From Elsinoe ampelina (Eukaryota), in the NCBI GenBank assembly GCA_010093995.1, contig ML992503.1, forward strand, positions 1,231,234 through 1,295,233: DNA of 64,000 nucleotides, written 5' to 3'. Position 1 is the stretch's first letter. Every line of letters starts with the position of its first letter. Made by a program: the position numbers and the translations under genes. The notes beneath the pieces were generated by a model. The model was not told the origin of the DNA, did no database searches, and worked only from the letters and a program-made list of their open reading frames with translations. Of this stretch, positions 1 to 64,000 are shown one piece after another.

Positions 1-1
1 A

Positions 2-2320
2 CTTGATAATGCCGATGACGTCGAGTGGGACTACGAGTGTTACATGCCTTCCGGAACCAACGCTCGGACGATTATCACATCACGCAATGTCGAGTGTGCG
101 GGTCTGGCTTCACAGAACGGGCATCTGCCTCTGGATGGTCTCGGTGTTGAGGATGCGGAAGAGCTTTTGTATCGGGCTACAAAGCTACCTTCTCAACTCA
201 GACAGCAACATCAGTCGGATGTTAATGGCATCTGCAAAGTGCTTGGATATCATGCACTCGCAATCAACCAGGCCGGCGCCTTCATTGCCAAAGGTCTGTG
301 CAGGATCGCTGAGTACGCCGGGCTCTTCGAGAAGCAGCGTTCGCGACTCTTGAAATATCATCCCACCCAGGGACGTTCGAGGTATGGCAATGTCTACTCT
401 ACTTTCGAAGTCGCGGCCAAGGTGCTGGAGACCACTAAGACTACAGAGGCTGAGGACGCCTTGCTGTTATTGTCACTCCTTACTGTTTACAACTGGATTG
501 ATCTGCCTCTCGATATGTTCAAGGCAGCACGCCAGAGCCAGCTCAGCAGGGTTGACTGTGACGATTGGCAGGGTGTCGACAACGAGTCCACCAGCGATTA
601 CATGGATGTACTGCATCTTCCTGAAGCTCGATCGCTCGACATGTTCGACGAAGAAGCTGATACGGAAAGTCCTGACGGCCTCCGTCTACAGCTTGCAGTG
701 AGCCTACTGGAATCGTTTGCGCTGATCACGAGAACGTTGGTCAATGAACGTGCTTGTATAAGCATGCATCCCCTGGTCCATGCCTGGGCTCAAAGCCGCC
801 TGCCATCAAGTGAGCATCTCCAACGATGGAAACGAGGTGCTACTGTTCTGGCTCTAGCAGCGAGAGCAGATCTCTGGGAAGGAGACCTTCGGCTGCTCCA
901 GCCTCACATCCTATACCTCGCAGACCGCGAGATCCTCATCAAAGTGCCCCCTGATCAGGTCAATGAAACCATGGTTGTTTTTGCACACCTAGTGAATCTA
1001 TTAGATATTCTCAGGAATGATCGGCTTTGTATTGAATTGCTGGAAGCTATGTTCGACAAACTGGACCTCTCGATCACAGATCCGACTACCACTTGGTGGC
1101 CGCTGTACCGACTCTATGCTATATCACTCCGCCGGAACGGCCTGTATAGGTTTTCTGCTGACGTCTTGGCAGCTGTCATTAGAACGCGGACAACAGGATC
1201 AGACATGGTCCCAACCAGTGCTATGCTCAACTTGAGACTGGAGTATTGCAGGTCGCTTTCCTGGGATGGAAACTACAAAGAGGCGTTGCAGCAGCTGCAG
1301 CTGTTGTACACCCTCTGCCGTGATTATGCTGGACCAGACAGTGCAGACCTCCTTAGTGTTGAGCACGAGCTTGGTAGCGCATTTAGAAGGTGCGGATATC
1401 CACTACCGGCTATTCCGACACTGGCGCACGCTTTGGCAATTCGACAAGGAACATTGGGACCGACTAATGCGACCACTCTAGCGACGCAGTTTGAGTTAGC
1501 ACTCGCCTATCTGAAAGCTGCACAATACAGCAATGCTGTTCCTCATCTTGAGCAAATTGTTGCGGTGCAGACGCAGACTCTAAGAGAGGATCACCCACAT
1601 CGTATTGGCTCTCAATATCGCCTTGCTGACGCTTATGTACGAATACAGCAATATGACTCTGCCATCAAGCTGTTTCAAGACATTCTACGAGTCGACGATA
1701 CTATGAACTACGATACCGGCCACCGCATTCGTCACTCGCTCGCAAATGTCCATGCTGCTGCTGGACAAGTGGATGCAGCAATCGCTGCCCTCGAGCATAT
1801 CGTTCGAGACTCTTCGAGCAGGCAGGCGGTATCACTAACGCTCCGGAATCAGCTTGGCCGCCTGTACATGGAGTCTTCGAGACCAGAGAAGACCATAGAG
1901 ATCCTGTCGCCCGTCGCGAAAGAGCATTCCTTGGTATCAGACAGACCTACCGAGGCTCAGCTCGCCGCACGACACACGCTAGCATATGCGTACATTTCCA
2001 GCGGCAGAGTGAAGGACGCCCTTGAGATTGCTACCGAAGTTGTCGAGAAAGACTTTGCCGCTGACCACGAGCGGTATTCATGGCGGTACTTGTACGCTTT
2101 GTGCCTGCACCTCGACGGACGGTCCAAGGAGGCAACGTCGGAGCTGAAAGAATGGGTCGAAGCACCTCCATCGGACGCCACCGCGAGCAAGGATCTGTTC
2201 TACAATGCCCAGGTGCTGCTGAAGCAGATGCAGCAGATCGAAGCAGGTAACGCGGAGCAAAAAGCCAATATGGAGACAGAAGCAGGTCAGGTCCCGGACG
2301 GTCAGGATCAGGAATCATAA
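2..2320 (+). CDS. Fungal NLR-like protein (NB-ARC/STAND NTPase + TPR repeats), 5' end outside the window
   Basis: The frame is open from nt 2: LDNADD (Walker B-like), IITSRN (RNBS-B), LGYHALAINQAGAFI (GLPL-like) and ISMHPLVHAW (MHD-like). These are followed by TPR-type repeats such as TLATQFELALAYLKAAQYSNAVPHLEQIV and HRIGSQYRLADAY. Confidence 0.85.
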   Translation, partial: LDNADDVEWDYECYMPSGTNARTIITSRNVECAGLASQNGHLPLDGLGVEDAEELLYRATKLPSQLRQQHQSDVNGICKVLGYHALAINQAGAFIAKGLCRIAEYAGLFEKQRSRLLKYHPTQGRSRYGNVYSTFEVAAKVLETTKTTEAEDALLLLSLLTVYNWIDLPLDMFKAARQSQLSRVDCDDWQGVDNESTSDYMDVLHLPEARSLDMFDEEADTESPDGLRLQLAVSLLESFALITRTLVNERACISMHPLVHAWAQSRLPSSEHLQRWKRGATVLALAARADLWEGDLRLLQPHILYLADREILIKVPPDQVNETMVVFAHLVNLLDILRNDRLCIELLEAMFDKLDLSITDPTTTWWPLYRLYAISLRRNGLYRFSADVLAAVIRTRTTGSDMVPTSAMLNLRLEYCRSLSWDGNYKEALQQLQLLYTLCRDYAGPDSADLLSVEHELGSAFRRCGYPLPAIPTLAHALAIRQGTLGPTNATTLATQFELALAYLKAAQYSNAVPHLEQIVAVQTQTLREDHPHRIGSQYRLADAYVRIQQYDSAIKLFQDILRVDDTMNYDTGHRIRHSLANVHAAAGQVDAAIAALEHIVRDSSSRQAVSLTLRNQLGRLYMESSRPEKTIEILSPVAKEHSLVSDRPTEAQLAARHTLAYAYISSGRVKDALEIATEVVEKDFAADHERYSWRYLYALCLHLDGRSKEATSELKEWVEAPPSDATASKDLFYNAQVLLKQMQQIEAGNAEQKANMETEAGQVPDGQDQES

Positions 2321-2445
2321 ATGAATCACCATCCATCAATATTCCATTTAGATGAGTCTTCATGAATACTCCTCGCTATGCAACCCCCCTCATCCTTCCC
2401 TTCCATCTCGAAACTTGTCCTAGGTGAAGCCTCGCATCTTCGTCC

Positions 2446-3054
2446 TCACCCCTCCCTTTCACTTTCGCTCCCCCTTTCCCCTCCGAACTCCATACCGTGA
2501 GACCAAATACCCCCCCACCCCCAGCAAATTCCCCACCGCCACGGCCCCCACAACCCCTTGCCAAACCCCCACCACCCCCCTCCCGCAAGCATCCCCAAAC
2601 AACTCCACCCATCCACCTCCATCTGCCCTTCGTTCTCCAAAAGTCTCCAGCTACGATCAGCCCACTCAATCTCCTCCCTCCCTCTCATGCGCATGAACAG
2701 GCCAGGGACCATGAATCCCGTCCCTATAACAGCGCCCATGCCTGCGCGACGGAGAAGGAGAGAGGAGAAGCCCTCTTTGACATTCAGACTTGATACACCA
2801 GGGGATGTAGAGAGGTTGTGCGGGCCACGCGCGGGGCTCGAGGCGGGGGAAGGAGAGGGAGGTAGGCCCTGGCGTCGGCGGTAGAGGTACTCGGCTGAGG
2901 CAAAGGGTAGGGCGAGGAGGGCGCCGGATTGGAAGCCGCGGTGGAGGACGTGGGTTGTCAGGATGGTGTGGGGGAGGGGCTGGGTTTCCGAGAAGGCGGG
3001 GTGGGGGAGGTGGGTGTAGGGGGAGAAGAGGAGGGGGATCGATGGGGGGGACAT
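2446..3054 (-). CDS. Conserved fungal hypothetical membrane protein; probable frameshift near 2575-2580
   Basis: 202-aa ORF with motifs ILTTHVLHRGFQ and MRMRGREEIEWADRSWRLLENEGQ. A different frame beyond the C6 run gives a more plausible hydrophobic C-terminus ending at 2459. Confidence 0.65.
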   Translation of the reverse strand: MSPPSIPLLFSPYTHLPHPAFSETQPLPHTILTTHVLHRGFQSGALLALPFASAEYLYRRRQGLPPSPSPASSPARGPHNLSTSPGVSSLNVKEGFSSLLLRRAGMGAVIGTGFMVPGLFMRMRGREEIEWADRSWRLLENEGQMEVDGWSCLGMLAGGGWWGFGKGLWGPWRWGICWGWGGIWSHGMEFGGERGSESEREG

Positions 3055-3603
3055 GGTGGTGTGGTGGGTGGCGTTGTGGAAGTGATGGATTTAAGGACGA
3101 AGGAATCGGGTCAGAGGGGTAGCTAGGTGCTGGTTTCAGGTGGCGAGGTGGTGAGGAGTTTGTGGTTGTGGTGTGGTTGGCTTGGAGCTGTGCAGGGGAG
3201 GGATGGATCTTGCCGTGTAGGAGGGTTGTGATGTGTCGTGGCAAGGTCGGCAGGGTGATGGGGATGTCCAAGGAGGATGTTGATGTATGCTAGCTATATA
3301 CCTTGATGATGATCTCGAATTGCTCCGCAGGACGAGATGGAGGGAGGTAGCGTTGTGGTGTGGCTGCGGTGCGGCCGTAAGGCCACGAACGCTGTTTGTG
3401 ACCACCTTGACCGGCCGTAGGAGGAGCAAGTCAATGGCGACCAAGTCTGGAGATCCGTTCCGTGTCGATGGGCACTTGGACATTGAAAGTAGATTGAAGA
3501 GTGGTCTAGCGTGGCGAGTATTGATATACTAAGCTTCGAAAGCTTGCAAGGTAGCAAGCAAGCTATCATACTGGCGTTACTCATAATCCAACAGCACTCA
3601 TTA

Positions 3604-4370
3604 TCACGTCTCAGGAAAGGTCGTTTCCATCCCTAGATTGGCCTTCTCACCATGTCTAAGTACCATGCGACGTCTCAGATCTGTTTTCACATCCTTCGCT
3701 GCAAGGTTGACAGCCGCATCATCCATCAAACCACGATACTCCTCAAACCTCTGCTCATCCGTACTATGAAGCAGCAGTGCCGTCGCCGAAGACTTCAACA
3801 GACCAGACCACTGCAAAGTCTTGCGCTTCCGGGACGAGTGGAGAACCACAGCCGCAAAGAACAGGATAGTAAGGACCGTCAAAACCAAAGGAAAGATAAG
3901 CCAGCACCACCGGACCCTCACACAAGTCTTCATCTCCTGCACCGTCCCCTGAACAGGCAGACTGAACGGGTCCTTCGGATCAGCGTACGTCCTCAGGTAA
4001 GCATTGATGGACGCCACAATCCTACTTGCGAAATTATCCACCGTCGAGATATTCGCGAAGCCGCCCGCGAAGAGATTTATCCCGCCAGCTCCGACATACG
4101 TTGAAAGGGTGGTCACGCTTCTTGTCCGAGGCTCATTCGGGGTCTCTCTTTCGAGTATAATGTATCCATTGCATTGCTGTCTTCACTTGCGGTGACATTA
4201 CTCGGGTGTCCCATGGTGATGGAATCGTCAGAAACTCGAGCTTCGACAGCTGCGCGAGGTTTGCCATCCAGAGGTCGATCGTAGCCAGCAGAGGTCGGAG
4301 TAAAGTCTTCGTCAGGCTGCGGTGCAGCACCGAGGTGGTCAAGGTCATGCATCGGAGCATATCGAGCCAT
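3604..4370 (-). pseudogene. Fragment resembling the C-terminus of DUF3176-type fungal membrane proteins
   Basis: VRVRWCWLIFPLVL...LLKSSATALLLH matches the V.V.W.WL..P / WKSS.L..L.H pattern I recall for this family. The ORF has no good ATG, and the upstream MARYAPMHDLD ORF (from ~4370) is in another frame with no convincing intron joining them. Confidence 0.4.
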
Positions 4371-5025
4371 GATGCGGCAAGACGTTACGGGAACGAAGAT
4401 ACCCAGCGCAGAGAAGCAAAGGGCTGCATGTGTGCGAGAAGGAAAGGTCGACTGTAGTGGACAGCGACATGAAACACGCACCATCGGCCAGCTGAGAGAT
4501 CATGACTTACAAGAATGGTCTGCACCCTTCAGCGCAAGCGCTGTGCCACCGTGCCACCCAGCATCTTCGCGCTGCGCTGCTTGGTGACGCCAGGAGTGCG
4601 GGTGGTGCTGCGAGTGTGCCTGAGCCATTGTGCAATCACTTTGCCTCACTTCACCACCAGTGTCGAATGCGACTCTGCTTCATGGTTAGGCGAGCGATAA
4701 TGATCCTCAGGGATTTCCGCAGAATGTGACCTTTGATGATTGACTTCTGCGCTCATGGCCGCTTTTGTCAGATCCAGGAAGAGCAGTCGAGGGATCTTTC
4801 ACAGTGAGGATTTCACCCTTGGACCGATGAGCCAGCTATGCTTGTGCGCCACCCAGGGTCCAGCTGAATGCACGTCTCTCTTGGCCACCGGTTCAGCACC
4901 ACCCCGTAATCTCAGCGAGAGCACGATATGGATATCAAATGTCATTAGATTCATACCCCATTCCCATCCCAATCTATAGTCATTAAAACCCCCAAACCCC
5001 ACCCCTTCCTGTGTGCTACTCCTGT

Positions 5026-7923
5026 CTACCAAGAGAAAGTCATCAGCGCCGGATTCAACGCCACCGGCAAACACAAATGACTAAACACGACCGTACTCAT
5101 CGGCAATATCGCAATAAAATCATCGATCCTCCAATCCCACGGCACAAACGGCGCCACCGCCAACACCACCATGCCCACAATCCCCAACAACGCAAACGCA
5201 ATGCTGTACTTGAACCGCTTCAACACCCTCGGCACCTCGACGAAAAAATTACTCCACTCCGCCTCCTTGGCCGTCGCGCCCCACTGCATGTTGTACTCGA
5301 ACATGTGCGCGAGGAGGGCAGACGACACGTGGAGGGACAGTCCGCCGAGGAAGATGGCGAACATGAGGATCCATTTCAGGTTTTCGGTGATGGAGGCGAT
5401 GAAGGATTTTTCGCCCACGCGGTAGCGCATTATGGCGAGGGAGACGTTGCCGAGGCCGTTGAAGACGATGATGATGGAGAACCAGACTTTCCAGCTGTCG
5501 ATGTAGTATTTGTCGAGGTAGCCGTTGAACCAGCCGACCTGGGAGGGGGGTTAGTGGATGTTCGGAGGGGGTGGCAGGAAGAGGGAAGCAGAGGGGAGGA
5601 GGGGGGAAGCAGAGGGGAGGAAGAGGGAGGGGAGGGCTTACGGCAAAGTAGTTCGCGGTGGTGAGGATCCAGGCGGCGCCGATAGCGTAGTACGTGCCGA
5701 TGTAAGAGACGATCGTGACCTTTGACGTGAAGCGGATGTTGCTGAAGAGGAAGCTGCGGAACAGCGGCGTGAAGGGGCCACGGACGAACCAGAAGCGGAT
5801 CGGGTGAAAGAGCAGCTCGTTGCAGCCGTAAGCGTACTTCTCCCATCGTGCCAACTCATCGTAGACTGTCAACGAGACGCCCTCCTTGAACCCATCCCCA
5901 GCCCACGCGGCGAGACGGATGATATAACCATTCACCTGCAGGCGGAGGGACATGTCAAAGTCCTCGGAGACGTGGCTCTCGGACCAGAACTTCTCGTAGT
6001 TGTCTTCGTCCATGTAGCTGACTTGTTGGATGGCGGACCAACGGAGGATGGCGTTGTGGCCTACGAAGGGAGCGACGTCGCCGTTGGAGACAGTGTAGCG
6101 AATAGCAGTGTAGATGAGGTTCGTGAAGAAGGTGATGCCGTTCTCGAAGTAGGTCCAGGTTACTTGCATGACGCCCGAGCTGAATTGCATGATCCCAACT
6201 TCAGGGCATTGCTCCATCTCGCTGCATGCGTCGAGCAGGCAGTCAGTAGGGACTTGTGTATCGGAGTCAATGAGCAGAATGTAGTCGCCCATGCGGATGT
6301 TGCCGTCGGCCCAAGCACGGCCTTCCTCAGCTTCAAGAACGGAGGTGAGGGCTGCACCGTAGGCGTCGGCTTCGTCGGAGGCGTTCCAATCGGCGTGGCG
6401 AGGGGTCTGGGAAAGAATTTCCTCAACGCGGCAGGATACCATGAGACCATAGTTCATGTTGGAAGCCTAGCATTTGTCAGAGCGGTTCATGCCGGGCAGG
6501 TCAGTGGGTAACATACCTTCTTGAACTTTCCCTTGCGCACAAATCCATTCTCACCATGTTTCGGGCGAGCAACCCAACCGATATTGTTATCGGTGTAAAA
6601 GTCGATCCTCGCCTCACGCTCCTCCTCACTGATAAGCTGAAGCCCATCGTCATTGATGAAGATATTGGACGACCCTCCCTGAAGCTCATAAGTGGACATG
6701 GCAGCCTTGATCGACTTTACAGTCGGCATGATGACAGCCTCAAGGCCCTCCTTGTAGACAGGACATTGGATGGTGATGTGTGGCAGGAAGTCTGTCTGAA
6801 GGCGAGGCGAGCATTTTGCGGAGTAGTACTTGCTGTTTGCCTTCATCTGCTTGATCGGACCGATCATCTGGGCGATACACCCGACGATGACTTGAGCGAA
6901 GAACTGGACCAATGATTAGTATGCGGCTCAAGCGAAGTGGAGCTTCAAACCTACCAGAGTGAAGAAGATCTGCACCGGGGTAAGCAGCAGGAAGGCGCAA
7001 CGAATGTACCCATTGTCGACCGCAATCTCAATCGCAATCTGGCGGAACCCAGCTCCGACCATGATGGTGATCAAGGCAAGCGTGATGCCAACGAGCACAG
7101 AGTTCTGCAGATGCGTCGCTCGCTCCTGCGGCTTGATATGTCCGGTCTCCTCATCAAACACCTCCTCGGTATGGATGGATGGCGAATCCTTCTCTTTCTC
7201 ATAGGTGTCGTCCCACCTTGCGTCGTCGTTGCCAGACTCCCAGATGATCTTTGCGAGGTCGTCCACGATGAATGTGGCGCGCTCAACGATGTGGTTGGCG
7301 TCATCGTCCCAGACGACTAGCAGGCCTTCGGCGGCTACCACGGCGGCGTATTGGTGCTTGCGGGCCCGGGGAAGGTAGTCCATGCTCGGCAGGATCTGGA
7401 CGCGGAGGCCGTTGCTGAGAGGGATGTCGGGGGATTCTGGGTTCCACATGAGGAAGGTCTTGACTACCCGTGAGTTGACAGTCATTGCGGCCTGTATGCA
7501 TGTCAGTCTTGGCTCCTCTGTCTCCTCTGATCCACATACATGTACACCAAGAGTATGTGCGCCTTGAGCAAAAGAGCTCTGGGCAAGCTCCGGTGGTGAG
7601 GCGACATATTGGGTTGGAGACTTTCTGATCAGTGTGCCCTCGCAGTCTCCGGCATATTCACCGATCCACATCTTGATGCATTGCTGCTGGAAGAGCCAGC
7701 TGCACATGACATCGTGCTTGATCTCGTCCAAGAAGGTCGATCGGACAGTCCTCCGTGATCTTGTTGAGGGAGCGAGCGAGCCTGGCCTTGGACTGTATGG
7801 TGCCCGTGGCGAAGTTGGCGCGGACGAAGATGCAGCTACCGGAGACTTCTCATTATTGGTGGTCGGCAGCGTTTCCTTCTTGTCTGCCGCCTTGCTGCCC
7901 TTGAAGTATGAGCTGATGCCCAT
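5026..7923 (-). CDS. Family 2 glycosyltransferase (multi-TM, fungal), 5 exons
   Basis: Introns 7492-7539, 6904-6954, 6467-6516 and 5539-5641 (GT..CTRAC/CTAAY..AG) join the ORFs. Motifs: QCPVYKE, NDDG, FKKASNMN, LLIDSD, SEDF, LARWEKYAYG, followed by C-terminal TM helices. Confidence 0.9.
5583..5621. repeat. Tandem 18-bp duplication (period 21) inside GT2 intron 4
   Basis: gggaagcagaggggagga occurs at 5583-5600 and 5604-5621. Confidence 0.8.
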
Positions 7924-10181
7924 GGTGTGGGACCGCAGGCTGCGGCTTTCGTATTAGTGTATCCCGGAGGTAGACGTGAGTCTCAGTGTTGCAGTCTGTA
8001 CTGTAGGTGGTGGTGATGGCAAAAGCGATAGACAGGCTTGAGCCCAGTGGGGTATTTACAGTAGGAAAGCGAGTGTGGCCACGGGAGGGATACGAGAAAC
8101 AGGAATGTCGGATGGGTATAAAGCGAAGGACTGGACCGCCAACGACCGAAGATGAGAAACCGATATGGAGAGAAGGAAGGGTTGAGAGGGATCAGACTTG
8201 AAAGAAAGTCACCCACCATGATACGAAAGGGATCAAGTCAAGAACCGATAGCGAGGGCCCCAACGCAGCCATGATGGCGTTTTGGAGGGATAAGCTCTCC
8301 CTATGGGCCATGGTCTATGTGGATCCACGTCTCCCACAAAGAGAAGAGGCGTTTCCAGATCAGGACGACGAGGATGGCCGAGGGGAGCTCGAATGGGAAA
8401 CGCATGGCACCACAGACCACACCGGACCAGCACGAGGGGACCAGGATGGGTATGGGAGGGTCGGGATTGAGCATGGTGAGGCGAGCTTGGAAGTGCAAGC
8501 GTTCCCGGCGGATAGGGTGAGCGGTCCTTGCGCTGCGGACGCGTGCAGGACGTGAAGGTCTCGACGGTGAGAGCACGTTCGCGGCGTGGGTGATCGACCT
8601 CGACTGGCCGGGAAACTTGGGCCGTGAACTTGATTTGATGGGCGATAGTGCGAGATCCTTGTTCGTATCATGCAGGAGGCTAATGCGGCTCGTGAACAGA
8701 TTGAGGTGGAAGAGAGATGGTTAGACCTTGATAGTGGCAGCGCTTGTAGTACGACTGTCAATGTTTCCGCATGGTAGACGGCGGGCACTAGCCAAGGTGC
8801 CGCGGGCCATGCCGAGCAGATTGTGCCTGACAAGACCGATCGTGTCCAGGCGTGATGGTGGTGTGCATGTCGTTTGCAGTAGCTTGCCACAAGCGAGATG
8901 CTGCGATGTGCGTTGTGCGAGACAAACGACAGACGTTGTTCAGCCCTGGACAGCTCTACTGGCGCGTTCTGACATGCCCGTGTCTCTGCTGAAGCTGTCA
9001 AGGTGTTTGCTGGATGACGGCGACACGTTTCTGTTGAGGCTCGCGGATGGCAGACGATGAGATAACGACCTCATGCAGGCGCGGGAGGATTGCTGTTTGA
9101 CAGCAGGTCCACAGACCAAAACTCGGTGAAATTTCTGGGTCAAGAGCGCAAGTGGCTTGACTTTTGCAACCTCCGATTGGGGGATAGCCTGCTGCACGCT
9201 GGATGCAAGTTTGATGCATGTCTCCTGCACGCTGAGCCGCACTTTTTCCCAAAGGAGCAGTCGAGCCGCGAACCATTCGAAGCCCCCTCGATAGCGCCAC
9301 GCTTCGATAGATTATATCGATTCAACTATATTTCCCGCATCCTCTTGTCGTATCTCTGGTTTGCCATGAGGGATCCCGTGGTTATCTCAAATCTCTTCGC
9401 GAGCGTGTTCCAGGTTTGGATATCTGCATGTGAAAGAGGCGAGAGGTGAGGTGGCAGGGAACAAGATGGAAGTCATCGGGACGATTCACTTTCCCCTCCG
9501 TCTCTCTCTCGCGCTTCAACGGTCGCCGTTCCACAAGTCCTGCCTCGCCTCCCTGGACCCTACATGACACATGAAAAGTCTTTGCATTCGGGAATGTCAA
9601 AGGCCAATGGTCGGTGCAGAAGCGATTGGAGCTTCTGCTGGCTCAAGGAGAAGGAGAAATGCTCATGCATTCATGCACGTGGTAGACCATTTCGACCGAC
9701 AGGTCAATTCTATAGCAAAAACTCAATGCTTCGATCTCGCAAATCAACTCTCCCTGAAACAAAACTCTGCTTGCCCACTACCGAACCATCTTTTCGCAAG
9801 CCGCAACGGAAGAGCCAGCGCCAAACTCCTTGCAATTCAAATCTTGAGATCCACACTTCCGGCCCGACTCAATCAGACGACAAACGTTGACATCACGACA
9901 AAAACTCACAATGAATCGATGCAGAATCTCATTCCTTGTAGCTAGCTGTCTTGCAACTACCTCCACCTTCTGTCTATGCTGCAGTAGAGACGTGAAAAAA
10001 AGGGTATAGTCTGCAGCACCTCGCAATGACTTGTTCGAACTTGAAACGCCTGCCCTTTCCGTCGTGACCTTCGTGCAATGCTCATGTCCCTTGAACGCCA
10101 TTTCCCGAGCCTGCCACTGCCTTGCAGACCGTAATTATGGACAAGTGGTGAATGAAACGAAAAGAAACAGCTTTGGCTCCA

Positions 10182-13100
10182 CTAGACACTCGCCTGTAGT
10201 GTCCCTTTGCGATTGAGCAATCCGTGAAGCAACCCGTCCAGTTCTGCCGACATCTTGTTGAGTGACTCTCTCTCGTCCTTGAAGAGGTCCTTCATGAGAG
10301 GGTGATCAGAGCTGACAGGCTTAATGTTACTGGTGTCGTAGATGATGGTGAGCATGTCGCGGACATCGTTGTCGCCATCGAGCCATGCTCGGAGACCTGC
10401 ATCCGACCAAGTAGTGGCATTCGTCGATGCTGGAGAGGGTGACAAGTTGGCGCGAGAAGAGCCTGTCGATGACTTGGAGTTCTGCCTCTGCGGGTCGAGC
10501 GACGAGTCATCGCCCGCCGCTGAGGGCGCTCTCGCAGGTGCCGGGATGGCTGACGAGCTGTCCACCGCCGGATGCGGCGACTGTGACTTGGAGGGCACCG
10601 GCGTTGGGTCGTCATCGGTCTTGCCGTCATCCGACGAGGCGGGTGCAGCCTTGGCTGCCTTGGCCGCCGTGGCCACCTCCTTCTTCCCTGGCTCGTGGCC
10701 CTCGATGATGCTTGGAGGGGTGGACGACCCCTCCTTGCCCTCCTCGGGAGTATCGTTGCCCCTATCCTCCTCGTCGGATGAATCATAGTCACCCGGACGC
10801 ATAGGTATGTGCACAGCCTCGGTCCCATGCATGAAGGACCCGTTGCGAAGATCCTCCGAGTCGAGCGAGCCGCTGGCACGAGCCTCATCTTCTTCCTGCT
10901 CATCAAAGTCATCCAGGACTTGTCGTTGCTTGGCAGGCTTGACGCGACGATTCTTGGGCTTGGATGCTGATGGTGGTGCAATCGGAATTTCATCTTCGAG
11001 ACCGGTCGGAGCCTCATAAGCGACCTGCGATCCCTCCAATTCTGCCATGTACGCCGCAGAGTGCTGCTGGGCGAGTGGATTTTGAGTTGTACCCTCGACT
11101 GGAGTGGTAGGATTGGTTGATGATGGCGTCCCACCTGGTGACGACTTCTGGAGCTTGCGACCCTTTTGAGACGTCTTTCGCTCCATGACCTCGCGCCCTT
11201 TGACGACTGGGTCTGTGAGTGGTAATGATGCAGTCGAGTGGCGGGCAGTGTCGAGAGACACACGCTCTACATCATTCTCACTGACGAACTCCTTCTTCTT
11301 GGCCTTTTCCTTCTCTTTCTCTTTCTTCTTGCTCTTGAAGAGGCCGCTGAGCATACCTTGCTTCTTTTCTTTCTTGGGTTTGTCCTCCTTTGGATCTGGG
11401 GCAAATGGATCCGGGCTCTCGATGCGTGTACCACTGCTTTCGGTCCTGAATGAATTCTTGCTGCCAGTACTGTCGTCGCGGAGCAGATTAGGAGTGAGGG
11501 TGAATTTGCGTGTCTCTGCTGTGTCGTCTTTGAGGAAAGAGTCAGCGTTGCGAGTTGTGCCTTTGCGTGATTTGGTGAGTGCAGCAGCCTCGTCCTTTTC
11601 GAGAATTTTGGGGCTGAGTGGTGCCTCACTTGACTGCAGAGGGCTGTCACGCACTGTTGCACTTTGCTGTGTGATGTTGTCGCCAGTGCTGGCTTGCACT
11701 GTGTCGACCGTGGCGGTCTGTTGTTGCTGCGGTGAGTTGCCTCCGGCAGCACCGTTAGTTGTACCGAAGCGCATCTCGGGCACGTGATCCTCCTCTTCAT
11801 CAGAGTAGTCGTAGTCGGAAGCTTCAACATAAGTCGGTGCGGCGAACTGCACAGTCTTGGTCTGCCTTCGCTTCATGGCCTTCTTGAGCGGATTCTTCGA
11901 TCGCTCAGCATTGTCACCGAGCATGGCGGCGGAGAGCTTCGAACAGTCAGCATCGATCTTAAGAACTTGACCGTGACACTCACATCAACGTTGCGGTGCT
12001 TGTTGAGACGTGCGAGGCGTTCCGTCGGCGTCTCGATATGCTCGGCGGGAAGGTAACCTATACTACTGTCCTTTACGACACGAACAAGCCACCAGTAGCT
12101 GTTGCTGTCGTCGAGCAATACCATGGTGTCGCCCTTGGTAGCATTGGCCTGTCCTTCCACAGTGGCGACAAAGGTGTGAAGCGCGTAGACGAAATCAAAG
12201 TCAATATCTTCTGGGAGATGTAAGCACTCATCCGAATGAACATCGCGAACAAAGCAGCCGTCAGCGCGCAGCAGCCAGCAGCCGGAGAAGTCGAGCTTGA
12301 GGTCCTGCACAGGTGAGTTGCTTCGTTGGTTAGTATCAGGTGAGGGTGAAAGTCTGATGTCGAGTGTTTCGAAGGAGGTGGTTGATTGCGTTCTGATGCT
12401 GACAAAATCGAGGTCCAGAGCTGGTGTAAGCAGATCAAAGTCGTGGACTGACAAAGAGCTCTGGCGAGCACCCATGTTTGCTGGAGAGGATAGGCGAGTT
12501 GGCGATAGTTGCGGGTTCCAAGTCTTCTCACGGCGGGGTAAGAAGGAGTTTCGAAGCCATGGCGCGCCCTGCATGTGATATTTGCCAAGTTTAGGCATCG
12601 GCGGTGTTTCCTCCTCTTCTGGGACTTCTGTGGCGTGAAGCGTTTCCGAAGTCGAATCCACAGAATCCGGACTGCTCGGTAACCCTGCTGTCCCTGGAGG
12701 CTTGAAGAAGCGATCGAAGAAGTTTGTGACTGGCGTATCTGGACCAGACCAGTCCGAGGAAGCGTCCGAGAAGTCGTCGTCCGTTGTTACAAAGCCTGAT
12801 GAATCCGACCAGTCGTCCGCAGTTGCCGAACCTGGTGAGTCGACAGAGTCATGGTGAAATGTCGATCCAGGCTGGGGCACCACGTTTGGCTGCAATAGAT
12901 TCCACCGCGCAACTGACCGCTGCAAAGAAATTGGTCGCGGGGCCAGATGCGCCCCTTGACACGAGCACTCACCATCATCAATGGAGGGGGAACTCGATAT
13001 TCTGTCCATCATATCATCGTCCGAGGCAGCATCACTCTCCGAGTGGGTGCTTTGAGTATCCTCGGTGGTCGTGTGAGTTCCGCCCGTCCCATTGGTATTT

Positions 13101-13374
13101 ATGCTTTCCCCCGATATATTCCAAGCCTGTTGCAAGCTCCTCTCTTCATCATTACGTTCTTCGTTTGCATGGCGTATCTCAGATGCGTGATGTGACCCGA
13201 CCAGGTTATCGCTAAAGTCCATGTTCTGAGCCTGATTCTTGGAATGGTCCTGCGCCGATGGACTGTCCTGGTCCTGCAGGTCGAGCGTATCTGTGGGAAA
13301 TGGTTAGATGGATTTCCCTCACATATGGCTTGCTTCATTGGTATACCAGCTCGGACGATTCCCGGTCGCGTCAT
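10182..13374 (-). CDS. SH3-domain cell-end marker protein, Tea4/TeaC/Bud14 family
   Basis: Spliced model: MTRPGIVRA|DTLDLQD (intron 13291-13346), SSSPSIDD|EDIDFDFVYALHTFVATVEGQ (intron 12211-12972), SH3 core SYWWLVRVV..GYLPAEHIETPTERLARLNKHRN, intron 11937-11983, then a KTVQF PP1-docking (RVxF-type) motif. Confidence 0.85.
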
Positions 13375-14641
13375 GATGTGAGGTTGAAATTACGGCTGCG
13401 ACCTAGCGCGTGGCTGGTATGTGAATTTGCGCCGTGAGGGGTCCCGAAGAGTCGATTTGGTCTCGTTTGATCGGAGCAAATGTCACAAATGTGGCATTGA
13501 CAATGGAACGAGGCAGGATGAAGCTTGGAGGCCAGCTGCGGTGGTGAGAGATTTTGTTGGAGAGGCGGAATATTGGGTCATGCAGTCGCTACACGCAACG
13601 GCCTTGGAAAAGGTCGCCGTTAATGTCTTGCGCCGTTGGATTGTTCTTCGTGACGCACTTGTTAGTCGTGCGAGCGGTCGCACACATGTGGCATTGCATG
13701 TGGAGTGGTCGACATGTGTGGTGAGGTGTGAATTTGGAGAGATTGCTGGAAATAGGGATTCGAGGACGAGGCAGGATGTTGGATTTGTGACGATTCGGGC
13801 AAGGTTCCATTTGGTGTCGCTCAAGTGTGGCCCAGAGTCTGGGGAGGAGGGTTCAGGGCCTGATTGGCTCGTGCCTGAAGTTGCGCACAGGCTCTTTCGA
13901 CGGCTGCCGCACCATCTCTTCCTTGCTGCATCTCTATACCGGTCTCTCGGAATCGTCACAACCCCTGAGACAACTCTAACGGCACTCTTGCTATGCCCTG
14001 TCTTCTGTGATGAAACAACGCAGGTGTCCTTCTGGCAGTTGCAACGACCTTGTCTGACCTTAGGTCACACTGCCGCACGTGAGATAACGTGAGATACCGC
14101 TATCGCTCGAGCGAGGGCCGGCACGATTCAGACCATCAGCTTTTTCACAACGGCCTCGCCTGAATAACGTGCCTACCACGCCTCGGATTTCCCTATTGCG
14201 ATAATAGCGTCTGGTCTTGCACTCGAAACTTCCACGACACCTGTTAGAAAGGCGCTCGATTGAAACACTTGTACCTGTTGCTCGTGAACTGTCGTTGCGC
14301 AACCAATTGCTTGACCCTCCAGTATTGACTGGTTACGATGCATACAGGTACGAGAGGCGCATCGTCTGCATTCTATTCGGTGAGACATGGGGAATTACTC
14401 GCCAAAACCTCGAGAATAGTGAGCCATGAACTGGGATTGGTGAAGTGCTGTATACTAACCCCGTTGTTGTCAGAACTGCCTCGAGAGCTACATTGGCACG
14501 CATCCTCTCGGTCTGGCCACTACCAGGTACTTGACAAGAGAGTGAAATTTGAAATAAACATCTATATCTGCAAACTCGTGACCATGTCCTGTGATCCATG
14601 GTAGCCCCGCCATCAAACGCCTGCGCTTCCCACATGTCCAC

Positions 14642-15616
14642 TCATAGGAAGAGAAACCTGAAGACCATGAATGCCAGAGCACCCGCGACGCCTACGATGG
14701 CCTTGTCAAGCCATGCCACGTCCGACTGAGGAGCTCTCCTTCGCGCCTGCGCCTGCGCCTGAGTCGGCTGGACTGGCAACGGTTGCGTTGGTGTAGGTCG
14801 TGGAGTCCTGACAGCCATTTGGGCGGGGACAGCTCTCAGCGCTCTGACACCGCTCTGCGCACCACCTTGCACTTCAGCTTGCGCAACATTACTCATCGCC
14901 GCCTCCTTCTGCACCTCTGCGCCGACCTCCTCCCCCTTCTTCTCTCCCTCCTTCTTCCCACCCTGCCCCTTCCCAAGCTGATCCCTATACCCCAACCTCA
15001 ACTCCTCCGGCACCTTCTCCTCCCCCTTTCCCTCCCCTCCCTCCCCCCGCTCCTCACACTCCCTCTCCCTCTCCCTCATAACCTCCCCATTCGTCCTCCC
15101 ACACTCCCTACACCTCCACCCCTCACTCTCCCCCGCCAACCTCCTCTTCACCCCCTCATCCGCATCCATCCCCCCCACCGCCCCTCCCGACTCACTATCC
15201 ATGAACCCGCGTATCGCCAACAACGCAGTCCGTATCCCCCACGCAGGCTGCCATGTCTCTTCGTGGAAACCCGAGATGCTGAGGCAGATTTCGCGGTTGA
15301 CTTCGAAGCGGCCGGAGGGGGTGAGGAAGCGGAATGAGGGCGGCCGGAGGGGGTAGGAGGGGGGCAGGACGATGCGTCCGTGGTAGAGCCCGCCGGTGTA
15401 CGGGGAGGAAGGGGGCCCGCGGAGGGTGAAGTGCCATTCGAAGAGGTTGGCGTCGAGGGGGTGGGCGGCGAAGTCGGGGGAGGGGTGGAGGGTGAGTTCT
15501 TTGGATTCTTGGACTATAGGGAGGTTAGAGAGGGGGCAGGAAGGGAAGAGAGGGGAGGACGGACGGATGCGTTTGATTGTGGGTGATTTGGTGGAGAATT
15601 GCCCGGTGGTGGACAT
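14642..15616 (-). CDS. Ubiquitin-conjugating enzyme E2, Ubc6/UBE2J1-like with C-terminal membrane anchor
   Basis: ATG at 15616 and a 51-nt in-frame intron at 15514-15564. Motifs NLFEWHFTLRGP, YHGRIVLP..YP..PP and TPSGRFEVNREICLSISGFHEETWQPAW; hydrophobic tail DKAIVGVAGALAFMVFRFLFL. Confidence 0.88.
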   Translation of the reverse strand: MSTTGQFSTKSPTIKRIRPSSPLFPSCPLSNLPIVQESKELTLHPSPDFAAHPLDANLFEWHFTLRGPPSSPYTGGLYHGRIVLPPSYPLRPPSFRFLTPSGRFEVNREICLSISGFHEETWQPAWGIRTALLAIRGFMDSESGGAVGGMDADEGVKRRLAGESEGWRCRECGRTNGEVMRERERECEERGEGGEGKGEEKVPEELRLGYRDQLGKGQGGKKEGEKKGEEVGAEVQKEAAMSNVAQAEVQGGAQSGVRALRAVPAQMAVRTPRPTPTQPLPVQPTQAQAQARRRAPQSDVAWLDKAIVGVAGALAFMVFRFLFL

Positions 15617-16043
15617 TGTGGTGGTGTGGGTGAGATTCGCAGGCAAGGGAGACTCAGTGAAGAACTCCTTGGGACAGGTATGATGTAGACTTGGCGATAA
15701 GGCGACGCTCTCGGGAGCCAGGACTGAGCAGATCAATAGTCCTGGTGAGAAAGGATGAATGTACGGCTTAAGATAGCCGCCCGGATGTTGCGACGTTGTC
15801 CTTGCCGGGCCCGCTCGGATTGGTGGGGCTGCGGTGTCGATCAGCCTTGCTCCCCTTATCATCAAGGGCGTAGCACTATTTCAATAGGACTCATGGAAAC
15901 CTCCGAGACAGTTCATATTTACGATATGGTTACGAATATAGGGTATCTACCGTCCTTCGATGACACCGCCGTGCCTCCCAATACTGTACATGTCGTTCAG
16001 CTATGATACACCATATACATTCCTCGATATACATCATTTACAA

Positions 16044-19000
16044 TCAAGCATTTTGCCAAGTCGATGTTGGATTTTTCCTGTAGATTGTCGCGGTGTGTAC
16101 CTTGTTAGGAGTGTTCTGCGTCTGCCATTGTGGATACCTGGCCGAGGCCGGTCTCTTCCAAGTCTGTTCATTGCCAGAGGGCCAGTCCCTATCGAATACC
16201 TCGAACATCGTGGGTTGCTGCTCCGTGGGATCCTTCGAGGCAGCGCTTGATTTCTTCCTCCCTCTTTGGCTTGTCGCAGTCGATTTGGGCTTAGCAGCCG
16301 ATGGTGGCTTGATATCCTTGATGATCTGCTTCAGTTCAAGATCATTTGATGTGATCTGCGCTCGGATGTAGTTTCTATCCTCAGTAGACTGCAGAGCAGA
16401 CATCACTGGCGACCGCACAACGTATGAAAACTTCTCTGGTGCTGGCGGATTGGTAGGAACAATGCTATCGTCCAGGACAGCAGCCTGCTCCTTTGCCAGA
16501 AGCTGCATTATGTCGAGACTCTCGCCGGGCGCTATTGGAGTTCGATGCGAAGGCGTGACGCAGTCCATGTCGACTTCCTTCCGCAAGACATGATCAATAT
16601 CGATCGCAGAGAAGTAAGCACAAGACTGTGGCAGGTCGTTGATGCCCATCTGCTGACTGAACATGGCGCGTGTCCAGACATTGGCCACCTGTAAAGCCAT
16701 GGCCGCTCGATACTTGTCTTCGTCCTTGACCAGATATCGAATCTCGTCATGCACAGTGATGGCCAGTCGCGTGTCGATATTGTATCTGCGTGCCAGGTAG
16801 TCCATGCTCACAATGAGCATATGAAGGTAGTCAACGCCACTCGACTGAATGGCCCAGTTGATTCTTGACGTCATGAAGCCTCCTTTGGAAATGTAGCGTC
16901 GCATCAATGCCTCTGTGATGCCAGCTCCAAGCACCGGGGTCCTTGGCTTTTCCTGCTCAGCAAAATCTTCCAGCTTGTTGAAGACGAACGATTCGGTCCC
17001 GCCTCTCCAGAATGCTCGATCGTGAAGAATCTTCCTGTTCGTTCGCTGCCCCTTGGTCTCCTTATACAAGTTTCCGGCCGTCTTGGCAGCATCTGACTCC
17101 GTAATAGTGGGGTTGAATTGTCGAAGGAGCGTGCTTGCAAATTTGAGACCAGCACCATATATGCGTCCATAGTTGAAGACTTTGGCGTCGTTGCGAGTGA
17201 TTCCGAGGATCTTAGCAGTCCGCGAATGCAAATCTGTGCCTGCCGCTTTACTGCCTTCAAGTGTCATGAACCCGATCGCGTTCCCGCCGTGAATTTTGAA
17301 TGAGGCATCACCAACCAAACTAGCAATCCAGAGCTCTTGACTGTCCACATCTGCACCGACGAATGAGTATCCTGGAGACGCCTTGATCATGGATTTCAAT
17401 TCAGATCCAACACGATTCTTCTTTGCGTTACTCGCTGTCAGCCAGGTATTCTCCACAGCACGACGAGTGATGGTGCCCATGGGAATGATTTGAGGAAGTA
17501 TGAAACCCTGATCGGTTTGCCTTTGAGACGAAGGTGCCCGGCCAAGGTCAGACTCATATATGACCAACTGAGACATGATCCGATCGCGAGCGCTGATCCA
17601 GTACGAGCATGATGCGTTCATCTCCAATGCCTCTTTGGCGTAAGCAAATTCAGACGACAGTGTACCTTTCTCAAAGAAAGCAAGATATCCTTTCGCAAGT
17701 GGATTGGCACATCGCGCCAAAGGTCCATCCTTATGAGGTAATTTGTAGTATGCATGATCCATGTCGTGGCGCAAAGTGAGGTTCTCTTCTTCTGACATGT
17801 CGGCTTGTCTCATCGCCTGGCCTTCGTACTTGTCGATTGACTCGAGCGGTACCTGGAATGTCCACCCATGTTTGTCAGACCAGACCAGAGGATATCCGTC
17901 CCAGGACAGCCGCAGAAGGATTGGCGCTATGCGAGTCCTCACTGTAAGTGCCATGGGAGAATCATTCTTGGCGAAGAGATCTTTGTACCATTTGGGCATG
18001 CCTGGCTTCTTTTGCCTCGCTGCCATTCGAGGCTCATCGCCTTTCTTCTTGGGTTTGACGTACTTTATCTCCTGGCCGGTCCAGTCCAGCTGCTGCAACC
18101 AGGGATCGTTGGAGTATTTCTCGGGATGGTCCTTGACTTCGAGCGCTTTCTCGGCGAGGTCCTTGAGTCGTTCTTCTACACCGTCGGAGAGTTTGTGATA
18201 CGTCGCCTCTGCATTCGATAGGTAGGTCTCCCATGATTTATCCACGGGGAGAATTTCTGCTGAGAGGTGTCGAAGCGCCGCGAAGCTGACAGGGTGGGGG
18301 CATGTCTCGAGGAAAGCTGGAAAGACCTTCTGGTAGACCTTGTGTGTCACGTCGACATCTGCAGCACAGTAGTCAAGCAATTCGTCCATGCGCTCGCGAA
18401 TGCCGTGCCTGTCCAGCTCACCGAACCATTCTCGCCTGGCCTCGTCTATTGTGATACCGCAATGAAATTTGGCCACATCCCGCAATGAATTGACGGAGCT
18501 TCGTCCGACCCAAAGCTCCTCTTCCTCATCAGAATCTTGCCGTGTCTGAAGTAGCGACGTGAGATCGGCCGTAGCATCTGCATTTGCAATCTTTTCGCGG
18601 TCTTCCCTAGCTTTCCTGTGCTTGACCCATTGTGGCCGTTGCCTGGAGCACATGCCATTGACCGCAACATGCAGAGACATGGTGTCCATGAAGAAGTTCT
18701 TGCTCTGGCTTAATTGATACTCCTCGGCGACGCGAGCCCTGTCGTAGCCCACGTTGTGACCGATTATGATTCTAGGCATTCTGATGTCTCCGAAAGGTAT
18801 CAGATGCTGATCGTTTTCAGTTTCTTCTAGCAGCCAGGGCGATATCCAAGAGTACCATGCAGAGTCACTGGCGGCGCAAGCCATGGCCGGAAACGATGTC
18901 TCTTTCCACATGACCTCAGTATCAAAGGTCAAGACCTGCTCTTCAGGCGCGTCCACCGCGTTCCATGACCCGTCTGCGAAGTATTTTGTCCAACCACTTT

Positions 19001-19493
19001 TTGCTGTCTCCCATTTTCGAGGTTTAGGAGGTGGACTAGCAATTGCAAACCGTTTTGCGAGTGTCAGGTACGGCTCAGAAGCATCCATACCCAGCTTGTA
19101 GAAGTGCTCATCCAAGGTCCTACCTTGGAGCTGCGGGAGGTCAAATGATACCGGAGGCGAGGAATCGGTGTTCTTCCCTAGGAGATCGTGTCTGGTAAGA
19201 TGGTCTTTTGCCAATTCGACGAGCTCCTCGGGTGCAGGAGGAGCAGCCTCTGGGAAGAGTTGTGCGTGGACATGGTCGCTGACCTGTTGAACACCAATCT
19301 CGTTATGCCTGGCTTTAGGTGTCCGCGCTGTAGTCTGCAATCGACCAGGTGTATCGCTGCTACAGGCTGTCTGGGTCGTATATAGACGACGGGTGGGCAC
19401 CTCTTGGGCGGACCGGAGGATGCGGAGAAAGGTGGTTTGCTGCGAGCGGTGAATGACCGCTATCCTCGGTCGCGCGTAGCAGATCCTCCTCAT
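16044..19493 (-). CDS. MIP1: Mitochondrial DNA polymerase gamma
   Basis: 1149-aa ORF with an Arg-rich presequence, exonuclease motifs FDTE and GHNVGYDRAR, and polymerase motifs VGADVDSQELWIA, RNDAKVFNYGRIYGAG and ITVHDEIRYLV. Confidence 0.97.
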   Translation of the reverse strand: MRRICYARPRIAVIHRSQQTTFLRILRSAQEVPTRRLYTTQTACSSDTPGRLQTTARTPKARHNEIGVQQVSDHVHAQLFPEAAPPAPEELVELAKDHLTRHDLLGKNTDSSPPVSFDLPQLQGRTLDEHFYKLGMDASEPYLTLAKRFAIASPPPKPRKWETAKSGWTKYFADGSWNAVDAPEEQVLTFDTEVMWKETSFPAMACAASDSAWYSWISPWLLEETENDQHLIPFGDIRMPRIIIGHNVGYDRARVAEEYQLSQSKNFFMDTMSLHVAVNGMCSRQRPQWVKHRKAREDREKIANADATADLTSLLQTRQDSDEEEELWVGRSSVNSLRDVAKFHCGITIDEARREWFGELDRHGIRERMDELLDYCAADVDVTHKVYQKVFPAFLETCPHPVSFAALRHLSAEILPVDKSWETYLSNAEATYHKLSDGVEERLKDLAEKALEVKDHPEKYSNDPWLQQLDWTGQEIKYVKPKKKGDEPRMAARQKKPGMPKWYKDLFAKNDSPMALTVRTRIAPILLRLSWDGYPLVWSDKHGWTFQVPLESIDKYEGQAMRQADMSEEENLTLRHDMDHAYYKLPHKDGPLARCANPLAKGYLAFFEKGTLSSEFAYAKEALEMNASCSYWISARDRIMSQLVIYESDLGRAPSSQRQTDQGFILPQIIPMGTITRRAVENTWLTASNAKKNRVGSELKSMIKASPGYSFVGADVDSQELWIASLVGDASFKIHGGNAIGFMTLEGSKAAGTDLHSRTAKILGITRNDAKVFNYGRIYGAGLKFASTLLRQFNPTITESDAAKTAGNLYKETKGQRTNRKILHDRAFWRGGTESFVFNKLEDFAEQEKPRTPVLGAGITEALMRRYISKGGFMTSRINWAIQSSGVDYLHMLIVSMDYLARRYNIDTRLAITVHDEIRYLVKDEDKYRAAMALQVANVWTRAMFSQQMGINDLPQSCAYFSAIDIDHVLRKEVDMDCVTPSHRTPIAPGESLDIMQLLAKEQAAVLDDSIVPTNPPAPEKFSYVVRSPVMSALQSTEDRNYIRAQITSNDLELKQIIKDIKPPSAAKPKSTATSQRGRKKSSAASKDPTEQQPTMFEVFDRDWPSGNEQTWKRPASARYPQWQTQNTPNKVHTATIYRKNPTSTWQNA

Positions 19494-20071
19494 CGCATTC
19501 GCAATATGTACATGTCGAAAATGAGACGCAGGAGGAGACTGAGCGCATAAGAATGCGCCGCCGATCTCGTTGGCTCAAGCCGTCAGATTTGCGAAATCTT
19601 GGCAGATTTGGTTACCCTTTGATGGTTTCCTGCTTCTTCTGCATTCTCAAACCACTCCCGATCTCTGCTTGTCTGCTCGAATTGACATACGGTAATTGTG
19701 ATAATCCGGTATACAAAGCATGAAGTAAAGATGCGCATACACATGTCTCGGTCCTAAAAAGGCATAATGCATGCAGCCACTGGCGACCACAGTCTCGGGT
19801 CCCGCTGCGGAGTAGGAGGTAATTGGCAAGAGGAGCAATGAGGAGCAACGACGAGCTGGCAGGCGGCCCAAATACCTGCATTAGCCCCGGCCGAGCTAGG
19901 ATACATTGTGTAACTTCAAATCCTATCATTAGTCTGAGTTGCATAGGTTTTCGTTCATAAGTATGCCACATGCACTCTCATTCCTAGAATCATTGACAGG
20001 CCTCTCCTCGCTTTGATTGATCGGCTTTGACCCCGCTTATCCCCGGCCCGGCGGCGAATGCATGTGCCATC

Positions 20072-20995
20072 ATGCAAAACCACAACAGCTTTGCTTCTTC
20101 CTCCAACTGGCATCGCAACGGAACATTTTTCAGCACCTTGTCCGAAGACGACGATAGGGAGATAGGCCCGCCTTGGCTCGATCACACACGTCCACGTCCC
20201 GACGAATCACTGCCATCAGCGTCAACTCATCGACTCCCGCCGCAACAAGCACCTTCTGACTCCAGATACTTCACCAACTCAAGTGGAGTCAGCTTCATAC
20301 AATCCGAGCGTCCTAGAGTGCCTTCGCAAGCCCTTTCACGACCCACTCTTCCACACTTCACACATTCTTCTGATCGGAATTCGTCAGCTTGGAGGGCACC
20401 AGTCACACATCCTCCGAGTGACTGGGAACGATATGACCACTACGTTATAGAGCCTCACCCAGTAGTGTTTCAGCGGAGCCCATCTGAAGCACTATCGCCT
20501 ATCATGCCTTCGGCACCGCCATCACGGAAGCGGGTGGCTATCGACTCGGGAAGAGAACGGCCTAAAAAGATAAGACAGAACTCGGAGGATTTGGAAGAAA
20601 TCAACCTAACATCGGATGATCCCATGGAGGCTGTGTTAGAGCAGGAACGTCAAGAGCTTGTCAAATCACAACAGAAGGACGACGAAGACGGACCCAAGCC
20701 GTTTGGGAAGATGAGCTGTATCATTTGCATGGATACCTTTACGGATGTGACAGCAACGGCATGCGGTAGGTCACACAAGCACAGGCACGACTCAACAATT
20801 TGCTGACACATGATAGGACATATATTCTGTCACGAGTGTCTATCACAAGCGCTACACGCCAGCGAAAAAAACGATCGCGGTGTGGGTAGCTGTCCTGTGT
20901 GCAGGAAGCAGCTCAAGAGGACCACCAAGAACCATATCATACCTCTAGCTCTCATGACTCGGAAGACTTTCCGTGAACAACATCCTCGACGTTGA
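20072..20995 (+). CDS. C3HC4 RING-finger protein, 2 exons
   Basis: Intron 20766-20816 joins CIICMD...ATACG|HIFCHECL...CPVCRK. A SIM-like EEINLT lies upstream of the RING. Confidence 0.85.
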
Positions 20996-21661
20996 ATGCG
21001 AGGAACAGAAAGGTTGTAAAGAGCTTTGAGAAGTTTCGGGCGAGGAGGACCGCGAAGAGGCATGACCTTCATGATACCCAACAGGACACGATTAGCAAGG
21101 CGTTTGGGTCTATGTTGAGGCTTACGGGGCATTTCGTCGTAAATTTGCATCGCATTTCTACCAGTCAAACATTTCCATACCACCCGTGTGCGTGCTGTGA
21201 AAGTCCCTGGACAAGACTCCACCAAATCACCAAATTGCCGCATTGTGACGCTGCCCACATGCAGGAACAACGGCCTGGAGTGGGTCTTTTTGTCAACACA
21301 ACGGCTGGACCAATTCGACTTCTTCACATGTCAGTTTTCCTGTAACATCACACGAAGTATAATAAGTACGCCGACTGTACCTTATGCTTCTTGAGTGACA
21401 TGAAGATGCACCTGTCGTGCAAAAAGGTAGAACAATGATGAAACACACCACTACCAGCCCCGTATGACGTCGACTCAGATGTCCTTCAGGCTGAAATGTT
21501 CCTGATTTCAGGTCCGTCGAGTCTGAGGGAGCCAGGTCTCACTATGCCACCAACCACTCTTTTTTCACTTCATTATTTGACCACATTCCCCCTTTCTTGC
21601 ACATAATACACTGCAAATCTTCTACCATCTCAGTCGTCCCAAAGCTTCATTACCTTGAATC

Positions 21662-22468
21662 ATGGATACACTAAAGAACGCCGCCGAAGTTCTCCTCGGC
21701 CACAGCACCCCAACAAAGCAGTCCGGCAAGGAGCCAGAGACTACTGGTACTACCGGTGCAGGAGGTCCAGAGCCGTTTGACCCTGGTAACAAGGAAGAAA
21801 ACGAGCAAGCCGCTGCTACGTCTTTGGCGACTTCACCCATTAGTGCGACTGCACCAACAAGTCACGCGACCGCAGACAGCGCTTCTGATGAGAAGACCAA
21901 GGATGCTGCGGTGACGACAAATGACAATGGTAAGTCGCAACATCTTCTCACATCCATGAACATATACTGATCGCAATTAGTGACCGCACCTACCACGACG
22001 GCTGTCAACACAAGCGACTCGACAAGCAAACCCGCCGACACCACAGCCCCATCCACAACCGCTCACACCGACCCTGCACCCACCACCGAAACCAGCAAAG
22101 TCACCCCAACAACCACCACCGCCGCCACCACCACCGACTCAAAGCCGACCCCGATCGACTCCCCCATAACCCCCACCTCCCCGAACCCGGCGTCCAAATC
22201 CCCTCGCATCTCCTCCAGCAAACCCCCCGGCTCGCCCAGCGCCAGTCTCGAAGCCACCACCTCCTCGTCCATCAGCGGCGGCGCTGCTCAGAAAGAGAAG
22301 AGCACCCCGTCCAAGTCGTCTTTCTTCAGCAAGAGTGGGGGAAATGATAGCGCCAGTGATAGCCCGAGCAGTGGCAAGAAGAAGAAATTGAGCGAGAGGA
22401 TCAAGGAGAAGTTGCACCTCAAGAAGGAGCAGGCTGTCGTACCGGGGACGAAGTCGGGGGGTGTTTAG
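21662..22468 (+). CDS. Hypothetical Ser/Thr/Pro-rich low-complexity protein, 2 exons
   Basis: Intron 21930-21980 (GTAAGT..ACTGAT..TAG). Contains GPEPFDPGN and a C-terminal KKKLSERIKEKLHL motif. Confidence 0.65.
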
Positions 22469-22963
22469 GGGATAGCAAGAGCGGTGAGGAGAAGGGATGG
22501 GAATGAGCAGCGGAAGGGACGTGGAGGAGAGTGGAGGGGGATATGAGGGACAGGGATGACGGGATACGGACATGAGACCAAGATTGCGTGCCGGATTTGA
22601 GAGAGGTGGTGGATTGCTGCTATTTCGAGCGCTGTACATATTCGCTCCCGGTGGTGGGAGACGATATACCCCTGGTAGTTAGATAATGATTTGAGATCTT
22701 TTTTGGTATCGCAGACCTTCATCTGTCCTCCTGCAAACGTGCCATATCCGTCACGCAAACATGCAACCAAGCTCTTCGCTTCAGCCAACGCCTCACTCCC
22801 TCTACCTCCGCGGCGCGTATATCCCCACCATGGCCGTCGCCTCTTGCGCTATACCCATCCCTGCCGATCAAGCCAACCATGCGACCCACTCGCCCTGTCC
22901 AATATGAATCGAGCTCTGTTGTTCTCATTTCTTCACGTCTGCATCATGCCTTGACCCCCTCAA

Positions 22964-23608
22964 CTACTGCCCCCTCCCCTTCCCTCCCTCCTCCTTCCCC
23001 TCTTTCTTGTCTCCCCAATTCCAAACCTCCCAAACCTGCTCCCAAATAACATCCCCAATCCCCTTGCCCTCCTCGAACTTCTCCCTGATCTCGCGATCCC
23101 TCTTCTCCGCCCACCCCTCCTTACTCTCTTCTCCATACCACACCTTCTCCCCCAGCGTCCTCTCCTTGGCTAGCTTCTCTTCTCGCTCTGCCCTCGTCAA
23201 CGACTCGTGTTGCGCTGCTCTCGCGGCGGAGAATTGCGCTTGAAGATCTCGTGCTCGGGCGGTGGGGAGCGCGTCCCGGCTTGAACCCTGTGCCTGCGCG
23301 GGGAGGGGGGGTATGGACGACAGCGAAGACGGGGACGAAGGATCAGTCTGCGCCGGAAACGCCTGTGGGTTCCGGTGTCGGTACGAGGGTACCACCCGCC
23401 CTAGCACGCCGTAGCCGTAGCGTTCCGAGTGCAGGTGGTTGAGGGAGACGCAGGTTGTGCCGCCTAGGATGGCGGTCATGAGGTCGAGGCGGCGGGGGGG
23501 GAGGGCGATGATGGCTGGGCAGATGAGGGTGAGGGAGAGGGCGAGGGTGTGGATTGCGGTTTGGTAGGAGACGTCGGGGGAGGGAGGGGTGGTGGTGGGG
23601 TGGGACAT
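22964..23608 (-). CDS. Conserved fungal hypothetical protein
   Basis: 214-aa ORF with an N-terminal hydrophobic segment, ALPPRRLD, KVWYGEE..GW..KR and GKGIGDVIWEQVWEVWNW. Confidence 0.7.
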   Translation of the reverse strand: MSHPTTTPPSPDVSYQTAIHTLALSLTLICPAIIALPPRRLDLMTAILGGTTCVSLNHLHSERYGYGVLGRVVPSYRHRNPQAFPAQTDPSSPSSLSSIPPLPAQAQGSSRDALPTARARDLQAQFSAARAAQHESLTRAEREEKLAKERTLGEKVWYGEESKEGWAEKRDREIREKFEEGKGIGDVIWEQVWEVWNWGDKKEGKEEGGKGRGQ

Positions 23609-24177
23609 GATTGGTGGTGGTCGTTGGTGGTAGCCGGAGAGTGATAGGGAGAAAGGAGCGGGGCGAGTGGTTTTGTGTTGTGGTTGTGGTCGCGGTCTCG
23701 ACGAAGATGAAGGTCGGGGACTTTTTTTTTGATCGTGACGTCAAATCGCATGCAGGGTTGGCGATGCAGATGCAGATGCAGGAGGTGTAGCTTGAGCTCG
23801 GACAGGGCACTGGGGTACAATATTTACTCTTGAAAATGGATTGGATTCTCTCTTTTGGACACACAACATAGATCATTCATACGTCAAAACGAGCGGGTCT
23901 AAGCCGCGTGGTATCTTTCCCATCCGAGAGCGCCCCTTGCCCACCCCTTCTATCCCACCCAGCCTATCCGCCTCGTCGTTGAATCATAGTCTTCTGCACC
24001 TTTGTGCTGTGGTCCTCGGGGTCGACTTCTTCTTGGAGCGTAGCCTGGATGCTCGCGAAGCGATGATCTTGCAGAGTAGGCGCTGACAATGCAGAAGGTT
24101 GAATTCCGCCTTGTCCGGCACTGTGAGGGCAACGAAGACCTCAAAAATGATATTTCCCATAACTCGATCCCTTCTTT

Positions 24178-25608
24178 TCATATCGGCGACCTACTTCTCT
24201 GGAAGTACAAGTCGTCCCGTAGCGGCGTGTCGTCCTTTTCCCGCACAGTCGGCCTGTAGGTTTCTCGTCTCGTATGTTCCTGCAGCTCGTACACTTCTGC
24301 TGTCGGACTCTTTGCTGCTGCAGTCCAGATATCTGGGGTTGCGACCCTCGCGATCTCATGGCTTTCATACGTAGGGCTCTTGGTCAGGGTGCTGGCTCCA
24401 TCTCCTGGCTCACCGCGCAACGGATCCCAATCTCTGGTCCGAACTCCTAATACTGGTCGAGGCATACTGATTCTCTTCCCTCTGCCCCAGCATCGTCCTT
24501 TGCCGAAAATCGTCGCGATCTTTGCGCGCGCTTGACTGGTTGTGCCGAACAGCAAGAATGCCAGTAAAGATGCAGTGACGGGCGGGATGTAGTTCAACAC
24601 GTCTACGATCGCCCTCTTGGATGAGAAGTCGGGTGAGGCGTCGCTGCCGTCTCGCAGGATCTTCTTGTAACGCGTGATGCCGTAGAGCACAAGAAAGATG
24701 TTGAAGCCCGACAGGATCACAAAAGCGATGGTGAAGCGGAGGACGAGCCACGGGTCAACGCGAACCTTGACGCGCGAGTGTCCTCCACGCGAGACTGCGC
24801 GTGAATTGTTCGTTGAGGGGATCTCGCCGATCTCAACGGATCCCGAGGCGTACGAGGAGAAGCCCAGTCGCGTCCGGACGTATTTCACCAAGATCAGGGT
24901 AACCGCTACGGCGCCGAAAGTGAAGGAGAGGAGCACTAGACCGGTCAGTATCCGGCGGGAAGACACAGGTACTTCGAGTAGACTTACGCAGACAGCTGGT
25001 GAGGAAGAAGCCGGGCCCGAACTGGATGGAGATCTTTGTCGAAGCGCGCAAGCTAGCGACGAGGGCAGGAAGGACGAAAGCGGCGACTTTGCTGACGAGT
25101 CCTATCTTGTGATGATGGTTGTAGAGACCTTTGATCCGCCAATCCCAGACGCTGATGGTGAGAGCGACAGCCCAGAACAGCATGAGAAGTGCATCGACGT
25201 TGAAGAAGAATACTTGGATCCAGTACGTCACAGAACTGAAGCCCTTCGAGAGAGGACCTAATGCGAGCGCCGGGTTTTTGGCGGCGGCGATGGATGCTTC
25301 AAATGCTTCCTGTCGCGATCGTGCCCACTCGGCGATGTAGAAGATCTGCTGTGTAATCGAGACAGTTGAACTACATGTTGTGGAGATGGAGAACAGTAGG
25401 ACATCTGTGTCTGGTCAGTAGGGTTCTGGCAGCTGTCGAGGGCGTCCGCACAGGACCATCGTTCCTTGTTGAGGAACAGAGTTGTGATCAGAAGGACACC
25501 ACAAGTCCAGCAGATGAGTGAATATATCAAAACACATATTGCAGCTGGTATGGCACCAGATGGCATACCGCCGCCAACCGGCATCGCAGTTGGCGAAGGT
25601 GTATTCAT
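24178..25608 (-). CDS. Orphan multi-pass (about 7 TM) membrane protein, GPCR-like topology, 3 exons
   Basis: Introns 25405-25451 and 24936-24987 join three ORFs into one protein with about 7 hydrophobic segments, DPWLVLRFTIAF, FLLFGTT and a polar C-tail. Confidence 0.7.
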
Positions 25609-27455
25609 GGTCGCGGCCTAGCTATACCGTGCACATGGATCGGGCTCGGCTGATCTGCATGGTTGGTAGATCAAATGAGGACTCGAGCTTGTAGGGCGGG
25701 AACCAGGATCGTAAAGTAGGACAATCAAAACGACGAGGAGAGGTGGTAAGACTGGCTTTGAGAGCGAGAATAGTATCGAGTCAAGTGTAGTTCAATAGAG
25801 AGTCAGAGGATACCAGGAACAGGAAGAGATCAATGTCGACACGGCTTGTGGAGAGTTTAGAAGGATTCGGGGATAATAATGATTGAAACCTGGTGGTTCA
25901 ACTTACCCTGGCTTTGGCACCATTCTCAATGCCAATGCTTGACCTGCAACCGAGGCGCAAATGTGTTCATGGAGAGTCAGTGAACGGCATCCAGATCAAG
26001 GTTCCATGGTTTGCGAAAGCGCCTGCCATGGGAGGGGAGGATCGTCGCTGAGCATCTTATTCGCCGTTGCCCAGGTCATGCGTTGAAACAACCACGAAGA
26101 ACACGTTCGTCGGCAAGACATAGGCAACGTTCTGCAACAGGACCTGCTATGTGAGCCCAGCATGCAAGCCGAAGCGTGGGCGTGAAGCCAAATGCCACAG
26201 ATCACAGGGTGGATGAGGAAGTATCCCGAGGCCATCCCACCCAAAGAATCTCGTCTTAAAGTGAGAAAGGTGCCGGGCCAGCCTCTCAAATCGTCGGTAC
26301 ACGACCCGCTCCCAAACAGACCTTGTCGCATCCACGTGGATCCAGGGTGGGCAAGATTTGAGAGGGACTCCCTCAAATGCGCCATAAGCGAAGGCCAGAG
26401 ATGATGGACCAAGAAGGAATGGCGCACGCCGTGGCGGACTCTAGTTTGGGTCTAATGCGGACTGACGAGCCCGCGCACACTGAAACCAGAGCTCAACGTC
26501 TGTCAGCACGGTTAGGGAAGGCAGTGTTGAAGACGGCAGGCGTCTTGAAGAGTCCTTGCTGATCGGGAGAACATGACAATGAATTGTTGTCGAAGACACA
26601 GCAGAGGTCGTTGAATGCGTTTCCGATCACATCCTGTACAGTGGACAGTGCTCCGCCACATGGCCGCACACAGGGCAAAGTGTTTCAGCAACGTGCTTTG
26701 CTGCATGCCCCTCGCAGTAGTGCAGTACAAGCATATTGGCTTTCCATATCTGCAGATAGGTCTCTTGACCTTCTCGCATGGTCGGGGATTAAAATGATCT
26801 ACTTGTACCGGCGAATGACGGCCAGTTTCTCGGGCAAATAACGACTCACTTCATTTCGATCAGACCCTCGCGACGTGATTCAGATGCTTGATCATGATGC
26901 TTAAAACCTCGCTTTGAAGCGATCGCACCAGGTGACAGGTTCTGCATCTCCCCAATCGGCAGTGTCGCTGATAGCTCAGATGCGGCATCCGCCGGCAGCG
27001 GTGTGTTTGTCGGCCAAATACCATGGTCGAGGATATTTGAACATCCATCATTGAGGCAATGATAGCAGAGGGAGTGCACACAAGTTAGAAGCGATACCTA
27101 TCAAAAACCCTGATTATAGCAGATGTATCATATTTCAGAAAGTGGTGTGGAAGCGATATATCTCGCCGTGTAGTCGAGACGCTGGAAGTGTCAAAAGACC
27201 GAATCCATTACATCCCATCAGATCTCCAGCGGAAGTTGTACTCGTGCCCATGCAGCGATACGATATTTAATCAGTAGACATGGCTTTGATAGTCGAGGTG
27301 GAATTCTGAAAGGATGGTTCGGTGGCAACCCGGCCATGGTGAAGCCATGACCAAAGTCTTGGCAACAAGGTCTAGATTTTCCAGCCCATTTTCATGGCAC
27401 CAATTTTTACAAACCATACACAATTCTTGCTTAAGATCTCTACAATGCTTAGGAT

Positions 27456-29938
27456 ATGATCAAATTAGAGCAGAGGTTCATCTCTGCTGGAGGTAATCGA
27501 CACCCAAATGCGGCGGACTGGAAGGAGGATGTTCTTGCATTTGGGAGCGGTCATAATGTTGCCATCTGGAACGCTTCTCAGACCAATAGTGGTGGTATAG
27601 AGAGCCTACTGCGCGGACATACTGACGAGGTGAATGCTGTGCGGCTCTCGAGGCAGTCGCCTGGATCTAGGCCCACGATCGTGAGTGGGTCCTCAGACAA
27701 GAGTGTTCGACTCTGGATTTGGCACGGTGGAAGATATCAGCAGCATGGATTTGGCTCTCATGGAGGCTCTGTAAACACCATTTCTATATTGTCCGACTCA
27801 GACATATTCGTCGCTGGCTCTGCAGACGGTATTGTCCGCGTTTGGTCTATTGGAGAAGCAGCAACGACGGCTGACAACGCTGGAGCGGGCTCGGAGACCC
27901 CCACCGGACAAGTATGATATCCCAGATATGGTCAGCAGTGGAGGCTGACTCATGGGAACAGGTAGGCAATAAGCTCCATTCGCTTCAAAGTATCACACTC
28001 AAGCCTCGCTTCCTTCCACTTGCCACTGCATTAACCAAGCTCGACGATGGTACAATTCTACTAGCCGTGGCGGGAACAACAAAGATCATCCAGCTCTACG
28101 TGCAGCAAGGTGGCGAATTTAGCCTGGCAGCATCTCTAGGTGGCCACGAAGGATGGATCAGGTCATTGGATTTCACCAGAGAAACTACCAACAGTGGAAG
28201 TGACATTCTGCTTGCTTCTGCCAGTCAGGACAAATACATCAGGCTATGGCGGATCCACAAAGGCACAGACTTACCCAACACGAGCACTGCTTCACAAGAT
28301 CCATCGCTGGGAATTCTTAGCAGGTCGCTCTCAAACAAGCCTTACTTCATTGGCAAGGGCGAATCACTGCATTCCGTCACTTTTGAGGCCTTGTTGATCG
28401 GCTCGGAAGACTGGATCTTCACGGCCCAGTGGAAGCTGCTGGAGGACGGTCCGGAATTGCTTACTACGTTGGCGGACAACACTGTCTCGATCTGGAAGAG
28501 ACAAGCTGACTCTGGGTATTGGATATGTGAGACTCGCCTGGGAGAGATAAGCTCACAGAAAGGCTCCACCACTGCGACGGGCAGCGCGGGAGGATTTTGG
28601 ATCGGTCTTCGATCACCAGACGGGACACAGATTGCTAGTCTGGGACGAACGGGAAGCTGGAGGCTGTGGGCATGGGAAGGCGCGGATGGGTCATGGAAGC
28701 CGCGGTATGGTATCACGGGGCATGTCCGGGAAGTCAAAGGCGTCGCATGGGCTGGGGATGGATCGTACCTACTGTCTACTGGATCAGATCAGACTACGAG
28801 ACTGTTCAGCGCCTGGGAGCGCGAAGGGCAGACATCATGGCATGAATTGGCACGACCGCAAATTCATGGATATGACTTGAATTGCGTGGCTACTTTGGGT
28901 CAGAGCCGCTTCATCTCCGGTGCAGATGAGAAGCTGCTTCGTGTCTTCGACATGCCAAAAGCTAGCGCGGAGCTTCTCCTTGGTCTGACAAAGGATGTAG
29001 AGGTCGCGATCGACCAGCTCCCGGAAGCAGCCAACATTCCTGTGCTGGGCCTGTCGAACAAGGCAATCACAAACGGATCCTCGGAGGAGGATGAGGAGGG
29101 CAAGGGAGATGAGAATGAGCAAAATGATGGGCAGGCCGACCTTCCACGCAGCCGCCCACCGCTTGAGGATGTCCTCGCCAGGCACACGCTCTGGCCCGAG
29201 TATGAAAAGCTGTATGGTCACGGGTACGAGATCTCCACTGTCGCAGCGTCCCACGACCACAACCTTGTGGCAACAGCATGCCGTGCGAGCTCTATCGACC
29301 ATGCAGTAATACGCCTCTACGAGACGACAGACTGGAGGGAGATCAAGCCACCTCTATCTGGGCACACTCTGACTGTGACGGGTCTGGCATTCTCACCGGA
29401 CGATACCAAGTTGCTGTCTGTCGGCAGAGATCGGTCATGGATGATCTTCGAAAGAGATTCCACGACTTCCATGGAGTTCGGCCTACGAGCATCCAATCCT
29501 AAAGGTCATAGCCGCATGATCTTAGATTGTACTTGGGCACCTACGTCGTTTGGCGATGTGTTTGCGACGGCCGGAAGAGACAAGAGTGTCAAGATTTGGC
29601 AGAGCAGCACAGGAGACCGGGACTACACTTGCAAGCTCACCATTGCGGCGGCATTGCCGGTGACAGCGGTCTCTTTCAGTAGCAAAGTCGGAAAGAGCGG
29701 GCACGGCACCCTCGCTTTCGGCACAGAAGGCGGCGAAGTCGTTGTCGTTCAAGTAGATGCATCCTCTTGGAGTGTTGTTGGCCAAGTTGCCCTTGAGGAG
29801 GCTCTGCGGCCTGCAGGAGCGATCAGTGGGGTGCAATGGCGACCAGGCAAGAAGCACGGTGCTGTCGAGATGCTGGCGGCTGCGAGTGAGGACCACTCGA
29901 TACGATTGTACGATGTTAAAGTAGACGACCACGAATAA
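27456..29938 (+). CDS. ELP2: Elongator complex subunit 2 (WD40)
   Basis: Intron 27912-27961. Motifs FISAGGNRHP, GHEGWIRSLDF, LASASQDKYIRLWRI, WHELARPQIHGYDLNC, SGADEKLLRVF and LWPEYEKLYGHGYEI. Confidence 0.95.
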
Positions 29939-30518
29939 GACCAGACCGCCGAATTGGTTCTCAAGTCTGGACCGGCGCGGCATAATGACTTGCTTGTTTG
30001 GATTGTTGACACGTGATGTTATCTCACCGCCGCGGGGTGTGGGGCAGGGATGTGGTCAGGGTGTGAATATGAGCCATTCCTGCGTTGTCTACGAGCGAGA
30101 CTCTGCCACAAGCACTACCAGGTTCAGAGTGGCTCATAACATCCTTGGACCCTTATCAGTCTCGTGCACATCTCCGGCCAACGGCAGCCCACCCGCACAC
30201 CGAACCATACCTCATGACAGGATGTTATCACTGTATTTGGCAACATGTTGCCAGTCTGGGAGCCGCTACTGGCCGCCGCGACTTCGGCGAATGCCTCCCC
30301 ACGCGACGTCAACGATCTGTAGGTGGTTGATCTGGTGCTGCTCATGTGCTCACCCAACACGCGACTTGAGCCTGGCACTGCCTGCGGACATCTGACTCCC
30401 TCTGACGCTAGTTTCAATGTCATCCACAAGTTCGCACTGAACCGTTCTCTTACCTCGAGTGTAGACTCTTCTTTCTGCTTCTCACAATAGTGCTTGACGA
30501 GTATACATCCCAAGGACC

Positions 30519-31871
30519 ATGTCATGGCATCTCTCTAGCCTGACTCAACCTCAACTACCACCCCACTGTCACCCCACCTCCGACTTCCTCCAGCGCTGGT
30601 CGGCCACCTTCCACGTCTGCGTACCAACACCCCTCGCCTTCATCTCCTCCGTCCTCGGGACTCTCTCAATAGTCTCATGGCTCTTCGCCCAGCTCCCTCA
30701 GATCTACAAGAACTACACCCTCGCCAGCACCACCGGTCTCTCCATCTTCTTCCTCGTAGAATGGTGTCTCGGTGATCTTACCAACCTCCTCGGAGCAATC
30801 TTCACCAACCAAGCATCATGGCAGATCATCGTAGCCGGCTACTACTGCTTCGTCGACCTCGTCCTCGTCTTCCAGTGGATCTGGTACGAGCACCTCCGCC
30901 ACGGATGGACCATCCGCAGCATCTGGGTCAAGAGCGAGGATGACAACAACACGGGCCCACCAAGCTACATCGAACGCATCGCCTCCTCCGGCCTCAGCGT
31001 CTCCGACACCTCCTCCATCCGGTCCTCCACCCTCTCCACCACAAAGTCCCGCCCGCAAGACATCCTCTCCACCAGCCCCCTCAACGGACCAGGCTGGCGC
31101 ACCCCGCGCTTCACCCCCGACGAAAAAGCCCTCTCAACATCCACCGCCTCCCCTAACCGGCCCCTCGTCTCCACCTCCATCCAACCATCCTCCTCCTTCT
31201 CCCCCTCCCCGCGCACAATTCTCTTCCTCGCCTGCCTCACCACCCTCGCCCGCGCCTCGCCTCTCCCCTCCCACGCCCCAGTCCACCTCACCACCACCAC
31301 CCCGTCCTCCACCCCTCTCCTCTCAGCAGGCACAATCCTCTCCTGGACCTCGACAGCCCTCTACCTCCTCTCCCGCCTCCCCCAGCTCTACAAGAACTAC
31401 ACCCGCCGCTCCACCTCGGGCCTATCCCCTTCTCTCTTCCTCGCCGCCTTCTTCGGCAACCTCTTCTACTCCTCCTCCATCCTCACCAACCCGCTCGCGT
31501 GGGGGACCTGGCCCCCTTACGGCGCCGGGGGCTGGGCAGGTCCGCGAGGCAGTGAGAGGCGGACGTGGGTCCTCGCGGCGCTCCCGTTTTGGCTTGGCGC
31601 GGCGGGCGTGTTGACGTTGGACGCGGCCATGGGGTGTCAGTTTTTGATGTATGGGGAGGTCAAGACGGTGGTGTTGGCTGAGGAGGTGGATACGGGGAGG
31701 AAGAGGAGGAGGTGGATGAGGGTGAGTGGGTATATGAGGGGGTGGGTGCCGAGTTGGGGGAGGGGGGAGGTGAGGATCAGGGGCCGTGGACAGGGTGGGG
31801 AGAGGAGGGGGTTGATGGAGAGAGGAGAGAGGGAGAGGGGGAGGGCGTATGGTGGGACTAGTGGGTCGTGA
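30519..31871 (+). CDS. PQ-loop vacuolar amino-acid transporter (Ypq/RTC2 family)
   Basis: Two PQ loops: WLFAQLPQIYKNY...GLS and YLLSRLPQLYKNY..RSTSGLS, with flanking TM helices. Confidence 0.9.
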   Translation: MSWHLSSLTQPQLPPHCHPTSDFLQRWSATFHVCVPTPLAFISSVLGTLSIVSWLFAQLPQIYKNYTLASTTGLSIFFLVEWCLGDLTNLLGAIFTNQASWQIIVAGYYCFVDLVLVFQWIWYEHLRHGWTIRSIWVKSEDDNNTGPPSYIERIASSGLSVSDTSSIRSSTLSTTKSRPQDILSTSPLNGPGWRTPRFTPDEKALSTSTASPNRPLVSTSIQPSSSFSPSPRTILFLACLTTLARASPLPSHAPVHLTTTTPSSTPLLSAGTILSWTSTALYLLSRLPQLYKNYTRRSTSGLSPSLFLAAFFGNLFYSSSILTNPLAWGTWPPYGAGGWAGPRGSERRTWVLAALPFWLGAAGVLTLDAAMGCQFLMYGEVKTVVLAEEVDTGRKRRRWMRVSGYMRGWVPSWGRGEVRIRGRGQGGERRGLMERGERERGRAYGGTSGS

Positions 31872-32233
31872 TCTGGCGGGAAGGTTGGGGTTGGATTGGG
31901 AGGGAGTAGGATATGAAGGGAAATGATAATGATTGCATTTGCATTGGTGATGGGCATGGTTGCATGAGCCGGGGAAAGGAGACGGATCATGATAGTCGCA
32001 TTGCATGTGTTTGAGGATAGAGTGATGCATGATGACCAGATAAATGAGCTCTTAATCCACGATTGCTTGTCTGCATGCATTTACACCTGAACAATCGAAT
32101 GACCGGAGTGGCATGTGGCGAAGTTCATACACGGCTTGGGTTCAGAGTGAACAAAGATGCCGTACAACCAACACCTATGCAAATCCCACATAACCCATCA
32201 TAAACCTCGCTATACAAATATGCCACTCCCCTC

Positions 32234-34257
32234 TCAGACCCTCACGATATCCACCCTCGCCCGATTGAACAGCTCATGTCCAAGCACATCCCTTTCCATC
32301 TCATCCTCCTTCACCTCGCGCTTTTTGATCCTCAACTCAGCAAACGTCCCCGCTGCTTTCCGCTTACTGGCCACTCCTGGATTCACAGCAACCACGCTGT
32401 CAACGACCTTTGCAAACGGCGTCAACACGCTAGGTGTGATCAACAGGTCAGGTCGGACGTGCACCCACTCGCCTAATTTGAGGTAGCTAGTGTCCAGACA
32501 AGCCCCAATGGCTGTGCGCTGCTCTGCTTCTCCGTTCAAGCCATCGACTTCGACTTTGTAGGCTGATGGCTTGGGCAATCTGGCCGGATCAAGAGGAGGG
32601 AAGACAGGAAAGAAGTGTCGTTGTTGAATGAGCGAGGAGGTAAGTCGGGCCAGGAGGTCATCTGCCACGCCCTTGCTGCCTTGTGAGACAAGCTGCCGCT
32701 GCATCTCGTAGAGAACGTCTTGTGAAGAAATGCCAACGACCAGCTCGTTGATGGAAAGCGTGATTGGATTCGTGACGCACGTGACGGCCTTGGGTAGACC
32801 CAGCTCGCGCTTTGGTAGTCGATCCTGCGGCCATGAGACATGCTTGAGCACTGCGTCACGAACGGATGGGACAAGAATGACCGTGGTGTTGGGAGACTGT
32901 TGAGTGAGTCGCGTCAGAGGCTGCGATATGAAAGCTTTGAAAGCATCCGTCAGGGTGACAAGATCTGGCACTGCTGGGTAGGAAGGTGGAAGAGTGATGT
33001 CTCCACTTGCGATCAAAGGGTGCTCCAGGTCTAGGAAAGGTCCGTTGAGTATCACAACATCTGTTCGAGAGGTAGCTGCCCGATCGAGCAGTGCATTGAG
33101 AGCGTCGTACGAGAGGTCGCTGTCTGTGGTGTATGGTCCTGCCGCAACGATCAAACTCAATGGTCGATCACTGGTCTCGCCAGACGATCCCGCTAGTCGA
33201 GCATTGTGAGTGTCCAATTCGGAAGGCTGAGACGCTGGTAGTGACAGGTGAGGTATCGAGATGATTTCTGAGACGTGAAAACTGTCCCCCGAAGCATTGA
33301 TCCCTCGTACAGCCACGATCTTTCCAGGGAAGAAGTCATATGGGAGATTGTCAATCTTGAGCGGCACTCGCAGACCGGCACCCATGCGTCTGCTGGTCTC
33401 AAGGACCAACGAAGCAGCATTGATGCTTCCCTCCGTGTCAGATGAGATTCTTCCCACTGCAATGATTTCCGCAGTGCTTCGAGCAGCAGGATTGCCAAAG
33501 GCGGACTCCGGAAAGCCATGTTTCTCTTGCACGAGTGCAGTGAACTCGTCTATCCGATCGTCCAGGATCTCCGACGCTTCTGACAACTTCATGGCCATTG
33601 CCTTGTAGTTGAACTTGGATATCTCGGTGTTGGCCTTTAGCTTGACTCTTGATTCTGCAGGGATAGTTTCATCTGTTTGGTCCGAGGTGATGTGACTGTT
33701 CAGAGACTCTATGACCTGGCCAGGATTGACTCGGTCAGCAAAGGAAGCTGCAATGCCATCCGGCGTGGCCGTAGGGCCATGAGGTGAACTCTTCGCTGCA
33801 GTCTTGGACACCTTCGCCGAAGGTGTATCGTACTCATTTCGCCGCTTGATCGCTGTTCGTGGTGCTGGTGTTCCGCTGACAAGGCCGTCTAGTCTACAAA
33901 GTGTCAGCGCTTTGTTTCGTCTTGTGGTCGTGTCTGGACTTACACGCCATACACGTCTCCGTTATTCGCTGGCCTCGGCGTGTTGTTGACCGTCTTCTTG
34001 CTCGAGTGCACCTGAGCCTTTCCACGCGACTCCCTCTCGAGGGCATCCTGCAAATCCTTCTTGAAATCCCTGACAGTCTTGTAATTGAGGTGCGTGTTCT
34101 CCGAACCCAATTTCAGCGAGTATGCCTCCCATTTGTAGAAAAGTTCCTGCTCCGATAACGACAGCAATCGCAGAATAGATTGCAATTCGGCATATACATC
34201 TTCGGGGAGCTCCTGGTTTGGTTGAGCGAATAGCCGACTGAGCTCTGTAATTGACAT
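32234..34257 (-). CDS. POL12: DNA polymerase alpha/primase subunit B
   Basis: ATG at 34257, intron 33894-33943. Motifs ELFYKWEAY, VGRISSD, FFPGKIVAVRGINASG, AAGPYT, GPFLD, VPSVRD and PDLLITPS. Confidence 0.93.
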
Positions 34258-34330
34258 GATGTCGCTTTCTGTTGAGATGTTGAATAGAGAGCAAAGTGGA
34301 CGACAGCACCGGAAGAGGATGAGTGGGGTG

Positions 34331-34357
34331 ACGCGAAGCACAACGCGTGCCACGCGA
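34331..34357. promoter_or_regulatory. Three MCB-type elements (ACGCGA/ACGCGT) upstream of POL12
   Basis: ACGCGA at 34331, ACGCGT at 34343 and ACGCGA at 34352, 75-100 nt upstream of the ATG of a DNA replication gene. MBF binding to MCB boxes is established in yeasts. Confidence 0.65.
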
Positions 34358-34586
34358 ACCAATCTGGAGGAGCACTAGGGTTAGGGTCAATCAAGCCAGT
34401 GGCGACATTTCCACCTCCGAACACTCCTCCATCATGAGAACATGGACGATGGAATCAATGATGTTTAGTCCCAATTGCTTAGCTAAGATATGTACATGAA
34501 GCTCAAGTCGCCGATCCACAACCTGGCCTTCCAACACTACCCGGATCACGAAAGGCCTGCCTGCGACCTGGGTGCGTTTGATCCCC

Positions 34587-35839
34587 TTATTTGAATTTGC
34601 CCGCGAAGCACTGCGTCATCAAGGGGACGTCCTGGTTGCCATTCGGGGTCAAGGTCAGCTCGTATGTGGAGGCAAATCCTCCAGCGGACCATCCGACCCA
34701 ACCAAGGAAGACATCCGAGTTCTTGTTCATGAAGTCGAGCTCCTCGCAGACATACTTCAGACAGGAGCTGTCGTTCGCTCCACCACCAGTCTCAGACAGA
34801 ATGGCTTGACGCTTGTTGGTTCGCAGGAAACTGACGAGGGAAGCCCAGTTGGCGTTGTTGTTCGTGACGCAGTTGGTGTGGGTGCCACTGTTGTCAGAGT
34901 CCAAGTACTGGTGGACATCGAATTGGAGCCCGGTCGTGCTTCCATCGGGGTTCTTCACGGACAGGAGTGCAGCACCGGAGCCGTTTTGGACGAACGCTGC
35001 GCCACTGGTGAATTGGTTCCCAGGCAAGAGGATGTTGTTGCTTGTTGCGCCGGCACCACGGATGGCAGTCACCGCAGCCTGAACAGTCTGCGCCCATGTG
35101 TTGATGTTGACATCGTGCGGCTCATTCATCAATCCGAACCAGACCTTCGAGTTACCGGCGTAGGCTTTGGCAATCTGGGCCCAGAGGGAGGTGAACTGGG
35201 CATTGGTGGGTCCACCTTGTCCGATGATTTGGCCATTCCATCTTGCGTAGTTGTGGACATCGATGATGCATGCTGCCGCGCCCGAGTTCAAGCAGCCGCT
35301 CACAAGCTTCTGGTAGGTTGCCCAGTTGTTGGCATTGAGAGAACCTCCGAGATTGTTGTTTACCAAGTACTGCCATGCGACAGGCAGACGGAAGACGTTC
35401 AAGCCATCGTCCCTGACGAAATGGTTCATCTGCGTGGTGCCAATACTGCTCACATCGTAGGTGGACTTGAGATCGCAGGTGCCTTTTCATGGGTCAGAGT
35501 GGGTGAAGAATGCCATATCGATCACTTACCATCTATGGTGCAGCCAAAATCGAATCCGGCGATGTTCACACCTGCGTATCGGACTTTGCCCGAGCTGGAC
35601 CCGCCAGTAGGGGTCGATCCTCCAGCAGCAGTTGTAGTTGTCTTGAGGGTCGTGCTAGCACCTCCACCACCAGCAGATCCCGGTACGCATTGAGAGTAGT
35701 ACTGTCCGTTGGCCTTGCAGACGTAGCCAGAGACGCAAGTGGTACCGCCGCTCCAGCCGATTCCGCCACACTGAGCGTAAGCTGGTTGCTGAGCGGCAAC
35801 AGCACCGGCAAGGGCGAGGGCGATGGCAGCGGTCTTCAT
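34587..35839 (-). CDS. Secreted endoglucanase: CBM1 + linker + GH5 (Cel5A/EGII-like)
   Basis: Signal peptide, CBM1 [29 protein letters not shown], intron 35483-35529, then [33 protein letters not shown], catalytic MNEPH and LSETGGG. Confidence 0.95.
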
Positions 35840-36749
35840 CTCGAGTATTGCTAGATTGAACGAGGCTTGGTTGAAGTGTACGGCACCCCAACGAGATCAA
35901 ACAAGACTTTAAGTAGAAAGCTTGTCCCTTACCTGTCTCTCGGCGTCCTGCCGAAATTGGTCAATGTGATGAGCATGCTATGGCCGAAGAGCCGGAATCG
36001 ACAGGCATTGTCACAACACCCATGGGCAGCGAGCAACGCATGACACAAATGAGGCCGAGCACGGCCGAGGTGAAACACTCCTTGGAGGTCCTGTGAGGGT
36101 GAAAAGGCGGGACGAACAATTTAACATTCGGAGCGCTGGGTCCGCATGGCTGAAGTGTTGGATCAATAGGCAAAATATCTGGACAGCTTGCGAACAGGTA
36201 AAAGAGTAGAAAGTTCAGTATGAAACCCGCATATGCGGCTCGGCCGGCTGCTGTAGCCGTCCCGTTTAGCCCAGAGTGCCAATTTCGTATGGTCCAAGGA
36301 CCGTGGACTGTTTTGGACGCTTCTGGACTTTAAGGGGTGTGGAGAGCATTTCCTGTCGTACCTGGCTGCATTTGTACAAGAGAAGTGTACGCCAGAGCAA
36401 GGTCGTCATTGTCGCGTAGCCACGGCCGGCGTCGGGCCTAACAGAAGTATACAGGCACGTGATGCGGCGGAACTCTCGGCGGCGGATCTGGCGGGATGTC
36501 AGCAATGGCCTGACCGACATCATCCTTATCGATTCGTCCTCATTCTCACATTCTGCACCTGATTGTACTCTTCTGGCACCTATCTGCAGTCGTCAACCAG
36601 TCCCCTGGGTCGCCATCACTGCAGTGTGACGAATCCGTTCCCGACGAGCATTTCTTCTTTCTCTCTGCCCCGCAATCAAGGGTCTCCTCAAACTTTCCTG
36701 GCTTCTGCTCATCTTTCTCCCATCCATCTCCATGAGTGTTGTCGAGACA

Positions 36750-37968
36750 ATGCAGAAGCCTGGTGCTCTGCCAGACCTGCAGAGTGAGAAGCAGCCATTG
36801 GAGAGTGGCACTCAGGTCACGTCGTCCACGCAATCGACTCGACCTGCGTCAGTCGCCTCAGCCGATTCGTTCAAATCGACATCCTCACACTTAGAGACGC
36901 AGGCCACTAGTATAGCTCCGTCGTCACCTCCTCGCTCACATGGACCAACACGCACACCATTGACCGGCCTCTGTGCCTCATCAAAAGCTCCTGGCTTCCC
37001 TTCACTTACAGCTCAACAAGAAGCTATGTATGCTCAAGTGCTAGCCACTGTATCCGGTTGGACCGCGATTCCCGAGTCGAGCGCAAGAGGGGCAAAGTCA
37101 GTAGCGCTGACAGAGAATGAGAAGATGTGGTTGACACGCGAATGTCTCTTACGATACTTACGAGCGACCAAGTGGAGCGTAGCGAATGCACTCAAGAGAC
37201 TACAGGGCACGTTGAGCTGGAGGAGAGAGTATGGCGCGGATACATTCACCGCAGACTACATATCACCGGAGAACGAGACCGGCAAGCAAGTCATTATGGG
37301 CTGGGACAATGATGCACGACCATGTCTGTATCTGAATCCAGGAAAGCAGAATACACAGATGAGCGACCGGCAGATCCACCACCTGAGCTACATGCTCGAT
37401 CGGACACTGGACATGCTTCCGCCAGGACAGGAGACGACATGCCTGCTGATCAACTTCAAGGGTGCGGCAAGCGGGAAGATCCCTACCGTAGGTCAAGCCA
37501 AGGCAGTGCTCAACATCTTGCAAAATCACAACCCGGAACGACTGGGCAAAGCGCTGATATCCGAGCGTGAGTATAGGCTCCGCACGCAATTCCATCTGAA
37601 GCTGACAAGTCCTAGTGCCATGGTATGTGTCGACGTTCTTCAAGCTGATCTCGCCATTCATCGACCCGGTCACACGAGAGAAGATGAAGTTCCAGCCTGC
37701 TCTCCGTGACTTCGTCCCTCCAGAGCAACTGTGGAACGAATTTACAGGAGATCTCGACTTTGAATACGACCACAAGACATACTGGCCAGCCATGAGCGAG
37801 GAATGTGAAAGGAGAAGAGCAGCATACAAGCAGAGATGGATTGCGGGCGGCAAGAAGATTGGAGAGTATGAGGAGTATCTGCGCGGCGGTCAGAGGAAGA
37901 GCCTCAGTCAGGAGCTGGCAGATGGAGAAGCAGCTCTGTCCAAGGAGACGGAGAAGCTGCGTGTATAG
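36750..37968 (+). CDS. Sec14/CRAL-TRIO lipid-transfer protein (Pdr16/Sfh3-like), 2 exons
   Basis: WLTRECLLRYLRATKW, ENETGKQ and LQNHNPERLG; intron 37567-37615; then PWYVSTFFKLISPFIDPVTREKMKF. Confidence 0.9.
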
Positions 37969-39124
37969 ATAGATGGGGGCTGTGTTGAGCATGGCCAGAT
38001 ATACCACACAAGATGTCTCTCAGGGACGCGAGGAGCGTATACATTTCTCAGTAGACTACAGCATGCAGAGCTGTTGTATAGATTCAGTTGGTCAGACATG
38101 ATGCGGTTTAGGCGATTGCTTTTAGCTTTTTGGTCGAGTATGTGCTTCCCCAGCCATTCTGTTGACATGTGATGGGAATTTCGATGTCATTGGTCGATTG
38201 GACCATGGATATCTCATGCAAGCCGATTACGAAGATGGCTATTCGAGCAATTACATGAACCCTTATCGCGATCCTTGCCATACCAAGCGGGACGAATCCA
38301 CCACGGCTGGTCATGTGTAGAAAAAATGCAGCGTGCCGCGACTCAAGCAAATCGAGAAAAGGCTTCGATCGTCACTCCCCATGCTTCGTCATGCTTGACA
38401 CGTCCAGCCCGCCTCCTCTGCCGGCCGCTGGATCTACCACCGACACTCTCTCGACGACGAGTGCAACGACGACGAGCATTATCGGACTCGTTCAAATAGG
38501 TAAGATACTTTTTGCCTGCATGTCAGACGCAAAACAAGGCTGGAGATCAAACGGCGCATCCCTGGTTCTTCGGTACAGCCTTTTCTTCTGGTCCCGCTCT
38601 TTGAGGTCTCCCTCTCCAAAACGAGCCGAATCTTGGTCTCCTTGGCGTTCGCCGGCGTCCCGCTTCCACTCTTGACTCGTTCACTTTTCGCCGTGCAGAT
38701 CCACCGCCGCATCATACTCGATCTCCAATGTCTCTCGCCATTTCCTTGCTTATCGTCTTGCCTTTTCCTCTTTTCCCTATACCGACTACCTCACCGAGAA
38801 GACGACAGCTCCATTCACCCTTTTCACAGTCGCACAGCACCTAGATCTCGTTGAGATAGGGCAGACCATCTTTTGTTGTCACCCACCACTTCCACCCGTT
38901 GGTTCAGAGATTGGACGCCTCGGAGTCTCGTTCACCACCCGAGTTTTCAAGCAAGATCCTATACAAGAAAAGGGAGGCCGAGCGTCTGGGCGGCACCCAA
39001 GTGCATGAAGGACAAACAACCAATTGAGGACTTTCACAAAAGTCCGAGGAACGAGCCTCTTGTTCGGCGTTGAATAAGAGCGAGATAGTACTCTCAGAGC
39101 AGCGGATAATCGTAATTTACAATC

Positions 39125-42100
39125 ATGGCTTGGGAGCAACTCAGCATCAACCGGCCGCATCTGGTCTACATTATCCTCGGAGGTTTCACCAGTCTGTTCA
39201 TGTTATGTTCTTCGGTCATTAAAGAGCGTCTCTACATCGGTGAAGCAACAGTCGCTACGATATGCGGTATTATCTTCGGGCCTCACGCTGCGAATCTGAT
39301 AGACCCTCGAACATGGGGCAACGTCGACCAGATCACCCTGGAATTCTCTCGCATTGTTCTGGTGGTCCAATGTTTCGCCGTTGGGGTCGAATTGCCAAAA
39401 GCATACATGGAACGGCACTGGAAGTCGGTGGTACTCCTTCTGATCCCGGTCATGACTTTCGGTTGGCTCATCACCAGTCTCTTCATCTACTGGCTCATCC
39501 CAAGTCTCAATTGGCTTGACAGCTTGGTCGTCGCCGCGTGCGTGACAGCCACCGATCCCGTCCTGGCATCCTCCGTCGTCGGAAAAGGCAAGTTCGCCAA
39601 GCGGGTCCCGAAACATATCCGTGATCTACTATCATGCGAGTCCGGATGCAACGACGGTATGGCATTTCCATTCGTGTATCTCGGCTTATACCTCATCAAG
39701 TATCGACCGAACGCTGGCGAGGTCATTTACCACTGGGTCTGCTTCACTATTCTTTACGAATGTATATTTGGCGCTTTTTATGGCTTCGTCATCGGATACA
39801 TAGCGCGGCGAGCAATCCGTTATGCCCATGAGAAGAACCTCATCGACAGAGAATCCTTCTTGGTTTTCTACTTTGTTCTGGCTCTCTTCTGTGCCGGTTC
39901 CGGATCTATGCTCGGTCTTGACGACTTGTTGGTCGGGTTCGCCTGCGGTGTCGGTTTCTCCAACGATGGGTGGTTCACTGAAAAGACCGAAGAGTCTCAT
40001 GTTTCCAACGTCATCGATCTGCTCATCAACTTGGCCTTCTTCGTCTACTTTGGAACCATCATTCCATGGGAACAATTCAACGCCGAACAGATTCTCGGTC
40101 TCACCGCTTGGCGACTTGTTGTTGTCGCCATTCTCGTCCTGCTCTTCAGACGTATACCGATCATGTTGGTACTGAAGCCTATAATACCAGACATGAAAAC
40201 CTGGCGTGAGGCTTTCTTCTCAGGTCACTTTGGTCCCATCGGTGTGGGAGCTATCTTCATTGCCATCCTTGCCCGTGCTGAGCTTGAGACCGACACTACG
40301 ACGCCCCTGACCGAATTGCCACCGGAAGGATTCCCCCATCTCAATATCATCGAGCTCATCTGGCCTGTGACTTGCTTCTTGGTCATCTGTTCCATCGTAG
40401 TACATGGGTCATCCATCGCCGTCTTCACCCTGGGTAAGCACATCAACACTCTGACGTTGACCATGTCATACACTCAGGCCAACGACTCTTCCTGGATGGA
40501 GCGTCTTCCACGCATACAGACTCGCAGCAAGTCAAGCATGTCTCTCAACAGAGGCGATCAATATTCGTCATCATTCAATGAGAAGCTCGAAGCACCGGCC
40601 GGAGTCGTGCCCAAAAATTTTCTCCGTAGGCAGAGGGAAGAAGATGGCGCCAATGGTCGTAGAAGGAAAGATCAAGGCTATGGCGGTCCGATCAGCCAAT
40701 CTGCTATTGCGCCGATGCGATCACCTGGTACAGACGAGAAGGAGATTGGCCTGGGCAGGAGCGATAGCGACACCCTTGCCATGCGCGAAGGGAGCCCCGA
40801 TACCAAAGTTGATAGCAGCAGCAGCCGATCGGACGAGCGGAGACCTGGCGAGGAGATCTACGAAGAAGGTAACCAGACCGTGTATGAGGACAAGGACGGA
40901 AATGTGCTCGAGGTTGAAAATGAAGATCCAAAGCTATCCGAGCGGAAGAGACAAGAGCACGAGGGTGCCGAGGCAGATCGGCTGCACGAAATGGAAAGTC
41001 ATGGCCAGCACGTTGGCGATGCACCGAAGACGACCCCGGCGGCCTCCGAGCCAAAGTCAGATGTGCACGGCTGGAAGAAGTTCAGCAAGGGCATGCATGA
41101 TTTCAGGCAAAGAGGCAAGAGCGTCAGCGAGACCCCGCCTGAGAAGAGAGGTCCGGCTCGAGCTTATCAATATGGCAACACGATCATTGTCGAAGACGAG
41201 GACGGTGAGGTCATCAAGAAATATGACATCAACCCTCCAGCAGCCAAGAAGGGTGAGGGCTCAACGACCTCGGCCAATCCACACAGGACGAGGCAAAGGA
41301 TGGAGCGCATGGGATCCTATCTCGGTGTAAGGCCCAAAGACGTGGAGCAAGCCGGGACAGAAGCCGACGACGGCAGCGAAGCGAAGAAAGGCAAGGGCAG
41401 CTTGGACGACGATGATCGCATCCGCTTCACTGTCGAAGCTGGAGGGAGAAGGCTTAGCAAAGCAGAATTCATCCAGCAGATCCAGCAACTGGACCCCAAG
41501 GCACGCGCTCGCTTCGTCGAGAACAGCAATGTACCCGAGACGGTCAAGGAGGAGGCGAGAGCAGATGCTCGCGACCACGATAAGGCCAAGGATGCAAGGA
41601 AACCTTCCATCACAGTTCAAGCGCCTAGCCCGCAGCAACAGCCAAGTGGTTCGGAAGAGCCTGGTCGAGCACAGGTGACGCGAACGGCAACTGCCAGCAG
41701 CACCGCAAAGGGACCAGAAAATCTCACATTCACTGACGAGAACGATCAAGACATTCCTTTCCACGATGTCAGCGGCGATCTTGCCAAGTACAAGTTTGGT
41801 GGTGGAAGCAGTTCGGGAGAGACAGCAGCTCAACGACGACGCAGAGAAGCTGCCGAGAGAGCCGCGCTTCAAGAGCAAGACGACGACAGTGAGGACGATG
41901 GGACAGAAAGAGTCCCGCCTCGGATTGTACCTTTGAAGGAAAAGGGAAGACAGGCGAGTGACAACGAGGAGGAGACAGCCGCGGAACGCAGGCGTCGAGA
42001 AGGTGCTCTTGGCATCAGGAGAGGTGATGAAGGCAGCGACAGTGAAGACGACGCCGAGGCTGCAAAGGGCATCAAAGTCGCCGGCGACGCAACTCCTCCA

Positions 42101-42268
42101 AGAGGCAGGAAAGAAGCCCCTCTAGAGCCCCACCAGGAGGAGAGCGAAGAAGACGAAGAGCCTCAGAAGCCCACTGGCATCCGCTTTGCAGAAGTCAAGA
42201 GTCCAACACGCGAGGAGGGAAGCAGCAACGGCAAGAGGAGGCCGCAACGACGATTCGGCGGCAAGTAG
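39125..42268 (+). CDS. NHA1: Plasma-membrane alkali cation/H+ antiporter (Nha1/Sod2 family) with long hydrophilic C-tail
   Basis: IKERLYIGEA, FAVGVELP, TATDPVLASSVVGKGKF, ESGCNDGMAFPF, FRRIP and GHFGPIGVGAIF; about 12 TM segments. Confidence 0.93.
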   Translation: MAWEQLSINRPHLVYIILGGFTSLFMLCSSVIKERLYIGEATVATICGIIFGPHAANLIDPRTWGNVDQITLEFSRIVLVVQCFAVGVELPKAYMERHWKSVVLLLIPVMTFGWLITSLFIYWLIPSLNWLDSLVVAACVTATDPVLASSVVGKGKFAKRVPKHIRDLLSCESGCNDGMAFPFVYLGLYLIKYRPNAGEVIYHWVCFTILYECIFGAFYGFVIGYIARRAIRYAHEKNLIDRESFLVFYFVLALFCAGSGSMLGLDDLLVGFACGVGFSNDGWFTEKTEESHVSNVIDLLINLAFFVYFGTIIPWEQFNAEQILGLTAWRLVVVAILVLLFRRIPIMLVLKPIIPDMKTWREAFFSGHFGPIGVGAIFIAILARAELETDTTTPLTELPPEGFPHLNIIELIWPVTCFLVICSIVVHGSSIAVFTLGKHINTLTLTMSYTQANDSSWMERLPRIQTRSKSSMSLNRGDQYSSSFNEKLEAPAGVVPKNFLRRQREEDGANGRRRKDQGYGGPISQSAIAPMRSPGTDEKEIGLGRSDSDTLAMREGSPDTKVDSSSSRSDERRPGEEIYEEGNQTVYEDKDGNVLEVENEDPKLSERKRQEHEGAEADRLHEMESHGQHVGDAPKTTPAASEPKSDVHGWKKFSKGMHDFRQRGKSVSETPPEKRGPARAYQYGNTIIVEDEDGEVIKKYDINPPAAKKGEGSTTSANPHRTRQRMERMGSYLGVRPKDVEQAGTEADDGSEAKKGKGSLDDDDRIRFTVEAGGRRLSKAEFIQQIQQLDPKARARFVENSNVPETVKEEARADARDHDKAKDARKPSITVQAPSPQQQPSGSEEPGRAQVTRTATASSTAKGPENLTFTDENDQDIPFHDVSGDLAKYKFGGGSSSGETAAQRRRREAAERAALQEQDDDSEDDGTERVPPRIVPLKEKGRQASDNEEETAAERRRREGALGIRRGDEGSDSEDDAEAAKGIKVAGDATPPRGRKEAPLEPHQEESEEDEEPQKPTGIRFAEVKSPTREEGSSNGKRRPQRRFGGK

Positions 42269-43433
42269 GCATCAGTCACATGGATGGGTCGAGACCGACT
42301 GGCGACAAGGATGTTTCGGACTTCAGTCTCGGAGACGGTCGGCCAGGTGTGAGTGGGACCCGTGCAGCATGACAGCAACGTGGATGAAGGACATGGTGGG
42401 TCGTCGTCGTCTTGCAGCAGAAGCGAAGCGTTTGTTCAATTTTAGGTTTCACATTGTGCATATTGACACAACCAGTAGTACATAGAGGTCGCAGCGTGCG
42501 CGTATGGCCCGCCAGCATACAGATGACGCCGTCACGAGTAGAATGCATTCTTTTTTGGTTCGGTCAATATGGAGATCTACATCTGCTTAAGATCCAAGAT
42601 CTGTGGTGGCGGCGTGAACGGGTTCGAGCGGCGCCGCGTGGTTCCAATTGACATAGGCCGGCCCTTTCAACTGTGTGAGAGGCCAGACCGCCATTGAGGG
42701 ACGTGTCGGATCTGCAGGGCCTGTAGGAGAAGATGGTGAAACTGGGATGATCTGACAAGGGAGTGCACCCTTGCTGCAGGTCGGGCGCTTCAGTGGTGTA
42801 TCATGTGGGGAACTGTACTGCTGACAACGTTCGGAAGTTGTTGATGAAGTCGTAGAGTTCTGGTGTTTTCGTATGGTATGCCATCACGTCAGGCTATTGG
42901 GAGATTGCAACGCCAGAACCAGGCTGAACCATCTGTGCCCTCTCAGCTATCTCGTGACGGCGCAGGCAAATAAAATGAGGATGTGGTCGTCAGGAAATAA
43001 AGATGCGCGGGCCTGTCGACGGGGACCAATCAGACACGATCCGACGGTCTTTAGCGCGTTTCATCTTCTCGGGCGCGCAGGGACCTTTCCGCCTTTTAGC
43101 ACGTCCGCGAGGTCGCTACCACGACAATCCTCATCCTCTCTTTCCTCTCGCAGGCCTCTGAGCACCGATTGGGCAGGTTCCCGTCCGACATTCTTTTGTC
43201 CATCGACGCTGATCAAAGCATCGACTGCTGATTCGAGTTTCCCCTTCCTTCGCCAACCGCAATCCGCGCCGGACCATCCGAACACGCCAGAGGTAGAGAG
43301 AACAAGGTTACAGCACAAGGGCAGGGCCGCACACTCCTTTCCTCGCACAACACAACCTACCTTGACCCTCTGACACGTCCTTTGTATCTCTCTGCCATCC
43401 CCTCGCTCCGTTCTTTTTCACGTTTCGCATTTC

Positions 43434-43460
43434 CCGCCGCCGCCGCCGCAGCAGCAGCAG
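43434..43460. repeat. Compound microsatellite (CCG)5(CAG)4
   Basis: Read directly; lies in the presumed 5' leader of the 43887 gene. Confidence 0.8.
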
Positions 43461-43886
43461 CTATACGCAGCAACAGGTCTGCCTCACCTGTCCCGAAAAT
43501 AATTCTACGGCGTCGACGCTCGAGTTGATCTCTCTCCCTCTTTTGTTGGCAAGGACCGGCGCCTGCCTCGTTCAGCAAAACTTCTCGATCGAACAGCGAC
43601 CAGCATCAGCGACAGCAAAAGCTGGTTTCGAATCTTTTCCTCAACACAGCTTTGACGACATCAGTCCTTTGTTCGACATCTCTTTGAACGGCCTCTAATA
43701 ATAACATCCGCACCGTTGTCCCGCTCCGCACATCAATCGTCGTCCCAAGATCTAATCACCTCTCTGGGTTCAACGGCCAACCAACTTTGCGAAAAAGCCT
43801 GAAGTCATTGTCGGGAAAAGCAACTGAAAGAGCACGATTGAATATTGCAATCTCCACAACTTTTACAAGATACCTACACTTTCACC

Positions 43887-44633
43887 ATGTTATCAAAGAC
43901 GATACTACTATCAACCCTCTTACCCTCTGCCCTGGCTGTCTCTCTCGCAGATTTCGCCCCTCGCGCATCGAATCTGCCGTCAGCATGCCAGTCGATATAC
44001 ACCTCGAGCATATCAATGTGCCAGCCGTCGGACTTTGAGAAGCAAAAGTGCAGCAAAGACTGCGTCAACGCACTCAATGCCCTCCGTGCATCAGTCTCGA
44101 AGGCATGCAAGGGCGTGTCAGGTCACAACATCCTGGCCGCTTTGATGGCCGGCCGAGGTACACAAGATCTGTGTCCCAACGCAGGTGATTACGATGATGA
44201 CGACGAGGACAAGCCTACCACAACTCAAGCATCGCCCCCTCAGACGAGTACAACTCAAGCACCGCCGCCGCCATCGTCGACCTCGACTAGCACTACCCAA
44301 GCACCACCGCCAAGCACAACTCAGTCTAGCTCGGAAGACAGCAGCTCAAGTCAACGAACTACTGTGGTCTTCACCAACACAGTTGTACCTCAGCCTAGCG
44401 ACACCGCTGTACCGACTAGCATCGAGTTCGACACTGCCACGCCATCAGACGTCGCAGCTACAGCGTCAAGAACATCCAGCAGGGCCGCTGCCGCTACGCA
44501 GAACAGTGGTGGCAGCCCATTCGGCGGTGTGGAGCCCGGTATGGAAGCTCTACAAGGCGAAGCAGGCCGAGGTACACCCGAGATGCTCGCCCTCGCTGTG
44601 GCAGTCGTCGGCGCTGTGGTGCTGAGGTTATGA
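43887..44633 (+). CDS. Secreted/GPI-anchored cell-surface protein with a 6-Cys N-terminal domain
   Basis: Signal peptide MLSKTILLSTLLPSALA, Cys-rich domain (C..IY...I..C...DF....CS..C), S/T/P-rich stalk, GGSPF and a hydrophobic C-terminus. Confidence 0.8.
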   Translation: MLSKTILLSTLLPSALAVSLADFAPRASNLPSACQSIYTSSISMCQPSDFEKQKCSKDCVNALNALRASVSKACKGVSGHNILAALMAGRGTQDLCPNAGDYDDDDEDKPTTTQASPPQTSTTQAPPPPSSTSTSTTQAPPPSTTQSSSEDSSSSQRTTVVFTNTVVPQPSDTAVPTSIEFDTATPSDVAATASRTSSRAAAATQNSGGSPFGGVEPGMEALQGEAGRGTPEMLALAVAVVGAVVLRL

Positions 44634-45120
44634 GACATATGGGAGGAAGGACAGGGGAACGATGGGAGGACAATCAAAGAAGTCGGAGGAGGAAGGGCGG
44701 GGTCAGGGAGGAACCGAAACCAAGTAGAGGAGGTAATCACTCGGCCTCAAGGTCGTTGCCGAGCACGGCCAGAAGGCGCCGTTGCTGGAGGGGGTGTCAT
44801 TTCTCTTTTTTCGTGTCCAGTCATAGATGACGGACTCTTATACCCATTGCGAGGAGGCTGGATGTCATAGCGAGAAGCGTGAGGGAGGTTGGAATGGAAC
44901 GTCATGATCAAGTTTGTGCCTTCAACGTTATTCGTGTGTGCTCTGCTGGTCATCGATTGCACTGTACTCATGTTCTGGTGTGACCCAACCGCGACTTCTC
45001 CGCTTCCATCAAGGGAATTTGCTACCTGCCAGCTCATCAACTTTCTGCATAATGACCGACCCACAAGTGATGTGGCCACCAAGTGCGGACGAGATTTTTG
45101 ACTTCCAATCCCATGGCTAA

Positions 45121-46611
45121 ATGGCGGTCTCATCACGGCTTCGCGTCTCTGCCACACTGGATTGCCCTTCTCGACGCCTACTGAGCTGCCATGCCAGGCC
45201 ACGACTTTATCATCGGAGCAGCTCCACCAGCCATAGTACGAGACATCGGGAAGAAGACCGCTTCCCCAACTTTGCCACGGGCGACTACTACCCCGTCCAC
45301 CCAGGCACGCTCTACGACAACCGCTACAAAGTCGTAGCAAAACTCGGTTTCGGCACCACCAGCACTGTCTGGCTAGCACAAGACCTTAAGCGGTACCACT
45401 TCCCATGTCCACCACCGCGGCCAACCCCTGACCAATCCCAGACGCCTCGATCCCCTTCACTGGCTACGACCCAAGTACACCGTCCTCAAGTTCCTCACCG
45501 CATCTGCTTCCTCGAACGCCACAGTGGTAGGAGAGGTAGCCTCTTCCAACCAGCTCTCCACGGGGAACCCGTCTCACCTCGGGAAGCAGTACCTCCGTCT
45601 CCCTTTGCGGACTTTCGATCTCTGGTGGAGCGGGAGGAAGTACCCCTGCCTCGTCCAAGAGCCCATGCGTGAGAGCCTGGGGAGTTTCCGACGACATTTC
45701 CCGGATCGCTGTGTACCTCGTCAACTAATACGGCCGGTCTTGGAGATTCTTCTCCAGGGACTGGATTACATGCATAGATGCTGCGGCTTGATTCACACAG
45801 GTACTTCCCTTTGCTGCATTGGCTGCCGAGGCAAGATTGACATGTGTAGATTTGCATCCGGCGAATATCCTTGTTGGCATAGAAGATCCAGCGATCATCG
45901 AAGAGCTGCTTCAGAGGGTGTCGTCGATATATGCCGGGAAATCATCCGACGAGCATCCGGTGTATCCTTCTTACACATTCGGTGCTCTGAGAGGTCCCCC
46001 GTCTCATCCTAAGATTGCGGACTTTGGCTTGGCGGTGGATGCGAGGAAGAAGCATACGCATGCTATCCAGCCGGATCGATTGAGGGCGCCCGAGGTGACG
46101 TTGGGGACGGAGTGGGATGCTAAGGTTGATGTGTGGAGTCTGGGGGTGATGGTAGGGATTACTAACGGTAGCTTGTACAGTGATCTAATGTGTTTGCAGA
46201 TGTGGGATCTGCTCGAGGGTCATCCACTGTTTGAGGCGCGAGAAGATGAGACTGGGGAGTACTCGGCTTTGCTGCATTTGCGGGAGATGCATGCCTTGCT
46301 GGGGCCGCCACCGCGGAGTTTGCTGAGGAGAAGTCCCTACGCTGAAGTTTTGTACGACGATAAAGGTTTATGCCGTTCATACCCTTGCTCCTCCGGTGAA
46401 CATGATACTGACTAAATCAGGTCTGCTGCGAGATGCACCTTTGCCGGTCGAAGAGAAGGATCTTGCCAACACAGTTACCAAGTTGGATGGCGAAGACAAA
46501 GTTGAGTTTTTACGCATCATGAGGAAGATGCTGCAGTGGGATCCCGATGATCGTCCTTCTGCCGCTGAGCTTTTGGAAGATCCCTGGATGAAATCATTGA
46601 GGGCGTCTTGA
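45121..46611 (+). CDS. SRPK-like (CMGC) Ser/Thr protein kinase, 5 exons
   Basis: Introns 45393-45441, 45801-45849, 46152-46199 and 46366-46420. Motifs YYPVHPG, KLGFGTTSTVWLAQD, VLK, HTDLHPAN, IADFG, RAPEV, DVWSLG and RPSAAELLEDPW. Confidence 0.9.
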
Positions 46612-46860
46612 TAGATGTACTTCCAACAGTGCTTGATGTTAACGTGGACCCTACGCTCTTCGCTCTTCTATAGTAAGTATCGTTCATATGTTTCATATCA
46701 TGTCCGAACATGAATTTGGGCTACTGCCACACACCCATATGACGCCAAAAATCAAGGTCACGTGCCCCCTGCCTCTCCCCTTCCCAACAAGTGCGACCAA
46801 AACAACCACCCCAAGAGCAAAAAGACCGCTCCCCTTTTTACTCACCTTCTTTTTCGACTT

Positions 46861-47018
46861 GGCCATTTTACCAGGGCTTCGTCCTCAATCTACCGCATCG
46901 CACATTAACTTTGTGGTGGTCGGATAGAGAGAGTCGAGGTTTGAACCCGAGGTCTTCGCACTGGGTCAGTGCTACGCCGAAGTTAGGAGCAGTCATAACT
47001 CGGCCACAAGTGCTTTTT
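46861..47018. ncRNA. Candidate structured non-coding RNA (unassigned)
   Basis: Five closely packed hairpins in an intergenic gap, followed by a T5 run; no family recognised (see findings). Confidence 0.35.
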
Positions 47019-47357
47019 CAGGGCAAGTGTGACTTGGTTTCACAGCTGAACTGACTGAGCCACGCTTCGAAGTCGGCGGATGTTCGCTGGGGGAGGGGGC
47101 GGGTGGGAAATAATATATAGGCATGGCTTTTGTGTAGGGGAGTTGGTGGCATGCGAACGCTGGCAAGGTGGAGTGCGTGCATTGATTGCGTTTGAGGTGA
47201 GGGTTTGGTGTGGTATATGGATAGATTTCTCATCTTGGACTTTGCACACCATTGCACCTCAACAACATCACAAAATCATCCAATCTCCCTCAAACATCTC
47301 GAGAGGGATCGCACTATATCTACAGACCCACTGTATCAGTCAGCAGGTCGTCCCAAC

Positions 47358-48056
47358 ATGTCTACTCCCAAGAAGCCCGCCACTTCGCCCGCCACTTCCA
47401 CCGCGCCACCGTCTCCCCTCGCACCTGGACCGCGTCGCGTCGCCATCTCAGCCTTTGACGTCCTTGCCTTCTTCAAGCGTTCGATCGACCGCAACATCTG
47501 TCCCTGCAACAATAACGTGGTAAGTCCGCTTCGCACCTGTCCTCTTCTCTTCGCCGTCCTCGCGATCGCAGCCCCGTGGGAAGAGCTTGAAAGATTCTGT
47601 TGGGAAATGCCATTCGAGATCACAGGACTAACGCTTGGAAAACGTCAGAAGAGCTGGCGGAGAAGAAATATCACAAAGTTGTCACAATCCAAGGGCTTCA
47701 TAATCTCTTCCAACGCGATCACGGAATAAAGAGGCAAGGTAGACTACAAAGGCTGACGGGCCCAGTCCTACCACTTCTACCACCCCATCACCCTCCCCGT
47801 CCCGGGCGGACTGACAAGCTGCGCCGACCTACATGGTGTGCTCGCTAGTCAGGGGAAGTATTGTCCTCCTGCGGCGATGTGTGTGTTCTGTAAAGGGGTG
47901 AGGCCGTTGAAGCCGAAGCTGTGAGACATGGGAGGGGAAAAGGATGGGAATTCGCTGCGAAGGACAGAAGGCGGGAGTAGGGAGTAGACAAAAGGGGTGT
48001 AGCTGGAGGTGGAGGGCATGTGGGTTTGTGAGAGGTGTGGGGGGAGAGGTTTGTAA
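47358..48056 (+). pseudogene. Possible degraded or orphan gene with a terminal CxxC...CxxC exon interrupted by stops
   Basis: ATG at 47358, donor GTAAGT at 47520, branch/acceptor signals at ~47626-47648 and ~47811-47848. The frame from 47850 reads MCVFCKGVRP..*..*..*..WVCERC. Confidence 0.3.
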
Positions 48057-48254
48057 GGGAGGTATTGGGCTGGAGAAACATGAGTGGAGGACGAGCTGAT
48101 GGAAACTGCGGAGGATGGTAATGAGCACGTATCAGAAACCTTCAATGAAGATGACAGAGTTTGCCTGCTGTCATTGTTTGCATTTGAGTCTGGTCGTCGT
48201 AAAAGGCCACGGTTTGGTGAGCCTGCCTCAACGTCTTGCCACTACCATGAGCGA

Positions 48255-49065
48255 TCAGAAGTCCTCCAATCCATCGCTGTCGCCATCGCCGTCGACGTCC
48301 ATCCCGTCCATCTCATCATCGTGCATGTTGTTGTTCCTGGTACGACGGCCCTGGATAGCCTTCTGCTTGCCTTTCGCGTGCGGTTTCTGTTTCTCTTTGC
48401 GCTTCATGACGCGAAAGGCATGAAGGTTGCCCATGACTTTGGTCGCTATGGTGGGTGCCTTGGTGATGAGATCGGCGTGCTCGAACTTGAATGCCTTGGC
48501 CCTTTTCTCAGGTGGGTTGGTGAAGCCGCGAACAATGAACTTCTCGAGACGAGAATTCGGCTTCGCCTTCTTCAAAGTTTCTTCGAGAAAGGGGAGGTCA
48601 GAGTTGAGCGGGGCTTTGACGACATTGTCGAACTTGTCGATTAGATATTGGACGAAGGTGTCGCTGTCAATTTCGTCACCGAACAGCATCATGTCGAGTA
48701 GGGCTTTGCCGATTGCTGGGCTGTTCTTCTGGTAGTTGGCGAAGACGGTGGTCACCTGGCCGCTAATCGCCCATTCGACAAACGAGGCGGCGGAAATCAC
48801 ATCGTGGTTCCTGACATCGATATGCTGGACGGCGATGTTCGCGTACTGAGGGCAGACTTGTACAAGCTTGGAGTGGTAGATGTATGCTCCTCCCTCCCTG
48901 GCGGAGATGAGGACCATGGAAGAGTAGGCCCTCTGTCTGTGCTTTGTCAGTGGTGTTCACCTCAGGGACTTCACGATGTAATATCACATACAGGGTCGCC
49001 CTGACGCGAGCGCTCACAGCGGCGTCGCTATCCACAGCGTTCATGATGGTGAGTTGTGAGCTCAT
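48255..49065 (-). CDS. Diverged BTB/POZ-like domain protein, 2 exons
   Basis: Intron 48937-48991 gives ..ATL|QRAYSSMVLISAREGGAYIYHSKLV...ASFVEWAISG, resembling the fungal BTB pattern (F.VH..LL / F..FV.WLY.G). Basic then acidic C-tail. Confidence 0.55.
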
Positions 49066-49391
49066 GATTGATGTTGATCTGGTTTCCGAGTGGCGTCTGT
49101 ATGTTGTCGCGAAGTGGAAAGGCAAACTTGGGAGCACGAGGAAGCTTTACCAAAATCGGTCTGAGGTCGCGTTTGTCCTTCCCATATTCTGATTGGCTCG
49201 CGCAGGAAGAAATGAAGACTTGCCGTTTGTCATCCAATAAAGGTAAACAGCTGTGTTTGTCGCGGGACAGAGGTCGGCCAGGCAAACGGAAGCATGTGAC
49301 AGATCCACCCACCTTGGGGATCATAAAACTCGCATCTCGTCCTCCTCGTGTGCTCCGTCCTTCACTCACTTTCGATTCTCACATCACCAAC

Positions 49392-50197
49392 ATGTCTGAT
49401 CCCGCAGATACTCAGCATCAAAGTCACGGACTTGGCGATGACTTCCAACAGATGTCGATCAACTCTAACGAGCAGCATGAGCAGGATCAAAGCAGTACCA
49501 TTTCCGAACAGAGTTCTCCGATGTTCACACCATCCGCATCTGATGACCAGTCCGACCCTGGTAGTGTCGAGAGCGACCATACGATAGAGCTCAACGGTGG
49601 AAACAACAGGAACGACATGATGACAGACATTGGGAATAAAATGCAAGTCCTCTTCTCCGCATGCCAACACACTGCTGACCTGCTCAAAGGGCAAAACAGA
49701 ATTCCGACATGGTGCTACTCCTCTGTGGTCATCCGCACCAAGCGCAATGGGTTCATCGCCACGTCCTGGTCAAAGCTTCCGCGGCGCTGGAGAGGCGACT
49801 TGCGGACATGGCCCCGTTCTCCACTCTCGAGCTGAGGTGTGCTTACACCCGTTTCGAAGTCGGTGCGTTTATCGAATGGGTCTATTCAGGCAGCATCGAC
49901 GAGACAATGAGCATGTTCGGACCGACCGAGGACAATATCGTCGGCAACACGGAGCGCGTCTGTGGTCTGATGCATCTCCACCGCTTTGCCTCGGACGTAG
50001 AGTGCGAGGAACTGATCAAGGTGGTGGAGGTGATGCTGTCGGAGGCTGGTCCGCTGACAGGGGCTGCCAAAATGGATGACCCAACTGTCATCGACTTTGG
50101 CGATGCACTCATGGTGGTCCCAAAGGCTCAGCGTGACAAGTGGCCAGGATCAGGACTCAAGAGAGGGTTTGACAACTATTCGGCTGAGGAGCATTGA
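49392..50197 (+). CDS. Diverged BTB/POZ-like domain protein, 2 exons (GC-AG intron)
   Basis: Intron 49643-49689 gives ..NKM|AKQNSDMVLLLCG...WVHRHVLVKAS...GAFIEWVYSG...LMHLHRFA....CEELIKVV. Confidence 0.65.
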
Positions 50198-50619
50198 GAT
50201 ATCGGTGAGGTCGGGGATCACGATACGTAGTTGCGGTGGAAGCTGCTTACAGTGTTGAGATCAAGATAAATCAAGTTTGTGAGGCGATGATCTCGGGTAC
50301 GGTTTTCCACAACGTCATGTGCGCTGCGCATTTGCAAGTTCTCTCCAGCGTACTCGTACATAATTCCATCCTCACCGTTCGAAGTTTCACGGATGACGCG
50401 TAAGCTGGGGGTGCTGAAGTAATTCTGGAACTACGCGCATATCTGCTGAAGTTGATGCCGGCCATAGAGACTCATCTGGATTTGGCATACCCGTGGTTGG
50501 AAGCTCTGTTGCTGGGCGGAACAAGATTCTAGCGTACCACGGGTTGAGGACTCGACCGTGTACTGCTACATCAAAGTGCTCAGCCGCTGCTTGTGCGTCG
50601 CGCGACCTCGCTATTCAAG

Positions 50620-52634
50620 ATGACGACTGTGAGGGACTTCCAGCCACCCGAGCGGGTCATGACGAACATGTCTGTCCAGACAGACCCCGCTGGACCTGTG
50701 CCGCGCCGAGGCACAACTTCAACTGCCAGACGGAGAGCAAGTATTATATCCTCCAGCGATTCGGTCAACTCGGCCATCTTACGAAGGCGAATTGCAAGAT
50801 CCAACACAATCAAGACCTATCATGACCCGGACCGGCCAAATTGGAAACCTGGTGCTGAACCTGGACTGGATACGACCAAGGAGGAAGGCGAAGACGAGCC
50901 CAGATTGACCGCTCTGTACGAACAATGCGCCATTCATATTACAGATGTCTCGGAAGAGCATATCTTCACTCAACAAACAGATAACGACGACTTGAAAGAT
51001 GTCTTGAACGAGCCACGGCCGGATGACATGCCACTTCGTTGGATCAGTGTCAATGGCCTATCCTGGGATGTCATCAAGATCCTCGCAAACAAGTACGGAC
51101 TCCACAGACTTGCGGTCGAAGACATGATCAACACTCGATCTAGGACGAAAGTAGACTGGTACTCAGATCATGCTTTTGCCATTCTGACTCTGCAGAAGTT
51201 AGTCAGAATCTGCACTCATCAGGAGGAAGGCGACTGTGACTGTGATAGTTGTGACAATGACATTGAAACTTCCGGAAAGATACAAAAGAGCGGCAAATCT
51301 GGTCTCATGTCATGGGTATCTTATCTGGGAGGCCGGTCCGACGGAGATGTCCTTCCTCAGTACCAAGAGACAGCGCCACACAATACTGTCAAGGCTCACA
51401 ACTCGACATCTGCCGAAGCTCCTGTCAAGTACATCCGGACGTTACACAGATACGAGGGGGCCCATAATCCAGAACACACCGCTTTCATGGAGAAGCACTC
51501 TGCGCTGGCGCAGGAGAATCTCGTGGTCAGCGTAGAGCAGGTAGCCATCTTCCTCATGGCAGACAATACTGTCATATCTTTCTACGAGCATTCTGGACCG
51601 GATGTCGAAGCTCCCATTCTGGAACGTCTCAATAGTCCGGAGACTATGCTTCGACGGAGCTGCGATGCTTCTCTGCTGATGGAAGCCATTATTGACACGA
51701 TTGTCGATCTGGCTCTTCCGATCAAAGACGCCTATAACAAAGCAAGAAAGGAGATGCAAATCGACGTGCTCACGAATCCCGATATCGAGACCTCCAAAAG
51801 TCTGTACATCTTCAGCGAAGAAGTTGACATGCTCCAGAACCTCTTCAAGCCTATCGTGCACCTGGTCAATGCACTGAGAGATCATCAGATAGACCCTTTA
51901 CATCAGCAGCCAAACGGTCTATCTGCGCGGAACTCCAGTCGGAACCTCCTCAGTCCACATGGGACCATGGGCAATCCTAACAACCCTTCCACAACCGAGC
52001 AAGAGTTCATGCATCGCAATTCTGCTGGACCACAGCGACGACCTCTGAATAGATCGCAGACGTCCACGTCTGTTGTCATATCACCACTTGCACATACTTA
52101 TCTTGGAGACGTCCTCGATCACTGTCTCACACACATCCAGTCCCTCGAGCAGATGGATGCATCTGCCAACAACCTATCTTCGTTGATCTTCAATACCGTC
52201 GGAGCGAATACGAACAACTTCATGATGATCCTCGCCCTAGTCACAGTCTTCTTCAGCCCTCTCACCTTTATCAGCGGTTATTTTGGTACGTATTTCTCCT
52301 CATGTCTTTAAAAAATGTATCGCTGACACTACTAGGAATGAACTTTGAGCGATTCGAAGCGATCAAGGTGCATTCAGATGCCTTTTTCTGGCTCGTCGCC
52401 CTACCGAGTGTATTTGTCTTCATGGCGGCAGTCAGCGGCAACGTCATATGGGCCACGATCAAGACATGGACAGTCAAAGCCACCATCAAAAAGATCAGGA
52501 AAGCCAAGAATCAAAGAAGAGCAGCTGGCTTTGGCGCTATTCAACCCGTCCCTGGCAGTGTGGCTAAGAGTCGAAGCAATGGGTTCGGCAACTTTAACGG
52601 AGCTGCGAAGCGAACCAAGACGACTGGCCGATGA
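50620..52634 (+). CDS. CorA-family Mg2+/divalent cation transporter
   Basis: RWISVNGLSWDVI, GLHRLAVED, RTKVDWY, VSVEQVAIF and YLGDVLDH. Intron 52286-52335 restores PLTFISGYFG|MNF (GMN signature). Confidence 0.92.
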
Positions 52635-52820
52635 CTAGTAGACGCGAGAGGGCAGCACTATGCCGAAGAAAGTGGACAGGAAGAGTCGGACAGTGACGAC
52701 GAGCCACAAGAGGCGCAAGAAGATACCCCGCTGCTGAAAAAGCACCATGATTGATATGGCGTATGTACTTTTGGTATAGATACAGTATATGCATATTATC
52801 TCCCTTGCACCCAATCATCA

Positions 52821-53711
52821 TCATATCCTCGCCTTGATCGGGCTTAAACCAAACGTCGTCCAGAACTCCCTCGTGTCATAGCATCGTCCTAGCTCTTCCA
52901 TGCTCCGCGGCAGGCCCTTGACTCCCGTCTCATTCATCAACTCAAACACCCACTTGGCCTGCTTACTCGGCTCCTTTCCCTCTCCCACGTCCGCCCATCC
53001 CACAAACAACGACCACCAATCATACACAAACCCATCCGTCAACATCCACCTCTGCCCATGACACCTCTTACACTCATCCTCCTCCCGATCCGCCTCCCAC
53101 GCCTTCACAACCGCCACAATCGCCCTTCCCACATCCAACCCATGGATCATATGCAACGACTTCTTCGCCTTGACCTGCTCCTTCGTCATCGCCACCCTCT
53201 CGACCCAATTCTTCGGCTCCCTGGACCCTCCCCATAGCCCGCTCAAGTTCAACACAATAGCTCCTCGGCCGAGGTACTCCTCCTCTGTCAACGCCCTGGC
53301 GTTATCCCGATCGTAGGGAGAGTAGCGATTATACCACGGGCCCTCCTCCCCTTCTTCGCCAGCTGCGTACGGGCTCCCCACTTGCCAGATCCCGGTGCTC
53401 CCCAGCACGATCCAGCGCACTGTTTCCTGCACGCGGGGATGTGTCTCGAGGTAAGCGTTGACTAGCTTTGCGGCCTCCTCGTTGCTCTTGACGGGGAAGG
53501 TGATGAGCACGTAGCGTGCGGCTGGCAGGGTGGAGAAGTAGGATTGATCTGTCGCCGAGGGGTCGTACTTGAATTTGAGGGAGGGGGTGGAGTCGACGGT
53601 TCGTCCGGAGGTGGTGGTTAGGGCGTGGGAGAGGTGGGCGTCGCGGAGGAGGGGGAGGAGGAAAGTCGCGGTCCAGCCGGCGCCGAGGATGAGGAGGTCG
53701 ACTTGTTGCAT
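52821..53711 (-). CDS. NAD(P)-binding Rossmann-fold protein (atypical SDR/epimerase-like)
   Basis: ATG at 53711; LLILGAGWT, VLITFP, LGSTGIW, LNLSGLWGG.R.P and SLHMIHGLDV.RAI. Confidence 0.8.
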   Translation of the reverse strand: MQQVDLLILGAGWTATFLLPLLRDAHLSHALTTTSGRTVDSTPSLKFKYDPSATDQSYFSTLPAARYVLITFPVKSNEEAAKLVNAYLETHPRVQETVRWIVLGSTGIWQVGSPYAAGEEGEEGPWYNRYSPYDRDNARALTEEEYLGRGAIVLNLSGLWGGSREPKNWVERVAMTKEQVKAKKSLHMIHGLDVGRAIVAVVKAWEADREEDECKRCHGQRWMLTDGFVYDWWSLFVGWADVGEGKEPSKQAKWVFELMNETGVKGLPRSMEELGRCYDTREFWTTFGLSPIKARI

Positions 53712-54024
53712 TGTTGAGGGATGGAGGGGAGGAAGGGGGTTGGAGAGGTGGAGACGGGTGGAGGTGATGGGTCGGGTGGGGCGGGGCAAGCTTGGGGGGA
53801 GCTCTTACGGAGGCCTTTTGGGGGTCGCACCTTCATTTCACGACAAGGGAAATCATGTATCGACTTTTTGCGCCGTTGAGGTCTGAATAGAAGACTGGAT
53901 GAATAGACACGATATACCAATACCATAAACGCCATGTACAACTTCGAAACCATCCGGGCTTCCACACATCCCCCTCAGACCTGAGCAGCCAGTAGGACCA
54001 CGGACTGTCCCACGATTGATGCAT

Positions 54025-55785
54025 TCAAGCTGCATGTGTCCGCAAGACTCGGTGATCCGCACGAACGTCGTCCACCACAGCGTCCCAATTCAGGGCCGTC
54101 CGACGCCAAGGGCTATCTTCACTGCTGTCCCAGATCTGTTCCAACAGCTCTTCCTTCTCCTCCGGCATGTCCCGCCAGGAGAGTGCTCCAGGATGTCTGT
54201 AATCCATCACCATGTCATTGCGTCTGTACCGAGACTCTATCTGAGGGCCTTGCCCGCCTCTCAGTCGATCAGTCACTTCGACGTGATACCATTCAGCATC
54301 CTGTTCGTGGAGGTCGTCGGGTCTCCTGGATATCCACACACGGACTGGGAACATACCGATTCTGGTGGGAAGGGTCCAAAAGTCTTCGCCAGGACGAACC
54401 CACATGGCGACGCAGAACTGGCCTCGGTATATCCTTGGTAGCTCCGGGATGCCGAGCTCTTGGTCTTCAAGCACCACAAAGTCGGGGACTCTGCCGAACA
54501 GCTCGTCCATGATCTTGAGGTCGTATCGGACGTGACGGCAGGTGAGAAGGGGTGGTGGTGAACCCAGCTCACCCAAGCGGCGAAGCACCCCTGGGCGGCG
54601 AATGTCGACGTCCGGTCCTGATTCCGAGCTGTCCGAGTCGCTGCTGGACTCATCAGGGGGAGTGATAACGCTGTCGGCCCCATCACTGTCTGAGCTCTCC
54701 ACGCACAATATCTCGCCCGAACCCTCGCTGTCAGTATCCATGCGCTCCTCGAGACAGGTCTGACAAAGGAATTCGCCAGAATCACTTCCGGACTCTGAAT
54801 CGTTCGCATCGTCCACGAACGCCCCTTCCTCGTCGATCGTATGACATGTCCCGCATATGAAGGCTCCGACTGTAGGGTCGATTTCGATATCGCCGTCTTC
54901 GCTGGACTCTACGTTGTCGTCGATCTCCGTCTGCTCTTCGTAACAGGTCTCACAAAGCCGTCCGCCAGAATCACTTCCAGATTCAAAACCGTTCGCACCG
55001 TCCCTCAACCCTTCATCGACAATGGCGTGGCAATTCCCGCATGTTGGGCCATCAATGGAACTGGATCCGACACTTTCGTCTTCAGCACCGCTTTCATCGT
55101 CGCTAGACTCTCCTTCTCCGTACCACCCGATGATCGAACGACAAGTTCCGCTTACGAGAGCCCCAGGTGGAGGGTCGAAGCCGAGTTCGATTTCCTCTTC
55201 GCTGGAGTCTGAGCCTTCATCGATACCGGCACAGGTTCCGCATATCAATCCTGTGTTACCAATTCCCCCGGGGAGTCTACCGTGGCTGCTGGAGTCTTCA
55301 CTGTCGTCAGACTCCTCGTCACTAGCGCCAAAGATCCGGAAGTCTTCGGGTAGTAATGGCGTCTGAGGTCGAATGGTGCGAGTCCATCGTGGGCGAGGCG
55401 ATTGAAGGATGGCCTCTGGGTCATCGGAGCTGGCTTCACGGATGTCGGGTTGTTGCAGAGGCGGAAAATGGACTCTGCCTCTTCGAGCTGGTATTCCTGG
55501 TGGACTCTGTGGTGGGATCCTGGCGGGCAGCAATTCGGGCAGAATGGGTCCTGACCGGGGTGGGCTCGGGGGAGCCGCATTTCGGGCTGTCAATGGCGTC
55601 TGCAGTGGTTCTTCTGCAGCAGGCGAGGGTACCGCACTGCTCTGGACACCAGAAGTAGCACCTGCGGCAGATCGACATCCCCTGCGTGGGTTACGGCGAA
55701 CACCACTGGTCTTGGACATGGGCTGGATAGCAGACCTCCGTCGTGCTGCGGCCTTTGCCTTCGTTTTGGACTTTTTATTGGCCAT
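54025..55785 (-). CDS. Orphan protein X1: basic N-terminus, acidic CxxC repeats, C-terminal shared 'X' domain
   Basis: Long intronless ORF, likely start MANKKSKTKAK at 55785. The C-terminal ~170 aa align by eye with X2 and partly with X3. Confidence 0.75.
   Translation of the reverse strand: MANKKSKTKAKAAARRRSAIQPMSKTSGVRRNPRRGCRSAAGATSGVQSSAVPSPAAEEPLQTPLTARNAAPPSPPRSGPILPELLPARIPPQSPPGIPARRGRVHFPPLQQPDIREASSDDPEAILQSPRPRWTRTIRPQTPLLPEDFRIFGASDEESDDSEDSSSHGRLPGGIGNTGLICGTCAGIDEGSDSSEEEIELGFDPPPGALVSGTCRSIIGWYGEGESSDDESGAEDESVGSSSIDGPTCGNCHAIVDEGLRDGANGFESGSDSGGRLCETCYEEQTEIDDNVESSEDGDIEIDPTVGAFICGTCHTIDEEGAFVDDANDSESGSDSGEFLCQTCLEERMDTDSEGSGEILCVESSDSDGADSVITPPDESSSDSDSSESGPDVDIRRPGVLRRLGELGSPPPLLTCRHVRYDLKIMDELFGRVPDFVVLEDQELGIPELPRIYRGQFCVAMWVRPGEDFWTLPTRIGMFPVRVWISRRPDDLHEQDAEWYHVEVTDRLRGGQGPQIESRYRRNDMVMDYRHPGALSWRDMPEEKEELLEQIWDSSEDSPWRRTALNWDAVVDDVRADHRVLRTHAA
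54752..55045 (-). repeat. Internal tandem duplication (~190-bp period) in X1 encoding CxxC-acidic-CxxC units
   Basis: acaggtctgacaaaggaattcgccagaatcacttccggactctgaatcgttcgcatcgtcc versus acaggtctcacaaagccgtccgccagaatcacttccagattcaaaaccgttcgcaccgtcc. Confidence 0.8.
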
Positions 55786-56109
55786 GATGACGGACTGATT
55801 CAACCAATGCGTTGTGGAAGAGGAGCAAGTCGAACTTGTGCGCGTCCATGAGATAAAACCTCGGCCATGGGACACGGTCACAAAGAGATGCATTCCTGGA
55901 TCTACCCTCCTCGAAGACAAAGAGCTGCATTCGGTCCTGGCTGAAAGCGCAATATCACTGTTCACGGTTTAGCTCGTCCGATCGTCACTGGAAGATGTGG
56001 TCCCAAAGGTATCGACAAAACTGGCTCTACACAATGTTCGCTGCTCTGCCTGACTATCAGTTTAAGCCACTGAAGCCAGTCTCCCGGAAAGTAACCACGT
56101 CAATTACCC

Positions 56110-56874
56110 TCACAACTCCTCCGTCTCCCCCCTCGTCTCCAATATCACACGTTTTTCCTCCCTACAATCATTCAAAAACTGCTCCCACGTCTTTTCACCT
56201 CTCGTACTCCGCAAGACCGACTGCGCAAACATTTCCAACCGATCCTTCTCCATCTGCGACGCACGCATCCACGCCTCCCCACCCGGATCTCCCGGCACAA
56301 ATGGTAGCCTCTTAGAGTCAATATCGTCATTCCCAGAGTCAGGAACCACACCCCTCAAAGCATCCGTGATCTCCACCGTATATATGATCTCGCCCTTGAA
56401 ATGCGACACCCAGAACCGATAAGGGTACATGGTCTCCTGAGGGTAGTTCTCCAGACTATCACCCGGTCCAAGCCACACGGGGACGCAGTCCAGCCCGTTA
56501 CGAGGCCCACTGGTCAGACGTGCCTTCATGTCGACTTGGAGGGTGAGCCTCCCAGGCCGACCAAAGAGATCGTTCAGGCTCTTGAGGTCCTGCCGTACGT
56601 GGTACCGCTGGGCGGATTTCTTCCTCCGCTTCATGACTTTCTGTGGTACGACCAGTTTACTGGGATCTTGGGGTTTCTTTACAGGCGAGACTTTGCCGAG
56701 GCGAGGCGTGGCTTCGATGAGAGCGATGGCGGGGACTTGTGGTGGGGTCTTGGGGGGCTCGGCGGGTGCGCTGCTGGCGCTGGCGCTGATCGGTCGGGAC
56801 ATGCCGGGGATTGAATTGGCGATTCGCTTGAGCTGTTGGCGGCGCTTTTCCATTTGGGCTCGGGTGAACATCAT
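56110..56874 (-). CDS. Orphan protein X2: short basic/Pro-rich N-terminus + 'X' domain
   Basis: Likely start MMFTRAQMEKRR at 56874; NLS-like KRRKK; domain beginning YHVRQDLKSLNDLFGRP. Confidence 0.7.
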   Translation of the reverse strand: MMFTRAQMEKRRQQLKRIANSIPGMSRPISASASSAPAEPPKTPPQVPAIALIEATPRLGKVSPVKKPQDPSKLVVPQKVMKRRKKSAQRYHVRQDLKSLNDLFGRPGRLTLQVDMKARLTSGPRNGLDCVPVWLGPGDSLENYPQETMYPYRFWVSHFKGEIIYTVEITDALRGVVPDSGNDDIDSKRLPFVPGDPGGEAWMRASQMEKDRLEMFAQSVLRSTRGEKTWEQFLNDCREEKRVILETRGETEEL

Positions 56875-57330
56875 CTTGGTTGTTGTGCTCGACGTGGCCG
56901 GTATGTTTTGAGGATGAAGCGCAGCGGCCAATATGCGGGTATGATATTGCTCTCGTCCACATGCTGTAGATAAAGAGGTCGACTTGGCCGGATGCGGTGG
57001 CAGTCCTTTGTCGTCGCTGGCCACAATAAAGGGAATGCGGTAAAGCACAAAGGATGTGTCTCCGACGCATGTGTCTGGTCTAGGGCCTGGTCGTCCACAC
57101 TCTACCGGTGCAGAGCGAAACCACATGGTCCGGGAAACCGCTCCAAAGGGGGCGTTACATATGCTCGCCCCGGGTGTTCTGGGAGGAATCAATGCATTGA
57201 TGACACTTCATTTTGATGAAAAGATTTGAGAACGTTAACGCAATTACGAACGAGCATACCAGGATAAGCCCAGTCGAAGACACTTCCTCAAACCGGCCCT
57301 TCTGATAAACACCACAGCTGGCGTCTTCCT

Positions 57331-58686
57331 CTACTTCTTCGAGCTAGACCTCGTCGTGCGAGTGCTTGTTTTCTGAACTGGCGCGGCTTTTTTGCCCACA
57401 GACTTGGGAGTCGTTGACTTCTTGCCGACCACTTTCTTGGCTGGTGTCTTTTTGATGCCAGTCGGCTTCGCTGCAGGCTTCTTCTCCGGCGTCTTCTTTG
57501 CCGGAGCTTTCTTTCCGACACCCTTCTTCGTTGCAAGCTTCTTTGGCGTAGACTCCTTTGGTACAGGCTCCGTCTTTTCTGACTGCTCTTGGTCAGACAA
57601 GTCCTCGACCTCGACAGCTTTCCGTGTTATGCTAGGCCTGGCGATAGAAGTGTCGATGATGCCCATGGATCGATTCCAGAGAGCTCTGCCGTCAGCGTCT
57701 GTCAAGACACCAGGTATTTTACCGGCCCCAGGCTTGGTCACGGTCTTCAAGATACTCTTTGGTCCGGACAGTACCAATTGGCCACCCGGGCGTTGTTCAA
57801 AGAGGAATTCCTCGACCGGCGTATCAGGCCCTTGGGGAGCCAGAGCGTCAGGGTCATCTCTCCAGTTCGCCTTGGCTTCGACAGACAGATTCTCGAAAAT
57901 GTTACGCGGGATAGGGTTGGCGCGATGGCCTCGAGTTGGACTGAACACGATGTGGTCCGGCAGACCTGGCGAGTCAAGTGATTGGTCAAAGACATATGTG
58001 GACTTCCCGTCCAAGCGCTGGTAGTATGCTGGGTCGTAGACGAAGGGAAAGTGCTCGTAGTACTTGGGCTCTTTGAACGGTCCACTCTTGAATCCGTACA
58101 CAAGATGTGTCACTTCCCAATAGTCGACATTGTTGGGCGTAACATACTCGTACTTCCAGTATCGAGTGAACATCGAAAACGCGATCGGAAGCAGGTCGAA
58201 ATCGACGTTGATCAATTTACAATCGAATTCTCGCTTGTGGAAAGGCATGTTCTCTTGGAATCTGATTGATTCGGGACCGAGAAGATTGTTGGCGGGAAGA
58301 CCGCTGTAGAAGTCACGGGCCTCGAACTCGGGAGGTGGTCCATACAGGTCGGTCAGCGGTTGAAGGTCAAGGCGGCGATGGTAAACCGGACCACGGTTGG
58401 TGCTGAAACCCAGGCTGGTCCACGACGGGCCATGATGGCAATCGTTCCATCTCAGATACCCTTTGTGTTCGGGAAAGCCTTTGGCAGTGGAGTAGTTCTT
58501 GCCGCTACCATGATCGTAACTCAGGAAGCCTTCGACGATGTTGGAAGTAGGCTTGTTCCAAGCATCAGACACGCGTGTGATGAGACCAGTGGAAGTGGGG
58601 GGCTCTAGCGGGATGCTTGCTTGCTTGCCGCCCTTGCTTCCTGATTTGAAAACCATGGCCAATACATCTGCAGCGTTTTTTGACAT
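57331..58686 (-). CDS. Orphan protein X3: diverged 'X' domain + histone-H1-like Lys/Pro/Ala-rich tail
   Basis: 451-aa ORF; YHRRLDLQPLTDLYGPPP and DYWEVTHLVYG; tail KKAPAKKTPEKKPAAKPTGIKKTPAKK. Confidence 0.75.
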   Translation of the reverse strand: MSKNAADVLAMVFKSGSKGGKQASIPLEPPTSTGLITRVSDAWNKPTSNIVEGFLSYDHGSGKNYSTAKGFPEHKGYLRWNDCHHGPSWTSLGFSTNRGPVYHRRLDLQPLTDLYGPPPEFEARDFYSGLPANNLLGPESIRFQENMPFHKREFDCKLINVDFDLLPIAFSMFTRYWKYEYVTPNNVDYWEVTHLVYGFKSGPFKEPKYYEHFPFVYDPAYYQRLDGKSTYVFDQSLDSPGLPDHIVFSPTRGHRANPIPRNIFENLSVEAKANWRDDPDALAPQGPDTPVEEFLFEQRPGGQLVLSGPKSILKTVTKPGAGKIPGVLTDADGRALWNRSMGIIDTSIARPSITRKAVEVEDLSDQEQSEKTEPVPKESTPKKLATKKGVGKKAPAKKTPEKKPAAKPTGIKKTPAKKVVGKKSTTPKSVGKKAAPVQKTSTRTTRSSSKK

Positions 58687-59476
58687 GGTCGTAATCCTCT
58701 GATCTTGTTCGGTGGATGTCAGCTTGAAATTGCAGAGGAGATTGGGATATTATGAAGTGGAAACTCTGGGAGTACAGATTCTTGACCGGAGCCAACCTGG
58801 ATGCGTTCAATTTCCAGACAATGGGAGCTGGTCACATCGCCGCATGCGGAAGGCGCTCTCGCTGCAAGCGTTTCTACCGGATCAAGAAGCTTCGTCAGAC
58901 GTGGTGCTAATCTACTCGGGCGCACTCGGTATTCTAAGTCATCTCCGCAATGATATGTTGGGCCGGGAACAAATAGTCGCCTTGTAGCATGACGATTCAA
59001 AAAGCCCAGCATTCCTTGGTCACGTGACCAGAGCGTTCCGATACTCAAGTCTCTGCAAGTCCCAATACGACCCGGAACATCGACCAATTGGTGGGAGAAA
59101 CACCACTCAAGACCACTCATGAATAGCATCGTCTTTGTCTCAACGTCAAGTTCATTATTCCATGAAGACAAGAGTGCTGGAATGAAAGCGCACACGACAG
59201 AGCGTCCAAAGGTCAAAGAAATCTGATTCTTTGTGATACTGGGTTGACAAGGCATTTGTCACGAAGATTAAGCTCCAAGTACAGGCAGATGAGACATTGA
59301 GCGCTTGTCTGGAAGCCTCATAATGTGACCGACAACTTCCTCTCTCGATATTTCTTCTTCTCAAGCTTTGGTCTGCGTACACCTTTGCTTCCACCACAAA
59401 CGTACGCCACCTATACCCATTTCTCTTTTCAACCCCCTTCCACTATTACCTGGGGCTGGTCCCCACACACTTCACG

Positions 59477-61876
59477 ATGGCTGCAGTGCTTGAACGATTA
59501 TGCACCTACGCCAAGGCTATGAGCGACATCTACGCCTCTGATAGGCGCCCTACTGAGGTTGCGCAAGTCAGAAACACTGCTGCTCTGCTTTATCTGGCTT
59601 TCCGCAACGTACGCAATGACCCTATCGTCGGAACCATGCCAATCGTCCGCAATGCTCTAGCGGTTCTTCACGGACGCTGGGTCCGTCACTACCTGGCCGC
59701 CGAGCATTCCGACGATCGTCCAGAAGGTGATCTCATGGGAGAAATCAGGGGAACCTTGTGGGATGTCCAGACCATTGCCAATTATCCTGGTAATGCTCGC
59801 ACTCTGCAGGTACCCGATCACCCCGATGACCTTCTTGCTTACAATAACCTTCTCAGTTCCTGGTACGGAGAGAGGCCCTTTCCCAGTCTGTCCAATTGGA
59901 ATGCCCTGAAAGATTCCAACACTACCGAGATGCATTATACCAACATCACGCTGGTTGCTCTCAACGCTGCTCTCGACGCGGTCGACAAGGTGGGTTTCGC
60001 TGGTGGGGACCCGCTGGCGGACATACTTGGTGAGTCCAGCCCTAGTCCTACTACCAGCAATCCTCGTCCAATCGTTCGGATTGATGGCAACGGCGCCTTC
60101 CGACCCATGTCTTCCATAGGCGCTCGCACCAGTTTTAGATCTACGGTGGAATATCCAGCTGGACCGGCCTTCCAAGCACGGTCGCACCATGAACGGCTAT
60201 CCGCCCAGATGATCCTCGATCTCCTTAAGCGCCTGCCTTGCGGAGAAGCAGCTCGGTTCGACAATCAGGTTGACGTCCTAGACGATGTCGTCGTCTTCCA
60301 AGGTATGGAGCTGCATGCTCCGTTTACGTCCGCCGACTTCTGCTGTGAGCCCTGCCAGCATGGCTTCGACGAGCTCGACCATTTCATCCAGCATTTGCAC
60401 CGTCACCATTTCTTATCAATCTCGCGATCATGCCGCTGCCAGATTTGCCTGGTCGTTTATGGCCAATACAAGTCGCTGGCACCATCTCTGCTGCACCACA
60501 TCCGACAGCAGTGGGAGTCCGAGCTTTCCAATCGTAATGGTCCTGCTATCCCTGCTATTACCAGTTTGCCTGGTCTTCCGACAACAGCTGACGACGGTGA
60601 ATATGTGGCGGCAGAAACCAATGATGCAGAGCTCGCATCGAACGTGTGGTTGCAGAACTTTGCATTGGAGGCTCTATGGGGCGTGACTAAAGGTATCTAT
60701 GGCCGCGACGAACCTATCGATCCTATGCTCCGGATCGTCAACGCTGCACAGCTTCGCGAGATGTTCAACTTCCAGCCCACGAGTGGTGCCGCGGTCAACT
60801 CCGCCGGACAGTTTGATCCCGCCCTGCATGGACCGGGACCCACGCCGCCGGAGTCTCGTGAGGCGACTCCTGAAGCTGATCTTACCGCCAAATGGTCCAA
60901 GATTAGATTCGATGAGAATGGCATTCGTATTGATGAGGATGAAGAGTACGATGCTATATTCAACGAATGGGTCAAGATTCCGGACGATGAGGACACTATG
61001 CTTGGTGCTGAGGATAATCCTCCTTTGGACTTCATCGAGCCGACTGAATCCACCGAAGAGCCAGCGGAGCACGTCGGACAGCCTGCAGAACCCGTTCGAC
61101 AGCCTGCAGTACCCGTAGCACAACCCGCAGCAACTATGGCAGCGCCTACAGCACCCGTCGTAGAGCCTGCCATGGAGCTAGCACACGAGGTCTATGTGCG
61201 TGGCCCTCGGCTCTTCGATATTCACGGGCGAGGAGATGGCCCGGAATACGAACGAGATCTTGCCGCCCGCATAGCAGCATTCAACGCCCAAGGTCATCCC
61301 CAGGAACAGGTACAGAATCAGGACGAAGTGAACTTTAATGAGTTCGTTACATTCCCTCCGCACGACGGCAGGAGCAGAAGCGCAACACCAGCTTCGAGTG
61401 TGGACAAGGATGGTGACTCTTTGATGAACGATTCAGATGTGCCAGGCGTCAATCTTGTTGACTCGGACGGAGACTCAGGTATGAGTGATGCGGGCAATTT
61501 TGCCATCGCCGACTCTGACGGCGACTCACACATGAGCGGTCTGGAGGATGTCAGTGCTGCAGGAGCTGTAGACTCTTCCGGTGACGATAATGACTCTGTG
61601 ATGAGTGACCCTGATGCCCTCGAGAACGCCTCTTCCGACGACGGTACAGTCCGCATGCCAGCTCACAGCCAGATCCCTATCGTCATCTCCTCCTCGAGTG
61701 AGGCTGGTGACTCCGACATGTCTTCAGACGATGTCGATGGTAGTGACATTGATGGTGACTCGGACATGACCGACGAGTCTGAGAGCGAGGCTGACGCTGG
61801 AGCTATTGAGAACGATAGCGATGAGTTCCAGGACGACGATGACAAGTTCAAAGCTGCTGACATGAACATGCGATGA
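59477..61876 (+). CDS. Orphan protein Y1: novel N-terminal domain, C2H2-type zinc finger(s), acidic repetitive tail
   Basis: 799-aa ORF; CEPCQHGFDELDHFIQHLHRHH followed by CQIC...LLHHIRQ; repeated DSDGDSxMSD units in the tail. Confidence 0.75.
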   Translation: MAAVLERLCTYAKAMSDIYASDRRPTEVAQVRNTAALLYLAFRNVRNDPIVGTMPIVRNALAVLHGRWVRHYLAAEHSDDRPEGDLMGEIRGTLWDVQTIANYPGNARTLQVPDHPDDLLAYNNLLSSWYGERPFPSLSNWNALKDSNTTEMHYTNITLVALNAALDAVDKVGFAGGDPLADILGESSPSPTTSNPRPIVRIDGNGAFRPMSSIGARTSFRSTVEYPAGPAFQARSHHERLSAQMILDLLKRLPCGEAARFDNQVDVLDDVVVFQGMELHAPFTSADFCCEPCQHGFDELDHFIQHLHRHHFLSISRSCRCQICLVVYGQYKSLAPSLLHHIRQQWESELSNRNGPAIPAITSLPGLPTTADDGEYVAAETNDAELASNVWLQNFALEALWGVTKGIYGRDEPIDPMLRIVNAAQLREMFNFQPTSGAAVNSAGQFDPALHGPGPTPPESREATPEADLTAKWSKIRFDENGIRIDEDEEYDAIFNEWVKIPDDEDTMLGAEDNPPLDFIEPTESTEEPAEHVGQPAEPVRQPAVPVAQPAATMAAPTAPVVEPAMELAHEVYVRGPRLFDIHGRGDGPEYERDLAARIAAFNAQGHPQEQVQNQDEVNFNEFVTFPPHDGRSRSATPASSVDKDGDSLMNDSDVPGVNLVDSDGDSGMSDAGNFAIADSDGDSHMSGLEDVSAAGAVDSSGDDNDSVMSDPDALENASSDDGTVRMPAHSQIPIVISSSSEAGDSDMSSDDVDGSDIDGDSDMTDESESEADAGAIENDSDEFQDDDDKFKAADMNMR

Positions 61877-62703
61877 TCTTAACGATGGGAAAAGGTATAG
61901 TATTGACGTGCGATGCACCGCCCTTGGTGCTGACTGGCCTCTCTTGATTCAGCTGGCTGAATCTAGAGGCGAGTCTGGTAGGTGAGAAAGTATCTTCTAT
62001 CCCTTTTTGCTAGTATCAATTTCCTCAAACACCTATTGACATATGATTCCCCCCCTGATTTCCATTCGTGCTGCACTGCAATTCTTTACATATCATCCCA
62101 TTCGTTTCGGTTCTGTGTCTCGAAGTGTCCACTGGAGTGCTTCCTCCACGTAGTCAATGCCTTTGAATCCACCAGACGAGCACGAGCCTCGGCCAGGCCG
62201 TGGTTTAGTCTTTGTTTCTATGTGGAGAGATGTTCAATTTCGACCTTTCGCAAAGAGTCGGTCCTTCCGTCGATTCCCAAGCCATGGTAGCTTCCTCACT
62301 CAATCACAAGCTCTGTTTAGGATTCTGAGACAGTGGTTGGTAGTGACAAAGGGCTACACAAAGCGTTGTTCCACCATGACAAAGGTGCTATTCACATAAC
62401 AGGCGCTCACAGATCTCATCAAAGAATGTTTGCACAGCAATGAAAGAGAGGCGAGACAATGTTAGTACGGTGAAAGGCTCGCACAAAGAACAGCGGTGCA
62501 AGAAATCTCAGGCAGCTTGGGATTTTCTGTTTCACTTCATCCATATAAGCTGACAAGATGTCGCTATCAACGTCCTTCCTCTCTCCAAGCTCTGGACCAC
62601 GTACGCCTCTGCTTCCGCCCCGACAGTACGTAACCCCATCTATCCTCTCAACCCACGACAACACTCTCTCAACACTCTTGGGCCGGTCCCATCATCTTCC
62701 GTC

Positions 62704-64000
62704 ATGTCATCCATCTGCCCTGTGTGCAACACTCAACATGGGGACGTCGATACGATGGTAGCTCACATCATGCAGGAACATGATGCCAACCGCCCCTTCT
62801 TCTGCACGGTATGCCCTAGGCACTTCAGCACAGCCGCAGCCCGTAACAAGCACGAAGTCGAGCACAGCCAATCCTCCAGCTCTGACTCTAGCAGCAGCTC
62901 TGGTAGCAACAATGCTTCTTCAGGCCTCTCGTCGGTCCACACCACCCCTGAGCCACAGCCAGGGTTCATGGGTACGACTCGTGCTCGAGCGCTCGCTGAA
63001 GTCTTGTCGCGCATTGCACCAGCTCTTCCTCCGAACCGTGGGTTGATTCCTCACCACATTGATTCACCGCAGCGTGACGCCCTGGACGCTGCTGCAAGGA
63101 CCTTGGCCGACATCTATGGTTTCCCCCACGTTCTTCGAGTCCAAGACTTGGATCAGCACATGGCCACACTGGATGAGGCTCTGCTCCAAGTCCGTGAAGA
63201 CCCGATGATTCGTACCATGCCTGCCATCCTGGACCGTCTTGCCCGTCTGCACGGCCGATGGATCAAGCTCCGTCAACTCCTTCTGACTCAGCTTGGCCAT
63301 GACTTCCACTCCACCAGGGGTGACATCCGCGACATTATGGTCGAGCTCAGTGCGATCGCTCGTAACCTGGACTTCAACAAAGATGATGTCGACGACGAGT
63401 CTGATGATCTCGCACAGTACGAGTTCACTCTGTACACCATCTACTTCTTCCGCATCATCTTCCTGGACATGCCGGAAATCGCCACTGGGAATGCCGGTGT
63501 CGCTGAGACGCTTGCTGACGCCGCACCCGGTGCCGAGCAGTATGCCGGGGAGAACCAGATCGACGAACAAGGTGAGTTTGCTCCTGACCCATTCGCTGAC
63601 GCTGTAGTTCATCAAGCTGTAGCCGAGCCTGCAGCCGACCTCATGCCGACCCTCACAGCGGGATTCCGCCCACAGCTCCCTGACCGTATGGACACTTTTG
63701 GGGACCTAGAACCCGTGCTTTTCCGCGTCAGGTCTGCGAACCCGACCACTGTTACCAATCAGAGGGATCCCTTGACCGCAGGTATGCTGCAGTGTCTGCT
63801 CGCCGCTTTGCCAAGGGCGCAGTACGAACAGTTCCGGAACCAGCGGGAGTGCATGCACGCTCTCTACCGCGCCGACGGGCTGCTGCTCCATGTTCCATAC
63901 ACCAACGAGCCGTTCGCCTGCGACGTCTGCCGAACCGGCTTCCCTGACCTTGAGCACTTCCTCCGCCACATGCACGGCAACCACATGGTTGGACCTACCC
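62704..64000 (+). CDS. Orphan protein Y2 (paralog of Y1) with extra N-terminal C2H2 fingers; runs off the window
   Basis: Manual translation from ATG 62704 is stop-free to nt 64000: MSSICPVCNTQHGDVDTMVAHIMQEH..FFCTVCPRHFSTAAARNKHEVEH...VREDPMIRTMPAILDRLARLHGRW...FACDVCRTGFPDLEHFLRHMHGNH. Not in the ORF track because it lacks a stop. Confidence 0.8.
   Translation, partial: MSSICPVCNTQHGDVDTMVAHIMQEHDANRPFFCTVCPRHFSTAAARNKHEVEHSQSSSSDSSSSSGSNNASSGLSSVHTTPEPQPGFMGTTRARALAEVLSRIAPALPPNRGLIPHHIDSPQRDALDAAARTLADIYGFPHVLRVQDLDQHMATLDEALLQVREDPMIRTMPAILDRLARLHGRWIKLRQLLLTQLGHDFHSTRGDIRDIMVELSAIARNLDFNKDDVDDESDDLAQYEFTLYTIYFFRIIFLDMPEIATGNAGVAETLADAAPGAEQYAGENQIDEQGEFAPDPFADAVVHQAVAEPAADLMPTLTAGFRPQLPDRMDTFGDLEPVLFRVRSANPTTVTNQRDPLTAGMLQCLLAALPRAQYEQFRNQRECMHALYRADGLLLHVPYTNEPFACDVCRTGFPDLEHFLRHMHGNHMVGPT

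Follow-up and report, generated by a model that had tools for sequence, protein, structure and literature searches.

The window analysed is a 64,000-nt stretch of the Elsinoe ampelina genome (GCA_010093995.1, contig ML992503.1, positions 1,231,234-1,295,233 of the forward strand), and the island described here occupies its positions 54,025-64,000. Open reading frames called under the standard genetic code place five genes around one spacer, with X1, X2 and X3 running leftward on the minus strand and Y1 and Y2 running rightward on the plus strand. The initial annotation had proposed three leftward X genes and two or more rightward Y genes diverging from a spacer of about 790 bp, and the ORF calls bear this out: the spacer (58687..59476, assigned to no strand) measures exactly 790 bp between the start codons of X3 and Y1. 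Two Y genes are in view, and tblastn detects no additional X or Y copies in the 64-kb window. The island adjoins ordinary core genes, with 13 of the 21 large ORFs scanned on its left matching core-gene Pfam families. Its GC content is steady at 0.51-0.57 with no AT-rich tracts, and a search against Rfam returns no match. A 178-aa ORF lies within the spacer; its GC3 of 0.44 is below that of all other ORFs measured (0.56-0.76).

Two RNA-like contigs from one sequencing run (53853-56728 and 56784-59330) are colinear with the genome and cross X1-X3 without joints; the same run, labelled X3 (a run label, not the gene), splices the CorA intron (52284/52335, GT..AG). The earlier suggestion of a lack of introns is therefore supported for the X genes, and for them alone. 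The contig that runs on from the X3 gene covers the spacer as far as 59330, about 146 bp from the start codon of Y1. With X3 and Y1 arranged head to head across so short a gap, a shared bidirectional promoter would fit.

The three X genes encode proteins that join one folded domain to different charged regions. X1 (54025..55893, minus strand) is a 622-aa ORF, in which M37 is a likelier start than the first codon, with a basic N-terminus, a proline-rich stretch, an acidic region of repeated cysteine modules of the form CG[TN]C ... C[EQ]TC (CxxC...CxxC; 54739..55251, minus strand) and a C-terminal X domain (residues 447-622; 54028..54555, minus strand). The acidic region contains two 85-nt DNA copies 189 nt apart, and CxxCH strings account for the weak, below cut-off matches of X1 to cytochrome c7/c3 (E 0.027-0.05). 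X2 (56110..57126, minus strand) is a 338-aa ORF with a basic stretch, KRRKK, followed by the X domain (residues 170-338; 56113..56619, minus strand), the part modelled with AlphaFold2. X3 (57331..58686, minus strand; 451 aa) is identical in the source-genome annotation and combines a divergent X-type domain (residues 95-300; 57787..58404, minus strand) with a lysine-rich, histone H1-like tail (residues 351-451; 57334..57636, minus strand; 29 K+R against 9 D+E) that is also found in its E. batatas and E. fawcettii orthologs. These C-terminal 100 residues are Lys/Ala/Pro-rich in the manner of linker histone H1/HC2 (PF07382), but the resemblance is compositional: the tail scores 29 bits against Pfam HC2 (E 1.4e-6), under the 40-bit cut-off, and X3 has no linker-histone globular domain, the Pfam scan giving no Linker_histone match in it at E <= 1. 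No family reaches its curated Pfam cut-off in X1, X2, X3 or Y1.

X1 and X2 are recognizable paralogs (E 1e-13, 29% identity over 164 aa), and X3 aligns to them pairwise only marginally (E 0.02 and 0.003). X3 does match the X domain of an E. australis protein by BLASTP (E 3.7e-7), and at the level of sequence the ordered motifs it shares, its homologs in other species and the tree confirm it as a distant member of the family. The X domain is a single conserved globular alpha/beta domain of ~170-200 residues common to X1-X3. All three carry the ordered signature H-x-R-x-[DW]-L ... [FY]-G ... P-x-R-x-M-F-P-x-R-x-W ... E-[VI]-T-[HD] ... G; in a 13-row alignment of the domain, A5, R73, E88 and T90 never vary, and H12, G25, P57 and G95 are almost invariant. 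E. batatas is closely related to the source of the window: the core gene next to the island is 96% identical in the two, and the island proteins are 77-90% identical. In the domains of X1, X2 and X3 the identity reaches 90% (171 columns), 88% and 96% (179 columns), compared with 77%, 86% and 86% over the full-length proteins and with the 96% of the core gene. The domain thus appears to be under constraint relative to the rest of the X proteins, whose divergence seems fast and mostly located in disordered regions.

A profile of the X domain was searched against 1,835,955,588 representatives at E <= 0.001 and gave 10 matches, 9 of which look like true X proteins. Seven of these nine are named and all come from Elsinoaceae (two each from E. 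batatas, E. australis and Sphaceloma murrayae, one from E. fawcettii); the other two are Logan records, one of which clusters with an E. australis protein. Named X relatives are therefore confined to Elsinoaceae among 1.84 billion representatives, and the description of the island as orphan is upheld for its X genes. The AlphaFold2 model of the X2 domain, built from 13 sequences, is confident (pLDDT 81.3, pTM 0.78), and comparison of the domain with Pfam, with PDB sequences and with solved structures gave no match. By the search tool's own statistics such empty structure searches are unusual, and a flawed model could be their cause.

Tandem arrangement of the X genes extends to other species. 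Fused gene models join neighboring X genes in E. batatas (P0007, X2+X1) and E. australis (P0009, P0017), and paralogs carry consecutive numbers (CAC42_2443/2444, PSK43067/43068, C1H76_5676/5677), which shows that X genes lie in tandem in E. batatas, E. australis and S. murrayae as well. There are at least four X genes in E. australis and at least two in S. murrayae. The X1 ortholog in E. batatas is part of P0007 (77% over 606 aa), the X2 ortholog is the first 251 aa of the same model (86%), and X3 corresponds to P0008 in E. batatas (86% over 443 aa) and to P0016 in E. fawcettii (37% over 226 aa). In the tree, X3 of the window groups with its counterparts from E. batatas and E. fawcettii in a clade supported at 95/95, which E. 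australis joins at 89/87. This topology places the split between X3-type and X1/X2-type genes before the sampled Elsinoe species.

The Y genes belong to a separate family. Y1 (59477..61876, plus strand) is a 799-aa ORF with a helical N-domain, a C2H2 finger pair (residues 288-345; 60338..60511, plus strand) of C-x2-C-x12-H spacing that aligns with the Y2 finger, and a long acidic Ser/Asp tail (residues 451-799; 60827..61873, plus strand) with 86 D+E, 19 K+R and DSDGDS-type repeats. Y2 starts at 62704 on the plus strand and runs beyond 64000, so that the window end cuts the gene and 432 aa are in view: a C2H2 pair at the N-terminus, followed by a Ser-rich linker, a helical domain and, at the C-terminus, one or more further C2H2 fingers. 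Both contain the motif C-x2-4-C-x12-H-x3-5-H, with finger residues at C5/C8...H21/H26, C34/C37...H50/H54 and C406/C409...H422 in Y2 and at C290/C293...H306 in Y1. The two proteins are 28% identical over 324-423 aa (E 5e-21 for the 324-aa alignment), with the finger residues kept. In Y2, zf-met scores 22.1 bits against a cut-off of 21.2 and is the sole Pfam family to reach its threshold, other finger models falling just below; profile matches in the PDB are to PRDM9 and Zif268-type fingers (E 3.6e-5 to 1e-3). By these sequence features the Y proteins are C2H2 zinc-finger proteins of the classical type, which also have a helical domain and long acidic tails. Like C2H2 transcription factors of the Zif268/EGR1 type (PF00096, PF13894), they have canonical Cys/His spacing, paired fingers and acidic tails resembling activation regions. 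Unlike these factors, most of their Pfam scores lie under the curated cut-offs, and the finger pairs are separated by ~250 residues of a helical region that is particular to the family and for which no relative is known. Y1 does not have the N-terminal finger pair. Word-indexed searches recovered the E. batatas ortholog of Y2 (P0006, 526 aa; 90% over 432 aa) as the only other Y relative and found no Y1 ortholog in the E. batatas proteome. The wide gap between the 28% of Y1 and Y2 and the 90% of the Y2 ortholog pair, together with an X tree split that predates the sampled species, agrees with the earlier view of both families as old tandem duplicates.

X3 also varies sharply within E. ampelina. 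In two sequencing runs (X4 and X6), a divergent haplotype spanning about 1.2 kb (57213..58369, assigned to no strand, right edge not fixed) carries 35 SNPs and 10 indel rows, and the same haplotype shows none of either over ~4 kb of flanking genes, so that the divergence lies over X3 only. In the coding sequence there are 17 synonymous and 12 nonsynonymous changes, four of the latter at codons 203-212, a ratio that indicates overall constraint and not runaway diversification. Strong allelic divergence is what the idea of a conflict locus had predicted and a feature of allorecognition genes, and here it takes the form of a second haplotype at one locus in two runs and few strains; such very local divergence fits conflict or recognition loci better than a housekeeping-type regulator.

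All five proteins are soluble by hydropathy, with a 19-residue Kyte-Doolittle maximum of <=1.31 and no hydrophobic N-terminus. The nuclear features attributed to them are matters of composition and motif: basic stretches in X1 and X2, the acidic cysteine-module region in X1, the lysine-rich tail in X3 and the finger motifs suggest that they are probably nuclear and may bind DNA or chromatin. Both families would then be lineage-specific nuclear proteins, with the Y proteins acting as finger-guided, activator-like DNA binders and the X proteins as adaptors associated with chromatin or nucleic acid. The folded domain of X would be its conserved functional core, and the disordered charged tails may supply bulk affinity while evolving fast.

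Whether X and Y work together is a separate matter. They had been seen as co-amplified, co-regulated partners reminiscent of drive/antidote, allorecognition or genome-defence loci, with the X3-Y1 spacer as the shared control region. The divergent X3/Y1 layout with its short untranscribed gap speaks for such a partnership, as do lineage restriction, fast protein divergence (77-90% identity to E. batatas for the island proteins against 96% for the core neighbor), the sharply local X3 haplotype with clustered amino-acid changes and the net charges of the tails, which are opposite in sign (+20 in X3, -67 in Y1). The upstream regions argue otherwise. None of the six X-Y pairs shares a motif (z <=2.5), whereas Y1 and Y2 have a Y-only block in common (59352..59435, about -125 to -42 from the Y1 ATG, and 62576..62654, about -128 to -50 from the Y2 ATG, both plus strand) whose local alignment score of 43 exceeds the 30 that is the highest among 200 shuffles (z 10.3). 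Copy numbers are unequal, with three X and two Y genes, and a limited word-indexed search found no Y in E. australis or S. murrayae, where X genes are present; the constraint seen in the X3 haplotype counts against the idea too. Nor do the proteins resemble known conflict genes in their domains. Spok-type meiotic drivers are single large proteins with kinase-like and nuclease-like domains, wtf-type drivers are multi-pass membrane proteins, and HET-domain or NLR allorecognition genes carry HET, NACHT or NB-ARC with repeat sensor domains. The island is like these systems in its lineage restriction, paralog arrays and strongly diverged X3 alleles, but it is known from sequence alone and its proteins have neither the characteristic domains nor the membrane segments: Pfam scans of the five give no HET, NACHT or NB-ARC at E <= 1 and no kinase or nuclease family, and the hydropathy values leave no wtf-type segment. 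A conflict partnership is unsupported and unlikely. Its boldest form, a very doubtful one drawn by analogy with acidic disordered partners of linker histones, would make X3 and Y1 a divergently transcribed pair and have the Y1 tail neutralize or chaperone the H1-like tail of X3 as a lineage-specific chromatin poison/antidote or recognition module, with X3 alleles under balancing selection like those of allorecognition or drive loci and the X domain as the new fold that defines the system.

Three further readings of the island were weighed. Relatives occur in a genus of plant scab pathogens, and lineage-restricted, fast-evolving proteins with many charged disordered stretches and motifs of DNA-binding type could be host-directed effectors acting in the plant nucleus and delivered without a classical signal peptide. 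None of the five has a signal-peptide-like N-terminus, however (best 10-residue mean <=1.53 by a simple hydropathy heuristic, not a dedicated predictor), lengths of 338-799 aa together with C2H2 fingers typify nuclear proteins that a fungus makes for itself, and the E. fawcettii X3-like gene is absent from the locus tags in the main text of an effector-mining preprint; we consider this quite improbable. A lineage-restricted block beside core genes, with its right-hand boundary outside the window, might also be the cargo or remnant of a domesticated transposon or of some large mobile element, for example a Starship. Starships and other mobile elements are marked by a captain tyrosine recombinase or transposase and by terminal repeats, and the earlier report of no such marks is supported as far as 64000, where the window ends: 0 of 26 ORFs scanned with Pfam have a transposase, tyrosine-recombinase or reverse-transcriptase family, 52000-64000 is free of inverted repeats, and GC is even. 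Since X arrays in several genera suggest vertical descent as well, a mobile origin is highly improbable. Finally, some ORFs, above all Y1, might not be real genes: the Y1, X1 and X2 ORFs, alternative starts included, are absent from a protein collection that holds X3 and a 296-aa neighbor, and E. batatas yielded no Y1 ortholog. That can scarcely be credited against a Y1 frame open for 799 codons and the conservation of its finger residues in Y2; the X1 and X2 orthologs lie within the fused P0007, so differences between gene models best account for the lack of exact records.

Taken together, the best reading, to which we assign a probability of about 0.6, is that two unrelated Elsinoaceae-restricted families of soluble, probably nuclear proteins, each the product of old local tandem duplication, abut by chance; we infer their independence from the absence of evidence for a functional link. 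Fungal orphan, or taxonomically restricted, gene families in tandem clusters have been reviewed (PMC12684174). They resemble X in having no relatives outside one fungal family, in tandem duplication, in fast divergence mostly in disordered regions and in being deposited merely as 'hypothetical protein'. X differs in its folded domain, which is well conserved and confidently modelled, in an age no lower than that of the sampled Elsinoaceae genera, and in its place among core genes instead of in a repeat-rich compartment.

If this reading is correct, the X genes would be a clean case of an old, constrained and structured lineage-restricted family in crop-scab fungi, whose nuclear biology is an almost unstudied setting. 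The X domain, confidently predicted and lacking relatives in both sequence and structure, would constitute an undescribed domain family for the catalogues. Corrections would follow for several gene models that are fused or wrongly named, among them one that bears the label 'RNA polymerase II subunit rpb1'. X3 would be flagged for unusually deep within-species divergence, as a candidate for balancing selection.

The last ~10 kb of the window hold five long open reading frames in the standard code, at the positions where the initial annotation had placed them. Three of them, X1 (54025-55893, 622 aa), X2 (56110-57126, 338 aa) and X3 (57331-58686, 451 aa), lie on the minus strand, and two C2H2 zinc-finger genes, Y1 (59477-61876, 799 aa) and Y2 (starting at 62704 and truncated by the window edge, with 432 aa visible), lie on the plus strand. 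A spacer of 790 bp separates the start codons of X3 and Y1, as claimed, and the count of three X and two Y genes is right, with X3 a distant member of its family; a tblastn search of the window yielded no additional member of either family. The GC content of this island is 0.51-0.57, and GC3 does not separate real from antisense frames in the region. No Rfam family was matched, there are no inverted repeats in 52000-64000, and direct repeats in that interval occur solely within X1 and within the acidic tail of Y1. The left flank consists of ordinary core genes, such as those for mitochondrial DNA polymerase gamma, DNA polymerase alpha subunit B and Nha1, together with a CorA-type transporter and a family-2 glycosyltransferase. 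Pfam families were recognized in 13 of the 21 large ORFs scanned to the left of the island; the other eight had none at E <= 1e-5, pointing to more uncharacterised genes amid the core genes (10182-13303, 20021-25101, 34500-35693 and 43842-49835). Exact protein records exist for X3 and for a 296-aa neighbour gene (52824-53711); in the collection searched, none was found for X1, X2 or Y1, with alternative start codons also tried.

Sequencing run X3 (a label distinct from the gene) behaves as RNA, although its designation as RNA is only a guess, since its contigs carry a GT..AG joint at 52284/52335 inside the CorA-type transporter gene. The 50-nt GT..AG intron at this site (52285-52334) is spliced out in contigs of runs X3 and X6, and its removal extends a 563-aa ORF into the frame at 52302-52634. 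Two contigs of run X3, covering 53853-56728 and 56784-59330, are colinear with all three X genes and most of the spacer, which supports the proposal that the X genes are intronless. Transcription, or a long X3 leader, thus extends to ~146 bp from the Y1 start codon. The contig over X3 continues for 644 nt upstream of its start codon (58687-59330), reflecting an unusually long leader or else a second transcript, and a 178-aa minus-strand ORF within the spacer (58719-59255), with a GC3 of only 0.44, appears non-coding. Contigs of the runs scarcely cover Y1 and Y2, which is evidence neither for silence nor against co-expression. A DNA run from Organism C yielded 34-70-nt low-complexity pieces only and is uninformative on presence or absence.

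X1 and X2 are 29% identical over 164 residues of a shared C-terminal region (E 1e-13), and Y1 and Y2 have ~320 residues in common at 28% identity (E 5e-21). Pairwise matches of X3 to X1 and X2 are marginal (E 0.02 and 0.003), but X3 has the X-family motifs in the same order, matches an E. australis protein over its X domain (E 3.7e-7) and is placed by the tree in a subfamily within the X family. A profile of the three X domains, the conserved globular parts of these proteins, returned just 10 matches at E <= 0.001 from 1,835,955,588 representatives. Nine are X proteins: seven have names and come from E. batatas (Dothideomycetes, Myriangiales, Elsinoaceae), E. australis, E. fawcettii and Sphaceloma murrayae, and two are Logan records, one of which clusters with an E. 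australis protein. P0014, a 1038-aa repeat protein with 15 matches on one short stretch of the profile, was regarded as spurious; it comprises ~15 near-identical 65-residue repeats, and its match, confined to profile positions 130-171, is probably due to chance. The whole-family alignment (A5) offers no stretch of sufficient conservation for a metagenome scan; such a scan with the X3-subfamily alignment gave 146 pattern matches and no relative, a word-indexed protein search with X2 gave no match among proteins of 185-592 aa, and the best protein-atlas score for the X domain, 0.83, is at chance level. Neither family is described in the literature searched on Elsinoe genomes and effectors, the E. 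batatas genome, five locus-tag prefixes and orphan or lineage-specific genes; the main text of the E. fawcettii preprint does not cite the X3-like gene, which its supplements may list. With named X relatives coming from these four species alone, the description of the island as orphan-like is borne out.

Tandem X arrays are conserved across E. batatas, E. australis and S. murrayae. In E. batatas, a single 877-aa gene model (P0007) runs X2 directly into X1, and in E. australis two models (P0009 and P0017) each fuse adjacent X genes and, with a neighbouring 'short' gene, bring the run of neighbouring X genes to at least four. Paralogs are also numbered consecutively in S. murrayae (CAC42_2443/2444), as they are in two assemblies of E. 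australis (PSK43067/43068; C1H76_5676/5677). The join in P0007 (KVT40_000393) crosses the X2 stop codon that is present in the window (region 54025-57126). Two X genes are likewise joined in each of the E. australis models PSK43067 and TKX22043, and the name of the former, 'DNA-directed RNA polymerase II subunit rpb1', is without support in this analysis. Locus tags in E. batatas (Y2 356, X2+X1 393, X3 664) were rejected as evidence against adjacency: the core neighbour there is tagged 1140, so that four genes lying within 10 kb here are numbered 1140, 393, 664 and 356, and the tags are therefore not positional. The fused two-domain models P0007, P0009 and P0017 were left out of the X-family alignment (A5) because their inclusion misplaced X2. 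In the maximum-likelihood tree, X3-type domains from E. batatas, E. fawcettii and the window form a clade (95/95) that E. australis joins at 89/87; X1/X2-type domains are not resolved, with branches of 1-2 changes per site. The duplication separating X3 from the others thus predates these species, which upholds the view of these genes as old tandem duplicates.

No Pfam family reached its cut-off in X1, X2, X3 or Y1, and none was common to the 13 scanned members of the X family. From an alignment of 13 sequences, the X domain of X2 (residues 170-338) is predicted with confidence to be compact and alpha/beta (pLDDT 81.3, pTM 0.78). The sequence profile found no PDB relative at E <= 10, and the best Foldseek match to the model had E ~1, with TM <= 0.17 against the PDB and <= 0.19 against viral models. 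By the statistics of the tool itself, finding nothing at all is unusual; the X domain may have a novel topology, or the model may be faulty. Outside the domain, X1 begins with a basic segment and also contains a proline-rich stretch and an acidic region of 300 residues (net -59); the latter carries repeated CxxC...CxxC modules (54739-55251), whose number differs between this genome and E. batatas P0007; the CxxCH strings in X1 draw weak cytochrome c7/c3 matches (E 0.027-0.05) that are probably meaningless. X2 contains a KRRKK stretch, and the C-terminal tail of X3 is lysine-rich (net +20) and resembles the histone-H1-like HC2 family at 29 bits, under the 40-bit cut-off. Whole-protein identity to E. 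batatas is 77% for X1, 86% for X2, 86% for X3 and 90% for Y2 (390/432), compared to 96% (283/296) for the core neighbour at 52824-53711, which clusters with its ortholog and is the one core gene that serves as rate baseline. The matches of Y2 and of this neighbour mark the window as coming from a near relative of E. batatas. The X domains are closer (X1 90%, X2 88%, X3 96%) than the whole proteins, which argues that fast change falls mostly in disordered parts and that the domain is constrained.

The Y proteins have canonical C2H2 fingers, two pairs in Y2 and its E. batatas ortholog P0006 and a C-terminal pair in Y1, and their tails are acidic (net -67 in Y1). The Y1 model, built with 3 sequences, has a pLDDT of 40, and the N-terminal helical bundle of residues 1-125 alone is moderately confident. 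A word-indexed, length-limited search of a 5.8-billion collection with the Y alignment gave one match, P0006 itself, a 526-aa E. batatas 'C2H2-type domain-containing protein'. Residues 1-430 of Y1 matched nothing among proteins of 439-1399 aa in the word-indexed search, the metagenome scan gave 493 pattern matches and no relative, and the protein atlas scored Y1 at 0.92 to unnamed clusters, with generic C2H2 leads. Membrane segments and signal-peptide-like N-termini are absent from X1-X3, Y1 and Y2, which makes a nuclear location a reasonable inference.

A divergent allele is seen at X3. Runs X4 and X6 are identical to the window across ~3 kb of core genes and ~1.1 kb of X1/X2, and from 57213 to at least 58369 they differ by 35 SNPs and 10 indel rows. 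A single contig runs from the identical into the divergent part, so the latter is an allele and not a paralog. With 17 synonymous and 12 nonsynonymous changes in the X3 CDS, this haplotype is old and overall constrained; balancing selection, introgression or local recombination history may be its cause. Four nonsynonymous changes cluster at codons 203-212 (window 57700-58080), just past the conserved E-V-T-H..G motif, and residue 206 has three states (E, K, T) over the two haplotypes and E. batatas.

The initial annotation read the island as co-amplified, co-regulated X-Y partners resembling a conflict locus. The head-to-head layout and the X3 haplotype are the two main supports for such a system, which is nonetheless improbable. 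The upstream regions of Y1 and Y2 do contain a common 85-nt block, equally far from the ATG in each (59352-59435 and 62576-62654; score 43 versus <=30 in 200 shuffles, z 10.3), and conservation of this block greatly exceeds that of the proteins, which are 28% identical, but X and Y upstream regions do not resemble each other (z <= 2.5). The scanned proteins also lack domains characteristic of drive, allorecognition, defence or mobile elements, and nothing was found that ties X to Y in the manner proposed. The best-supported explanation, with a probability of roughly 0.6, is that local duplication placed next to each other two families, both lineage-restricted, whose proteins are soluble and probably nuclear.

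Three results stand out: a domain family, hitherto undescribed and under constraint, that is confidently modelled and has no known relative; an X3 allele with extreme local divergence; and several public gene models that are wrong.
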